DNA from: Macrostomum lignano | Lineage: Eukaryota | Assembly (NCBI GenBank): GCA_002269645.1 | Contig: NIVC01000225.1 | Location: 288,416-352,415 of the forward strand | Direction: 5' to 3' | DNA length: 64,000 nt | Shown: piece after piece, positions 1 through 64,000 of the stretch | Layout: each line of letters opens with the position of its first letter | Numbering within the stretch: the stretch's first letter is position 1 | Made by a program: the position numbers and the translations under genes | The notes under the pieces: generated by a model | The model's input: only the letters and a program-made list of their open reading frames with translations | The model's database searches: none | Told to the model about the DNA's origin: nothing

Positions 1-51
1 TGGCAACCAGAGAAGTTTTATTCCATGAAATGTTGACCTCACCAATTGCAG

Positions 52-3000
52 GAAGTGACCTACCGCCTGGCCTTCTCCCCAGCCCTGGTTGAGGATACAA
101 TCGGCTCTGTAATCTTCTTTAATAGTGAGGCTGGTGAATTCTGGTACGAGCTCAACTTGCACGCCACTCCGCCTCCGCTCACCGTGCTGGAGCCGATGGA
201 GTGCGAGCTAGGCCAGCACGTCTGCCAGGAGATGACGCTTGAGAATCCCAGCTCCGCGCCAATCGTGCTCAGACCGCAACTGTCAAACGCCAACAATTTC
301 GGCCTGGAAATTACCGACAGCGAGGTCCACATCCCGCGCGGGCGGATCCGTCACGCTGAACCTGCGGTTCACGCCATCGGATTTGGGATTTGCCGATCAC
401 GCCTGTCGCATCACGTTTCACTCCGGTGAGTTCGCCGGTTTGTCTATCATGTTTCGAGAGACTTGTTTGAAGTTGATGCGACAATGAAGCTAAGTCTTCG
501 TTAAAAGAGCATTAAGCTCAAGAACAAAGCCGGGATTTATTTGGTGTCTATTTGGCACACTATACGGCCAACAATCATCTAGGCGGCCTCACGCAACACG
601 AATAACGTTATATATTTGACTTTTTATGTGGAAGGGTGGAGGAGGCTAACATCGCTAAAGTGGAGGAGGGGCTCAACATGAGTGGGCACGAAAGGGACAG
701 GGGAGGTGAAAAAGTACAGTACGAGCCAATACATTAGATCACAACACCACATTATTAAAGACTTACCTACCAAATTCTATTGCTTTAGCTAAGCGTTTCA
801 GATGACTATACTCGCACTATGCATTGAGACTTGATGCAGACTCGATTTTTTTACACACAAAAGTTATGCAATTTCCACAACTTTACTACCAATGCATACA
901 GACAAACTCAAAGAGTGGATCTTCGAAGTCAACGGCTCAGGCCTGATGCCGTCGGCCCAGAATCCAGTCGCCATCACGGCTCCAGCCGGCAGCAATTCCA
1001 CGCTGATTATTCCGTTCCACAATCCGCTGGACGTGCCCGTCATGTGCGACATCCTGCTGACAGACAGCGGCAAGTCAACCAACGACGGCATCAAAGAGCT
1101 CGAGAACTCCCCGTTCTGCCTGCTGTTGAAGCACTGCAAGAAAATCCGCCTGGAACCCAAGGCTCGATTGGACATTCCTGTCAGCTTCGCGCCCGAGAAC
1201 ATGCAACAGCACGAGGCCGTCTGCGTGGTGATCATGCGCCGACGCGACGGCAAAGGCTGGCATTATTGCCCGGACGAGCCGAAAGCACTGCCGCGATCCG
1301 ACAGCGGTGGCATCGCCGAAATTCGCTGGCGATTCCGCGTTGTCGGCGTGCCGGAGAACAAAGCGGACCGGCCGGAGGTGCCCGCGCCGCTGGTGTCGTG
1401 TCCGGCGCGCACCGTGGCCGAGGACCGGCTGGAGGTTTGGCTGGCCGGGGTGGCGCCGACCCCGGGGGCGCCGCAGGTGAGCTGACGACTGGAAGCTATA
1501 GAACTAATCGGATGCATACAACCTCCAAGTAGCCTAATTTTATCTTGAAGCAGATTTTTCACCCGGCAAGGTTATAAATTTGAATTTTAGCAACAAAAGT
1601 ATATGGAATTAGCGAAATTTTGTTGCAATGTTTACTACCGAACGGGCTACTAAAACAAGTTCGGGGCTTTTTCTGAGGAATATTGGAGACTGCATGGTCA
1701 GCAAAAATTATTGTGGTTGTGCTGTTTCAACTTTCTTCAATGAATTGATTAACAATTAAACTTCTGGGGATCCTCCTCCTCCCTTTCCTCCTCCTCTCCT
1801 CCTACCCCTCCCCTCCTCCTCCTCCTCTCCTCCTCCCCCTCCTCCTCCTCATCCTCCCCCTCCTCCTCCTCCTCCTCCCCTCCTCCTCCTCCTCCTCCCC
1901 CTCCTCTCCTCCTCCTCCCCTCCTCCTCCTCCTCCTCCCCTCCTCCTCCTCCTCCTCCTCCTCCTCCTCCCTCCTCCTACCCTCCTCCTCCTCCTCCTCC
2001 CTCCTCCTCTCCTCCTCCTCCCCTCCTCCTCCTCCTCCTCCTACCCTCCTCCTCCTCCTCCTCCCCTCCTCCTCCTCCTCCTACCCCTCCTCCTCCTCCT
2101 CCTCCCCCTCCTCCTTCTCCTCCTCCCCTCTCCTCCTCCTCTCTCCTCCTCCTCCTCCTCCTCCTCCTCCTCCTCCTCCTCCTCCTCCTCCTCCTCCCCT
2201 CCTCCTCCTCTCCTCCTCCTCCTCCCCTCCTCCTCCTCCTCCTCCCTCCTCCTCCTCCTCATCCTCCTCCTCCTCCTCCTCCTCCTCCTCCTCCTCCTCT
2301 TAGGATGACACAGATGTTGCATTACGAAGTAATCCTCGCTCAGTGTCTGCTAGGCTTATCTATTTATGATTGATATCAAACTGAGCTAAGCTAAGCTAAA
2401 ACTCTGTTTTTATTCGTCAAAGCGACGTCAAAAAAGAGGGCGAGATCTAAGGCACAGGGAGGAAAGAGGGGAGAGAGGGAAGAGTCCTCAAATCCAGTTT
2501 TTGCTTAGTTTATTCGTATTCGTACGGCCAATTGTCGCTTAATGCGATGAGTCCAACGTATTTTCGGACGGAGAATAAGCCTCTAGCCGATTCTAAGTGC
2601 ATGGTAATCTTCTACTGTATAGCTCGCACTAAATAGTAGTCCTATTCAACGCTTGCATACCCTTCCTTGCAGACGCTGATCCGCGCAAGGACTCGAACTC
2701 CGGCTGGCAACCAGCCAGCCCTCCCAGCTGGTGTCGAAGAAGCCGCCGACGTGCCTGAGCCGTTCACCTTTGGCCTGGTGTCTCTGGACGACAGTTTGGC
2801 GGGATTGTTGTCGCAGAGCGTGAAGCTTGAACTGCTCCGCCAGGTGCGCGACTCTCGCACCGGCATGGTGGTGCTCACCTTCGCGCTCCGGCTGCAGCCG
2901 TACAAAACCTTCCGAGTCAAGACGCACCTGGTAATCAAGTCTAACGCTGGCGGTTTTTGGCGCTATCCGCTCACGGTGGAGAGCACGGATCCCGAACCGG

Positions 3001-4985
3001 ATGACGTCATCACTATTAACGCGGCTGGATTGGACAGAGCTAGTAAAGTGATGTTCCGACTGACTAGCAAGGAACTGTGAGTTCTGGGTGACCAGTTATC
3101 CATATGAACAGATTCTGCGAATCTCAATTTTTAGTTAAGATGACAATCGATAGTCATGTCCATCGCTGGCTCCTGAGCTGAGCTAGCGGTCTCTATCGCA
3201 CAAGTTAAGATGACAATCGATAGTCATGTCCATCTCTGGCCCTGAGCTGAGCTAGCGGTCTCTATCGCACAAGTTAAGATGACAATCGATAGTCATGTCC
3301 ATCTCTGGCCCCTGAGCTGAGCTAGCGGTCTCTATCGCACAAGTTAAGATGACAATCGATAGTCATGTCCATCTCTGGCCCCTGAGCTGAGCTAGCGGTC
3401 TCTATCGCACAAGTTAAGATGACAATCGATAGTCATGTCCATCTCTGGCCCCTGAGCTGAGCTAGCGGTCTCTATCGCACAAGTTAAGATGGCTGCGCTT
3501 GGATTTGAACCACGGGAATAGAACCACATGTAAATTTTAGCGAAAAGTCAAGCTCTGCTAATCAAAATTGATTACACCTGCTCTAATTGGGCAGATGTGC
3601 AACCGACAGCTCAACCGCAGCTATTACGCGGCATCTGAAGGCTGCGAACGGCTATTTAGTCCAAGGATTTCAGGGGGAGGGGGTCGCCACTCAAGTACCC
3701 TCACGCTGTAACCGCTATTAGTTGAGTTATACAAACTCTGCTGCATCTCCTCTTCTCCTGAGCTCATTAGTTAAATGGGCTTGAATGACTATTACCTACG
3801 AAAATTTTGTTTCATTGAAGTTAATAATTATTGTCCTGCTTTTCCCCATGCAGTCACCCAGTGAAGTTCCGAGCCTACTTCGAGGAGAACCACGACTCTG
3901 GCGACTTCCACGTTGAGCCACAGTCGGGCGAGCTGCCGCCGCACGGCACGGACGGCCTGCCGTTCACCGTCACTTTCTTGCCGTCTTATTACGGCAAGCC
4001 GAAGCGAGTCCGTCTGGTGATTCGAGTGAGTTTTTGGCTGGTTGTTTTTCGCGGAATAATATCACACTGGCCTCTCAATTAGACTGAAATATCACGACGA
4101 CGAAAAGTCGTATGAACGACACTACGTTTGGAATTTTTATTTCATGTTAGCGACCCGAACTGTGTGTGAGTAATGTGAATGGGAATTTAAGTACTGGTTA
4201 TTAGGACAGTAACGTAAAGGCCTAAGAAACGCGCTAACTCAAGAGACAGTGGCGCCCGCCCAGAGAGAGGGACGCCCACCAAAAGACAGGGGCGCCCACC
4301 AAGAGACAGGGGCGCCAACCAAGAGACAGGAACGCCCACCAAAAGACAGGGACGCCCACCATGAGGCAGGGGTGCTCACAAAGACACCAAGTATTGAAGC
4401 CCCTTGGGGTTGCACAACCCCTCCTATGTACTTACAATGTAAAACTCCTGCGTACGCCACTGTAGTTTCTATACGGTAGGTGTGTGACGCATTTTGAACT
4501 TAAAATCACACATTAAAATTAAATTGTTACCAATGTGGGAATTTAGCACTGTACATATATGTCTAGCGAAAGACTTCACATACAAAGGAAGGTCGCTAAG
4601 CTGTTTCTTACACAGCAACTATTTCGTACTTGTAAATACGCTGCTTTCTCGGTGCAACCCCGGTTGAAGAGTTGCAAGTTGCAACCTACATGTACACCGA
4701 CATTCATCATGATGATTCTATTGCCAAACTAAAGCGCTCTATCAACAATTGCAGACTGACGACATGGAATGGACATACATCATCGTTGGCGAGATTCCGG
4801 AATACCAGCCGCCCCAGGGCCGCTCCCTGCCGCCGGTCAGCGGTCCCCACCCCAATCCGATCGTGCGCAGCGGCCGGGTGAAGAATTATATCCGTGAAAA
4901 TATGCGAATGGAGCACACTGGAGTGAGCTCGCCGATTAAGCTGGCTCCGCTGATGTGCAAGAAGGAGCAGGTGCCGCTGTTCTGA
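52..4985 (+). CDS. CFAP47: Cilia- and flagella-associated protein 47-like, C-terminal exons (5' part outside window)
   Basis: Exons 52-425, 902-1476, 2673-3076, 3854-4025, 4755-4985(stop). All junctions are GT/AG and phases match (1,0,2,0). Peptides GEFWYEL, KEWIFEVNGSG, GGFWRYPL, FRAYF and TDDMEWTYIIVGEIPEYQPP resemble the CFAP47 C-terminal Ig-like repeats as recalled. One +1 frameshift at ~340. Confidence 0.85.
1772..2300. repeat. Degenerate (CCT)n polypyrimidine microsatellite in CFAP47 intron
   Basis: ~530 bp of almost pure C/T in cct units; produces the spurious poly-R/E/G ORF 2041-2322. Confidence 0.97.
3133..3490. repeat. 70-bp tandem repeat, ~5 copies
   Basis: aagttaagatgacaatcgat... 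recurs at 3271, 3341, 3411 and 3481. Confidence 0.95.
3568..3703 (-). mobile_element. 5'-truncated copy of the tRNA-derived SINE family
   Basis: gcagatgtgcaaccgacagctcaaccgcagctatt matches the 3' body of the full copies at 14499 and 20673. Confidence 0.85.
4241..4380. repeat. 20-bp tandem repeat, ~7 copies
   Basis: Unit aagagacaggggcgcccacc with period 20. Confidence 0.9.
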
Positions 4986-6800
4986 GTCTCTGAAAAATTA
5001 ACTCTTGCGTGTGTATTTTTGCTGACTCTGTCTTTTTAAAGAACGCCGTGAACTTCTACTTTGTTCGAACGATTTATAACTAAAAACTACCAGTCTCAAC
5101 CGCAGAAATGCCATGGATATTTGCTTAAAATCTTCAAAGATTCTGAAGGTTTCACTGACTTGCAAGTGATCTAAGTGTGTATGTTTTATTCGACTAAGAT
5201 AACTATTGATCAATTCCTCGAATCTCGATGTTAAAATATCGAAAAATTTACCCATTATTCTATTTTTACGTTACACATATTTTTGAATGCGACATTTTGA
5301 TCTTCCGGGGGCCGAACTGTGATTGGTGTACATGTACATTGATGTGCCTTTGTCTAATTCTTACCTTTTCTTCCTATCCACAAGTTAGATTATACGTATT
5401 ACAAGCTCAATGATGTTCAAATCTTCCTCAATTCGAAACCAGCAGCTTGGGAGTTGCACCTTGTGCTACTAAACTAATAATATTCTTACCTGTAGTTAAC
5501 TACCCTTACCTTACTATTGTAGTTCCTATTTTTTGACAGTATATTTATTAATTTGTTAAGATTTACTTGAAGGAACAATTAATTTTTAATACAACGCGAT
5601 AGATGATAGTTTAAATTAGCCTCTCGATTGCAAACTTTTCCTTTTGTCAGAATTTATTCCTTTGATAAAATAATTTTTTATACATCAGTAATTGTGTCCA
5701 GTACAATCCTAAGAAGCACTGACGCCTGTCTAACCGGATCGCATATATATTTTTATTGTTTCTTTTAATTTTTAATAGTGAGGTTTGAATTTGTTTAGAA
5801 AATAAAGAATATTACACCGATATGCATCGAAAATATTCTAATATTAGAAAGCCTCCGTACGCGCTACGTTTTAAAACGGCTTTCTTGAAAAAGATGCAAA
5901 TTTATTGCGCGATAATTTCTTAAAACTTTCCTGAAGCTTTGGGGACGAATATAACCACAAAAGAGATTGATGTTCCTAGAAGACCTTGATAAGGCGGTTA
6001 AAATTAAAAAGCTATTGTAAAAATAAAAATTCATGTTACAACAGCACGTTGTGACGCAAACTCCCAAGCGATTAAACAGAGACAATTTCATCTAAACAAG
6101 AAGGGGTCATAGATGCCCATGCAGTAGAAATTATAGCAAAAACTGCGGCTATCATATTTATCATCATTCTAAGATATAATTAGTTGTCCTTGGAGCAGTA
6201 AAGCGCACCGACAACTCATTCTCTGAGACAGGAAATCTTGGATAAATCTTTGTGTTTTACTGGTAAAAACCTCACAGCAAAGGATAAAGTATTTTACCCA
6301 ATGACGCAAGAAGGCAGCAAATGTTTTCATTGTTAAGCTTTTTGTATTTTTTTGTATACCTTAAATAAAAGAAATAAAAACATGTACAGTCGATTACAAA
6401 AGTCTATAAGCCAGTAGGCAGAATCACAGATACTAAATACACTAGTTGTTTCACTTCTCAACCGCATTTAGCAAAACTTTATAAACCTTTCGGTAGTACA
6501 TGTATGAGCGAAAAAAGCAACAGTGAGTAGCAAGCGCAACTTGATGCCTAAAGTGAACAATCTAATGTATTCAGAATCTGTGAGGTAGCCTGTGGAAATG
6601 AATTTGAGCCAAAAATACAGTCGGTCAACATTCTTCTAAACATAAAAATCCACAAAATCCCAACTTTCAAAGCTGTTGTCCAAAAAACTGGATTTTAGTC
6701 GTGGTACACACAACCGAATTCCATCTCAGATCATATTGTAATTATCAATTTATTGATTTTCAGAGGAAAATGATTTTATAGTTAATCACATTCCCATTAT

Positions 6801-9774
<2,974 letters not shown>

Positions 9775-12573
9775 CTGAAATTGGCAATTTAAGCATTGCT
9801 TCCTCACAAGGTTTACAGCGGCCTCGACTTTCTAATCGTCCGTCGTGTACACTATTTGTGCGTTGGGGAATTGCACAATTCACGGGCACAATTGATTGCT
9901 TCTTGGAGAAAACAACCAGCTTATAGTCAAATGTGCCCAAAAATCGAAAATTAATTAGTCAAAAAAACGAAAGTGACAGTTAATTGACTGAAAATTGGGA
10001 AAGGCTTGGAGAGTGTACACTCTGGGTCTGAGTTTGTCTCTTTTTAACATAAACAAAATATGCCAGGTATGAGAATACAGTAAGAAAGAGCTATAAAACG
10101 GATTATACAAAAATAAAAGTAGAATATTTTTGGCGCACAGGATAGATAGGATAGAGTGGAAAATAAGATAGAGTGGATAGGTCTTTCCTAATGTACGCTT
10201 GTAGCAAAAGAATCGATTACTCATCAGTCTTTTCATGCCCAAGCGGAAAAATAAAGAAGGAAGTTCCTTTTATCACGGAACACACAACAATAACTATATT
10301 ACAACGTTACTTACTTACTTGACTTAGCTGTAGGGGGCTCCGTGCGTCCGGAAACAGCGAGGAGGCGTTGCCGCCTATTTCGCTAACCCCTGGATATTAC
10401 AACGTTAGTTACTTTTTAGGAAGCTTCAGAGCCATAGGAGGAAAAATAAATAGTGAAATAAAAGTCCAAACGGACTGGCTGACCGGCCTGCCATTTCAGC
10501 CTGAAAAGGCCACAGAAAATGTCTCCGTAAAGGCCATGGTAGAAGCATGTACCGCGTTGACGGGGAAGGAACTAAAAGTACTGTGAGGGTCAGCTCAGAT
10601 GTCAGGGACAGCCGAATCTAACGCTTCGCCATCGCTAGTTTAGTGCTTTTATTGGTGCTGAAATTTATCAGGGGCTGCATCCTAGGCAGCTATCTGGGAT
10701 TTCTGTCAATGTCCGACCAAGGGAAAACACGTAATGTTACATGGACGTCGTACGACATCTGTCAAAGGTCGGTGTTGGCGTCGGTGCGACGTCGGATTGT
10801 TGCAAGAGCCTCACTCCAAACTTTGCGTATGCGTACCGTGTAAAGGTTATCCTTCCATTCCAACTTGAAGGAGAGGAATTTTGGAATTAACAAAAATGAG
10901 GAAGCAGATCGCTCCACTCTCTCTCCCTTTCTTTCTCTTCTCTTCTTCGTGTTCGAGAAAAATAAGAATTTAACCATGCCGTAACATTGAAACAATTATA
11001 GGGGCGTGGCGAGTTTACGCCCCTATCAACTGCATGAGCCATCGATATGATATCAAACCATGCACAGAACTGATGTGAGAAGCACAAAAATGGCCTCGTT
11101 TGACGGCTGTATCAGAAACCTGAAAGTTCAACAACCTGAAGGAATATGAATTGCGTTAAGCTACAAGTAAATTTCACTCACCTGAGATTCGCAAGAATGA
11201 GATTTACGAAACCTAGGAACCGTCCAATGTAGTAGTAATTCATTAACCTATAAGTAGTGTGTCGTCTATGTCTAGCAGGCCTTTTATCTATATATGGCAT
11301 GTGCGATTAAGCTGTATAACGTATACACATGCCACTAAATCGAATTAGTGTCTTCCTTTTTTAGTTACGCCAAGCTTTATAGAAACTTGTATCATATTCA
11401 TAATACCACACATTAAAACTAACACTATATTTTAAAAAGTGTTCAAAGTTGAGATTATTTTATCTATGATTTTCCAAATATGTTTTAACGGTATGTTATT
11501 CGCAAATTTGAATATATACTTTTCAAAGAAACTATTTTCTAAATGCGACGTTTAGACTAGGGATATAATAGTAGCGCAACCTTGGGAATCACTCAGCCGT
11601 TTCTATTGGCAACACACACACATGTAAGTCGCTATGGGACGGAATAGTAGTCACGTGTTGAAGTGTTGTCAATAGAGACGGCCGGGTGAATCCCTAGTGC
11701 GCCCAAGCATGGATAGTAGGCAAAATGTATACACTCGTATAGACAAACGTATTGACTATTGAACACAATATTTAGTAAAGTTAAACGTATACACTTCAAC
11801 CTAAAGTTAGCAAGTGTACGAAAATTCAGTTTGTATTTTGAGAAGAGGAATGATGCTTGGTCTTTACTCTTTCACACACAAAAATTATGATTGAGTTAGC
11901 CTATTCGATTTTTTTCCTTTAGTTTCAACGAACCTTAAATTCTAATATGATTATGATTTAATGATTAAAAAAGAAAAACCTTACATTATATTGATTTTCT
12001 TATAGATCTAGAGTAGCTTGGTATAGACTAGGCTCATAGTCGATTTTTAGTGGCTTTCCAGGATTTCCAAGATTTTCAAAGTAGTAGGAAAGAGGGCCCA
12101 GACAGGCAGATTGGCCCCCTTATACATATGCAAGTCCAGCTATGGCAAAAGATGGGGTGGCCACCTCACTAACCACTGCCCCCCCTTAGATTGACATTGT
12201 CAATTTTAGAATATAGACCAAATTATAATTAAATTAGCAATAGTAATAGTAAATACTAAAATTATATTCATACTGTGTTGTTATAAACTATAACAAGTGG
12301 TTATAGATAGCAATTTTTTTAATCTACAATTTATTATCTATCTTACTATCATATATCTAGTATACTTAATATAATAGTCAATAATATATGCTATAAATAT
12401 TGTACAAGAATTAATGATTTTTATTTGTTTACAGAGGTCTAATGTACAAAATATAGTATTATATCAATATTCTTAGGGCTTGATATACAAAACATTATTT
12501 GTTTTATAATTCCAACTGAAATAATCTGCCTTCATGCTTTATTTGGTTGTAAGTGTGACAAGCATCAAAATAA

Positions 12574-14440
12574 ATGAACTTCAGAAAGCTTAGAAAAACA
12601 TCATTGGCCAAAACTACTCCAACAGTTCAATATTTGGTAAGAGTTTTTATATATGTTTAAAAGATTTTGAATGGCATTGATCATGAAAAATCTTTGTGCA
12701 ATATAAAAGTGATTGATTTTTTGCTTGCTTTGTAAAATATTTAAAGGTTCACTTTTTCAGGTTTTAATTTTAAAGGTGTTTAATTTTTTATACAAAATTC
12801 CCCTCACGGTCCTTGAAATCTTAGCAATTCTCTCCACAAGCTTTGAAGTCTTAGAAATTTTCTTATAAGCTTTGAAATATTAGCAATTCCCCAATGAACC
12901 TTAAGCCAAAGCATTTCAGAAATTTAGAGTACATTTATCCAAGCTTGTGATATGCTGTTATACAATTGTATATTTTTCCACTAATCATAACTAGGTGCAA
13001 CCAGGGGACACTCTGTGCAGCCTCGCTGTCCGATTCAACACCAGCACTGGCTGCCTGCGCTCACTGAACTACCGTGTCGGCTCCGAGCTGCCTCTGCTGC
13101 CTGGCACGGTGCTGAATGTGCCAGCTCCAGCTGCGGAGCCGCTTCCAGCGCAGGTTTGTTGATTAGATTGTGGATTAGCTTCAGCCTAACCTATCACTAA
13201 CTATGGTTTCTACAAGGACTAATCAAATTCAACAGCACAATTGAGAGTCCCAATCGATGTTTAGCCAGGCTATTAAAGTGGGTAAAAATGCAAACTTTTA
13301 AAAGATTTTCGGTTTCTATTGTATTAAGTGATGTCTCGAAGCTTTTCTATTAAGAAGGTGTTCAATATTCTTTGGCAAGTAAAGGTCCACTGAAAACGGC
13401 ACAATATCGCACTGCTAGACATCAATTGAGCTGTAAGAGTCGCACAGCTGATTTACAAAGCGACGAAAAAACTTCAAGTCGTGTGATCACGCGTTTCCGG
13501 TATCTTCCGGTATCAGCAGCAAAAATACTTAAAGAGGACCTTTCAAAGTGAAATTTATCCATCGTCTTTATCTGTCAATCTTCAGAATGGGTCACCCAAC
13601 GGACTGCAGCGTGAAAATAGCCAGCCAGATCATCCAAATGTCCAAAGCGATGAGCAGAACACTTCGCAACAGGCTGCTGAACTTTTTAATCTGCCATTAG
13701 CAGAGCTTCAGTGTCCTCGGCTGCGCCACTCACCCGAGTCACTCACAGAGCAGTACTGGTCGATAATCTCCCAGCCAGACTCCCTGGACGATGACTGGAC
13801 ATTTCTCGATCCAGACGCTGAGCAGCGAATACAACCAGGTCGATCCAGTCTCCCACTTCCTCGCCTTTTGGTGCCGAAATACGCGCCTTCCGAAGATCCA
13901 ACGCCCGAAGCTTGCTTGCCAGACGAGCTTCTCCTGACGTCCAGTCGTCTGCGCAGTCTTGTAGAAGTGCTCCCGCCGCGGGCCGAAGGTCTCGACCTCT
14001 GCCTCCTGTTCAGCACCAGACGACACGGTCACTCATTGCGCTCTCTTTACGAGCTGTCGCACTCAGTCCAGCTGGATCCCGCAACCTGCTGCCTGTTGTT
14101 GGCATCAGTTGCCAATAGCGACACTCTGCTGGGCGCATTTCTGCCTTGCCCGCTGCGTCTACCGTCGAACGGTTGCTATGGTACCGGGGAGACTATGCTG
14201 TTGCGTTGGTTTGACAATGATTTCAAAGTCTATCAGGCCACTAACACTGATGGTTTGTTTTTGCGCAGCTCGCGTCACAGCCTGTCGGTTGGCGCAGGAG
14301 CGCTGACGCTGAGAGCAGATCTGCTGTCGGGCTGCTCGGAGTCAAGCGAAACGTTCAACTCGCCTGCACTGATTGACGGCTCAGAGTTCGCGTTGGGCAG
14401 CGTGCAGCTGTGGGCATTTCAAGTTTTTGACAAAGACTAA
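12574..14440 (+). CDS. OXR1/NCOA7-like LysM + TLDc protein (~358 aa)
   Basis: Exons 12574-12636 (MNFRK...TVQYL), 12995-13153 (VQPGDTLCSLAVRFNTS...LLPGTVLNVP, LysM) and 13586-14440 (open frame ending in TLDc: LLFSTRRHGHSLRSLY, LGAF, CYGTGETML, SETFNSPAL, VQLWAF). All junctions are phase 0 GT/AG. Confidence 0.85.
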
Positions 14441-14498
14441 TTGCAAATCTGTGTTGTTAGATGTACATGTATCAAACCTATTTGACCAAGTTTTTTAC

Positions 14499-14812
14499 GT
14501 TGTAGCCTAGTGGTCAAAGCGTCGGACTCACGACTTTATGGTCGGGGGTTCGATTCCCGATCCACTCGGAACAATTTGTGTCCTTGAGCAAGACACTGTA
14601 ACTCTGCATTGCTTCAATTCACCCAGCTGTAAAATGGGTGCCAGCATTAGCTGGGGTAATTGAGGGTGTGTGTGTGGCGACCCCCCCCCCCAGTCCTTGG
14701 ACTGAACAGCCGTATGCAGCCTTCAGATGCGCCGCGCAATAGCTGCGGCTGAGCTGTCGGTTGCACATCTGCCCATTGTGGCAGGTCTAATCAATTATTA
14801 ATAATATTATTT
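14499..14812 (+). mobile_element. tRNA-derived SINE, full-length
   Basis: A-box tagcctagtgg, B-box ggttcgattcc, central gtgtccttgagcaagacac...cacccagctgtaaaatggg, (ATT/AAT)n tail. Confidence 0.9.
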
Positions 14813-14905
14813 GTGCGTACTTTCCGGTTAAGTCCAAGGAAGCCTAAAGGAAGGACTAAATTCCTATATATACATTATTTTCCGAATCGGTGTTGTCAGC
14901 AATCC

Positions 14906-15645
14906 TTTTGGCGCTGCAGGCACTCATTTTGTCGCCAGAGGCACTCACTTTGTCGCCACAGGCACTCATTTTGTCGCCACAGGCACTCATTTTGGCGCCA
15001 CAGGCACTCATTTTGTCGCCACAGGCACTCATTTTGGCGCCGCAGGCACTCATTTTGTCGCCACATGCACTCATTTTGTCGCCACAGGCACTCATTTTGG
15101 CGCCGCAGGCACTCATTTTGGCGCCACAGGCACTCATTTTGTCGCCACAGGCACTCATTTTGTCGCCACATGCACTCATTTTGTCGCCACAGGCACTCAT
15201 TTTGTCGCCACAGGCACTCATTTTGTCGCCACAGGCACTCATTTTGGCGCCGCAGGCACTCATTTTGTCGCCACATGCACTCATTTTGTCGCCACAGGCA
15301 CTCATTTTGGCGCCGCAGGCACTCATTTTGTCGCCACATGCACTCATTTTGTCGCCACAGGCACTCATTTTGTCGCCACAGGCACTCATTTTGTCGCCAC
15401 AGGCACTCATTTTGGCGCCACAGGCACTCATTTTGTCTCCACAGGCACTCATTTTGGCGCCGCAGGCACTCATTTTGTCGCCACAGGCACTCATTTTGTC
15501 GCCACAGGCACTCATTTTGGCGCCGCAGGCCCTCATTTTGTCGCCACAGGCACTCATTTTGGCGCCACAGGCACTCATTTTGGCGCCACAGGCACTCATT
15601 TTGGCGCCACAGGCACTCATTTTGTCGCCACAGGCACCATTTTTG
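14906..15645. repeat. 21-bp minisatellite, ~35 copies
   Basis: Unit caggcactcattttgtcgcca with variant tttggcgcc; explains four repetitive ORFs. Confidence 0.98.
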
Positions 15646-17395
15646 TTTTGTAGCATAACATAGGGTGACTATGTGTTTGTAGCTCTGAAACAAAATTATT
15701 GATTTCCATAACGGGTCAACAACGTGGGGTGGGGGTGGGAGGGGGACAAAAGCATCGGCTGAGGACATGTCCCACCTGTCCCCCCCCCGGTGGCGACGCC
15801 CCTGACAAAGGGACAACTAGTTATGCAAGCAACGCCTCAAACTGAAAAGGGAACGACAGTCATGCAGTCACACTAGATCGCAACAGTAATCAGTAGCGAG
15901 GAGTGCGAAAAATGTCGACTCGCATGGCGGGTGGCATGCACTTTTGACTGTTGTTGAATATACTCTGAAATTCGTCATATTTTTTGTCTCCACAATTAAT
16001 TTTTTAACATTGAAAAATCTGTGAAGTAATTGTATTGCTTAATTTTTCTGTGTTTCACTAATTGGCCAGTTGTAATTGTCTCTTACATAATTGACATCGA
16101 TCTTTAGAAGTGAAGATTCGATTAATTGAAGTGATTTCTAATAATTAAAAAGTGCTTTCGTATAAAAACTTGTTTCACATCAGCTCCGTACAGTCTTTTG
16201 TTAGGTTGTAAACAAAGGTTGAGGCCATAGACTACACCAAGTCTATGATTCTGTGGCAGTAGTTGCTGCTCCGGTGAACGGAGATTCTCTATTTGATCGG
16301 CTTGACTATCAATTTAGTTGACAGAAACTGTAGCAGTTTAGAACACAGATACTATAACCCTAGATATTCGGCGCAGTTCGGCGCAGCAGTGCCTTGCGTC
16401 AAAATTCATTTTTGGAGCAACTAGCAATTTTTCTTGCCATGCGCACGCTGACGCTCACCCAAAGAGTAGACACTTTTTTGAGCCATAGACTGTAACACAA
16501 AAAATGGCTTTAACTCAATGCAGAGTGAAATATCTAGTGTTTTATTATCTGTGATTTAGAAGCATTTTATTTTACCAAGATACTTTTTATCTCGCGATTA
16601 AACAACATACATTATGCAGTCTGAGGTTGTAAGCAGAAAAACGTTTATTCGAATATTTTCAACTTGGAGATTTCACATCTACATGTAAATGGGCTAGCTG
16701 TGAATACTTTAAAAGTTTCGCTAAAGTGCTCGGTTTTTCACCCGAAGTCCTAATAAGCTAATTTTGACAGCTAGTAAGCTAATCAACTTCACTTTTTAAC
16801 TCGACGTTGCATTTACAAAGTTGATTTGGAATCTGCTTATCAGTATTTTCTTAAATCTTAAAATCTGACGCGTGAAAATTTGGCTGTTACACTTGTATGA
16901 ATTTTAAGGCGTTCTACATGTAGGCTAGTGCGAGCGTACAAGAGAAAGTGGTGACTCGTATCTTTTAGCTAAAAATAGTATATCAAATGACTAAATTAGT
17001 CATAAGCGCTTTTTCCGACACTTCTTGCAATAAAGTTGATCCTAACTCACAAAATCGCCAGATCTGATTTCGCGGTCGTGGCGTTTTGGTGTGTAAATTT
17101 ATATTTAAATGTACGTGTTTATGTTTAACCAACGTAAATATTGTAGTTATCATGAACTTGTTCGAATTGTGATTATTACAGTCTATTTAGGGTTTCTAAA
17201 ATCGAAGTTCCACTATTCACACGTAAATATTGAAGTCTGCGGGATTGCAGTGTATAACATTTTCAAATACATGCTACATGCATGTACAACTAACGTAAGT
17301 AGCGAGTGTAGAAAATTGTGTGAATCTTAAGCCGTGTCATAAGATTTAGCATCTGCGCTATAGTCAGAGTTACGCATTTTGTTACCAAATAAGGT

Positions 17396-18157
17396 CTAGA
17401 ATGGTGACAGACACTTGCAAAGAACGCCATTAACATCGCTAGAGTCTTCCGTGACATCAAAGATCCCCATTGAATATTGTATAGCGGTGTAATCCTCGTT
17501 GGAGAGAAAGTCGTTCGGCTGTCCGGTGTTCCAGTAGGCTGGGTTGAGGCGAGTTGAGTTGGAGTTGGTATAACTGCAGCTGGCCCAATAAAATAACTCT
17601 TTACCGGGCTCTGGGCTGTCAGAAACCTGTACGCCAGATACGAAAAAATATGACGACTCTTTGCCAAGCCGATTGACGCAATTCAGCTCCGATTCGCTAG
17701 TTATATCCGCCATGATAACTAAACCGAAGTCCGTGTTGCACTTTTGCTGACCTAATTTCCAACTAGCCGGCGACATATCGTAGATTCGATATCGCTGGTC
17801 GCATAAGGTGAGTAGAAATTGCGACTCGGGGGTTACATAGTCGGCGGGACACAGCTGGCCGGGCGGGAGACCAGACTGCTGTCTCAGGAAAACGGTCATC
17901 TTCGCGACAGAGCACGAGCACATTCGGACGGCTTTGCTGCACTTGTCGAACACGAACAGTTGACAGTAGACGGGACAATTCGTCGAGTCCAGCTGCTGCC
18001 GGAATGTCCAAGCCTGACAGTTGGGATTCTTGGCGCACGCGAAGGTGCATTCGGCGCTTATCTTCGCGCAAAATTTCTGCACATACTGACAATAGCGACT
18101 GTTTCTAAGACTGCAAGCTATAGTTTCCGTGAGGAGTGAGGACTCAGAGCCGGACAT
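17396..18157 (-). CDS. PAN/apple + C-type lectin domain protein
   Basis: 253-aa ORF: CAKISAECTFACAKNPNCQAWTF (PAN-like), then CTLD with SW..GQQKC, MADITSESE, YWNTGQPNDF and GVLCKC. No signal peptide in this ORF, so a 5' exon may be missing. Confidence 0.8.
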   Translation of the reverse strand: MSGSESSLLTETIACSLRNSRYCQYVQKFCAKISAECTFACAKNPNCQAWTFRQQLDSTNCPVYCQLFVFDKCSKAVRMCSCSVAKMTVFLRQQSGLPPGQLCPADYVTPESQFLLTLCDQRYRIYDMSPASWKLGQQKCNTDFGLVIMADITSESELNCVNRLGKESSYFFVSGVQVSDSPEPGKELFYWASCSYTNSNSTRLNPAYWNTGQPNDFLSNEDYTAIQYSMGIFDVTEDSSDVNGVLCKCLSPF

Positions 18158-19056
18158 TTATAACCGCATGTGCCAATCTGCTGTAAAGCAAACGCCATTT
18201 CTTCCAGATTTTTGTCTTTGTATTTGACGATTTACTTTGAAAGTCAAACAAAAGATTGACAGCTGGATGAGAATTATAATGGGGTAATGCTGTCTATCCG
18301 CAAAGCTTTGCAGGAAATCACAGGCGACTTTTCTTTCACTTTTTAGCAGTGTGATGACAATGTTTGCCTTGACATGACGGGAATAAGTTTTTTTCGAGCA
18401 AACTTGCGAGAAATTTGTTTGGCTTTGCTAGAATCACGTAGAGGTGACATATGTTTTTGCATAGAGATGGCGTAGCTTTTTGGGCGACTACCATCATATT
18501 ATACCAGCCGTTAAGGTTGTTAACGAGAAGCGAAGTTTAATATAACGATTTGTTTACGGCTGTAGCACCCCAACAACTATACTTTGTCAACACGGCTACT
18601 GCTACTGGTACTGGTGCTGGAGCCTTAAAGACGCCATTGTTACCATCCAATACGGAATTCACAACGGGATGAAATACGTCGTAGTAAGAAAGCACGCTTT
18701 GGACACCCTGGACCCTGGAAAACTGGGTACCCTGGACACCAATAATAACAACAAAATACGTTGTCAGCCACTCACAAGCGTATTAAGAGAGGCAAAGACA
18801 ATGTCACAGGGCGCTTTTCAGGGCCTGGGCGCGAACATAGGCCGCACCGCTGGCAGTATCCGGGGCGTCAGCATCAGCATTGTTCCGCAGTGGCGAAGTT
18901 GACACATGTTAACCAATAGACTAATTGATTGAACTAAATTGACCAATTAGCACCAGTGGACACCGGATGTTCACAGATTCACTATCCTAGTTATCACAAA
19001 TGTCCACCGCAAGCCATTTTGAATGGGTTGACGCTTAAATTAGCTCGTACAATGGT

Positions 19057-19336
19057 ATTAATAACAATTATTATTAATAATTAATTATTGATTATACCTG
19101 CTCCGATTGGGCCAGGTGTGCAACCGACAGCTCAGCCGCAGCTATTGCGCGGCGCATCTGAAGGCTGCCGTCAATTACCCCAGCTAATATAATGCTGGCA
19201 CCCATTTTACAGCTGGGTGAACTGAAGCAATGCAGAGTTAAGTGTCTTGCTCAAGGACACCAATTTTTCCAGTGGGATCGGAAACCGAACCCCCGATCTT
19301 CAAGTCTTGAGTCCGACGCTTTAACCACTAGGCTAA
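19057..19336 (-). mobile_element. tRNA-derived SINE copy with internal deletion
   Basis: Reverse complement of the 14499 element; lacks the segment between aaggctgc and tcaattacccc. Confidence 0.9.
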
Positions 19337-19631
19337 AAATGCTAATAAGTTTACCGACTTAACACGCAGCTTATTTAACTACTCTAAAATATTATCTTCT
19401 TAGTAAGGTACTCTTTTCTACGATCTTTCTTGTTAAAAAAGAAAAAAGTTAAGAATGCCTTTAGAATATTTCACTATTCGAAGAAAATGCTTAAAGTTCA
19501 ATAAGCCGAGTACGGTAGACAATCGGGCTGATTGGAATTAATGATGTATTTAATTTTTATTAAATTTTCGCTCAAATCAACGCAAATGATAACCATTATA
19601 ACTAGAGGTCTACCGCATCATAAAACTACTT

Positions 19632-21967
19632 TTAAGAAGCTGCCACGGCTTTGCTTGACGCTGATTTTCTAGGCCGACTGGTTCCGACAGTCTTTTTCCG
19701 ACCTGCAATACGAGCAAAAAACTAGCATGTTAGGCGGAATAGAAATATGAGAGGTGAGATCAGACTTTAACAGCTATGACTCGTGTGTTATCCACTGTTG
19801 ACATCATTTTAATTTTGGTTCTCTTGGTTTGGCTAAGATGTACAAAACAGAGACTGCGATTAAGTTTTCCTGCCTACGCTTGTAAGATATCAACAGCCCC
19901 CATTTTGAGCCGTGGCATCTCAGCAACTCCCCAATACGGCATCTCAGCAACTCCCCAAGACGGCATCTCAGCAACTCCCCATTGAGCCATAGCAAAATCC
20001 AAAACAACCGCATGCATCTAGCAAACAAGGGGTCTCCCATTGCTTCTAGTTCAGATAGACATGTACGGCAAGAACAATAAGCACTCACCAGTCATGGGCA
20101 CCAACTGATCCAACGAGTAAGCCACCCGTAGTTTGTCCTCGCCAGCAAGCTTGGCAGATCCACGCAACAGTTGAATCCGCGCAGCCGAAGCGGCAGTCGC
20201 CGTCTCAAAGTTAATTAACGCCAAACGACCATCTGAGGCCATACTAAGGCGTTTTGCTTTCAATCCATTATCGGCTAGAAACTTTAGCAGAGTGGATTTC
20301 TTTGTGCCCTGCAGTAAGTTGGCTACAATCAGTCTGGATTTCGTTCCACTCCGTTGCATTTCGCTATCATTTGATGAAGCCACCTTCCGGTGCCCGTAGG
20401 TCACCGTGGGCCAGTCGGGGTCCTCGGCAGCGGCTGGCCAAGCGGCCAAATCTGCTGCGCAAGCGGCTTCGGTCTCGTAGGCGGCCACGGCAACACCGGA
20501 GCCGCGACGCTCCAATTTGGTGCAGCGGGGCAGGGCGAGCAGCAGGCGGGAGTCGGTCATGGCTTTGTTGACGCCTGTCAGCACCAGGGTGCGCCTGTCA
20601 ACCTGTGTCGGGAATGACATTGTGGGCGGCAGGTTTTATAAAATTACTGAAAGCTCATAAAGAATTGTATATGGGGTTGTAGCCTAGTGGTCACGACTTG
20701 AAGGTCGGGGGTTCGTTTCCCGATCCTACTCGGAACAATTTGTGTCCTTGAGCAAGACACTTAACTCTGCATTGCTTTAGTTCACCCCAGCTGTAAAATG
20801 GGTGCCAGCATTAGCTGGGGTAATTGAGGCTGTGTGTGGCGACCCCCCCCCCCTCCCAGTCCTTGGACTGTACAGCCGTGCACAGCCTTCAGATGCGCCG
20901 CGCAATAGCTGCGGCTGAGCTGTCGGTTGCACATCTGCCCAATAAGGCAGGTGTAATCAATTATAATTATTACTATTACTACAATACCTAACGCCAAAAC
21001 CTGCAGTTCTGAAGCTTTATTTGCAACTTATCTAAATAAGACACAATTGAGACTCTTGAAAACACTTTCTACAAGCAGAAAGTCACAGATTGACACAGAG
21101 AGTACTTCACAGCCAAATTTAGACACTTGAGCATTAAAATAAGCACTAACCAGATGCTTAGGCTTCGGTTTGCCAGGAATTTTCTCCAGCATCCACGAAG
21201 TCTTGCCGCCGCCAACAACGGCGCCCTGACAGCTGAGCACGGCGTCTAAAGCTTGACGCGCATCGGCAAAGGTGATTACTGCGACGTTTGGCGCGTGTCG
21301 TCCCCTACCAGCGCCGGCGCCAGCTTCCGGGAAGCGAACTCGCTGAGCGCCCGGGGCCAGCTCCAACAGCTGACTAGCGGCGATGCGACCCTCCAGAGAG
21401 GAGACAACAACGCGGCGAGTATTGTACTGGCTGGCAGATATGGAGTCCGGCTGAACCGGCGGAATTGAGGTCGCGAGTTCGCGCGCTCCGCCTAGAGCTC
21501 GACTGCCCTGTTATTGGGTTTGGTTGAATAAGGCATCCTGAATAGTTAACGCTGGTACTAAGACGTTTCAACTAATAGACAATTCCTGAGAAAAACTGTA
21601 TAAAAATACATTAAGAATTTTTCTACTAACAGTAGTATTATTTGACATTTTGACAGACCAATAGCAGGGAAGTGTACTAACTTGTACTAAGTCTACTACA
21701 AAAACAAGTTCAAGAAACTGTGTGGATTACCAATTATTATTAGCCAAATGAAATGATGGAGCCCAAATGTGAACTGAAGCAATGCAGGCAGAGATAAGTG
21801 TTTTGCTAAAAGATACAATTTTTTATTTATCGTATCTCCATAGTGCTTTCAGGAAATTTCGTTTTTGACGCATGATATATATAGGGTTTTGCATCGCTTC
21901 TTATAGATAAAAAAACTGAAGTTGAAGCTTGAAGTTAGCCAGAAGCTACACAATTCAGTTGAATCCG

Positions 21968-21998
<31 letters not shown>

Positions 21999-23223
21999 CT
22001 GCAGAACAGCCGCATGCTTCGCAGCAATCTCTGGATTGGCAAATTCGAGAAAAGCGACACCTTTATGGCGACACCGAGCCCGGTTCCACGGCAGCCGGGC
22101 GGCCACAGCCGACGGGCACAGGGCGTACAGGTCAGCTAGTCGGCAGCGATTCGGTAGCGGACGAATTCGCACTGTGCTGCGAAGTCGGCGAGTCACGCAG
22201 TCAACAATGGCCTTATCTAGACTCGAATTGTCAACTGACTCAGCTTGATTCGTAGCTGCTGGCAATGCTGCGGCGACAGGCTGCTATGGAAATCAATCGA
22301 AATTGAACAGTTTTCAGGCCTTGAATAATGATCGGCTGTCACGAGTGGCTGAGATCGCTCAATATTCTATGGCCTAAACAAGTCCCGCGATCATTGCGCA
22401 CCCTTAGAATTGTCTCAAAGGATTGGCCAGAGACAATTTTAGAGCTTGGATAGAAAGACTAAAGTGAAGAGTTAGAGGCTATACGGTCGACCATAAGGCA
22501 GGGCCTTAAGGCAGGTTTTCTAAGGCAGGGCCAGATTATACGCATATTTTATATTTACATGTATGTACGAACATATTCTCAATTGCCTAGTGTATTTATC
22601 GTCACTTCTGTTTTGTCTATGGTTGAAATGCGCGTTGGAAGCCTGGAATAATGGCGTTCCTTGGACAATAATTAAGGCTTGGGTAGGCCATGTCTTGTGC
22701 CTAAAACCATTAAAAAATGGCACAGCTTGGCTCATTGGCTTTATGAATCTATTATCATTCTTAGCTAAGTGCGTAACAAAATGTTTGACAGAGATGATAA
22801 AAAAGTTTAACAAAACCAAAGAGTCGAGCTGTGCCATGCGTTTTTATGATTTTTAGATACAAGAAATTTACATAGATAAAAATTGGGTCTGCCACCAATC
22901 GAAATCAATAAAAATTTTTGGGCTAAAAAGGAAAACTTTCTATCTCCATAGTGTATTTTTTGGCAAAAACCTGCCTCTAAAACTTTTTTTTACAAGAAAC
23001 AAGGTTTCCCATTTTTCTAATTAATTTGTCCTTGATTTAGCATGAATCTTGAATCCATAAAAGCAGATGTTATATTCACTATTGAATCTTACAAAGCTTT
23101 GACAAACATAAGTGTTGTTTAAAGAATTCAAATATAAGTTAATAAGGAATTATAAAATAAGTAGAATTAGCTCACCTTTGTCTTTGGAGATGCAAGCTTT
23201 CTTTTCTTTGCCACTACCTTCAT
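19632..23223 (-). CDS. Multi-RRM (4 RRM) nucleolin-like RNA-binding protein (~425 aa)
   Basis: Exons 23223-23176 (MKVVAKKRKLASPKTK), 22283-21999 (RNP1 KGVAFLEF), 21507-21151 (RRVVVSSL...VAVITF), 20602-20089 (RRTLVLTGV; SRLIVANL...LALINFET) and 19702-19632 (GRKKTVG...AS*). Phases 0,0,0,1 match. The last exon is the least certain. Confidence 0.75.
19905..19982. repeat. 24-bp repeat x3
   Basis: ggcatctcagcaactcccc occurs three times. Confidence 0.85.
20673..20980 (+). mobile_element. tRNA-derived SINE copy with short head deletion, in nucleolin-like intron
   Basis: Same body as the 14499 copy; the head reads tagtggtcacgacttg, missing the aagcgtcggactc segment. Confidence 0.9.
21968..21994. repeat. 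(CA)n microsatellite abutting a minus-strand splice donor
   Basis: On the minus strand the donor gtgagt runs directly into (gt)n. Confidence 0.9.
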
Positions 23224-26200
23224 ATTTGCTGCTATAAGCTTTTGATAAAGCACTGAAAAGATTAATAATTAAACCAACTGTCAAAAATTTGAAACCTCTT
23301 AAAGATAATCAGATAAGATAAACCAATCATTATTAATGTTGGTGAGCATAAAATAAACAGTTCTATATTAACTGCATATAATACACTGAAACTAAATTCT
23401 ATTACTATACATGACAGATAATGTAAAAGTTTCTAAGACTAGAGTTTAATAACACTTTGATTTCAATTGCTTTTAGTGATTATATATTAGGTTAGATTAT
23501 TGAAATCTGATGCAACACAAATTGGCTGAAAAATAGCTAAGAATATTAATATTCTATAGACTCTAGGCTTTCATCTCTGGTACAAGATATATCTTAAGTA
23601 TAATAGATTCTGAGATATATACAAATGGAAATATGATGCAAATTATGCACAATTTATTATAAGTAGTTTACAATTTAAACAATTAAACAAAAACAAACAT
23701 TTTAAAAACATTTTTTGTTTTTAAGGTATATAAAATGATAGTAATAGTACTATACTTTGGGCTAAGCTTTAGAGTACACACTAAGTATCATTGAAAAATA
23801 AGCCCATCATTGAAGTAGCAGCCTGGCCCTCTCAAATAGTTCTCCTATACATTAATTTGCTAACTATATTTGTGCATTATAGTTTCTTTAACAATATAAT
23901 CAAATTGCTATATTTACCTTTATCATTTATAAATAAAGTAAGCATTATTTTGACTTATTAATAAAACATTTTTTAGTTACATAAATATTAGGCTATGATA
24001 TTTTGTTTAAATAGATTATTTTTTGTTTTTGTTATACCCAGGACAACTTAATTAAATGCAAAGAAATATTTTTTCAATTTTTTGCTTTTGTTGCTTTGTA
24101 ATAATTTTTCTAGCATACTTCCCTCCCTTAAATGACTATAAATAAAAGCAATTTAAGTTTTGCTTATTATCTTACCAATTCAGTTTAACAACTTTAAAAA
24201 AAGTAAACCTTTTAACTTAATTATTATTAATGAAAGAAAGCCCAATTAATAGCAAAAAAAGAAAATTGACACTTAGAAAATAGTAAAAAATGTGATAGGG
24301 GGTATTCTTCTATCTTTATGAATGATCCCATTGCTATCACCAGGACACCAGCCATGATAAAGGTCTTGTGTGCAATAAAAAATTCTACTGTTAAGCCACT
24401 AGCTATGATAGGGTTGCTTTTCTAATTCCTTTTATTGAATATCCTAAAGCTGCCATTCTAATTGTTCTAAGATTTTATTTCTTTCTATAAAATATACTAA
24501 ATACTAGTAGCTGCTACTAAGACTATTCTATTATGAAATTGTATTTCCTAGAATAAGTCTAAGAATATTTCTTAGAATAAGTCTAATTATATATTTGAGT
24601 ATTTGTCTAAGTATTTTATCTTAGCTTGGATCTGAGTATTTGCCTAAGTATTATTATTAGAATACAAGTAGTATTCTTATCATTATTCTAAAGTAATTAT
24701 TATTATTTTGGTAGCGTTTAGTGTTAATTTGGCCTGAGTGGTATATTGGTCTATTGGTATATATACTTTATGTATTTCCAATCCTGGGCATTACTAAGAT
24801 CAGGGGGTCACAGCCTCTATAGTTTTTTATGTATTGCTAGGATCTACTTTATCTTTTTCTACTGCTTTTATATCTTATGAGTATTACTATATATGCTCTC
24901 TGCCACTTCACTTCTTTTTTGCAAATGAATAACTTGGAAAATAGCTTTACTTATATTTGCTTAAGAACACTTCTTTCAATTTCCTAACTATATTATATTG
25001 TATAAATTTTGAGGCAAGTTGGTCTTCCATTGCCAAAACTTGCTTCAATTTATATCTATATTTTTATATCATTTTACACAAATAATTTAACTGTCAAAAT
25101 ATTTTGGAAAAAACATACAGTATAACAAAAAGTGTTTTTTTAGATTTGCGCAGATTTGAATCTTTAATGTAATAGTTTTGTAGAATAACTATATAAAAAG
25201 AAAGAGGCCTACCTTAGAAATATGAAATAACCATTAAAGGACAGCAAAAGAAGGGAAAGTGGTTGGCCTATTAGGCAACTCCAGTCTACAGATAGTCTAA
25301 ATTTGGAATTTTGGACTACATTATAGAATAGGCCTAGGCCCCTAGTAATAAAAATATTAGGGATTTAGTTTAGTGTCTTACCACTTAGGTATTGCTAAAG
25401 TTGGGCATGCAAGTGGTGCACATAGTGCACAGGTAGCAACAGAGCATCTACCTAAAATTTAGGCCTATTCTGGCACACTTGTGTTACCTGCCTGATTAGG
25501 CCTGAGCTAAGGATACATTGTCTAGAATATTCTGGCATTCTTTCGGATGACGATCACCTGAAAAGTGACGATCACCAATGTAAAAGTTCTGGGTAATTGA
25601 AATTAGTAATTGAAATTCTAAAATGGGCCCTATAACCCTATAATAATATCTTCACTAGATATTCTGGCATATATCTAGCCATAGGCATAAAAATTTTGGC
25701 ACCTAAAAGCTTTTTTCAAAACTTTGGTTCATAGAAATGGTGCACAATATTTTTATTACAAGATATAAAAATAACTTGGTGAAGGGCGGCCTAATAACAT
25801 ACAAAAAATGGTGCACAACGTAGGGCAGTAGAAAAGTAGGCCTAGCCTAATTATTGTTTATGCCAAGGCCTATGGCTACTGCAAAGTCTATTGCTTAGGT
25901 GAGTAGGGCCTAGGTCTAGTTAATTATGATTATGAATCAAGCCTTAGCCTAGAATAATATTTTGCATGAGCATTAAGATTAGTTAGCTTAAAAATCACTG
26001 CAGGTGCACGTGATATTTTAAAGTAACGGCGCCCTCTGATTCCCACTAACGCCCTTAAAGCACTCGTAGGTCTAGTGCGTAAAACTATATGTTCTAAGAA
26101 AATTTTCTTTAAAGCCGCTTGGCAATAATTATTCAATAAAATTATGTAGTGATAAATAGCTGAATAGATATGAAAGACTGCTAAAACAGAGACACATAAT

Positions 26201-26306
26201 TAGTTATCTCTGTTATTAGCATTACTATCAGAGTCAGAGATGCAACTTAATTAGTTTCGTTTATTGCTAAGAGATCGAAGATGCCGATCATAAGATGCAT
26301 TTTCAC

Positions 26307-27010
26307 GGGAACCAGTTAATTCGGCGACAGGTTAACTCGGCGACAGCCAATTCGGCGACAAGTCAATTCGGCGACAGTCAGTTCAGCGACAGGCTTTTTA
26401 CCGGTTTTAAATGTCAAACGTATTTCAGTAAAACAAATGTTGAGATACAAGTACAAGAATTTCCCTCTTGAAAAGCCGCCAGCAAATCGCTGGCGATCGG
26501 TAGCAATTTAGTAACGATTTTTTCTTGACAAATGTTGCGAACCAACCTAGTATATACGTGACGTACCGTAACTAACACCGTAAGAATTATTATTTATTAT
26601 ATTAACCCCAATGGTAGTATAGTAAATATAAAATATAATAATAATCCTAAATAACCAACCATCAAACTATTTAAGCCCACTATGTTGGGTCAGGTGGGAA
26701 AATGGCATACATGGCCATGTATCCCCCCAGCATACGCCATGCCTAATGTCTCTGTGGAAAGCATAAAATGTTATACACTTTTTTGAAAATGTGCGATTTG
26801 ACATAGTTAAAACAATTTTTCTATAATAAATGGTCAGGGGCGAATGGCTATGCGTATACATATGTAAAATTTAACGAGTTTTAGTAGCTTTATGTAATGA
26901 TCCGCCTTAATTCGCCTTAATTAGCATTCGCCGAATTGGCTGTCGCCGAACTGACTTGTCGCCGAATCGGTTGTCGCCGAATTGGCTTGTCGCCGAATTG
27001 ACTGGAAGCC
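26307..27010. mobile_element. Foldback-type MITE with inverted subterminal tandem repeats
   Basis: Left end has 5 copies of aattcggcgaca (26307-26391); right end has 5 inverted copies tgtcgccgaatt (26926-27010). Termini ccagtYaattcggcgaca are inverted. No clean TSD. Confidence 0.8.
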
Positions 27011-27328
27011 AATTTTCCAATTTTGCCAATTTTCACTACATAGCTACACAACTGATCGAAACGATCGTACTGAACATAAATTAGATCACGACATCCACAA
27101 AAACTTCGGCCTACAAGTAAAAAAATAAGTTTGCTACAATTACAATGTGTTAAATGTGCATATGCATTCCAAGGACTACACATCTTAAGGAGGCCATGGT
27201 TTTCGCCAAAAAACACACTACGGAGAAAGAAGTTTTTTTCTGATGAAAATTGTTTCGTGTCGTTTATCACAATTATAAACAGGTGAATCTCTTTATTAAG
27301 CCTACACAATCGACCCGCGGTTCTCCTG

Positions 27329-28870
27329 AGTTGTTGTTGTTGTTTCCGGTCGGCAGTCCGGGGGGGGACGAGACCCGACCTCCTTCAGAAAGTCCACCAC
27401 CCACCTGAAACTGTCGCTGAGCGCTTGTAGGCTCGGGTTATTGCCAAAGTGCCGGGCTCTGGCTTTTTGATGTGCGCGAAAGATCTTTATAAGATGTTCC
27501 AGGTCCTCGTCGGCTTCGTCGCAGTGCGGGCACGTTGGGCTGTCAGCTTGTTGGCCGATGCGGTGGCGCGGTACTTAACTGCCGGAGCAAGGGAGAGTGA
27601 CCGAGTTTAATCTCGTCTTTTCTGGTGAGCGTCCTCTAGGTCTGGCACTGCTGCTGGTGGTTAGGCGGTGCATAGTGCAAATGCGGGTCCGTGATGTAAT
27701 CTGCTTTGAAACGGGACTTGGCGGAGCGGTCGATCGCCGCTTTAGCCGCAGCCAGGCTGATTTCGCGTAGGACTGAGATCAAGAGTCGAGCCGGCTTTGG
27801 CTGTCACGTCCGCGTATTCGTTAAAGAGGAGTCCAGCATGGCCAGGCACCGATTGAAGGTCAATGTGCGTCGAGGTCGAGTAGAGGAGAGGAGCTCCCAA
27901 ATCGCGCAGCAGCCCAGAGAGCACGCTTTCGCAGGGCCTTGTTGGAGGGAGCAAAGGAGCGAGTGGGAGTCAGTGAGGCATCTGATGCGGTTTGGCATTT
28001 GAGCTGGGTAAGTCGCGAAGGACCGCAGAGAGGCCGAGGCGAAGGGATTCCTCTTCGGCCTGAAAGGAGGAAGTGATGATCCCGGCTGCATGGGCCAGTG
28101 ATCTTTTCCACTACGATCCGGTTCCGTACAATGCCCCGGCGCCGCCACCATAGGTGCCGTCCTTAGCCGAGCCGTCCGTCCAGATCTCGACACCGTAACC
28201 GGGAGCTGGTCGAGCGTCTCGAGGGCGGCGAGTTTGTGGATGTGAGGCGGGTCCTCCTGGTTCGTACTGGTGTTCGGGTTCAGTAGATGTTCACTCTGGA
28301 CGTGTCCGTCCATGACGGCGGTGCGAGGGTGTCTGTGACGCTCGGGGCGTTGAGAAGGCCGGCGGCCGTGGAGACGTTGATGGCCGTGTTGCGGCAGTCT
28401 TGGCGGAACGCGCTTTGTTGTCTGTGAGCCTGTAGGCGCGGTCGCGGCAGCAGCTTGCTCGCAAGGCGAGAGAGTGGAGTGGGGCTGTCATTGCCGGGCG
28501 GCCTTTTTGAATAGCTTGGCGGCCGCGGCCTTCGCGAGGGTCGTCAGGAGGAGCAGATCCGTTTCATTGAGAAGGACGTTGGTCGGCGTGGAGTGGCAGC
28601 ATCCTGTGATGACTCTGGCCGCCGAGTTGTGGACGGTCTCTGCTCCCCTGCGACAGCTTTCCGATGCGATGGTCATCCAGGCACTGGCTCCGTAGAGGGC
28701 GACTGACTGAACATAGTTCTGGTAGAGTCGGCTCAGCGCCTCGGCGTTTTGACCCCAGTCACGGCCAGTGAGGCGGGGATGGCATTGAGGCGCTTCTGCA
28801 TGGTGCGTTTGGTGATAGTGGCGTGGTGGCGGAAGGTGAGCTGGGAGTCAATGTGGACTCCGAGTGGGCG
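27329..28870 (-). mobile_element. Degraded 5'-truncated LINE with RNase H and Cys-His knuckle (I-group, Ingi/Nimb-like)
   Basis: Frameshifted peptides PLGVHIDSQLTFRHH (RT end), VHNSAARVITGCCHSTPTNVLLNE, IRCLTDSHSLLCSL..IWELL (RNase H) and CPHCDEADEDLEHL; ends in an (AAC)n tail at 27329-27345. Confidence 0.8.
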
Positions 28871-28884
28871 CGGATTTTCACCCA

Positions 28885-30132
28885 CGTCGCTGCTGCCTGC
28901 CAGTTTTGCGCTCCCACTGGACACCCCGCTCCCAGCTGAGGAGGACTTCTGCACCAGCCCAGTCACCACGGAGGACGTTGTGCTGTTCGCTCGAAAAACA
29001 ACAGGCGGCAAGGCGCGATCGGCCCCGACAAAGTTCCGGTCGAAGCACTGCAGCTCCGCTGCGTGGCCTTCCAGGTCACAGGCGTCGTGAACCGCGTGCT
29101 CGCCGGCGCCCCTGCGCCCACCGAGTGAATCGTCGCGCACATCGTGCCGATCCCGAAGAAGGCAGGGACAACGCGGAAAGAAGACCACCGCGAAATCTCA
29201 CTGATTTCCTGCACCTGGAAGCTCTTTAACCGGCTGCTGCTCGATCGTATGCAGTCGGTGCAGGACCCATACCTGCGGTACGAGCAGAACGGATTCCGGC
29301 CGCCAAGCTGGAACACAGACAGATCCTCACACTCCGCCGTGTCATCGAGGAGGCGCACATGCTGCCAGAATACGCTGATAATTGTCTTCGTTGACTTTGC
29401 GACGACTTTCGAAAGGCGTTTGACTGTGTTAAGAGCCGCGCTTCCCTTCGTCCTTCGAGCCTATCGGGTCCCGCAGCAGCTAATCGACGCTGTCATGTCG
29501 CTGTATTGCGATACTCGAGCTGCTGTGGTGACGGTGGACCGTCAGTCTGACCTGTTCGACACCGCATCAGAAGTTCTGCAGGGTGACACGCTGGCGCCGT
29601 TCCTCTTTGTGCTGCTGCTGGACTGGGTGCTTAGGACCGCACTCCCCTCGGCTGACGACGGCTTCCTGCTGCGTCCTGAATGTCCTCCAGTCCGAAGCGC
29701 TGCCCGACCGCGACAGGGCTCGGCTGTGGCAGGCGGTGGTCGAAACCGTCCTGCTATACATGTACAACGCCGAGACGTGGACGTGGACTATGCTGGAGCG
29801 GCAGTTGGACTCGGCGCACTCAGGGCTACTCCGTGTGGCCAGCTTTCGAGCTGACAAGAGCGTCGGGACCGAGGCCCTGTACGATCGGGCCTAGCTGCAG
29901 CGGCCGTCCATCAAACCTGTGTTATGGAGCTACTGCCTCCAACCTGTGCTCACCTTGCAGGGCCCGTTCCTGCGGGGTCAGGCCCGAACCCGTTGATACG
30001 CGTGGACTGCCTCCTATGCGATGCCGAGGCACCCAAGACTACCAACGGGACGGATTTCGTCCGATCTCAGGCTCTGACGCGCCATCTGACGCGCCCTGCT
30101 CTCATAGTGACCTTGTATGCGGGGCTGCGTAC

Positions 30133-30168
<36 letters not shown>
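28885..30168 (+). mobile_element. Degraded RTE-like LINE (RT fragment with internal deletion)
   Basis: SPVTTEDVV..GGKA.GPDKVPVEAL, IVPIPKKAG, ISLISCTWKLFNRLLLDR, EQNGFR, FVDF, VLQGDTLAPFLFVLLLDWVLR, AVVETVLLY.NAETWT; (TTG)n tail at 30133-30168. Confidence 0.85.
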
Positions 30169-30170
<2 letters not shown>

Positions 30171-30364
30171 ATGATCAAATTCAATTAACTGTACACTGTT
30201 CTGGCCGTGTTCCATGTACATGTGAAATTAAATCGCTGGGGCCAGCCAGCCAGGTTTTCACATCTGCACATGTAAACTGTACATGACGCTGACAGACAGG
30301 CGAATGCATGAACTTAAGCGACTCAACTAGCAGTCGCGTGAACGTCTTCATGCATGTACTGTCT

Positions 30365-30527
30365 GTACCCCCTACAGCAGCAAATCCGACGTCAATGGCA
30401 AATTATTCGCTTTTATATATGTACATCAATGAATATTGACGTTATACGTCGGCTGAACGGCGGGGTAATTGTTAAAGTATGTACACATCTGTCATCGATG
30501 TCGGATTAATTTGCTGTACGGGTACCC
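30365..30527. mobile_element. Small MITE-like element with GACGTC-rich body
   Basis: Left gtaccccctacagcagcaaatccgacgtc is an imperfect inverse of right gatgtcggattaatttgctgtacgggtac. Related ends occur at ~31265-31282 and ~31607-31626. Confidence 0.55.
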
Positions 30528-33500
30528 CAGCGGTCTTCGGTTTCCAAAATAACCCAAAGGGTCCGTACTGTACAATCGGCACTGTGAGATTCAACTTTAC
30601 GCTCGTAGACTACTGAGATAAATCACAATATACTAAATCTCTAATAACTATCTAATCGTTTAATATCTCACATAGCCTTAGAAATTATGTCACCGTTATG
30701 TACATGCATAGTACTTTAAAACACAATATATTGCTAAAGATTTTTAACAACATGACGCTGCAGATGCGTCAACCAGGCCCTGCATGAAGACTAATAGCAG
30801 GATACAAAAGAAAACTTCTGCGAAGACTGAGAGTTTTGGAGGAGGACGGTGTGTGGCTGTGCCTGTCTGACAAAGGAAACAAACCTGAATTATCGTGGTC
30901 TGCCTGGGCGAACTTCGAGAAGCACTTTTAGTGTCTCGCAGCCACTTGCTCGATACGTCTATGTATTTTCTGCAGTTATTTTCACTCTTGTACTGTCATG
31001 GCAGAACTTGCAGTCCGAGGCCAGGAGAGCTATAGCGTCGCATGATGGCTTACTGTGCGCCGACTCCAAGATCAGCGGGGACTATTTAGTGAGTTACAAA
31101 ACCAGTACAGTCTGGGCCGGCGTTCCTAACGTCTATCGAGTATACATGTATGACGTAATTTTACATGGCACTGATGTTCAGCTGACGTATGACGTCGTGA
31201 CGACGTATGACGTCGTGGTTAAAGCCCATAACATTGTCATCGATGTCAATATAGTCGGGCGGCGTCGGATTGCTGTACGGGAAGCGTGGTACGTACAGTG
31301 TATAATTATCGCTCAGCGACCTCCAGGTACCATATGTACCGGTAAATGTACGGCGACTCATGCCCATTTGTACGTGCAGGATGAGTTGCTGTAAACGCTG
31401 GCAGACGTCTCGCGCCCAAGCCTAGCTATGTCTGAGGCTGTTTATTTTTTAAGACTTTTCTGGCAGCTTGCTATATATATTAGCGAGTTTTGACATGAGT
31501 TTTTACACTAAATTGATGGATACCGACGTCATGCGTCGGCTGAACAACATGTAAAAGTACAAATTTGTCATCGACGTCGCTAACATCGGCCAGCGTCGCG
31601 TCGCCGACGTCGGATTGCTGTACGGGAAAAAATGCCACAACCAAGCAATAGTTTTATGCAACTACAATGTATAATCACTGATCCTTGTTAAGACTCTAAT
31701 CAACCGATACATCGCAGTTTTATTTGCTGGTAGATCAAATTAGTTATAGTCGCTTGAAATTTGATAAAGATTAAATAAACAACCATGCAATACGATGGCA
31801 AATAATATTTGCATGCGAGAATCTAAGTAGCCAGAATAAGCCTCTGGGGTGAAATCTAGTTGTTCGAAGCAAGCCATTACTATGTACACTTCGACTGAGT
31901 CTAATCAATTATTAAATAAATTTAAAAGTTAGTTTTGTAATTGTTTTCTATCAGCAATGCTTGAACACTAGCGAGCTACAATAATAAGGCACATGCATGC
32001 ATACCATTTAAGGCTATAAGCTGCAGATCGATATAAGGGTTTATCCAGATATTATAAACACATTATAAAGAATCAAGAGAATAACATCTGCATGCAGTTA
32101 CCATATCCAGTGAGCCAGTTTGCATTGACAAGTAATGCTCAAAGGTATTGAAATTGCATCAACTTAAGGACGACTTAAGTAGACAGTTTGGAATGGAAAC
32201 CTCGCTTTCTTGGAAAGCATTTAGGTTGCTGGTTTTGCTTTACAGAAAAACTCAAGAGAGACATGTTATACTAAAGAACGAGCTTTTGATTGGCTTCCAA
32301 TGAAAACTAAAACTGTCTTATTTTTGTGGAAAAATCAACCCGGAAAGATCCTACACATCTCCGTAGTGTACTTTTATTGCAAACTCAACCTAAAAATCGA
32401 ATCGAAGTTTCCCGTCACACTTAAATTGTCCTTTTAGTTTGAAACTCCACTGGTGGTAAAATTTCGCTCGTAAAAATCAATCAAAAGTCAATGATCATTT
32501 ACTTTGGGGAAAACAGTTTGCTATAGTTCACCGAAAGAAGTGAAATGGGACAATTTTTCATGAATAATCCCCACTATATAGTAAGCTATCTGCATCGCCA
32601 TTTAGTTTACGTAAAAGTGCGAATCTAATCTAAATATACACAAGTTTAAAAAGAAGCTGAGTATTTCTGAGACGCAAAAGGCGGAGAGAATTAAATCGAG
32701 AAAAAAAATAAAGTGCAGTTTGTGTACATTAACTAATCGCTCATAAATCCGTTTGGAGCAATTTAATTTTGTCGAAAAGTTGAGCACACTAGTCTGTAGA
32801 GGAAAACATCAGAATCAGAAAGAAGCAATTTATAATTGTTGCATGTGATTGGCTGAGGAATACACGGTTATTAAATATAAAGTCGAGGCCACTCTCACAT
32901 CGATACCGAATTCATCGCTAGGGCTTTCTTCTCCAGTTCGGAAAATTCAGCATGCCCGGCTACCATTTCACTGCAAAGTGTAAAGGAGTTTGATATATCA
33001 AACCAATTTCTTGCCGCAAGTTTACCTGGTGCTAAGGCTCCAACACCAAACTTGTGATCTTGAACAAACTAAAAGTACCGTGGAAGCACGTAAAAATTTC
33101 TTAGAAATTAACTGGCCTGTAAAGAACGTATATTTGTGGTACCGCTGGGTGTATTGAGTGTGCTCTCTAGAGAACGAACATAGAGCTGAATGAGGTTTTG
33201 CCATAGACAAAGTCCGTCGAGTAAAAGACGATCTCTTACGAGCATACAACAAATATCCGTTTTTTCTGACCTTCAGCTCATTTCTAAGAAAGTCGAGTGC
33301 ATGCAGCGTACTTCTACTTTGTCTTATGTCTGGTGACCATCCGTGATGTGATACATAGTGTCGCCGTGTGATGTTAATTTTTATTGATATTACGCTCATA
33401 GTGCTTAGAGTCAACTCAGACCTGCACAGATCCTATATAATAAAAGAATACTATTAGATGTCTCAATTCATTGTAGAAAAGTGATCACTTTTTATATTCA

Positions 33501-34124
33501 ACTGACAAATTCAGTCTTTTTAGAAGTCAGTGTTTTCAGTGTTATTACTGTTTTTTTATAAAACTTAATTACTTTCTAGCTATATATGTCTGACTGAAGT
33601 CGAGAGAATCGGAACGTTCATAAACTAAGTGTACGCTGGTTTTGTAGCTCTGTAATCATCACATCAGTATGATGAAAAGATCGAAAATAGTAATGAAAAA
33701 TAAACTATAGATTCGGTCTTGATGATTTAGCAAATAAAGTCATGGTGCGTGCGCAAATGTAATTCATACATGTACGTGTGCGTATTCACTGATAGCTATA
33801 TATGAGAGTTCTAATTCAGAGAATTTGCGATAATAAACATAAAGTGAACGATTGAAGTGACCTTTTAATACATAGTTGGTTGGAGTCATTTAATGCACGA
33901 GAAGTATATATCGTTCTACAATACTACTCAATCGCGCACTCGTGACCTAGACATTGACATATGGCCAAGCATTCTTAAATTGCTGACACTATTCATTGTC
34001 TATGGCCAAAAAGCAATCCTTCACCAATAACGCGACTGTGCAGTAAATCCCAAGCCGTGCTGTAAATTCCAACCACCGTGCTGTAAATTCCCGCACGTAT
34101 TCAACTTATTAAATTTATTTAAGT

Positions 34125-36498
34125 CTACCTGAGCTACTGGTCTAATTCTACCTGAGCTACTGACCCAATTCTACCTGAGCTACTGACCCAATTCTACCTG
34201 AGCTACTGAACCAATTCTACCTGAGCTACTGAACCAATTCTACCTGAGCTACTGACCCAATTCTACCTGAGCTACTGAATCAATTCTACCTGAGCTTCTG
34301 ACCCAATTCTACCTGAGCTTCTGACCCAATTCTACCTGAGCTACTGACCCAATTCTACCTGAGCTACTGAATCAATTCTACCTGAGCTACTGAATCAATT
34401 CTACCTGAGCTTCTGACCCAATTCTACCTGAGCTACTGAACCAATTCTACCTGAGCTACTGAACCAATTCTACCTGAGCTACTGAACCAATTCTACCTGA
34501 GCTACTGACCCAATTCTACCTGAGCTACTGACCCAATTCTACCTGAGCTACTGAACCAATTCTACCTGAGCTACTGAACCAATTCTACCTGAGCTACTGA
34601 CCCAATTCTACCTGAGCTACTGAACCAATTCTACCTGAGCTACTGACCCAATTCTACCTGAGCTACTGACCCAATTCTACCTGAGCTACTGACCCAATTC
34701 TACCCGAGCTAATGAACCAATTCTACCTGAGCTACTGACCCAATTCTACCTGAGCTACTGAACCAATTCTACCTGAGCTACTGACCTAATTCTACCTGAG
34801 CTACTGACCCAATTCTACCTGAGCTACTGACCCAATTCTACCTGAGCTACTGAACCAATTCTACCTGAGCTACTGACCCAATTCTACCTGAGCTACTGAA
34901 CCAATTTTACCTGAGCTACTGACCCAATTCTACCTGAGCTACTGAATCAATTCTACCTGAGCTTCTGACCCAATTCTACCTGAGCTACTGACCCAATTCT
35001 ACCTGAGCTACTGACCCAATTCTACCTGAGCTACTGAATCAATTCTACCTGAGCTTCTGACCCAATTCTACCTGAGCTACTGAACCAATTCTACCTGAGC
35101 TACTGAACCAATTCTACCTGAGCTACTGACCCAATTCTACCTGAGCTACTGAACCAATTCTACCTGAGCTACTGACCCAATTCTACCTGAGCTACTGACC
35201 CAATTCTACCTGAGCTACTGAACCAATTCTACCTGAGCTACTGAACCAATTCTACCTGAGCTACTGAACCAATTCTACCTGAGCTACTGACCTAATTCTA
35301 CCTGAGCTACTGAACCAATTCTACCTGAGCTACTGAATCAATTCTACCTGAGCTTCTGACCCAATTCTACCTGAGCTTCTGACCCAATTCTACCTGAGCT
35401 ACTGACCCAATTCTACCTGAGCTACTGAATCAATTCTACCTGAGCTACTGAATCAATTCTACCTGAGCTTCTGACCCAATTCTACCTGAGCTACTGAACC
35501 AATTCTACCTGAGCTACTGAACCAATTCTACCTGAGCTACTGACCTAATTCTACCTGAGCTACTGACCCAATTCTACCTGAGCTACTGACCCAATTCTAC
35601 CTGAGCTACTGAACCAATTCTACCTGAGCTACTGAACCAATTCTACCTGAGCTACTGACCTAATTCTACCTGAGCTACTGACCCAATTCTACCTGAGCTA
35701 CTGACCCAATTCTACCTGAGCTACTGACCCAATTCTACCTGAGCTACTGACCCAATTCTACCCGAGCTAATGAACCAATTCTACCTGAGCTACTGACCCA
35801 ATTCTACCTGAGCTACTGAACCAATTCTACCTGAGCTACTGAACCAATTCTACCTGAGCTACTGACCTAATTCTACCTGAGCTACTGACCCAATTCTACC
35901 TGAGCTACTGACCCAATTCTACCTGAGCTACTGAACCAATTCTACCTGAGCTACTGAACCAATTCTACCTGAGCTACTGAACCAATTCTACCTGAGCTAC
36001 TGACCCAATTCTACCTGAGCTACTGAATCAATTCTACCTGAGCTTCTGACCCAATTCTACCTGAGCTACTGACCCAATTCTACCTGAGCTACTGACCCAA
36101 TTCTACCTGAGCTACTGAATCAATTCTACCTGAGCTTCTGACCCAATTCTACCTGAGCTACTGAACCAATTCTACCTGAGCTACTGAACCAATTCTACCT
36201 GAGCTACTGACCCAATTCTACCTGAGCTACTGAACCAATTCTACCTGAGCTACTGACCCAATTCTACCTGAGCTACTGACCCAATTCTACCTGAGCTACT
36301 GAACCAATTCTACCTGAGCTACTGAACCAATTCTACCTGAGCTACTGACCCAATTCTACCTGAGCTACTGACCCAATTCTACCTGAGCTACTGACCCAAT
36401 TCTACCTGAGCTACTGACCCAATTCTACCTGAGCTACTGACCCAATTCTACCCGAGCTAATGAACCAATTCTACCTAAGCAACTGAACTAATTCTATC
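34125..36498. repeat. 23-bp satellite array, ~100 copies
   Basis: Unit ctacctgagctactgaMccaatt with period 23; highly homogeneous. Confidence 0.99.
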
Positions 36499-38793
36499 AG
36501 CCGAGGTACCGAAATTTAGGACTGAAACTTACATGTTCGCAGGCAAAAATATTTTCCATTGCTGTTGTCACTAAAAATAAATTATAAAGCCCTCTTATCC
36601 CTCTTATAGTCCATGCGTGCGGTAAATTCCAATCGATCTATGTCTATGGCTAAAACCAGAAGAATGCTTTGCCCATAAATCTACCATTTAAGCACTAAAA
36701 ACCAAGTATTGAATCCTATAATTCACAGTTAAAATCCTAAAGTTACATAAAGATAGGTTGGGCCATAGACAGCACCGTGAATTTCTGACTGACACCGTCA
36801 AGCGTGACAGTTTTTTCATTTCAAATTTCAATCATTTCTTTTCTTGTCATTTCATTAAGATTAATTTTCATTTTAATCTTTTAAGCCGCTCTTAATGCTT
36901 AGGAAAGTTATAAATTAACTGTGACTGGTGATCCTGTTTGTGAATTTATTAAGCAAATTTTTGTACCCGAAAATTACATGTATATAGGCCTATTATACAG
37001 GCACACAAATGGCTACTGCTGCGGTCACAGACTCAACCGCAAGCTCTTTCCCTCTCAGCATCAGCAGCTGCTGTCTCCACTCCTGGTAAACTCCTTCATC
37101 AAGCCAATGTAGGACCAGGCGAAAGTGGCTGACGGAAAGTATGAACAAAACAAAAATGATACAGTCATAACTATAGGAAAAAAACTGAAAAGTTAAAATT
37201 TAACTACGGTACAGTGCGTTGAAGCAATTCTAACCAAAAATAAAGTAGCTGGAAAATTTCTAAAACTAAGTCAAGAAAAACATAAATTTTGCTTTACTCT
37301 GTGCAGAAACAACTGGTGCGTGTATTTGGTTGCATCCAAAAACATGGTTTGAGAGCTCGCAAAACAAACTCGCGTGTTGTGATTCTGATAAGTGCCTGGT
37401 GCACTAATCTGCAGTTAGTTATTGCAGTTAAATTCACTGCTCTATCTTTGGAGCTAAAAATAAAAAAGAGATATTGATTAATAAAATTGAATCTGAATTT
37501 CAAAATCAACAAGACAAGTCTGAATTAAAAATGTGAAACGCAAAATGAACGCACGAAGCTGCGTGATTGGGCATTGAGGAATGTGTAAGGAACTCAGGTT
37601 GATCGTCTTTCATACGCTGCAAAACAATTTTTTAATTTGTAAGAAATAGATTATTGTAGCTATTTTAACTCAGGGAGTCAGAAGTCTTTCATATTATGAG
37701 CACTGCGATTCCTGAGCCACAAAAAAATACTTTCTAAGCATACTAGCTATATTTAGATTTTTTCTAAAATATTTGAGATCTATGGAAAGTAAAGGTACAT
37801 CATAAACCCGAAAAATCATAACTCCGAAAGGATTTCCTATCATAACCCCGAAAACAAAAATAGCGTTGGACATTGCTAGCACTTTTGAAGTTATGCTAAT
37901 TCGGGTTTATGGTGGAAAGCGCTTTCGGAAGATGTTTATGATGGCCCCGGCACCTTTTAGTGAGAGAGTTCGGCGCAGATTATACCGCTTAATCACGAAG
38001 AACCAGCTTAATCGTATTTTATAAGGTGAGGAATTACGGGTAATATGTTTTGTTTATTTCGTCAGATTAAAAAAAGCATTTTATTAAGTTTGATTGGTGA
38101 TAATATAATCATAGGCTGAATACAAAGTGGTTAGGACATTTTTCTCTTTGAATAGACTTGTTGAAGCTTTTTCAAAATTGCAGGAATCATTCGAGCAACC
38201 GTACTGACAAGGTACAACCCACTTCGAGTGGGATATGGTTAATTTTTTGTTATAATTTAAACAAGGATAAAAGTGTAGGATTTGGCAAAGGTGAGTTTTA
38301 ATTGTTTGTCGTTGGATAGTAGACTAGCGATATACAGTACAGGGACAATGAGTGCATGCAGAAGTTGCTTACTGCTCCAAATAACAATGTTTACACAGTA
38401 AATGCTATATCGATCTAATCTATCTTCAGGAAATTATACCAGAAAGGAGAGTAAGTCATAAACTGAATTTCAATAACACAAAAAGGAATAGAATTTGGAC
38501 TATATTACTACACAATCTCTTGTAACAATCAAGAACATTCTACTATTTCTACTGGGGAGAGATCTCTATATGTACCTCGATCTTTATCAATGAAAATAGT
38601 AGACTATCTTTTTCTACTGAAAACCAATGAAGGATATTAAGAGATTAAATCAATTTGATCAAGGAATAGTTGGGATAGAATACTCATAAGTTATGGTTAA
38701 ATTTTATACAGTTGAGGCATAACACAACGGAATAAAAACATAATTTGAGCAATAAATATTAAATTAACTTGGCCAAGAAGAAATTTATATATA

Positions 38794-41700
38794 TTAGGAA
38801 TTACCCTTTCTAGCAGAGCTCAGGTCATTGTCTAGAATGATCTCCAACATCTCCCTGTAGCATGCAAATCGCCGCAAAAAATGCATTGTAAATCTGTTCT
38901 GATTAATGTTGAACTACATGCTGGGGGTGCTTCCCGTTATATCATGTACTTTGGGTTGTTTAGAAATTGAGCTGAGATGACATTGTAGCGGTTTTAGTCA
39001 ATTAGTTTTCGGTTGTTCATTGATTCATTAATAGATACCATTGGTGTAAAAATAATTAGTATGGAGAAAAATTATAATGGTCGCACTTTAATAATTAGTG
39101 GGAAAAAGGATGCAAGCTGAAGTTAACAAAATGCACAGATGTCGATGTCAAAGCGAACAATCATAGAATAACTTCTAAACATCCAGCTAGACATCAAAAA
39201 GCTGGATTTTGTCGTAAGCTCTCAATTACAGCAGCATTCGTAATTCACTAAACTCACAGAATATACACAGAATGCTCAATCACGCATTTTGAGAAAATTT
39301 CTTTCTAATTAGAAATTAAATTCTATACTACTGGTAGCTACTCTTGTTGTGAAGAAAAACTAAGTAGGCCGAATGGCACTTTTCCATGTTTGTCCAACCC
39401 AGACGGACCATAGATGTATTTTAGCAGAGCATATCACTGAGTAGACTGGGAAGGGTATGCGTATGAGTATGAGTCTCATAATTGTGTTGTTGAAGTGCAG
39501 AGGCAGCTTCAATGACAGACGGGAGTGCCGAGAGGCCGTGACGAATCTTGCCTGTCAACCAGTTGTTGGGCTGTCAATTGCAGACCAACAGCAACTGCGA
39601 GAACGATGACAGCACTTTGCTGCGCGAATTTCGGGTCCAGGTAGCAGCCAACTGCAATTGCGCATAGTCCTGGGTTGCAGGGCGATGATCTGATTTCAGC
39701 GAACCCATTGCATCAACTGAGGAGGATAACAACCTGCTTGTCGGTACCTTCGGCATCATTGATAGCGAGAAGTGCGTCTACATTGGGGGCTGGCTGCTTT
39801 TCAAGCTCTTCAAATATGAGTGCAAGTGCGACGAATGCCAGCAGACGTTGAAAGTCGATGGTTCGAAAGCGACGCGCTTTCTGCAGCTCAAAAATAGACA
39901 GGATGGAACTGGAAACCTGGTCATCTCCAAAAGGGCAGTTGATCATATCTGCAGTCTGTCAGATGGAGCGCACCTTCACGACAACAGACAAAGAGTTGTG
40001 TGTTCTGAAGGGTGTGGGTCAACGGCTGCAAGAAAAGTTCTTTCCTATTGTTCTTGCTAACATTCACACACACAGCTCGGATCACAGTGAACGCTGCGCA
40101 AGGGCGGTGGCCAAGTTGTTTGCCCGAATTCGCCTGCATTGCTGGTGAAACAGTCAGAGGGAGCTCGCTCAGTAGAGAAAGCAGCGCGAGGGCGCACGAC
40201 AGGAATGAAGAGAAGTGAAGAGTAGAAGAAACTGATGCGAATGAATGCTGTTTGACTTGATTTTTTAAGATTCAATTTTTGACTTCCTAAATAAACTGAC
40301 CGGTTTTTAAATTTGATCCTTGTAGTAGGATCGTTACTGCTTTTGATACTTTTTGCTAAATTATTCTTTGCTAGTTTATACTACTGGCCATAGACTTCAC
40401 CACAAAAGTAGTACGCATGAACTTTAATTCGGCTTCATGGAAAATGCTTGATTGAGCATTCTGTGTATATTCTGTTTACTAAACTTCTAAACTTGACCAA
40501 AGCAGCCATATCTCATGAGATTTTTTTGACATAAATTGTTGATTATTCTGAATCTATTGTTTGCTTGTTAACTACTCGTTTGTTAATTTTAATTACAATA
40601 TAGTATGGATAACGAAATATTTATTAGTTATATGAATTCGTACATTTAGAGTCCCATGGTGAACATTTAGTATAAATATGGCATAAACAGCATCCATTTA
40701 AACTTACGGGTCGTACTACGAGAAAGAAGTAAAATAAAACTGCTTCACGGCATGGCAACTCGTAGCGAAATAATTTCGTATTTTAGTGAATATAAATAAA
40801 TAAGCAATTAACAGTCACAAATACAGGCTGAACGTCACGCATAAAAAGGAAGAGTAAACGTTTCAGTTCAAACAAATGTTGACAAATTTCACTGCATTTT
40901 AGTCTGACGTGTTTTACCTTCTGAGTTCCCATGCGATCAAAAAATATCTTGAAAACATCCTGTTTTTTGTACGACGCGGAGTACAGTTTGTTTCTTGTTA
41001 AAGCTTACTATAACAAAGAGGTTCTATTTTTAATATGCTCTTAAAATATTAAATGAGGTTACCCCTCATTACCCCGATCAGTTACCCCGATTACATTGAC
41101 ATTATTCAAAAGGGGATCGAACTTTAGAGGATAACAAATAGTACATATAAATTCTATTCCTTACCTGTAGTTAATCTCCCCATCTCCGTCTTTGTCCAAA
41201 TCGTTGATCAACCATTCGACCTCTTCGTCCGTGAGGTTAAGCCCGGATTCCTGAACGGTTTGAGTGGGTTTTGACAGTTTATTTAAGTGCAAGTCAATTG
41301 TAATTACTATTGACGTTATTAGAACTGATGCAAGTTCTGCCCCTTTCTGGAACAGGCAAAAATGTCAATTAGGTTTTAAGGCACTTCAGAAAAATGAGAA
41401 AGATAACTCGATTAAGCTTTCCCACGGAGAAATGTGTTCTTCCTTCAAACAGGTGCCGTAATAGATAGAATATTCAATTTCAATATGTGACAGACGCATT
41501 CCATCTCGCTTGTACAAATGACTTCAGAAAAAGAGGAAGCACTTTCTGTGTGGCGTGTCAGGGCGTGGGAAATGCGAAATTACATACATTTATGCTAATA
41601 TAATTCGAGCGAAATGCCACACAGCACAGCAAACCGCACAACTTAAAACAAAACTTGGTGCATATGTTATTGTCGAACAGGTAAAAATTAGCCAAAAAGG

Positions 41701-44700
41701 ATTTGTTAACTATTGTCGGCACTCGCGTCGTGTCAGTTGGCAGAGGTAAATAGGAATGATAAAAGATTACAGAAAATGTTGAGACAAATCTGGTGTGTTT
41801 TACCTTTCGGAAAATCTGAAATTGTATGCGTTGTTTGATAAAGTGTACGACTAGAATTGTCTTAAATGTTTCGCCACCCCTACCTTTTTGTAATTTTGTT
41901 TTGTAAAAACATATCAATCAACCTCGATCAAATTCAATTACTCTGGAGTGTTCATACTTGCACAGTCGTAGCGTGTGACTATAGTGTAGTACGCTTAATC
42001 TCACTGTCCTACCATCTCACTCCCACTGAATCTAAAATGTACACTGGGCAACCACCTCACTCCCACGGAATATAAAATGTACACTGAGCCAATCACCTCG
42101 CTCCCACTGAATCTACACTGGGCCAACCACCTCACTCCCACAGAATCTAAAATGTACACTGGGCCAACCACCTCACTCCCACAGAATCTAAAATGGACAC
42201 TGGGCCAACCACCTCACTGCCACTGAATCTAAAATGTACACTGGGCCAACCACCTCACTTCCACTGAATCTAAAATGTACACTGGGCCAACCACCTCACT
42301 TCCACTGAATCTAAAATGTACACTGGGCCAACCACCTCACTTCCACAGAATCTAAAATGGACACTGTGCCAACCACCTCACTGCCACTGAATCTAAAATG
42401 GACACTGTGCCAACCACCTCACTGCCACTGAATCTAAAATGGACACTGGGCCAACCACCTCACTGCCACTGAATCTAAAATGGACACTGGGCCAACCACC
42501 TCACTGCCACTGAATCTAAAATGGACGCTGGGCCAACCACCTCACTCCCACTGAATCTAAAATGTACACTGGGCCAACCACCTCACTGCCACTGAATCTA
42601 AAATGGACACTGGGCCAACCACCTCACTGCCACTGAATCTGCAATGAACATTTGGTCAAGCACCTTTCTCCCGCTGAATCTAAAATTTACACTGAAACAA
42701 GCAACTCATCCCCACTCAACCATTTCCTTGAATGTACGCTGGGCTTGAACTGCGCAATTTACAAACTAAGCCAACCTCCAAAATTTTAATAAAATCCACT
42801 TTTAGGTGGATGTAAATAAAAAAAGTGATTTTCTAAGACAGCCTAAAACTTACCTCGAGTCCTTCCAGAAACTCTTCTCGCGTCACCGACATGCTTCGAT
42901 CTTTGTCAAAGGTGTTAAAAAAATCGATCATCTTCATACCGCGTTTCTCAACAAAGTTTCTCAGCTTCATCATTGGATGCACTTTGGCCTTCTCGCGATG
43001 CGGCACCTTGACACCGACTTCCACCTTAAGCTCAGGCATTGTCTCCAGGAGTTGATAGTGCAGATCCTTGAAGTCGTCGTTAACCATGATGTCCTGCATT
43101 ATATTGTTTTCATTAATCATCTTTATTTAACATGAAGCATACCAAGAACTATAGATAAAAAAGCTCGTATAATTTTAGACTACTTTTAGTAAGAGGACGC
43201 AAGCTCAGACCCGAACGTCTCAGACTCGAACCTACATGTATGAATTTAATACGGTCGTACCTATTAGTTATGGTGCAGCTAAGCATTCGTGTCTCGCTCA
43301 AAAAGTTAAAGCGAAATTGGATTTATCTTCGTCGTATTTAATTGCTACGAAGTTCCGAAAAAATACGGAATGTGCCGACGGTATAAAAAGAATAAACCTT
43401 CGTTTCAAAGGGGGTTTTGAGACCACTGGATCAAAGCCTTCGGCGACATCGTCCCACTACCAGAGGCTATAATCTAGCCATTTCGATTACTTCTGAGCAC
43501 ATTCATACAGCTTGGTATTGTACGCAGACACGCGCTCGCACAGGGCTTAAAGTGCACTTATTTTATAATCACTATGTTATAGGAAGTCATATAAATAACA
43601 GTAATAATAATTGGCTACAACTGCCCCAATTGAGCCAGATGTGCAACCGACAGCTCAGCCGCAGCTATTGCGCGGCGCATCTGAAGGCTGAGTACGGCTG
43701 TTCAGTCCAAGGACTGGGGGGTCGCCACACACACCCTCAATTACCCCAGCTAATGCTGGCACCCATTTTACAGCTGGGTGAACTGAAGCAATGCAGAGTT
43801 GTGTCTTGCTCAAGGACACAAGGACACACCCCGACCTTCAAGTCGTGAGCGCGACGCTCTAACCACTAGGCTTCAACCTCCGAGGAAGTCAGCATGTAAA
43901 CTCTCTGCGCCACCAGGGTTTGCCTTCATGGATGTGAATTGCATGACGGCATAAAAGACAATTCACCGGCACATTTACTTACGCAAGCCCCGATTCGAAT
44001 TGACGTGGCTGAGCACAGATTTCATATCTCGGACACTTCATATCTCGGACACTCAATGTCTCGGAAATTTCATATCTAGGACACTTAATATCTCGGACAC
44101 TTAATATCTCGGACACTTAATATCTCGGACACTTAATATCTCGGACACTTAATATCTCGGACACTTAATATCTCGGACACTTAATATCTCGGACACTTAA
44201 TATCTCGGACACTTAATATCTCGGACACTTAATATCTCGGACACTTAATATCTCGGACACTTAATATCTCGGACACTTAATATCTCGGACACTTAATATC
44301 TCGGACACTTAATATCTCGGACATTTCATATCTCGGACACTTCATAACTCGGACACTTCATATCTCCGAAATTTCATATTCATTTGTATAGAATGCAGGT
44401 GATACCGCAAATTGTTCAGAAATCGCATGTGACTCTAATTGCACAGACTGTTTGCCCCAATTTAGCTGGCATCGCCAAAATATGTTTAAAACGTTTTTTA
44501 ACCTAATTGTTACGAAGGAATACCGCAGTACAAGACAGCAAGCTTAGCTTGGATTTGTGAAGGTTGAAACAGTAGTTCTCTAAATACGAGCGTACCACCC
44601 CTATAGCTACTCAGCAGTATGCTTCTCTCTTTTAATGGCCCGCCTCTCAATTGATATTCTCTCTTCTCAACAGCCGACTGTGAATAGCCACTCGTGCGAG

Positions 44701-44937
44701 CTTCTCTCCAAGTTGCAGCATAATTCAAACTATGAAGACTCGTTTCTCAGTTGACTGGTTGCAACGATTCAACACAGCAGTTGCTGGCTACGTACTACAG
44801 GCATTGGGTTGAATAGATTCTTGAGACAGCCACCCGGGGCAACAAAAGCAACCATGCATATGGCGCTCTAAAAAGAATTCTACTGAGTAACAGAAGAAGT
44901 GGCAGCCTGAGAGATGAAGAATCACAATAAGACAGAG

Positions 44938-44993
<56 letters not shown>

Positions 44994-47900
44994 CCGGTGC
45001 AGATTTTACAATGCACCTGAAGCACGAAAGCATTCTCTCAACAAATTGCACAGTCGAGCAGCGATAGAGAATGGGTTTTAGACACAATAGATTTGTCTAA
45101 AGCTCGAAAAAAATGGTAGCTTTTATCTGCCTGATTTTTCGCCAGTCGAGAAGGGACCGCGAGTTGGGGAGGGGTTAAAAGGGCTGCTTTAGCTACTCAG
45201 CATGCGTTCGTGCCGCCGACACGTGGGGAAGCCTATTCTTATAGAGTTGAATAGCCCGCTCTCGGAGTGTCTGAGCCACAGAGCCAGAGACAGAGGGCAG
45301 AGTGAGCAAGCCATCTTTTATAAAGAGTCGCATTTCTAACAGAAGCGGTACAGAGCAAAGCTGCTACCGCAATTTAGAAGATGGATCGCTCGAAGCGATC
45401 AGCCCAGGAGGCCGGACGGCGTGGTCGGGTTATCCTGACCAGCGACCCGCTGCTGCGGGCCTTCTATGAGAACAATGTGGAGCGCATGGGCGCCATCATT
45501 CGCGAGGACCCAGCCGAGCTAGAACGCTTGCTAGACCAGGTGCATCCGTTGGCCTGTCTGGCAGCTAAGGAAGACCGAGATGATGTGCTGGGGCTGGTGA
45601 ACTCACTCGGTGGTAGGCTCGATCTGCGCAATGCCGAACAGATGACGCCGTTGCATTTGGCTGTGATGCACGGCTGTTTGAAGGCTACTAATTTTCTCAC
45701 CTACCTAAAGAGTAGCGACCTGAACGAGCCGTATCCGAATGGTGACTACCTACTGCACAGGGCCTGCGTCACTGGTCAGCCTGAGCTGGTGCTGCAGCTC
45801 ATGCGAGTTGGCGCCGATCCCAATAAGACAAATGCTCAGGGCCTGTTGCCGCTGCACAAAGCCTGCGAGGAGGAAAGCGTCGCCATGGCAGCCGCTTTGC
45901 TGCCTAAGACCGAGAACGTGAACGTGGCCGGGCAGCAGGGTCGAACTGCGCTGCATATTGCGGCTGCCAACCAGTCGCTTGCCCTCATCAAGCTGCTGCT
46001 GGCCTACAATGCCGACATTGACAAATACGACCGCAACAAGGAGTCGCCAATGGACATCATCATCCAAATGGGCAACAAGAACATCCTGGTTGGTCTTGCC
46101 AACTTCCTTGATCGTTCAGTCACGGGAAGCTTCCTCTCGTTCAAAGAGCTGGACGATAACGCCGAGTTTTCAAGTGTCCTTCGCTTCATCGAAGCCATAG
46201 ACAACGAAATCACGCATCCGACAGCGGCTAAGAAGTTGGAGGTGCCCGAAGAAGAGGCCTCAAGAATTATCGGCCGAATCGCGACCGAGGAGAAGACGGA
46301 TTTTATGGAGTTTCGCTCAATGCTCAAGACAATCGCCTATGGTGGTCTCTCGCAGAGGATTATTGATCACAAGATTGTTGACAAACTTGCCGTTGCCGTC
46401 TGCAAGCAAGTCCTATTTCGTGAGGATGCCGAAATGCTGCGATTAATTGTCTACAACACCGGATTGTGGCCCGCCATCCGCTCCGCTCTGGAAGAGGATG
46501 TGTTCATACTGTATGAGACCTGCCAAGAAATCGGCTCGACCGGCATGGTTGGCCTCATTAAGCACGAAACCTTCGACACGGAGGACGAGATGAACATTGA
46601 AGATTTCTGTCGCTTTGTCGCTCAGGTATCCAATCTGCCGGCGTTGGACATGAGCAGAGAAAAGGAACGGGACGAGTTTCTAAAGGACCCGCTGCAGTCA
46701 CTGACTCTCTGGTCGATTCTGACTGGCCGCTTTGATCTTACAGAAGATCTGCTGAAAACCGAACAATTCGACATTATCCCAATGGGCTTAATGTGTGCGG
46801 GCATTCTGCGCAACATCCGCTTCCGACCGGAGATTCCGTCGCCAACAAAGAAAATCATGGAAAACGTTGCTGACAAATGCGAGAGCGTTGCTGTGAAACT
46901 ACTGCGAAGCATCACCGAGTACGACACATCCGATAACAAAGTGGTCAGCATCCAGTACATGCGCTGCCCGTTGCATCCCTACAGCAACAAATCTGCTATT
47001 GATCTGGCTGCATCTGGTCAATCGGAATCGTTCATCACTATGCCGAGTGTACAAAGCGCCCTCGACATGGAGTGGTACGACCGCCTGTACAAGCTGCCCT
47101 GGCTGCTGCGCCAGTTTCTTGTGCTGATGGCCCTCATTCCCTACAACCCAATTGTGGCGTTCATTCTCATCCGGCTAGAGAAGAAGAAGGCAGAGGAGCG
47201 CCGGTCTAAAGCCGCCACCGAAGAGGAGGAAGAAGATAAAGAAGTGAATTTGCTAATATTTATAATGCTTGTGAAGTTCCTGATCTATTTAACGCGTATT
47301 TTTCGATATTTTCCACGAAATTACGGCGCGTAATTCATTTTCTTTCCAGGTAATCGGCGTTACCCTGGGTTCTGAAGCGCGCAAGCGCAATACAAAGGAC
47401 AAAAAGGACGAGGATAGAGTCGGTGCAACCGACCGGCGCAAGAAGATGCGCCGTCACCTAACTATGCAGCAGTCGGAGGAGGCCCTGACAGATGACAAGC
47501 CTGACCAACAGCAGGCGGACATGGAGTTGGCGCGTATGGACTCACGCTCCACGCTACTCTCCACGGACAGAAAGAGCCGTGGTAGACCCGGACGCTCCGA
47601 CGAAGAGCCAACAAAGGCCGAGAACATTTTTAAGCAGTCTTTTGACGCTATGAACAAACTGTACAACACGCCGTGCGTTAAGTTCCGCTTTCACGTCATG
47701 TCTCACATCATCTTCGTCCTTATCTTCTCAATTGTGATGGTCGCCCAGTTTCGCTACCATCCAACGCCGCTAGAGATAATCGTTTATCTGTTTCTGTGCG
47801 GCTTTCTGTTAGAAGAGTTGCGCGAAGCTAACATGGCTTTAAACTCGGGAACAATGTCGGAATACATATCGGACGGTTGGAACATCATCGATAACACAGC

Positions 47901-50900
47901 CATCCTATTGGGCCTTGCTGGATTTGTGCTACGTTTGTTCCGTATCAACACAAAGATGACGACAAGTGATCTTTACACTTTCACTGACAGCTTCTGGTGG
48001 TGCGCTCACCTCACTTTGGCTCTCAGCTGCCTGCTGTTCTGGATTCGATTGCTCTACATCAGTACGGTGCTTGAGAGCCTGGGCCCGAAGCTGAAGATGA
48101 TCTATATCATGATCATACGCGATTTCCTACCGTTTCTCATCATCTTGTCCATCGTGATGTTCGGCTTCGGCATAGCTATTCACGGCCTACTGTTCCCTAA
48201 CGGCTACGCCAAAGACAACAAGGTTCCATTGAGCGGCGCCGAGATCTTCCAGCGGATGTTCAAGATCACCTTCTACGCCATGGTTGGTGACTACTCGCTG
48301 GATCTGATCCAAGGCAGCGATTGCAACAATGAGACAACTACTAAACCGTGCCCCCATCCGCTCGGAAAGATTGTGGTGCTCAACATGATCATGGTGATTT
48401 ACATCGTTATCACTAGCGTCCTGCTGCTAAACCTCATCATCTCGCTGTTCAGCAAAACAGTCGAAGAGGTCGACAGTAAATCGTTCGCCCTGTGGCAGTT
48501 CGAGCGTTACAACTTGGTGCACGAGTTCCACATCCGGTTTCCGCTGCCACCGCCGTTGAACATCCTTGGAAGCGTCTTCAAACGAATCAGCGGTATTTTC
48601 CTGCGGTTCAAAGCCCGCGGCAGGCAGGACAGCCAGAAGTTGACTCGCGGCTTCGAGAAGGCCTCCGTGTTCCACTTCCTGCTCTATCAGGCGTTTAGTC
48701 TCCGTAGGAAGCGCAAATACCTTGAGGGCGACGTGGAGATCGAAGACATTGACAAGATCATCGGCGAGATCAACACCAACGTGAAGCTGATGAACACCGA
48801 GATCGGCAACCTCACCAGGAAGGTGGCCGAGCAGCGAGATGAGTGCGAAGAAGATGAAGATTGATTGGCTGTTTCGAATCAAACTGAGGACCATAATAAT
48901 GGATTATTCAGATTTTGATGTTTCAGTAGCTACAGTTAAAACTCTCACATCAGAAAAAAGTCGCAAAACTTATATTCGATTTTTTACTTTGTAATAATTT
49001 TTCGCAAACTTTTACTATACTCATTTTGTTTAGTTTATATTAACAACTCGTATAGTTAATTAAACTGACTCGTACTTGTACGCCACGTCGTAGCCCTTTT
49101 GCTGTTGAACTCTGCATATTCATGAGATGATATTTTTAGACGTAATTATTTAAACAAAATTCCACAATTGCATCATCCTGTTTTAAGCTGAAATTGGCCA
49201 ATAAATTAAGCTCATTAGAAGCTATGGAATTAGTAGGATCGCAGCGTTTGTACATGAATTACTAATTTTTGACAACAATTTAATAATATCGTACGAGCGT
49301 AATTCACTTGCTCACCTGAAAGTCTAGCAGACAGATCTGAGACTGTGGATTCTTGGAAACGGCAGTTAGAATTGCATAACAACCGGAAGTTTGCATCGGA
49401 TTTCGGCCCATCTGACGAAAAGTGATATCGGTTTTGTCAATGCTAGATTAATTTTTTTATTTTCCTTACATTTTTACCAAAATCTTTACAAATTGTCACT
49501 CTGTTTGCACTCTGTCACTCCTCAACCTACTCAATTCTCTGTCTGTCACTCATCAAACTGCTCACATCTCTGTCTGTCACTCACTAACCTGCTCACATCT
49601 CTGTCTGTCACTCACCAACCTGCTCACATCTCTGTCTGTCACTCACCAACCTGCTCACATCTCTGTCTGTCACTCACTAACATGCTCACATCTCTGTCTG
49701 TCACTCACTAACCTGCTCACATCTCTGTCTGTCACTCACTAACATGCTCACATCTCTGTCTGTCACTCACCAACCTGCTCACATCTCTGTCTGTCACTCA
49801 CTAACATGCTCACATCTCTGTCTGTCACTCACCAACCTGCTCACATCTCTGTCTGTCACTCACTAACATGCTCACATCTGTCTGTCACTCTCCAACCTGC
49901 TCACATCTCTGTCTGTCACTCACTAACATGCTCACATCTCTGTCTGTCACTCACCAACCTGCTCACAACTCTGTCTGTCACTCATCAAACTGCTTAAAAC
50001 TATCACTTCAAATACGAGTTTGCCACCCAGAACTCACCCGCAGAACCTTGAGCGTACTATTTAATGTAAGTCCCTTTCCAAACAGTACGGCGCCTTCAGT
50101 AGTGATTCGATTGTTCCTGAAAGCAAATCAAATGTTTGAACTAGCTGACTAGATCTAACAACTTCTTGATGGAGTTCATGCACAATATATTGCATTCAAC
50201 AAACATTTTCTGTGCAGAAATCAAGATTATTTTGTTCAACAAATAAAAAACTAGACAAAACAATTTAGCTCATACTTTAACTAAATTCAACGATCTCATA
50301 TGCCTACTGAGAGTAGAAAAGTAAGTAAAATTATATGTATTATGCTTGTACACGCGTGTACAAGATTCATTTTGGGAGGCCGTCCGAGCAACTGAGGATC
50401 TAGGAGGCTGGCTGCCCAGCAACTGAGGATCTGGGAGGCTGGCTGCCCAGCAACTGAGGATCTGGGAGGCTGGCCCAGCAACTGAGGATCTGGGAGGCTG
50501 GCTGCCCAGCAACTGAGGATCTGGGAGGCTGACCCAGCAACTGAGGATCTGGGAGGCTGGCCCAGCAACTGACACTCTGGGAGGCTGGCCCAGCAACTGA
50601 GGATCTGGGAGGCTGACCCAGCAACTGAGGATCTGGGAGGCTGGCCCAGCAACTGAGGATCTGGGAGGCTGACCCAGCAACTGAGGATCTGGGAGGCTGG
50701 CCCAGCAACTGACACTCTGGGAGGCTGGCCCAGCAACTGACACTCTGGGAGGCTGGCCGAGCAACTGACACTCTGGGAGGCTGGCCCAGCAACTGACACT
50801 CTTGGAGGCTGGCCCAGCAACTGACACTCTGGGAGGCTGGCCCAGCAACTGACACTCTGGGAGGCTGGCCCAGCAACTGACACTCTGGGAGGCTGGCCGA

Positions 50901-53900
50901 GCAACTGACACTCTGGGAGGCTGGCCCAGCAACTGACACTCTGGGAGGCTGGCCCAGCAACTGACACTCTGGGAGGCTGCCCAGCAACTGACACTCTGGG
51001 AGGCTGGCCCAGCAACTGAGGATCCGGAAGGCTGGCCTAGCAACTGAGGATCTTGGAGGCTGGCTCAGCAACTGAGGATTCCGGAGGCTGGCCAGGCAAC
51101 TGACAACAATTGAGGATCTGGAAGGAACTCAAACTAAGTCTGGTAGAAAGCACTCACGACAGGTTGAGCTCCTCCAGACAGGTATTGACTTTGATGGCTT
51201 TGCTAAGCTCCTGAAGGCCGTAGGTGGGTCCGAAGCCGTTGAAACTCAGGTCCAGCCCTTTCAGCCCGTTGTTTGCCTGAACAGTAGGAAGTTGTTCAAG
51301 TTAATTACACTCATCACAATGAAACATGAAGTTTGCTATTTGCCCCTCGCTACTCAACACTTAATTAGTAGTTGATGCCAAGCCAACTCACCGCAAGCCC
51401 TTCGGCGATGCCCTTGGCGCCTTTGGCTCGGATGTGATTCCAGCTGAGATTGAGCTCGAGCAGGCTGCTGTTCTCCATCAGAGCTTTGCCGATGGTGAAG
51501 CCGCCCAACTCGGCGAAGTTGTTCTGCGACAGATCCAGCCGGTGCAGAGTGGCCGTGTTCTGCCGGAGTGGGCCGCGTTTGGGATTCGGGCATATTTTGC
51601 GATTTAGGATCTTCGGGTTTGGGATTCAATGATGACGTGGGATTTGAGAGGGGTTTGGGATTTGGAATTCGGGAAGGGATTAGGACTTGGGATTTGTGGA
51701 GGGGTTCGGATTTGAGATTTGGGAAGGGTTCGGGATTTGGGGAGGGTTTGGGATTTGAGAAGATTTTGGGATTTGAGGAGGGTTTCAGATTCGAGAAAGG
51801 TCTGGGATGTCAAGAGGGCTTGGGATTTAAGTAGGGTTTGATATTTGGGAAGGTTTTGAGATTTGGGAAGCGTTTGGGATTTGGGAAGCGTTTGGGATTT
51901 GGGAAGCGTTTGGGATTTGGAAGGATTTGAGATTCAGGAAGAGTTTGGGATTCAATGATAATTTGGGGTTTGGGATTTGGGAAGGATTTGGGATTCAGGA
52001 AGAGTTTGGGATTTGGAAGGATTTGGGATTCAGGAAGAGTTTGGGATTTGGAAGGATTTGGGATTCAGGAAGAGTTTGGGATTTGGGAGGATTTGGGATT
52101 CAGGAAGAGTTTGGGATTTGGGAAGGATTTGGGATTTGGAAGGATTTGGGATTCAGGAAGAGTTTGGGATTTGGAAGGATTTGGGATTTGGAAGGATTTG
52201 GGATTCAGGAAGAGTTTGGGATTTGGGAAGGATTTGGGATTTGGAAGGATTTGGGATTCAGGAAGAGTTTGGGATTTGGAAGGATTTGGGATTCAGGAAG
52301 AGTTTGGGATTCAGGAAGAGTTTGGGATTCAGGAAGAGTTTGGGATTTGGAAGGATTTGGGATTCAGGAAGAGTTTGGGATTTAAAAGGATTTGGGATTC
52401 AGGAAGAGTTTAGGATTCAGGAAGAGTTTGGGATTTGGAAGGATTTGGGATTCAGGAAGAGTTTGGGATTTGGAAGGATTTGGGATTCAGGAAGAGTTTG
52501 GGATTCAGGAAGAGTTTGGGATTTGGAAGGATTTGGGATTCAGGAAGAGTTTGGGATTCAATGATGATTTGGGGTTTGGGATTTGGGAAGGGTACCCGAA
52601 GAAAGTATCAGAAGGAGTGCAGATTTTATTGGCTTGAATCTTAAAGAATCTTAATAGGATTGAGATCGGAATGAATGATAACTAGGGATATTCAAGGATT
52701 GGGAATTTAGAAGCTATCAGCCATCCCAAGCCTCTCACGGTGATCAGATCCGCAAAGAACTGGCTGCTCCTGTCGTCAAATTCGTTGCCGCGCAGGCAGA
52801 CGCTGGTCACCTGCGTGTTGGCCATAAGAACCTCGCACAGCTGCTTGGCAACATCCAGGCCCATTTTATTATCAGCCAGATTTAGCTCAGTGATGAAGCA
52901 GTTCTCGCGCAGCATGTGCACCACCTGCAGGCCACCGGCCGCTCCAAGCCAGTTATCGCCGAGGTCCAGTTTAGTCACGGTGGAGTTCGAGGCCAGCGAA
53001 GCGCACAGCGGCTTGATGCCGCCGGTGCCCAGGCCGTGGTGCCGCATGTCGAGCTCCGAGTCGGCGATGTGGCGCAGATAGTAGCTGGCCGGGACCACGC
53101 CAGCCGATTTGCACAGGTCGATGTACAGAGTGCGGCCTGAGTGGTCGTAGGCCGCGTGCTCGGCTGTGGATTACGATTTAAGGTTAGGGAGTTCCTGAGA
53201 TAAAGAGGATTTGTGTAAGAAAGACAGAGAGGAGAATGACAAGGAGCGAGGGAGTAGTAGAATGAGTAGAGAGTGATCTCTTCATCCTTTTCTCACAAAG
53301 TTTATAGCGACAGCGACAGCAAAATCAACAGAACTGATTACACCCGCCCCAATTAGGCCACATCTGCAACCGACAGCTCAGCCGCAGCTATTGCGCGGCG
53401 CATCTGAAGGCTGCGTACGGCTGTTCAGTCCAAGAACTTGGGGGTCACCACACCCACCCTCAATTACCCCAGCTAATGCTGGTACCCATTTTACCTATGT
53501 TTCTTGCTCAAGGACACAAATTTTTCCACTGGGAATTGGGAATCGAACTCCCGACCTTTGAGTCCCGAGTTCGACGCTTTAACCACTGGGCTGCAACCCC
53601 AGCCTAACAACCACAGCCTAACAACCCCAGCCTAACAACCACAGCCTAACAACCCCAGCCTAACAACCACAGCCTGTCAACCAGCCGCTCTGAGCCAGAT
53701 CTGTAAAACTGGGAATTTTTTGCATTTTTCGCTCCTCATCGGTTGAGAAGTTTTTGTCTATCAGATACGGAAATTTCTAGAGATAAAGTGAAACACAGCC
53801 AAAGTTATAAGCAATCAAAGCCAAAGAGATCTTTCTGGATGACATGATTATAAGGAGAGAAGCCGAGAGAGGGTAGTGAGGAGAATGGAAGAGGTAAGAT

Positions 53901-54725
53901 GGGCTGGAGAGAGTAAAAAAGGTAAACTTTGAAATAATTAAGAATACACAGTGGGAGAAACCTTGTACAAGAAAAATACATTTTTGAACATAAGAATAAT
54001 ATTGTAAAAACTTCGACAAAAATAAGTAAGGATCATCGTCATCGTGTTTAATAATCGAAAATAATAAATACGCAAAAAATTCTACCAAATCGATTGAAAT
54101 ACTATAGCGATTATTGAGTCTTTATCCAATATAAAACAATTTTTTAACATGAAGGTGCATTGTGCAAAATAGTTTCGATGTGACTTTAGCAGAATGCAAA
54201 ATAAACTTGTGCATGGTGAAGGTGTGCATTACAAGTATATTTAAGTAAAATGTTGATAAATTCAATAATAAAAGCAGGAGAAAACATGGCACCTTTTAAG
54301 ATCATTTGTTGTCGTTTAATTGAATAGGAAAAATCCATTTGAAAATACTTACGAACAACTCGGACTTGGGCTAGAAATTTTATGTTTGCTTTTCTTTTAG
54401 ATTATCAAATTGACATCATAGGGGAATATTGGATTTTAATTTGTTTCAAAATTTGAATGATTTTACCCCTGGACTTACTTTTCTCTTCCAGGTCGGTGTC
54501 ATACCCATTGTCATCGGCAATGTCGTCAAATGCAAATTCTTGATCCTCCTCAGGCGAAAGAACTGCTCCAACAGCCTGCGGCTTCTTGATGGACTTTCGG
54601 ATCTGCTGCTCCTTTTGGACTGCCTCGACCTCTGTGGGCTCTTCGGCTTCAGCCTCGGGTTTAGAGCCTTCCCCACTGGCCTCCAGTGGTGCCTGCTTTT
54701 CTTCCTCTGGCATAGCACTTTCCAT
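38794..54725 (-). CDS. LRRC74A: LRRC74-like leucine-rich-repeat + EF-hand protein, 9 exons
   Basis: Exons 54725-54479, 53163-52739, 51559-51392, 51276-51158, 50116-50038, 49411-49316, 43093-42854, 41250-41165, 38854-38794; phases 1,0,0,2,0,0,0,2 all match. Peptides GYDTDLE, VPASYY..LDMRHHGLG, RI-type LRRs, MGRNPMQTSGC, and EF hands DKDRSMSVTREEF and DKDGDGEINYREM. A versus B paralog assignment is not certain. Confidence 0.88.
39255..40477 (+). mobile_element. Internally deleted P-element (THAP9-like) transposon with TIRs and TSD
   Basis: TIR cacagaatatacacagaatgctcaatca at 39255 with its inverse ending ~40476; flanking direct repeat ACTAAACT at 39247-39254 and 40478-40485. Inside is a frameshifted transposase C-terminus (YIGGWLLFKL..CKCDEC..L, FLQLKNR..GNLV, AKLFARIRLH). 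Confidence 0.75.
42015..42660. repeat. 41-bp minisatellite, ~15 copies, LRRC74 intron 7
   Basis: Unit cactgaatctaaaatgKacactgggccaaccacctcactBc. Confidence 0.97.
43592..43878 (-). mobile_element. tRNA-derived SINE copy
   Basis: Reverse complement of the 14499 family; the head has lost its B-box region. Confidence 0.9.
44021..44372. repeat. 16-bp tandem repeat, ~21 copies
   Basis: Unit ttaatatctcggacac. Confidence 0.97.
44941..44991. repeat. (AG)n microsatellite upstream of the TRP gene
   Basis: ~25 AG units. Confidence 0.98.
45381..48864 (+). CDS. TRP cation channel: ankyrin repeats + TRPM-type core (~1125 aa), 2 exons
   Basis: Exons 45381-47243 and 47350-48864; 106-bp intron gtgaat...tttccag, phase 0. 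Contains ankyrin repeats (MTPLHLAV, LLHRAC, LPLHKAC, TALHIAA), SLTLWSILTGRF, VQSALDMEWY, YNTPCVKF, WNIID, LGPKLKMI, LLNLIISLF and TRP box LWQFERY..EF..RFPLPPPLN. Confidence 0.93.
49500..49990. repeat. 31-bp minisatellite, ~15 copies, LRRC74 intron 5
   Basis: Unit ctgctcacatctctgtctgtcactcacYaac. Confidence 0.97.
50385..51110. repeat. 28-bp minisatellite, ~25 copies, LRRC74 intron 4
   Basis: Unit ctgggaggctggcccagcaactga(cact/ggat). Confidence 0.97.
51600..52590. repeat. G-rich complex repeat, LRRC74 intron 2
   Basis: Modules tttgggatt + ggaagga or caggaagag. Confidence 0.95.
53335..53600 (-). mobile_element. tRNA-derived SINE copy, LRRC74 intron 1
   Basis: Reverse complement of the family with B-box gggagttcgattcc; followed by a 14-bp agcctaacaaccMc repeat to ~53680. 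Confidence 0.9.
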
Positions 54726-57544
54726 ATTTATTTTTACTGAAAATTTATTTATAAAATTGTAAATTAAAACTCTGTTTTTTTCTGGTCTACAAATTTCTTA
54801 AATAGCTAGTATTTCATTAGCTATATATGGTTATATATATATATATATCAGTGGTAACATATAATACTGAAATTTGATCTCGTCATGCACTTCTCCATAT
54901 ACTAAATCCATTATACTAAAAATGGTCTTGTTTGATCTAAATTTTTAAGTGTATAAGACTACATGATAGATTGATAGGATTCTACCTTTATACCTTTGCA
55001 CTGTTCAAAATGCTTCAATTTTTATTATTTTCAATGAGTATTAGTTTTACATATAAAAAACCTAGCATATGACATATTAATGCAAAATTATCATTTTTGA
55101 AGTTATTTCAAAACTTCAAAAATTTAAATGGCAATGAGCCACATATCTACTCCTGGCAGTTCATTAAGTTTGGTTCAGAATAGTGCACATATGATCAAAT
55201 AATAGGTAGGAGTGGTCAAGAATTTAAAGACTAGAATAGCTAAAAAAATTATACCATAATTCCGAGTTAAACTTACTCTAAACGTTTCACAATGCCTGCT
55301 AACACTTAGAAATCGGAGAATACAAGCGATAATATATTTATATTAATGCATAAAGTACCGCATTCATTATAGCTTTTGTAAGCCAACATTAATTTTTGGC
55401 TGTAAAAGATCAAACTTTAGCTCAGTCAAATTAAGCTCAAAATAAAATAAATGCCACGGTATTATTTTATCAAATATATATTTGACTCTGACTCTTCGCG
55501 AAAAGAATGTTTCATTCTAAGTTAAACCACTACACTACTCAATAGAGTTTCTAGTTTCCAACAGATTTTACGAATAAAATTTAATTATATATTTAAACAA
55601 AAACATAATTACAAGGTTAATAAAATATCAAAAAAATTATTGCATAAGTCGAAGCAGTTCCTTTGTTAAAATGTGAACAATTCTCAACACCGTATCCGAT
55701 CAGCCCGGCCTGCGAAATACATTATAAGCCTGAGATACAGAAACAATTTTTTGTAATAGCACGTAAATTAAGTTATGCATTATATTGAGTAATATCGAGT
55801 TTATTGTTAATATTGAATTGCTAAATTTCAAACTAGCAATGCATACAATGAAAATTGTAAAAGCGCATAAAACTTTGTGGCATTTTTCCGCAAGATGTTC
55901 CGCAAAAAGTTCTGCAAAAGCTTTTTGTAATCTATCGATTTTCACTGAGCCTGGCTAATTACATTGACTGTACAATAATTTAAACAACCCGGTCATTCGT
56001 TTCTGTTAGCGTGTAGTATAAGAAAGATAGAAAGCGCTATACCTTAGCTGTGACGCTAAAGTGAAAGAAAGTCGGGCTGTTAGGCGTTTGGTGTGGCTCG
56101 GTGCGAGACTCTGGCCGCTTCAGAAAAGCTAGGCCAAGTGTCTCTTGAAGCAGATAGCCAGCTAGGACACTAACCGTATTTGACTTTTTTAATACTCAGT
56201 GCGAGTGAACTAGAAGGTGAGTACTACATTATGATGGGTTTCGACCTTCGGGCTCCTTGTTAGGGAAGCCTTCGGGCCTCAGGCTCAGAAATAAATCAAT
56301 TAGAGACCTGGCCCCCACTCCTGTCAGATGGTCAGCCCCATGGTAGCTTGATCGTGTGGCGAGCAGTCTAGGTCCTATAGCTAAGAGAGGGACAGCGAGA
56401 GACGAGCAGGGAGAATTTTGAAAGTAGAAATTAGCTAATCCGCAGATCAACTAACTTGCTGCCACCAGCCCGTGCGCCCTGGCTCACCACACCGGGACTC
56501 TCGAAATCGGGCTTCCGACTAGAAGGGGCTTTGCACTTACCTGCCAACTAGTGTCTTTTTGCTGTCAATCTCGAAGTCATAGCCGATGATAAGGGACACT
56601 GCTGGGACTAGATCGCGTTGGCCATGCAGGTACAGAGGGGACTTGTGCAGGGGATTCTTGCGGTGGCGAGTCTATGGGGTAGCTACATGTACTATTACAT
56701 TGCTAAATACGAAGATATGTACTTTTAGCCTTCAACGCGCCAACTAGCCTCTCATAGCGCTGATGATAGGCTAACTCGAACTTCAGAGACCGCATGATTC
56801 ATTTACCCGAGCCGCTTGGCTACCCTAGAGTGCACAAAGTACATCTCTGGCGCCGATTCTGCACTTTTGGCAGTTTTGCTCACTGATTGGTTAGATTGGT
56901 TGACTGAGAACTGCCTTGCCATTGGTCCACTGTGACCGACGCCTACTAGCTTAGCTACTCATCTGAGCCATCGGCGAACAAAGAAATAAAGCCGACAAAG
57001 ATAACTGTTAGATTTAACCTTCTCCTTAGTTCACTTCACACTTTAGATTGAATTGGAGTCTTAGACTACTAGCAGTATTATTGAATGATTCCTGCCTCAG
57101 CAACAGCACTACTGAACAAAATGAGCAAAAGTGTGCGCCTAATTCAGCTACTGCAACAGGGGACAGAAAAGGGATCACCCAATCAAGCAAGTCTAGGTAG
57201 CCTCTCACCCAACCAATCAGAAACTCAACAGCCGGAGACCAGGTATTCCACAGTGACCGAATCGGCTCGATGCTCTGCAGCTGTAGACTCGGGATGATGC
57301 TGTCACAATCTTCGCTGTTAGCTAGCAGGTGATGCTCTTAACTGGATGTTCGCTGCTGTCGACCGGGGGACTCGTCCTTGATGATGATGGGGGAAGTTGC
57401 AATCCGGGGATCAAGAAACGACGGTCGTGCTCCGGGAACCAGAAGTTGCGCGCTGGGCCCGAGCCAAAGTAAGAAGAAGTTGCGTCCGAGCGGGCCAAAA
57501 ACTCCGGTTTAAATAGCCGCCAACTGGACCGCAGTTTGTTATAA

Positions 57545-57645
57545 CGGAACGCGTCGATTCTGATTGGCTGAGCCGTTTTGTTAAAATGAGCGCCGAATTT
57601 TCTGATTGGCTAAGCTCGTTGCTACCCAGAATCACGTGACCGAGA
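57545..57645. promoter_or_regulatory. Promoter-like motif cluster
   Basis: Two ctgattggct (inverted CCAAT) motifs, gttgctac (half X-box-like) and tcacgtga (E-box) within 100 bp of CpG-rich sequence. Confidence 0.35.
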
Positions 57646-58994
57646 GATCCTATCAGTTCCCACAGGGTCGTAAAAAGATGACAGGTGCGGCCATAAATCA
57701 CTCAAAATCGCAACAAAATGATTTATGACTTTTCGCGTAGGATTGACAGAAATTAATGAAAAAATATACATTAGAAAGCTCTTATTAAATAGAAAGTGAA
57801 GATAATGAAGAGAAATCGCTAATCGCTAATCCCAAGGTACTTTTAGGGGTAAAACGCATAGCTGTCAAAGCTGTCACACGCTTGAGTGAATCCGAACAAT
57901 AGGCTCTGACCTCATAAATCTTGATGGCCTGTCAAAATGATGAGAAAAAAGCTACCGCCCGCATCCTCTCAGACCATCTGGCGCCCGCTTCAACACTGAG
58001 TGAGGCGCAGGTGGCTGTCAGATCAGCTTCGAAAGCGATGATTTATGACCCAAAAAGCTGCGCCTATGTTATTATGACTACTAGTATGGCCAGACATTAT
58101 ATCTAGTATAGATTCTATGAAAATTCGCAGAAAAAGGATAAAAATGCCCACTGCCCACTGTTAGTAGGCAAGTAAGTTTAGAGCCCATGTGCTAGCGCGG
58201 GATTTGGGAAAAAGTGCGTCCTCATCAATTACATGCAAAAAATTGGTGGAGGAGCCGATCCGGATGTCCAAGGCGGAGAGAGCGGTCCGCAGCCAAGGTG
58301 GAAGCCACGTGGAGACCATTCTAAAACAAATATGATAAAGGCCACATAATTTTACATGTAGATCGATCCTATCTCAACACAGCATGCGTATCCAGTTTGG
58401 GGGGCCGTCATAATAAACAAGTACATGTAACTGGCTGGGCTGCAATCAGGGGTGTTCTTGCCAAGACTACACCGCGGTCGATAAAGGATAGGTCATCAGT
58501 GTCGAGACCAGAAATTTCTTCGCTGTCAATGTTCGCGTAATTAATCATGGTGTCTCCTGCCGTAGTTGTTGCTTGTTGCTTTTGTTGCAGATGGAAATTG
58601 AAGTCACTTCGAAAGACAACATTTCTGCTCTGACGGCTTGCTAAAGTCTGACAAGAATCAATCAGACTGTTTAAGTTTTGACCATAGACAAACCATATGG
58701 GCCATAGACGAAACAATATAGGGGCTAGAATGAGAAGACGAGGGCCAATATGCCAATATTGATGTGCTGCAGAGGGCAGAAGCGAGCTATAATGCCGAGG
58801 AGTGTTAGCACATTTTGGCCCGATGCAGCACATCCAGTATTAGTGTTATAACTAGCAATCTTCGCCCCCCGATGGGGGACATCTGGATAGAATCTCTGTT
58901 CTCTACAATTAACAAAAAGACAGCCAAAAAATCCTTCACAAAGACAACAGACAAACTGCTCAAATGAAGTGAATTGCAATAAGAAATCTTCCCA

Positions 58995-59090
58995 AGACCA
59001 CAAGCATCCCCCAGATAGCAAGCATCCTCCAGATAGCAAGCATCCCCCAGAAAGCAAGCATCCCCAAATAGCAACCATCCACCAGACAAT
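58995..59090. repeat. ~21-bp repeat x4-5
   Basis: caagcatcccccagatag variants. Confidence 0.85.
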
Positions 59091-59183
59091 AAGTAGCTAG
59101 AGCGACAATTTCCTTAGCTTTATAGTGGCTCCTTTAAATTGGCATGGCGCTTTATACCTTTACATTTGAAATTGTATATCTTG

Positions 59184-62100
59184 AATGTTTGACATGGTGG
59201 CTCTTTTATGTTTGACATAGTGGCTCTTCTATGTTTGACATGGTGGCTCTTTTATGTTTGACATGGTGGCTCTTTTATGTTTGACATGGTGGCTCTTTTA
59301 TGTTTGACATGGTGGCTTTTTTAGGTTTGACATGGTGGCTCTTTTATGTTTGACATGGTGGCTTTTTAATGTTCGACATGGTGGCTTTTTAATGTTCGAC
59401 ATGGTGGCTCCTTTAGGTTTGAAATGGTGGCTCTTTAATATTTGACAAGGTGGCTCTTTAATGTTTGACATGGTGGCTTTTTAATGTTCGACATGGTGGC
59501 TCTTTTAGGTTTGAAACGGTGGCTCTTTAATGTTTGACATGGTGGCTCTTTGATGTTTGACATGGTGGCTCTTTAATGTTCGACATGGTGGCTCTTTAAT
59601 GTTTGACATGGTAACTCTTTTATGTTTGATATGGTGGCTCTTTTATGTTCGACATGGTGGCTCTTTAATGTTTGCCATGGTGACTCTTTAATTTTTGAAA
59701 TAGTGGCTTTTTTGTTTGACATGGTGGCTCTTTAATGTTCGACATGGTGGCTCTTTAATTTTTAACATGGTGACTCTTTTATGTTCGATATGGTGGCTCT
59801 TTTATGTTCGACATGGTGGCTCCTTTAGGTTTGAAATATTGGCTCTTTAATGTTTAACATGGTGGCTTTTCTATGTTTGACATGGTGGCTTTTCTATGTT
59901 CGACATGGTGGCTCTTGTATGTTCGACATGGTGGCTCTTTTAATGGTCGACATGGTGGCTTTTTAATGTTCTTCATGTTGGCTCTTTTATGTTTGACATG
60001 GTGGCTTTTTTATGTTTGACATGGTGGCTCTTTTATGTTCGACATGGTGGCTCTTTTATGTTCTACATGGCTGCTCTTTTATGTTCGACATGGTGCCTCT
60101 TGTATGTTCGACAGGGTCGCTCTTTTAGGTTTGAAATGGTGGCTCTTTAATATTTGACAAGGTGGCCCTTTAATGTTTAACATGGCGGCTCTTTATTTTT
60201 CGAAATGGTGGCTCCTTAATTTTCGAAATGGTGGCTGTTTTATGTTTGACATGGTGGCTCTTTAATGTTCGACATGGTGGCTCTTTCATGTTCTTAATGG
60301 TGTCTGTTTTATGTTTGACATGGTGGCTCTTTTATGTTCGATATGGTGGCTCTTTAATGTTCGACATGGTGGCTCCTTTAGGTTTGAAATGGTGGCTCTT
60401 TAATGTTTGACATTGTGGCTCTTTAATGTTTGACATGGTGGCTTTTTAATGTTCGACATGGTGGCTCTTTTAGGTTTGAAACGGTGGCTCTTTAATGTTT
60501 GACATGGTGGCTCTTTAATGTTTGACATGGTGGCTTTTCTATGTTTGACAAGGTGGCTCTTTAATGTTCGACATGGTGGCTTTTTAATGTTTGACATGGT
60601 GGCTCTTTTAGGTTTGAAATGGTGGGTCTTTAATGCTTGACAATGTGGCTCTTTAATGTTTGACATGGTGGCTCTTTAATGTTTGACATGGTGGCTCTTT
60701 AATGTTTCACATATTAACTCTTTTATGTTTGATATGGTGGCTCCTTTAGGTTCGACATGGTGGCTCTTTAATGTTTGACATGGTGGCTCTTTAATGTTTG
60801 ACATGGTCGCTCTTTAATGTTTCACATGGTAACTCTTTTATGTTTGATATGGTGGCTCTTTTATGTTCGACATGGTGGCTCTTTAATGTTCGACATGGTG
60901 GCTCCTTTAGGTTTGAAATGGTGGCTCTTTAATGTTTGACATTGTGGCTCTTTAATGTTCGACATGGTGGCTCCTTTAGGTTTGAAATGGTGGCTCTTTA
61001 ATGTTCTTAATGGTGTCGGTTTTATGTTTAACATGGTGGCTCTTTAATGTTTGCCATGGCGGCCCTTTTCCGTTTTAAATGTTGTCTCTGTTATGTTTTA
61101 CATGGTGGCTCTTTAATGTTTGACATGAAGTCACGTATATTTTTGACATGATGGCTCTTTTATGTTTGACATGGTGGCTCTTTAATGTTTGACATGGTGG
61201 CTCTTTAATGTTCGACATGGTGGCTCTTCTATGTTTGACATGGTGGCTCTTGAATGTTCAACATAGTGGCTCTTTAATATTCTACATGGTGGCTCTTTTA
61301 TGTTTGACATGGTGGCTCCTCAATGTTTGACATGGTGGCTCTTTAATGTTCGAAATGGTGGCTCTTTTGTTTTACATGGTGGCTCTTTAATGTTCGACAT
61401 GGTGGCTCTTTAATGTTTGACATAAAGTCACTTATATGTTCGAAATGGTGGCTCTTTTAGGTTTGACATGGTGGCTCTTTTAGGTTTGACATGGTGGCTC
61501 TTTTATGCTTGATATGGTGGCACTTTAATGTTTAATATGGTGACTTTTAATGTTAGACATGGTGGCTCTTTAATGTTTGACATAAAGTCACTTATATGTT
61601 CGAAATGTTGGCTCTTTAATATTTTACATTGTGGCTCTTAAGTGTTCGACATGGTGGCTCTTTTAGGTTTAACATGGTGGCTCTTTTAGGTTTAACATGG
61701 TGGCTCTTTTAGGTTTAACATGGTGGCTCTTAAATATTTGACATAAAGTCACTTATATGGTTGACATGGTGGCTCTTTTATATTCTACATTTTGGCTCTT
61801 AAATTTTCGACATGGTGGCTCTTTTAGGTTTGACATGGTGGCTCTTTTATGCTTGATATGGTGGCTCTTTAATGTTTAACATGGTGACTTTTAATGTTAG
61901 ACATGGTGGTTCTTTAATGTTCGACATGGTGGCTCTTTGATATTCGACAGGGTGGCTCTTTAATGTTCGACATGGTGGCTCTTTAATGTTCGACATGGTG
62001 GCTCTTTAATGTTTGACATCGTAGCTCTGTTATGTTCGAAATTGTGGCTCTTTAATGTTTGACATAAAGTCACATATATGTTTGACATGGTGGCTCCTAA

Positions 62101-63140
62101 ATGTTTGATATGGTGGCTCTTTATGTTTGACATGTTGGCTCTTTTATGTTTGACATGTTGGCTCTTTTATGTTTGACATGGTGGCTCTTTAATGTTCGAC
62201 AAAGTGGCTCCTAAATGTTTGACATAGTGGCTCTTTAATATTCAAAATGGTGGCTCTTTATGTTTGACATGGTGGCTCTTTAATGATTGACATGGTGGCT
62301 CTTTTATGTTCGAAATGGTGGCTCTTTAATGTTCGAAATGGTGGCTTTTTAATGTTCAAAATAGTGGCTCTTTTATGTTTGACATGGTGGCTCTTTAATG
62401 TTCGAAATGGTGGCTCTTTAATGTACGACATAATGGCTCTTTAATGTTTGACAATGTGGCTTTTGAATGTTTGACATGGTGGCTCTTTAATGTTTGAAAT
62501 GGTAGCTCTGTTATGTTCGACATGGTGGCTCTTTAATATTCTTCATGTTATAGCTCTTTCATGTTTGACATGGTGGCTCTTTAATGTTCGAAATAGTGGC
62601 TCTTCAATGTTCGAAATGGTGGCTCTTTAATGTTTGACACAAAGTCACATATATGTTTGACATGGTGGCTCTTAAATGTTTGACATGGTGGCTCTTTATG
62701 TTTGACATGTTGGCTCTTTTATGTTTGACATGTTGGCTCTTTTATGTTTTGACATGGTGGCTCTTTAATGTTCGAAAAAGTGGCTCCTAAATGTTTGACA
62801 TAGTGGCTCTTTGATGTTCGAAATAGTGTCTCTTTTATGGTCGACATGGTGGCTCTTTAATGTTCGAAATGGTGGCTCTTTAATGTTCGAAATAGTGGCT
62901 CTTTTATGTTCGACATGGTGGCTCTTTAATGTTCGAAATGGTGGCTGTTTAATGTTCGAAATGGTGGCTCTTTTATGATTGACATAAAGTCACTTATATG
63001 TTTTACATGGTGCCTCTTAAATATTAGACATGGTGGCTCGTTTAGGTTTGACATGGTGGCTCTTTTATGTTTGGCATGTTGGCTCTTTAATGTTCGACAT
63101 GGTGGCTCTTCTATGTTTCACATTGCGCTTCTTTTATGTT
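59184..63140. repeat. Diverged 23-bp satellite array, ~170 copies
   Basis: Unit atgttYgacatggtggctcttt(t/a) with period 23. Confidence 0.99.
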
Positions 63141-63189
63141 TAGTAGTTTTGTGTTTTTTAGGTGTTTTAATAAAAAAATCTTTTTTGCA

Positions 63190-63252
63190 CTACTAAGATT
63201 CGAACCCAGGTCGCTACATTAGCAGTCCAGTCTGTTCGCATCTTGGCTATCT
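63190..63252 (-). pseudogene. tRNA-Ser(GCT)-like relic or SINE head
   Basis: Minus strand reads tagccaaga..ggactgctaat..gggttcgaatc and is followed by a T7 run. No intact cloverleaf. Confidence 0.45.
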
Positions 63253-63594
63253 CTTTTCAATTGGAAAACATGAATTGTGGCCCTTATAATTCAATTCTTA
63301 CAGCAAGTCAATTGGAGTAAAAAGTTATGACATAATCAATTTCTCAGTCAGCCAGAAGCAGTCTAAATTTAAGTTGGCAATATGGTTACGCAATTTCATT
63401 CAAGTTTTGTGTGCATTTGTTCGGCACTGTTTTCAACTTGTTGTGATGCAATCTTTATCACAATCGGAATTCAGTCAGTCAGTTTTTTCTCTAGCATTCT
63501 TACAATGCATTTCAGGTCGAAAGAGCTGCTTGACCTTTGCAAAAAAAGCATGTTTTTCGAATATTTAATCCCTTTAACATTGAGCAATTTCTTA

Positions 63595-63735
63595 GCCAAG
63601 ATGCATGTACCGTCCCAGGAAAATTTCTGATCGAATGGTGCAAGTTTGAAGAAAATCGGTTGAGCCAATTTTTCTGAAATCTATCGCATACCTACCCACA
63701 TACATACAGACAACTCATTTTTAGTATATAGGAAG
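63595..63735 (+). mobile_element. Non-autonomous Helitron-like 3' fragment
   Basis: aagtttgaagaaaatcggttgagc...acatacatacagaca...tttagtatatag resembles the layout of microsatellite-bearing non-autonomous Helitrons, from recall. Confidence 0.4.
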
Positions 63736-64000
63736 TTAGCGGTGCGAGAAACCGCGTTTCACGGCCCGCTGAGACTGTCTATGGTAAAATCTAAGAAATT
63801 TTATGTAGCCAAAAAACTCCTTATTTTGTGAATCGAAAATAGTAACTGATACTAAGCATTATTAAGCAGTAATAAGGTTTATTTTCGAAATATACAAGTT
63901 GTAAAAACATTAACTAGATTAGAACTAGCCTAGACTAGACTAGACATAAGCGCGCTTGTATGCCTGCTCAGGGGAGTCGGCGGAATGGGCAGCAATGCCT

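What the first reader, a model, noticed from the sequence alone, without database searches (positions are those of the whole stretch)
45381..48864. TRP channel joining ankyrin repeats to a TRPM-type core
Seen: about 5-6 ankyrin repeats in the first ~230 aa, then a helical linker, then DPLQSLTLWSILTGRF...CESVAVKLL...SAIDLAA...FITMPSVQSALDMEWY, YNTPCVKF and the TRP box WQFERY..EF..RFPLPPP. Known: these motifs match the TRPM MHR4/pre-S1 and TRP-box pattern (LFLWAVL.NR; FY.AP.VKF; WKFQRY.LI.EY..RP.LPPP). Canonical TRPMs have SLOG/MHR1-2 at the N-terminus, whereas ankyrins typify TRPA/C/N/V. There is no NUDT9-H or kinase tail. A ~110-aa charged insert precedes S1. Inference: a domain-swapped or lineage-specific TRPM/TRPS-related channel whose gating may differ from known subfamilies.
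Basis: partly seen in the sequence, partly recalled or inferred. Interest (0 to 1): 0.75.

Follow-up and report, generated by a model that had tools for sequence, protein, structure and literature searches.

The report
Flatworm ankyrin-headed TRPM-like channel gene
This is a real two-exon gene of the free-living flatworm Macrostomum lignano for a TRPM-type cation channel whose usual N-terminal SLOG domain is replaced by ankyrin repeats; that design is already described in parasitic flatworms as TRPM_MCLZ, the target of the anthelmintic meclonazepam, so this is a new member of a known kind.

Summary
Window 45381-47243 plus 47350-48864 (+ strand, one 106-nt GT..AG intron) encodes a 1125-aa protein identical to Macrostomum lignano BOX15_Mlig012389g1. 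It has six ankyrin repeats, a helical linker and a region homologous to the end of MHR3 plus MHR4. A disordered charged insert of about 110 aa precedes a TRPM-type S1-S6 core, a TRP helix and C-terminal helices. There is no SLOG, NUDT9H or kinase domain.

The transmembrane core matches only TRPM structures strongly (about 80-117 bits, against 44.5 for NOMPC). The residues that align with the TRPM Ca2+ site in the voltage-sensor-like domain are kept.

The architecture is not new. It is that of TRPM_MCLZ (Smp_333650), the schistosome meclonazepam target, whose clade has been called 'TRPM-like'. In my trees the ankyrin-bearing sequences form one flatworm-only clade (bootstrap 97-100). A M. lignano-only expansion of 12 lineages, including this gene, is sister to the trematode/cestode sequences that I infer to be TRPM_MCLZ orthologues.

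I found no description of the free-living-flatworm members or of this expansion. Where the clade sits relative to canonical TRPM and TRPS stays unresolved.

Verdict: correct reading, known kind, modest interest.

The parts
45381..47243 (+). Coding exon 1 (codons 1-621): ankyrin repeats, linker, MHR3-end/MHR4-like region, first pre-S1 helices, start of the charged insert
   Evidence: ORF. Splice donor GAA|GTGAAT read directly. Spliced product identical to P0001. tblastn shows 2 exons.
47244..47349 (+). Intron, 106 nt, GT..AG, phase 0, inside the charged pre-S1 insert
   Evidence: Sequence read. Frame check. The in-frame stop at 47331-47333 lies inside it.
47350..48864 (+). Coding exon 2 (codons 622-1125 plus stop): rest of the insert, the whole channel domain, TRP domain, C-terminal helices
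45549..46118 (+). Ankyrin repeat domain, six repeats (residues 57-246), preceded by capping helices 23-52
   Evidence: Pfam Ank_2/Ank/Ank_3/Ank_4/Ank_5. Six helix pairs with pLDDT about 85-93 in the AF2 model.
46119..46385 (+). Helical linker (residues 247-335) with no detectable homology to MHR1/2 or the start of MHR3
   Evidence: No Pfam hit. Lies outside the hhalign match. Helical in AF2.
46386..47150 (+). Region homologous to the C-terminal part of MHR3 plus MHR4 and the first pre-S1 helices (residues 336-590)
   Evidence: hhalign of the Ank-family profile against a 57-sequence profile of the region between SLOG and S1 of canonical TRPMs: probability 99.9%, E=3.3e-33, fragment columns 105-359. 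Pfam PF25508, second half only.
47172..47610 (+). Charged, low-complexity insert of about 110 aa before S1 (residues 598-708), interrupted by the intron
   Evidence: pLDDT 25-33 and no secondary structure over 620-708. Length and sequence vary among family members.
47614..48450 (+). Pre-S1 helix and S1-S6 (residues 710-988). Contains the voltage-sensor-like domain with E777, E780, N799, D802 and R854; the pore helix; and the filter FYAMVGD (929-935).
   Evidence: Pfam Ion_trans. PDB phmmer: all hits shown are TRPM channels, nvTRPM2 117 bits. Helices. Residue comparison.
48460..48555 (+). TRP helix (992-1016; WQFERY box at 1003-1008; E1013) and TRP box 2 PLPPP (1019-1023)
   Evidence: Aligned with WKFQRY..EYH..PP of nvTRPM2 and drTRPM2. 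W1003, E1013 and P1021-1023 are invariant or nearly so in the family.
48658..48849 (+). C-terminal helices (1058-1072 and 1085-1121), candidate rib and pole (coiled-coil) helices; no enzyme domain follows
   Evidence: AF2 secondary structure. No Pfam domain there. The roles are inferred by analogy with TRPM structures.

Best explanation
**What it is.** The locus is an intact, intron-poor gene of Macrostomum lignano. It encodes a subunit of a tetrameric, TRPM-type non-selective cation channel of the flatworm 'ankyrin-TRPM' clade. The characterised member of that clade is TRPM_MCLZ, the meclonazepam-activated channel of schistosomes.

**What is shown.**
- The SLOG/MHR1-2 module and the start of MHR3 of canonical TRPMs are absent. 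Six ankyrin repeats plus a helical linker of about 90 aa stand in their place.
- The end of MHR3, MHR4, the pre-S1 elements, S1-S6, the TRP helix and the C-terminal helices are TRPM-like.
- The gene belongs to a M. lignano-specific expansion. That expansion is sister to trematode and cestode sequences which I infer, from circumstantial evidence, to be TRPM_MCLZ orthologues.

**What is inferred.**
- The channel is gated through the cavity of its voltage-sensor-like domain. H736, H740, E777, R854 and Y1008 correspond to the published meclonazepam-contact residues H827, H831, E868, R943 and Y1117.
- Gating also involves the TRPM-type intracellular Ca2+ site (E777, E780, N799, D802, E1013).
- The acidic filter (VGD) predicts a cation pore permeable to divalent ions.
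- With no SLOG and no NUDT9H, it should not respond to ADP-ribose or nucleotides the way TRPM2 does.
- The ankyrin domain more probably serves as a protein-interaction or assembly platform.
- Y857 at the S4 position that sets drug sensitivity (H946 in S. mansoni, Y in S. japonicum) predicts low meclonazepam sensitivity.
- The most economical history is one replacement of the SLOG head by ankyrin repeats in an early flatworm, followed by duplication in the Macrostomum lineage.
For: **Gene model.**

**Domains.**

**TM core.**
- The best 60 of 98 PDB sequences at E<=1e-10 are all TRPM (nvTRPM2 117 bits, TRPM2/5/3/1/8/4/7 at 80-112 bits).
- The NOMPC TM domain scores only 44.5 bits.
- Foldseek against the PDB returns TRPM2/3/4/5/8 at every one of the 50 listed ranks except rank 2, which is NOMPC.

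**Same architecture elsewhere.**
- At least 10 M. lignano paralogue clusters.
- Also Opisthorchis, Dicrocoelium, Fasciolopsis and Schistocephalus.

**Trees.**
- S1-TRP region, 147 sequences: Ank clade bootstrap 97; M. lignano subclade 72, or 100 without the basal P0145; parasite subclade 98.
- Longer MHR4+TM alignment, 101 sequences, two distance methods: 100, 100 and 99-100.

**Link to TRPM_MCLZ.**
- The parasite members show H-H-Y-E-R-x at spacings 4, 33, 4, 75, 3. These equal the published H827/H831/Y864/E868/R943/H946 (PMC10788528).
- P0137 is 1378 aa, against 1380 aa for Sm.TRPM_MCLZ (PMC11731825).
- Opisthorchis P0131 carries two channel domains, as published for exon 3a/3b (PMC12861061).
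- The Fasciolopsis and Schistocephalus members are auto-named 'TRPM7', the former label of TRPM_MCLZ.

**Clade signatures shared with the query.** The S1 H..H pair and the pore Tyr are rare in canonical TRPMs.

**Intron-poor like TRPM_MCLZ.** This gene has 2 exons. A canonical SLOG-NUDT9 TRPM of the same genome has at least 21 exons over 35 kb. In S. mansoni the figures are 3 against 36 (PMC11731825).
Against: - No sequence of Smp_333650, or of the accessions cited in the papers, was on hand. The identification of the parasite subclade as TRPM_MCLZ rests on residue fingerprint, length, exon duplication and naming, not on direct identity.
- My trees are distance-based (Scoredist or Poisson-gamma NJ), not ML. 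The node joining the Ank clade to canonical TRPMs is unresolved (bootstrap 21-39; with flatworm TRPMs 17-39), and no TRPS reference was identified.
- A secondary swap rather than an ancestral ankyrin head is therefore parsimony, not proof.
- Function, ion selectivity, Ca2+ dependence and drug response are all inferred from conserved residues.
- No expression data were examined.
- Pfam's MHR match is only just above threshold (28.3 against 27).
Confidence: 0.85

Rival explanations
1. The ankyrin-TRPM clade is not a TRPM that swapped its head. It is an old, separate TRP lineage, sister to TRPM+TRPS or branching before SLOG was acquired, that keeps the ancestral ankyrin repeats of TRP channels and survives only in flatworms.
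For: - The backbone position of the clade is unresolved in my trees. It sits outside all 119 SLOG-type TRPMs with bootstrap of only 21-39, and it does not join the flatworm TRPMs (17-39).
- PMC12861061 places TRPM_MCLZ 'next to' the TRPMs, not within them.
- Himmel 2020 (PMC7306681) infers that ankyrin repeats were lost before the TRPM-TRPS split, so an ankyrin-bearing sister lineage is conceivable.
Against: - Every member of known origin is a flatworm. SLOG-TRPMs already exist in choanoflagellates (P0179, Salpingoeca).
- An ancient origin would therefore need loss in nearly every other animal phylum.
- The clade shares the MHR3-end/MHR4 module (E=3.3e-33) and the Ca2+ site with TRPMs.
- Its best-scoring canonical relatives are flatworm TRPMs (258-264 bits, against 227 or less for most other canonical TRPMs).
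Confidence: 0.1
2. It is an ordinary ankyrin-bearing TRP channel (TRPN, TRPA, TRPC or TRPV type) whose TRPM-like motifs are convergent.
For: The N-terminal ankyrin repeats resemble those of NOMPC and ankyrins. NOMPC ranks second in the Foldseek list.
Against: - The TM core scores 80-117 bits to TRPMs and 44.5 bits to NOMPC. No TRPA, TRPC or TRPV chain appears among the 60 best PDB hits to the TM core.
- The MHR3/4 homology is specific to TRPMs.
- The Ca2+-site residues and the S4 Arg are present here and in TRPMs but absent from the TRPN sequences.
- The TRPM group separates from TRPN with bootstrap 100.
Confidence: 0.01
3. The combination is an artefact: a chimeric gene model or assembly join, or a decaying pseudogene or retrocopy with no function.
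For: - The gene is nested in an intron of an opposite-strand gene and is flanked by minisatellites and a reverse-transcriptase fragment.
- It is intron-poor.
- Some M. lignano family models are clearly fused with transposon ORFs (P0285, P0286).
Against: - Ankyrin repeats, linker and MHR4 lie in one uninterrupted 650-codon ORF, so the junction does not depend on a gene model.
- Both exons are open over 1125 codons with a canonical intron.
- All family-invariant residues are intact.
- The same architecture recurs in more than 10 paralogues and in four other flatworm genera.
Confidence: 0.03

Closest known systems
TRPM_MCLZ (Smp_333650) of Schistosoma mansoni and its orthologues in trematodes, cestodes and monogeneans (the 'TRPM-like' clade)
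   Same: - N-terminal ankyrin repeats instead of MHR1/2-SLOG, a TRPM-type TM core and TRP helix, and a short C-terminus without an enzyme domain.
- Few exons, with the channel domain in the last exon.
- Conserved pocket residues of the voltage-sensor-like domain: H..H in S1, E in S2, R in S4, Y in the TRP helix; also the pore Tyr.
- Same clade in my trees (bootstrap 97-100).
   Different: - About 22-23% identical over the full length, and shorter (1125 against 1380 aa).
- A member of a M. lignano-only expansion of 12 lineages, so a co-orthologue rather than a 1:1 orthologue.
- Keeps the canonical TRPM filter Gly plus an acidic residue (VGD), which the parasite proteins have lost.
- S2 has Phe for Tyr864. 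The Ca2+-site position has Glu where the parasites and most TRPMs have Gln.
- The intron is not at the position of the parasite exon 2/3 boundary.
- Comes from a free-living host. Drug sensitivity is unknown.
Canonical TRPM channels (closest solved: Nematostella TRPM2 6co7; zebrafish TRPM2; TRPM5, TRPM3, TRPM8, TRPM4)
   Same: - The end of MHR3 plus MHR4, the pre-S1 motif FY.xP.VKF and S1-S6.
- The Ca2+ site of the voltage-sensor-like domain (E, Q/E, N, D plus the TRP-helix E) and the S4 Arg.
- The TRP box W.F.RY and PPP, and C-terminal helices.
   Different: - No SLOG/MHR1-2 and no start of MHR3. No NUDT9H or kinase.
- Six canonical ankyrin repeats at the N-terminus.
- S1 H..H instead of N..Y, and a pore-helix Tyr instead of Phe, Trp or Leu.
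- Two exons, against at least 21 for a canonical TRPM in the same genome.
TRPS (TRP soromelastatin, ced-11 type)
   Same: A relative of TRPM with a related TM core, absent from vertebrates.
   Different: TRPS proteins are reported to carry SLOG and Nudix domains and no ankyrin repeats (PMC7306681). This protein has neither SLOG nor Nudix. Its placement relative to TRPS was not tested here.
TRPN/NOMPC, TRPA1 and other ankyrin-bearing TRPs
   Same: An N-terminal ankyrin repeat domain in front of a 6-TM TRP channel.
   Different: - Only six repeats here (NOMPC is known to have 29; that number is from my own knowledge).
- The TM core is only distantly similar (44.5 bits).
- There is an MHR3/4 module between the ankyrin repeats and the channel.
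- TRPM-type Ca2+-site residues are present here and absent from TRPN.

Membership tests
TRPM (canonical melastatin family) | TRPM-type S1-S6 core with TRP box | tested here: met
   PDB phmmer with the TM region: the 60 hits shown are all TRPM, at 80-117 bits. The region groups with the TRPMs against TRPN at bootstrap 100.
TRPM (canonical melastatin family) | N-terminal MHR1/2 (SLOG / LSDAT) domain | tested here: not met
   No PF18139 or PF18171 hit at E<=1. No match to the SLOG regions of P0123 and P0124. Ankyrin repeats occupy the N-terminus.
TRPM (canonical melastatin family) | MHR3 and MHR4 | tested here: inconclusive
   The second half of PF25508 is matched at 28.3 bits. hhalign gives E=3.3e-33 over residues 336-590, equal to the end of MHR3 plus MHR4. 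The first roughly 90 residues after SLOG in canonical TRPMs have no counterpart here.
TRPM (canonical melastatin family) | Ca2+ site of the voltage-sensor-like domain (S2 E and Q, S3 N and D, TRP-helix E), as in TRPM2/4/5/8 | tested here: met
   E777, E780 (Glu for Gln), N799, D802 and E1013 align with these positions. Their role in Ca2+ binding is taken from established TRPM structures.
TRPM (canonical melastatin family) | C-terminal tetramerising coiled coil | tested here: inconclusive
   A long helix at 1085-1121 in the AF2 monomer. No Pfam TRPM_tetra hit. No tetramer was modelled.
Flatworm ankyrin-TRPM / TRPM_MCLZ clade ('TRPM-like') | Ankyrin repeats replace SLOG in front of a TRPM-like core; no enzyme tail | tested here: met
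   Published description in PMC11731825 section 3.1 and PMC12861061 Fig. 1 legend.
Flatworm ankyrin-TRPM / TRPM_MCLZ clade ('TRPM-like') | Groups with the parasite sequences in a tree | tested here: met
   Ank clade bootstrap 97 and 100. That the parasite members are TRPM_MCLZ orthologues is itself inferred from residue fingerprint, length and the duplicated channel exon.
Flatworm ankyrin-TRPM / TRPM_MCLZ clade ('TRPM-like') | Conserved pocket residues H831, R943 and Y1117 (also H827 and E868) | tested here: met
   H740, R854, Y1008, H736 and E777. Y864 is Phe773 here.
Flatworm ankyrin-TRPM / TRPM_MCLZ clade ('TRPM-like') | One-to-one orthology with Smp_333650 | tested here: not met
   The query lies in a M. 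lignano-only expansion of 12 lineages that is sister to the parasite subclade. It is a co-orthologue.
Flatworm ankyrin-TRPM / TRPM_MCLZ clade ('TRPM-like') | Direct sequence comparison with Smp_333650 or the cited accessions CAH8481013.1 and CAH8438365.1 | not testable with these tools
   The sequences were not retrievable. The supplements are not held, and the third homology search returned only two hits.
Flatworm ankyrin-TRPM / TRPM_MCLZ clade ('TRPM-like') | Activation by meclonazepam or clonazepam | not testable with these tools
   This needs heterologous expression. Tyr at the S4 position that sets sensitivity (Y857) matches the low-sensitivity S. japonicum type (PMC10788528).
TRPS | SLOG plus Nudix domains; placement with ced-11 | tested here: not met
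   No SLOG or Nudix hit. Tree placement relative to TRPS was not tested, because no TRPS reference was identified.
TRPN / TRPA / TRPC / TRPV | TM core of that family | tested here: not met
   The NOMPC TM domain scores 44.5 bits against 117 for TRPM. No TRPA, TRPC or TRPV chain is among the 60 best PDB hits to the TM core. The TRPN sequences lack the Ca2+-site and S4 Arg residues.

The most novel reading that the evidence does not exclude
The flatworm ankyrin-TRPM clade is an ancient, separate TRP family, sister to TRPM+TRPS, that preserves the pre-SLOG ankyrin-headed ancestor. Its radiation into 12 lineages in free-living Macrostomum would then be a lineage-specific sensory receptor repertoire, of which parasites kept a single, druggable copy.
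Probability: 0.1. Interest if true: 0.7.

Novelty: new member of a known kind. Interest (0 to 1): 0.35.

Why it matters
TRPM_MCLZ is one of two validated TRPM drug targets in schistosomes. Its natural stimulus and physiological role are unknown, and the published surveys cover only parasitic flatworms: 63 orthologues from trematodes, monogeneans and cestodes (PMC12861061).

This gene and its paralogues show that the ankyrin-headed TRPM design predates parasitism and is strongly expanded in Macrostomum lignano. M. lignano is a free-living laboratory flatworm; that gene knock-down and transgenesis are available for it is from my own knowledge. It therefore offers a harmless model for asking three questions:
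- What these channels sense.
- What the ankyrin head does in place of SLOG.
- How the pocket of the voltage-sensor-like domain diversified.

The finding also corrects a general statement in TRPM/TRPS evolution papers that sampled no flatworms, namely that the family is ankyrin-free (PMC7306681; PMC13143021 also sampled no flatworms).

For the scan itself the result is mainly that a correct observation turns out to be a known kind.

Tried and rejected
1. **First homology search, full-length protein.** It was swamped by generic ankyrin proteins and was useful only for the exact match and one paralogue.
2. **Second homology search, non-ankyrin part.** The word index found only 6 hits. The exhaustive representative search was needed to see the family.
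3. **Third homology search, an 8-sequence profile (A1).** It returned only 2 proteins, so no named Schistosoma orthologue or TRPS/TRPC reference was obtained.
4. **Supplements of the two TRPM_MCLZ papers.** None are held, so there was no direct comparison with Smp_333650.
5. **P0140 (S. rodhaini, 1488 aa).** I first suspected it was TRPM_MCLZ and rejected that. It has a strong full MHR4 match, no ankyrin repeats, and sits in the canonical flatworm TRPM clade.
6. **Conserved intron position with the parasite exon 2/3 boundary.** Rejected. The duplicated Opisthorchis exon begins about 95 residues earlier, inside MHR4. Paralogue P0122 also has an intron in the pre-S1 insert, but homology of position cannot be established in that unalignable loop.
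7. **Origin of the Logan transcript P0136 (DRR639838).** A paper search for the run accession found nothing relevant.
8. **Tree software.** No ML program was available, so I wrote Scoredist and Poisson-gamma NJ with bootstrap. The backbone stayed unresolved.
9. **Regex fingerprint.** It found nothing and was replaced by alignment-based numbering.

Full report

The interval holds two long + strand ORFs: 45381-47333 (650 aa) and 47446-48864 (472 aa). Reading the junction shows a donor GAA|GTGAAT after codon 621 (exon end 47243) and an acceptor TTTCCAG|GTA (exon start 47350). The intron is 106 nt and phase 0. The stop that ends the first ORF lies inside it.

The spliced product is 1125 aa. It is 100% identical, end to end, to a deposited protein: hypothetical protein BOX15_Mlig012389g1 of the free-living flatworm Macrostomum lignano (P0001; contig NIVC01001595.1). 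tblastn confirms two exons.

Pfam finds:
- Ankyrin families over about residues 60-235.
- The second half of PF25508 'TRPM2-like domain' at 419-552 (28.3 bits, cut-off 27).
- Ion_trans at 739-998.
- No SLOG/LSDAT, NUDT9 or kinase domain.

An AlphaFold2 model built on a 21-sequence family alignment (mean pLDDT 74.5, pTM 0.68) shows:
- Six ankyrin helix pairs (57-246), then a helical region up to about 620.
- An unstructured stretch at 620-708 (pLDDT 25-33).
- Pre-S1, S1-S6, a pore helix, a TRP helix (992-1016) and two C-terminal helices (1058-1072, 1085-1121).

**2. What is the core?**

With the TM region alone as the query, 98 distinct PDB sequences match at E<=1e-10, and all 60 shown are TRPM channels. 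Scores are nvTRPM2 117 bits, zebrafish TRPM2 112, TRPM5 108, TRPM3 106, TRPM1 102, TRPM8 100, TRPM4 96 and TRPM7 80. The TM domain of NOMPC reached only 44.5 bits. Foldseek of the model against the PDB lists TRPM2/3/4/5/8 chains at every one of its 50 ranks except rank 2, which is NOMPC, drawn in by the ankyrin repeats.

I compared a profile of the region between the ankyrin repeats and S1 with a 57-sequence profile of the region between SLOG and S1 of canonical TRPMs. The result was probability 99.9% and E=3.3e-33 over residues 336-590. The end of MHR3 and all of MHR4 are thus retained. Residues 247-335 have no counterpart.

Residues that align with the Ca2+-coordinating positions of TRPM2/4/5/8 are kept: E777, E780, N799, D802 and E1013. 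So are the S4 arginine (R854) and the TRP-box W1003. The TRPN sequences lack these. That these positions bind Ca2+ comes from established knowledge of TRPM structures, not from this work.

**3. Is the architecture unique?**

No. An exhaustive HMMER search with the non-ankyrin part found 1674 relatives. The top tier all carries N-terminal ankyrin repeats, the second half of PF25508 or its alignable equivalent, and Ion_trans, and never SLOG. These proteins come from:
- Many M. lignano loci (P0126-P0130, P0132-P0134, P0002, P0122, P0145).
- The liver flukes Opisthorchis viverrini and O. felineus (P0131, P0290).
- Dicrocoelium dendriticum (P0137) and Fasciolopsis buski (P0317).
- The tapeworm Schistocephalus solidus (P0138).
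- A few unnamed transcript or metagenome contigs.

SLOG-bearing canonical TRPMs begin below them.

**4. Literature.**

- Park et al. (PMC10788528) identified Sm.TRPM_MCLZ (Smp_333650) as the schistosome channel activated by meclonazepam. It has three exons and a long N-terminus with ankyrin-like repeats.
- The review PMC11731825 (section 3.1) states that it lacks MHR1/2-SLOG, has ankyrin modules instead, is 1380 aa long and has no enzyme domain.
- PMC12861061 places it in a clade next to the TRPMs and suggests the name 'TRPM-like'. It surveys 63 orthologues from trematodes, monogeneans and cestodes, and reports a duplicated last exon (3a/3b, encoding the whole channel domain) in Opisthorchis, Clonorchis and Paragonimus.
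- None of these papers mentions free-living flatworms in connection with TRPM_MCLZ.
- The two large TRPM/TRPS phylogenies sampled no Platyhelminthes, and Himmel 2020 calls the TRPM-TRPS ancestor ankyrin-free (PMC7306681; PMC13143021).

**5. Linking the window gene to that family.**

I could not obtain Smp_333650 itself, so the link rests on four independent lines.

(a) Trees.
- S1-TRP region, 147 sequences non-redundant at 85%, 300 columns, Scoredist-NJ, 100 bootstraps, rooted on TRPN. All ankyrin-bearing sequences form one clade (97). It splits into a parasite subclade (98) and a M. lignano-only subclade (72; 100 without the basal P0145). The query is sister to P0294 (100).
- A longer alignment adding MHR4 (101 sequences, 578 columns, two distance methods) gives 100, 100 and 99-100.

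(b) Fingerprint. At the columns of the published contact residues H827, H831, Y864, E868, R943 and H946, the parasite members read H-H-Y-E-R-(Y/F/N). Their spacings are 4, 33, 4, 75, 3, exactly those of Sm.TRPM_MCLZ. The query reads H736, H740, F773, E777, R854, Y857 and then Y1008 for Y1117. The S1 His pair and the pore Tyr are common in the clade and rare in canonical TRPMs.

(c) Opisthorchis P0131 contains two channel domains, 43% identical to each other. This matches the published exon 3a/3b duplication.

(d) P0137 is 1378 aa, and the Fasciolopsis and Schistocephalus proteins are auto-annotated 'TRPM7', the former label of TRPM_MCLZ.

Gene structure agrees too. This gene has 2 exons and paralogue P0122 about 5. 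A canonical SLOG-NUDT9 TRPM of the same genome has at least 21 exons over 35 kb. In S. mansoni the figures are 3 against 36.

**6. What remains open.**

The position of the ankyrin clade relative to canonical TRPMs is unresolved. The bootstrap is 21-39 for the next nodes. A sister relation to the flatworm SLOG-TRPM clade gets only 17-39, although those proteins score best against the clade's profile (258-264 bits). No TRPS, TRPC, TRPA or TRPV reference was in the tree.

I therefore regard one replacement of the SLOG head by ankyrin repeats in an early flatworm as the most economical history. The clade is flatworm-only as far as seen, and SLOG-TRPMs already occur in choanoflagellates (P0179). 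An older, separate origin is not excluded (about 10%). The intron-poor structure would fit an origin by retroposition of a 5'-truncated TRPM transcript next to ankyrin-coding sequence. That is speculation.

**7. How it most likely works (inferred).**

- Four subunits form a cation channel.
- The filter FYAMVGD keeps the canonical TRPM Gly plus an acidic residue. The parasite proteins have lost the Gly. This predicts permeability to divalent ions.
- Gating probably runs through the cavity of the voltage-sensor-like domain, with its Ca2+ site and the TRP helix, as in TRPM2/4/5/8 and as for meclonazepam at TRPM_MCLZ.
- Without SLOG and NUDT9H there is no site for ADP-ribose-type ligands.
- The ankyrin ring is more likely a docking or assembly surface.
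- Tyr857 corresponds to the S4 residue whose His/Tyr identity sets meclonazepam sensitivity in schistosomes. It predicts low sensitivity.
- The charged insert is a disordered loop of variable length across the family.

**8. Verdict.**

The gene is a new, free-living-flatworm member of a known kind. I found no description of the Macrostomum expansion or of the implication that the design predates parasitism. Nothing in this work called for a referred step.

Noticed in passing
window about 35381-53831, minus strand (L001 1-18451): The NCBI annotation has a large opposite-strand gene (506-aa product with LRR and EF-hand hits) whose span encloses the TRP gene, so the channel gene is nested in one of its introns. 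The ORF at 42833-43120 (-) reads like an EF-hand exon.
   Followed up: partly
window about 57206-57701, + strand (L001 21826-22321): A small gene with a Caveolin (PF01146) product lies downstream of the channel gene.
   Followed up: no
window 13868-14440 (+) and 29144-29854 (+): One ORF has a TLDc domain (E=2.3e-22). Another has a reverse-transcriptase RVT_1 fragment (E=6e-10) in a GC-rich patch, which is probably a retroelement remnant.
   Followed up: no
window 42011-42694, 44024-44366, 44941-44992, 49511-49994, 50373-51103, 51708-52579: Minisatellite and microsatellite arrays flank the gene on both sides: units of 41/123, 16, 2 (AG x26), 31, 28 and 18/35/53 bp. The long ORFs listed there on both strands are repeat artefacts.
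   Followed up: partly
P0172 (Clonorchis sinensis) and P0308 (Opisthorchis viverrini), residues about 63-140: A canonical liver-fluke TRPM with SLOG, full MHR3/4 and Ion_trans also shows an Ank_2 match (33-37 bits, above the cut-off) upstream of SLOG. It is either a fused gene model or an ankyrin+SLOG intermediate that bears on how the ankyrin head arose.
   Followed up: partly
L004 (M. lignano NIVC01000082.1), intron after P0122 residue 654: Paralogue P0122 also has an intron inside the variable pre-S1 insert, about 35 residues before FYGTPCVKF. The window gene's intron lies about 105 residues before YNTPCVKF. Shared ancestry of the two introns cannot be judged in this unalignable loop.
   Followed up: partly
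L003 (ENA metagenome assembly ERZ8811445, NODE_2627): A genomic contig from a metagenome carries ankyrin ORFs followed directly by a 755-aa channel ORF (P0146) that groups with Schistocephalus. This looks like tapeworm DNA in an environmental or host sample.
   Followed up: no
P0285, P0286 and P0288 (M. lignano UniRef models of 2489-3003 aa): Some family members are annotated as giant proteins fused to integrase or other ORFs. These are probably gene-model fusions with neighbouring transposons.
   Followed up: no
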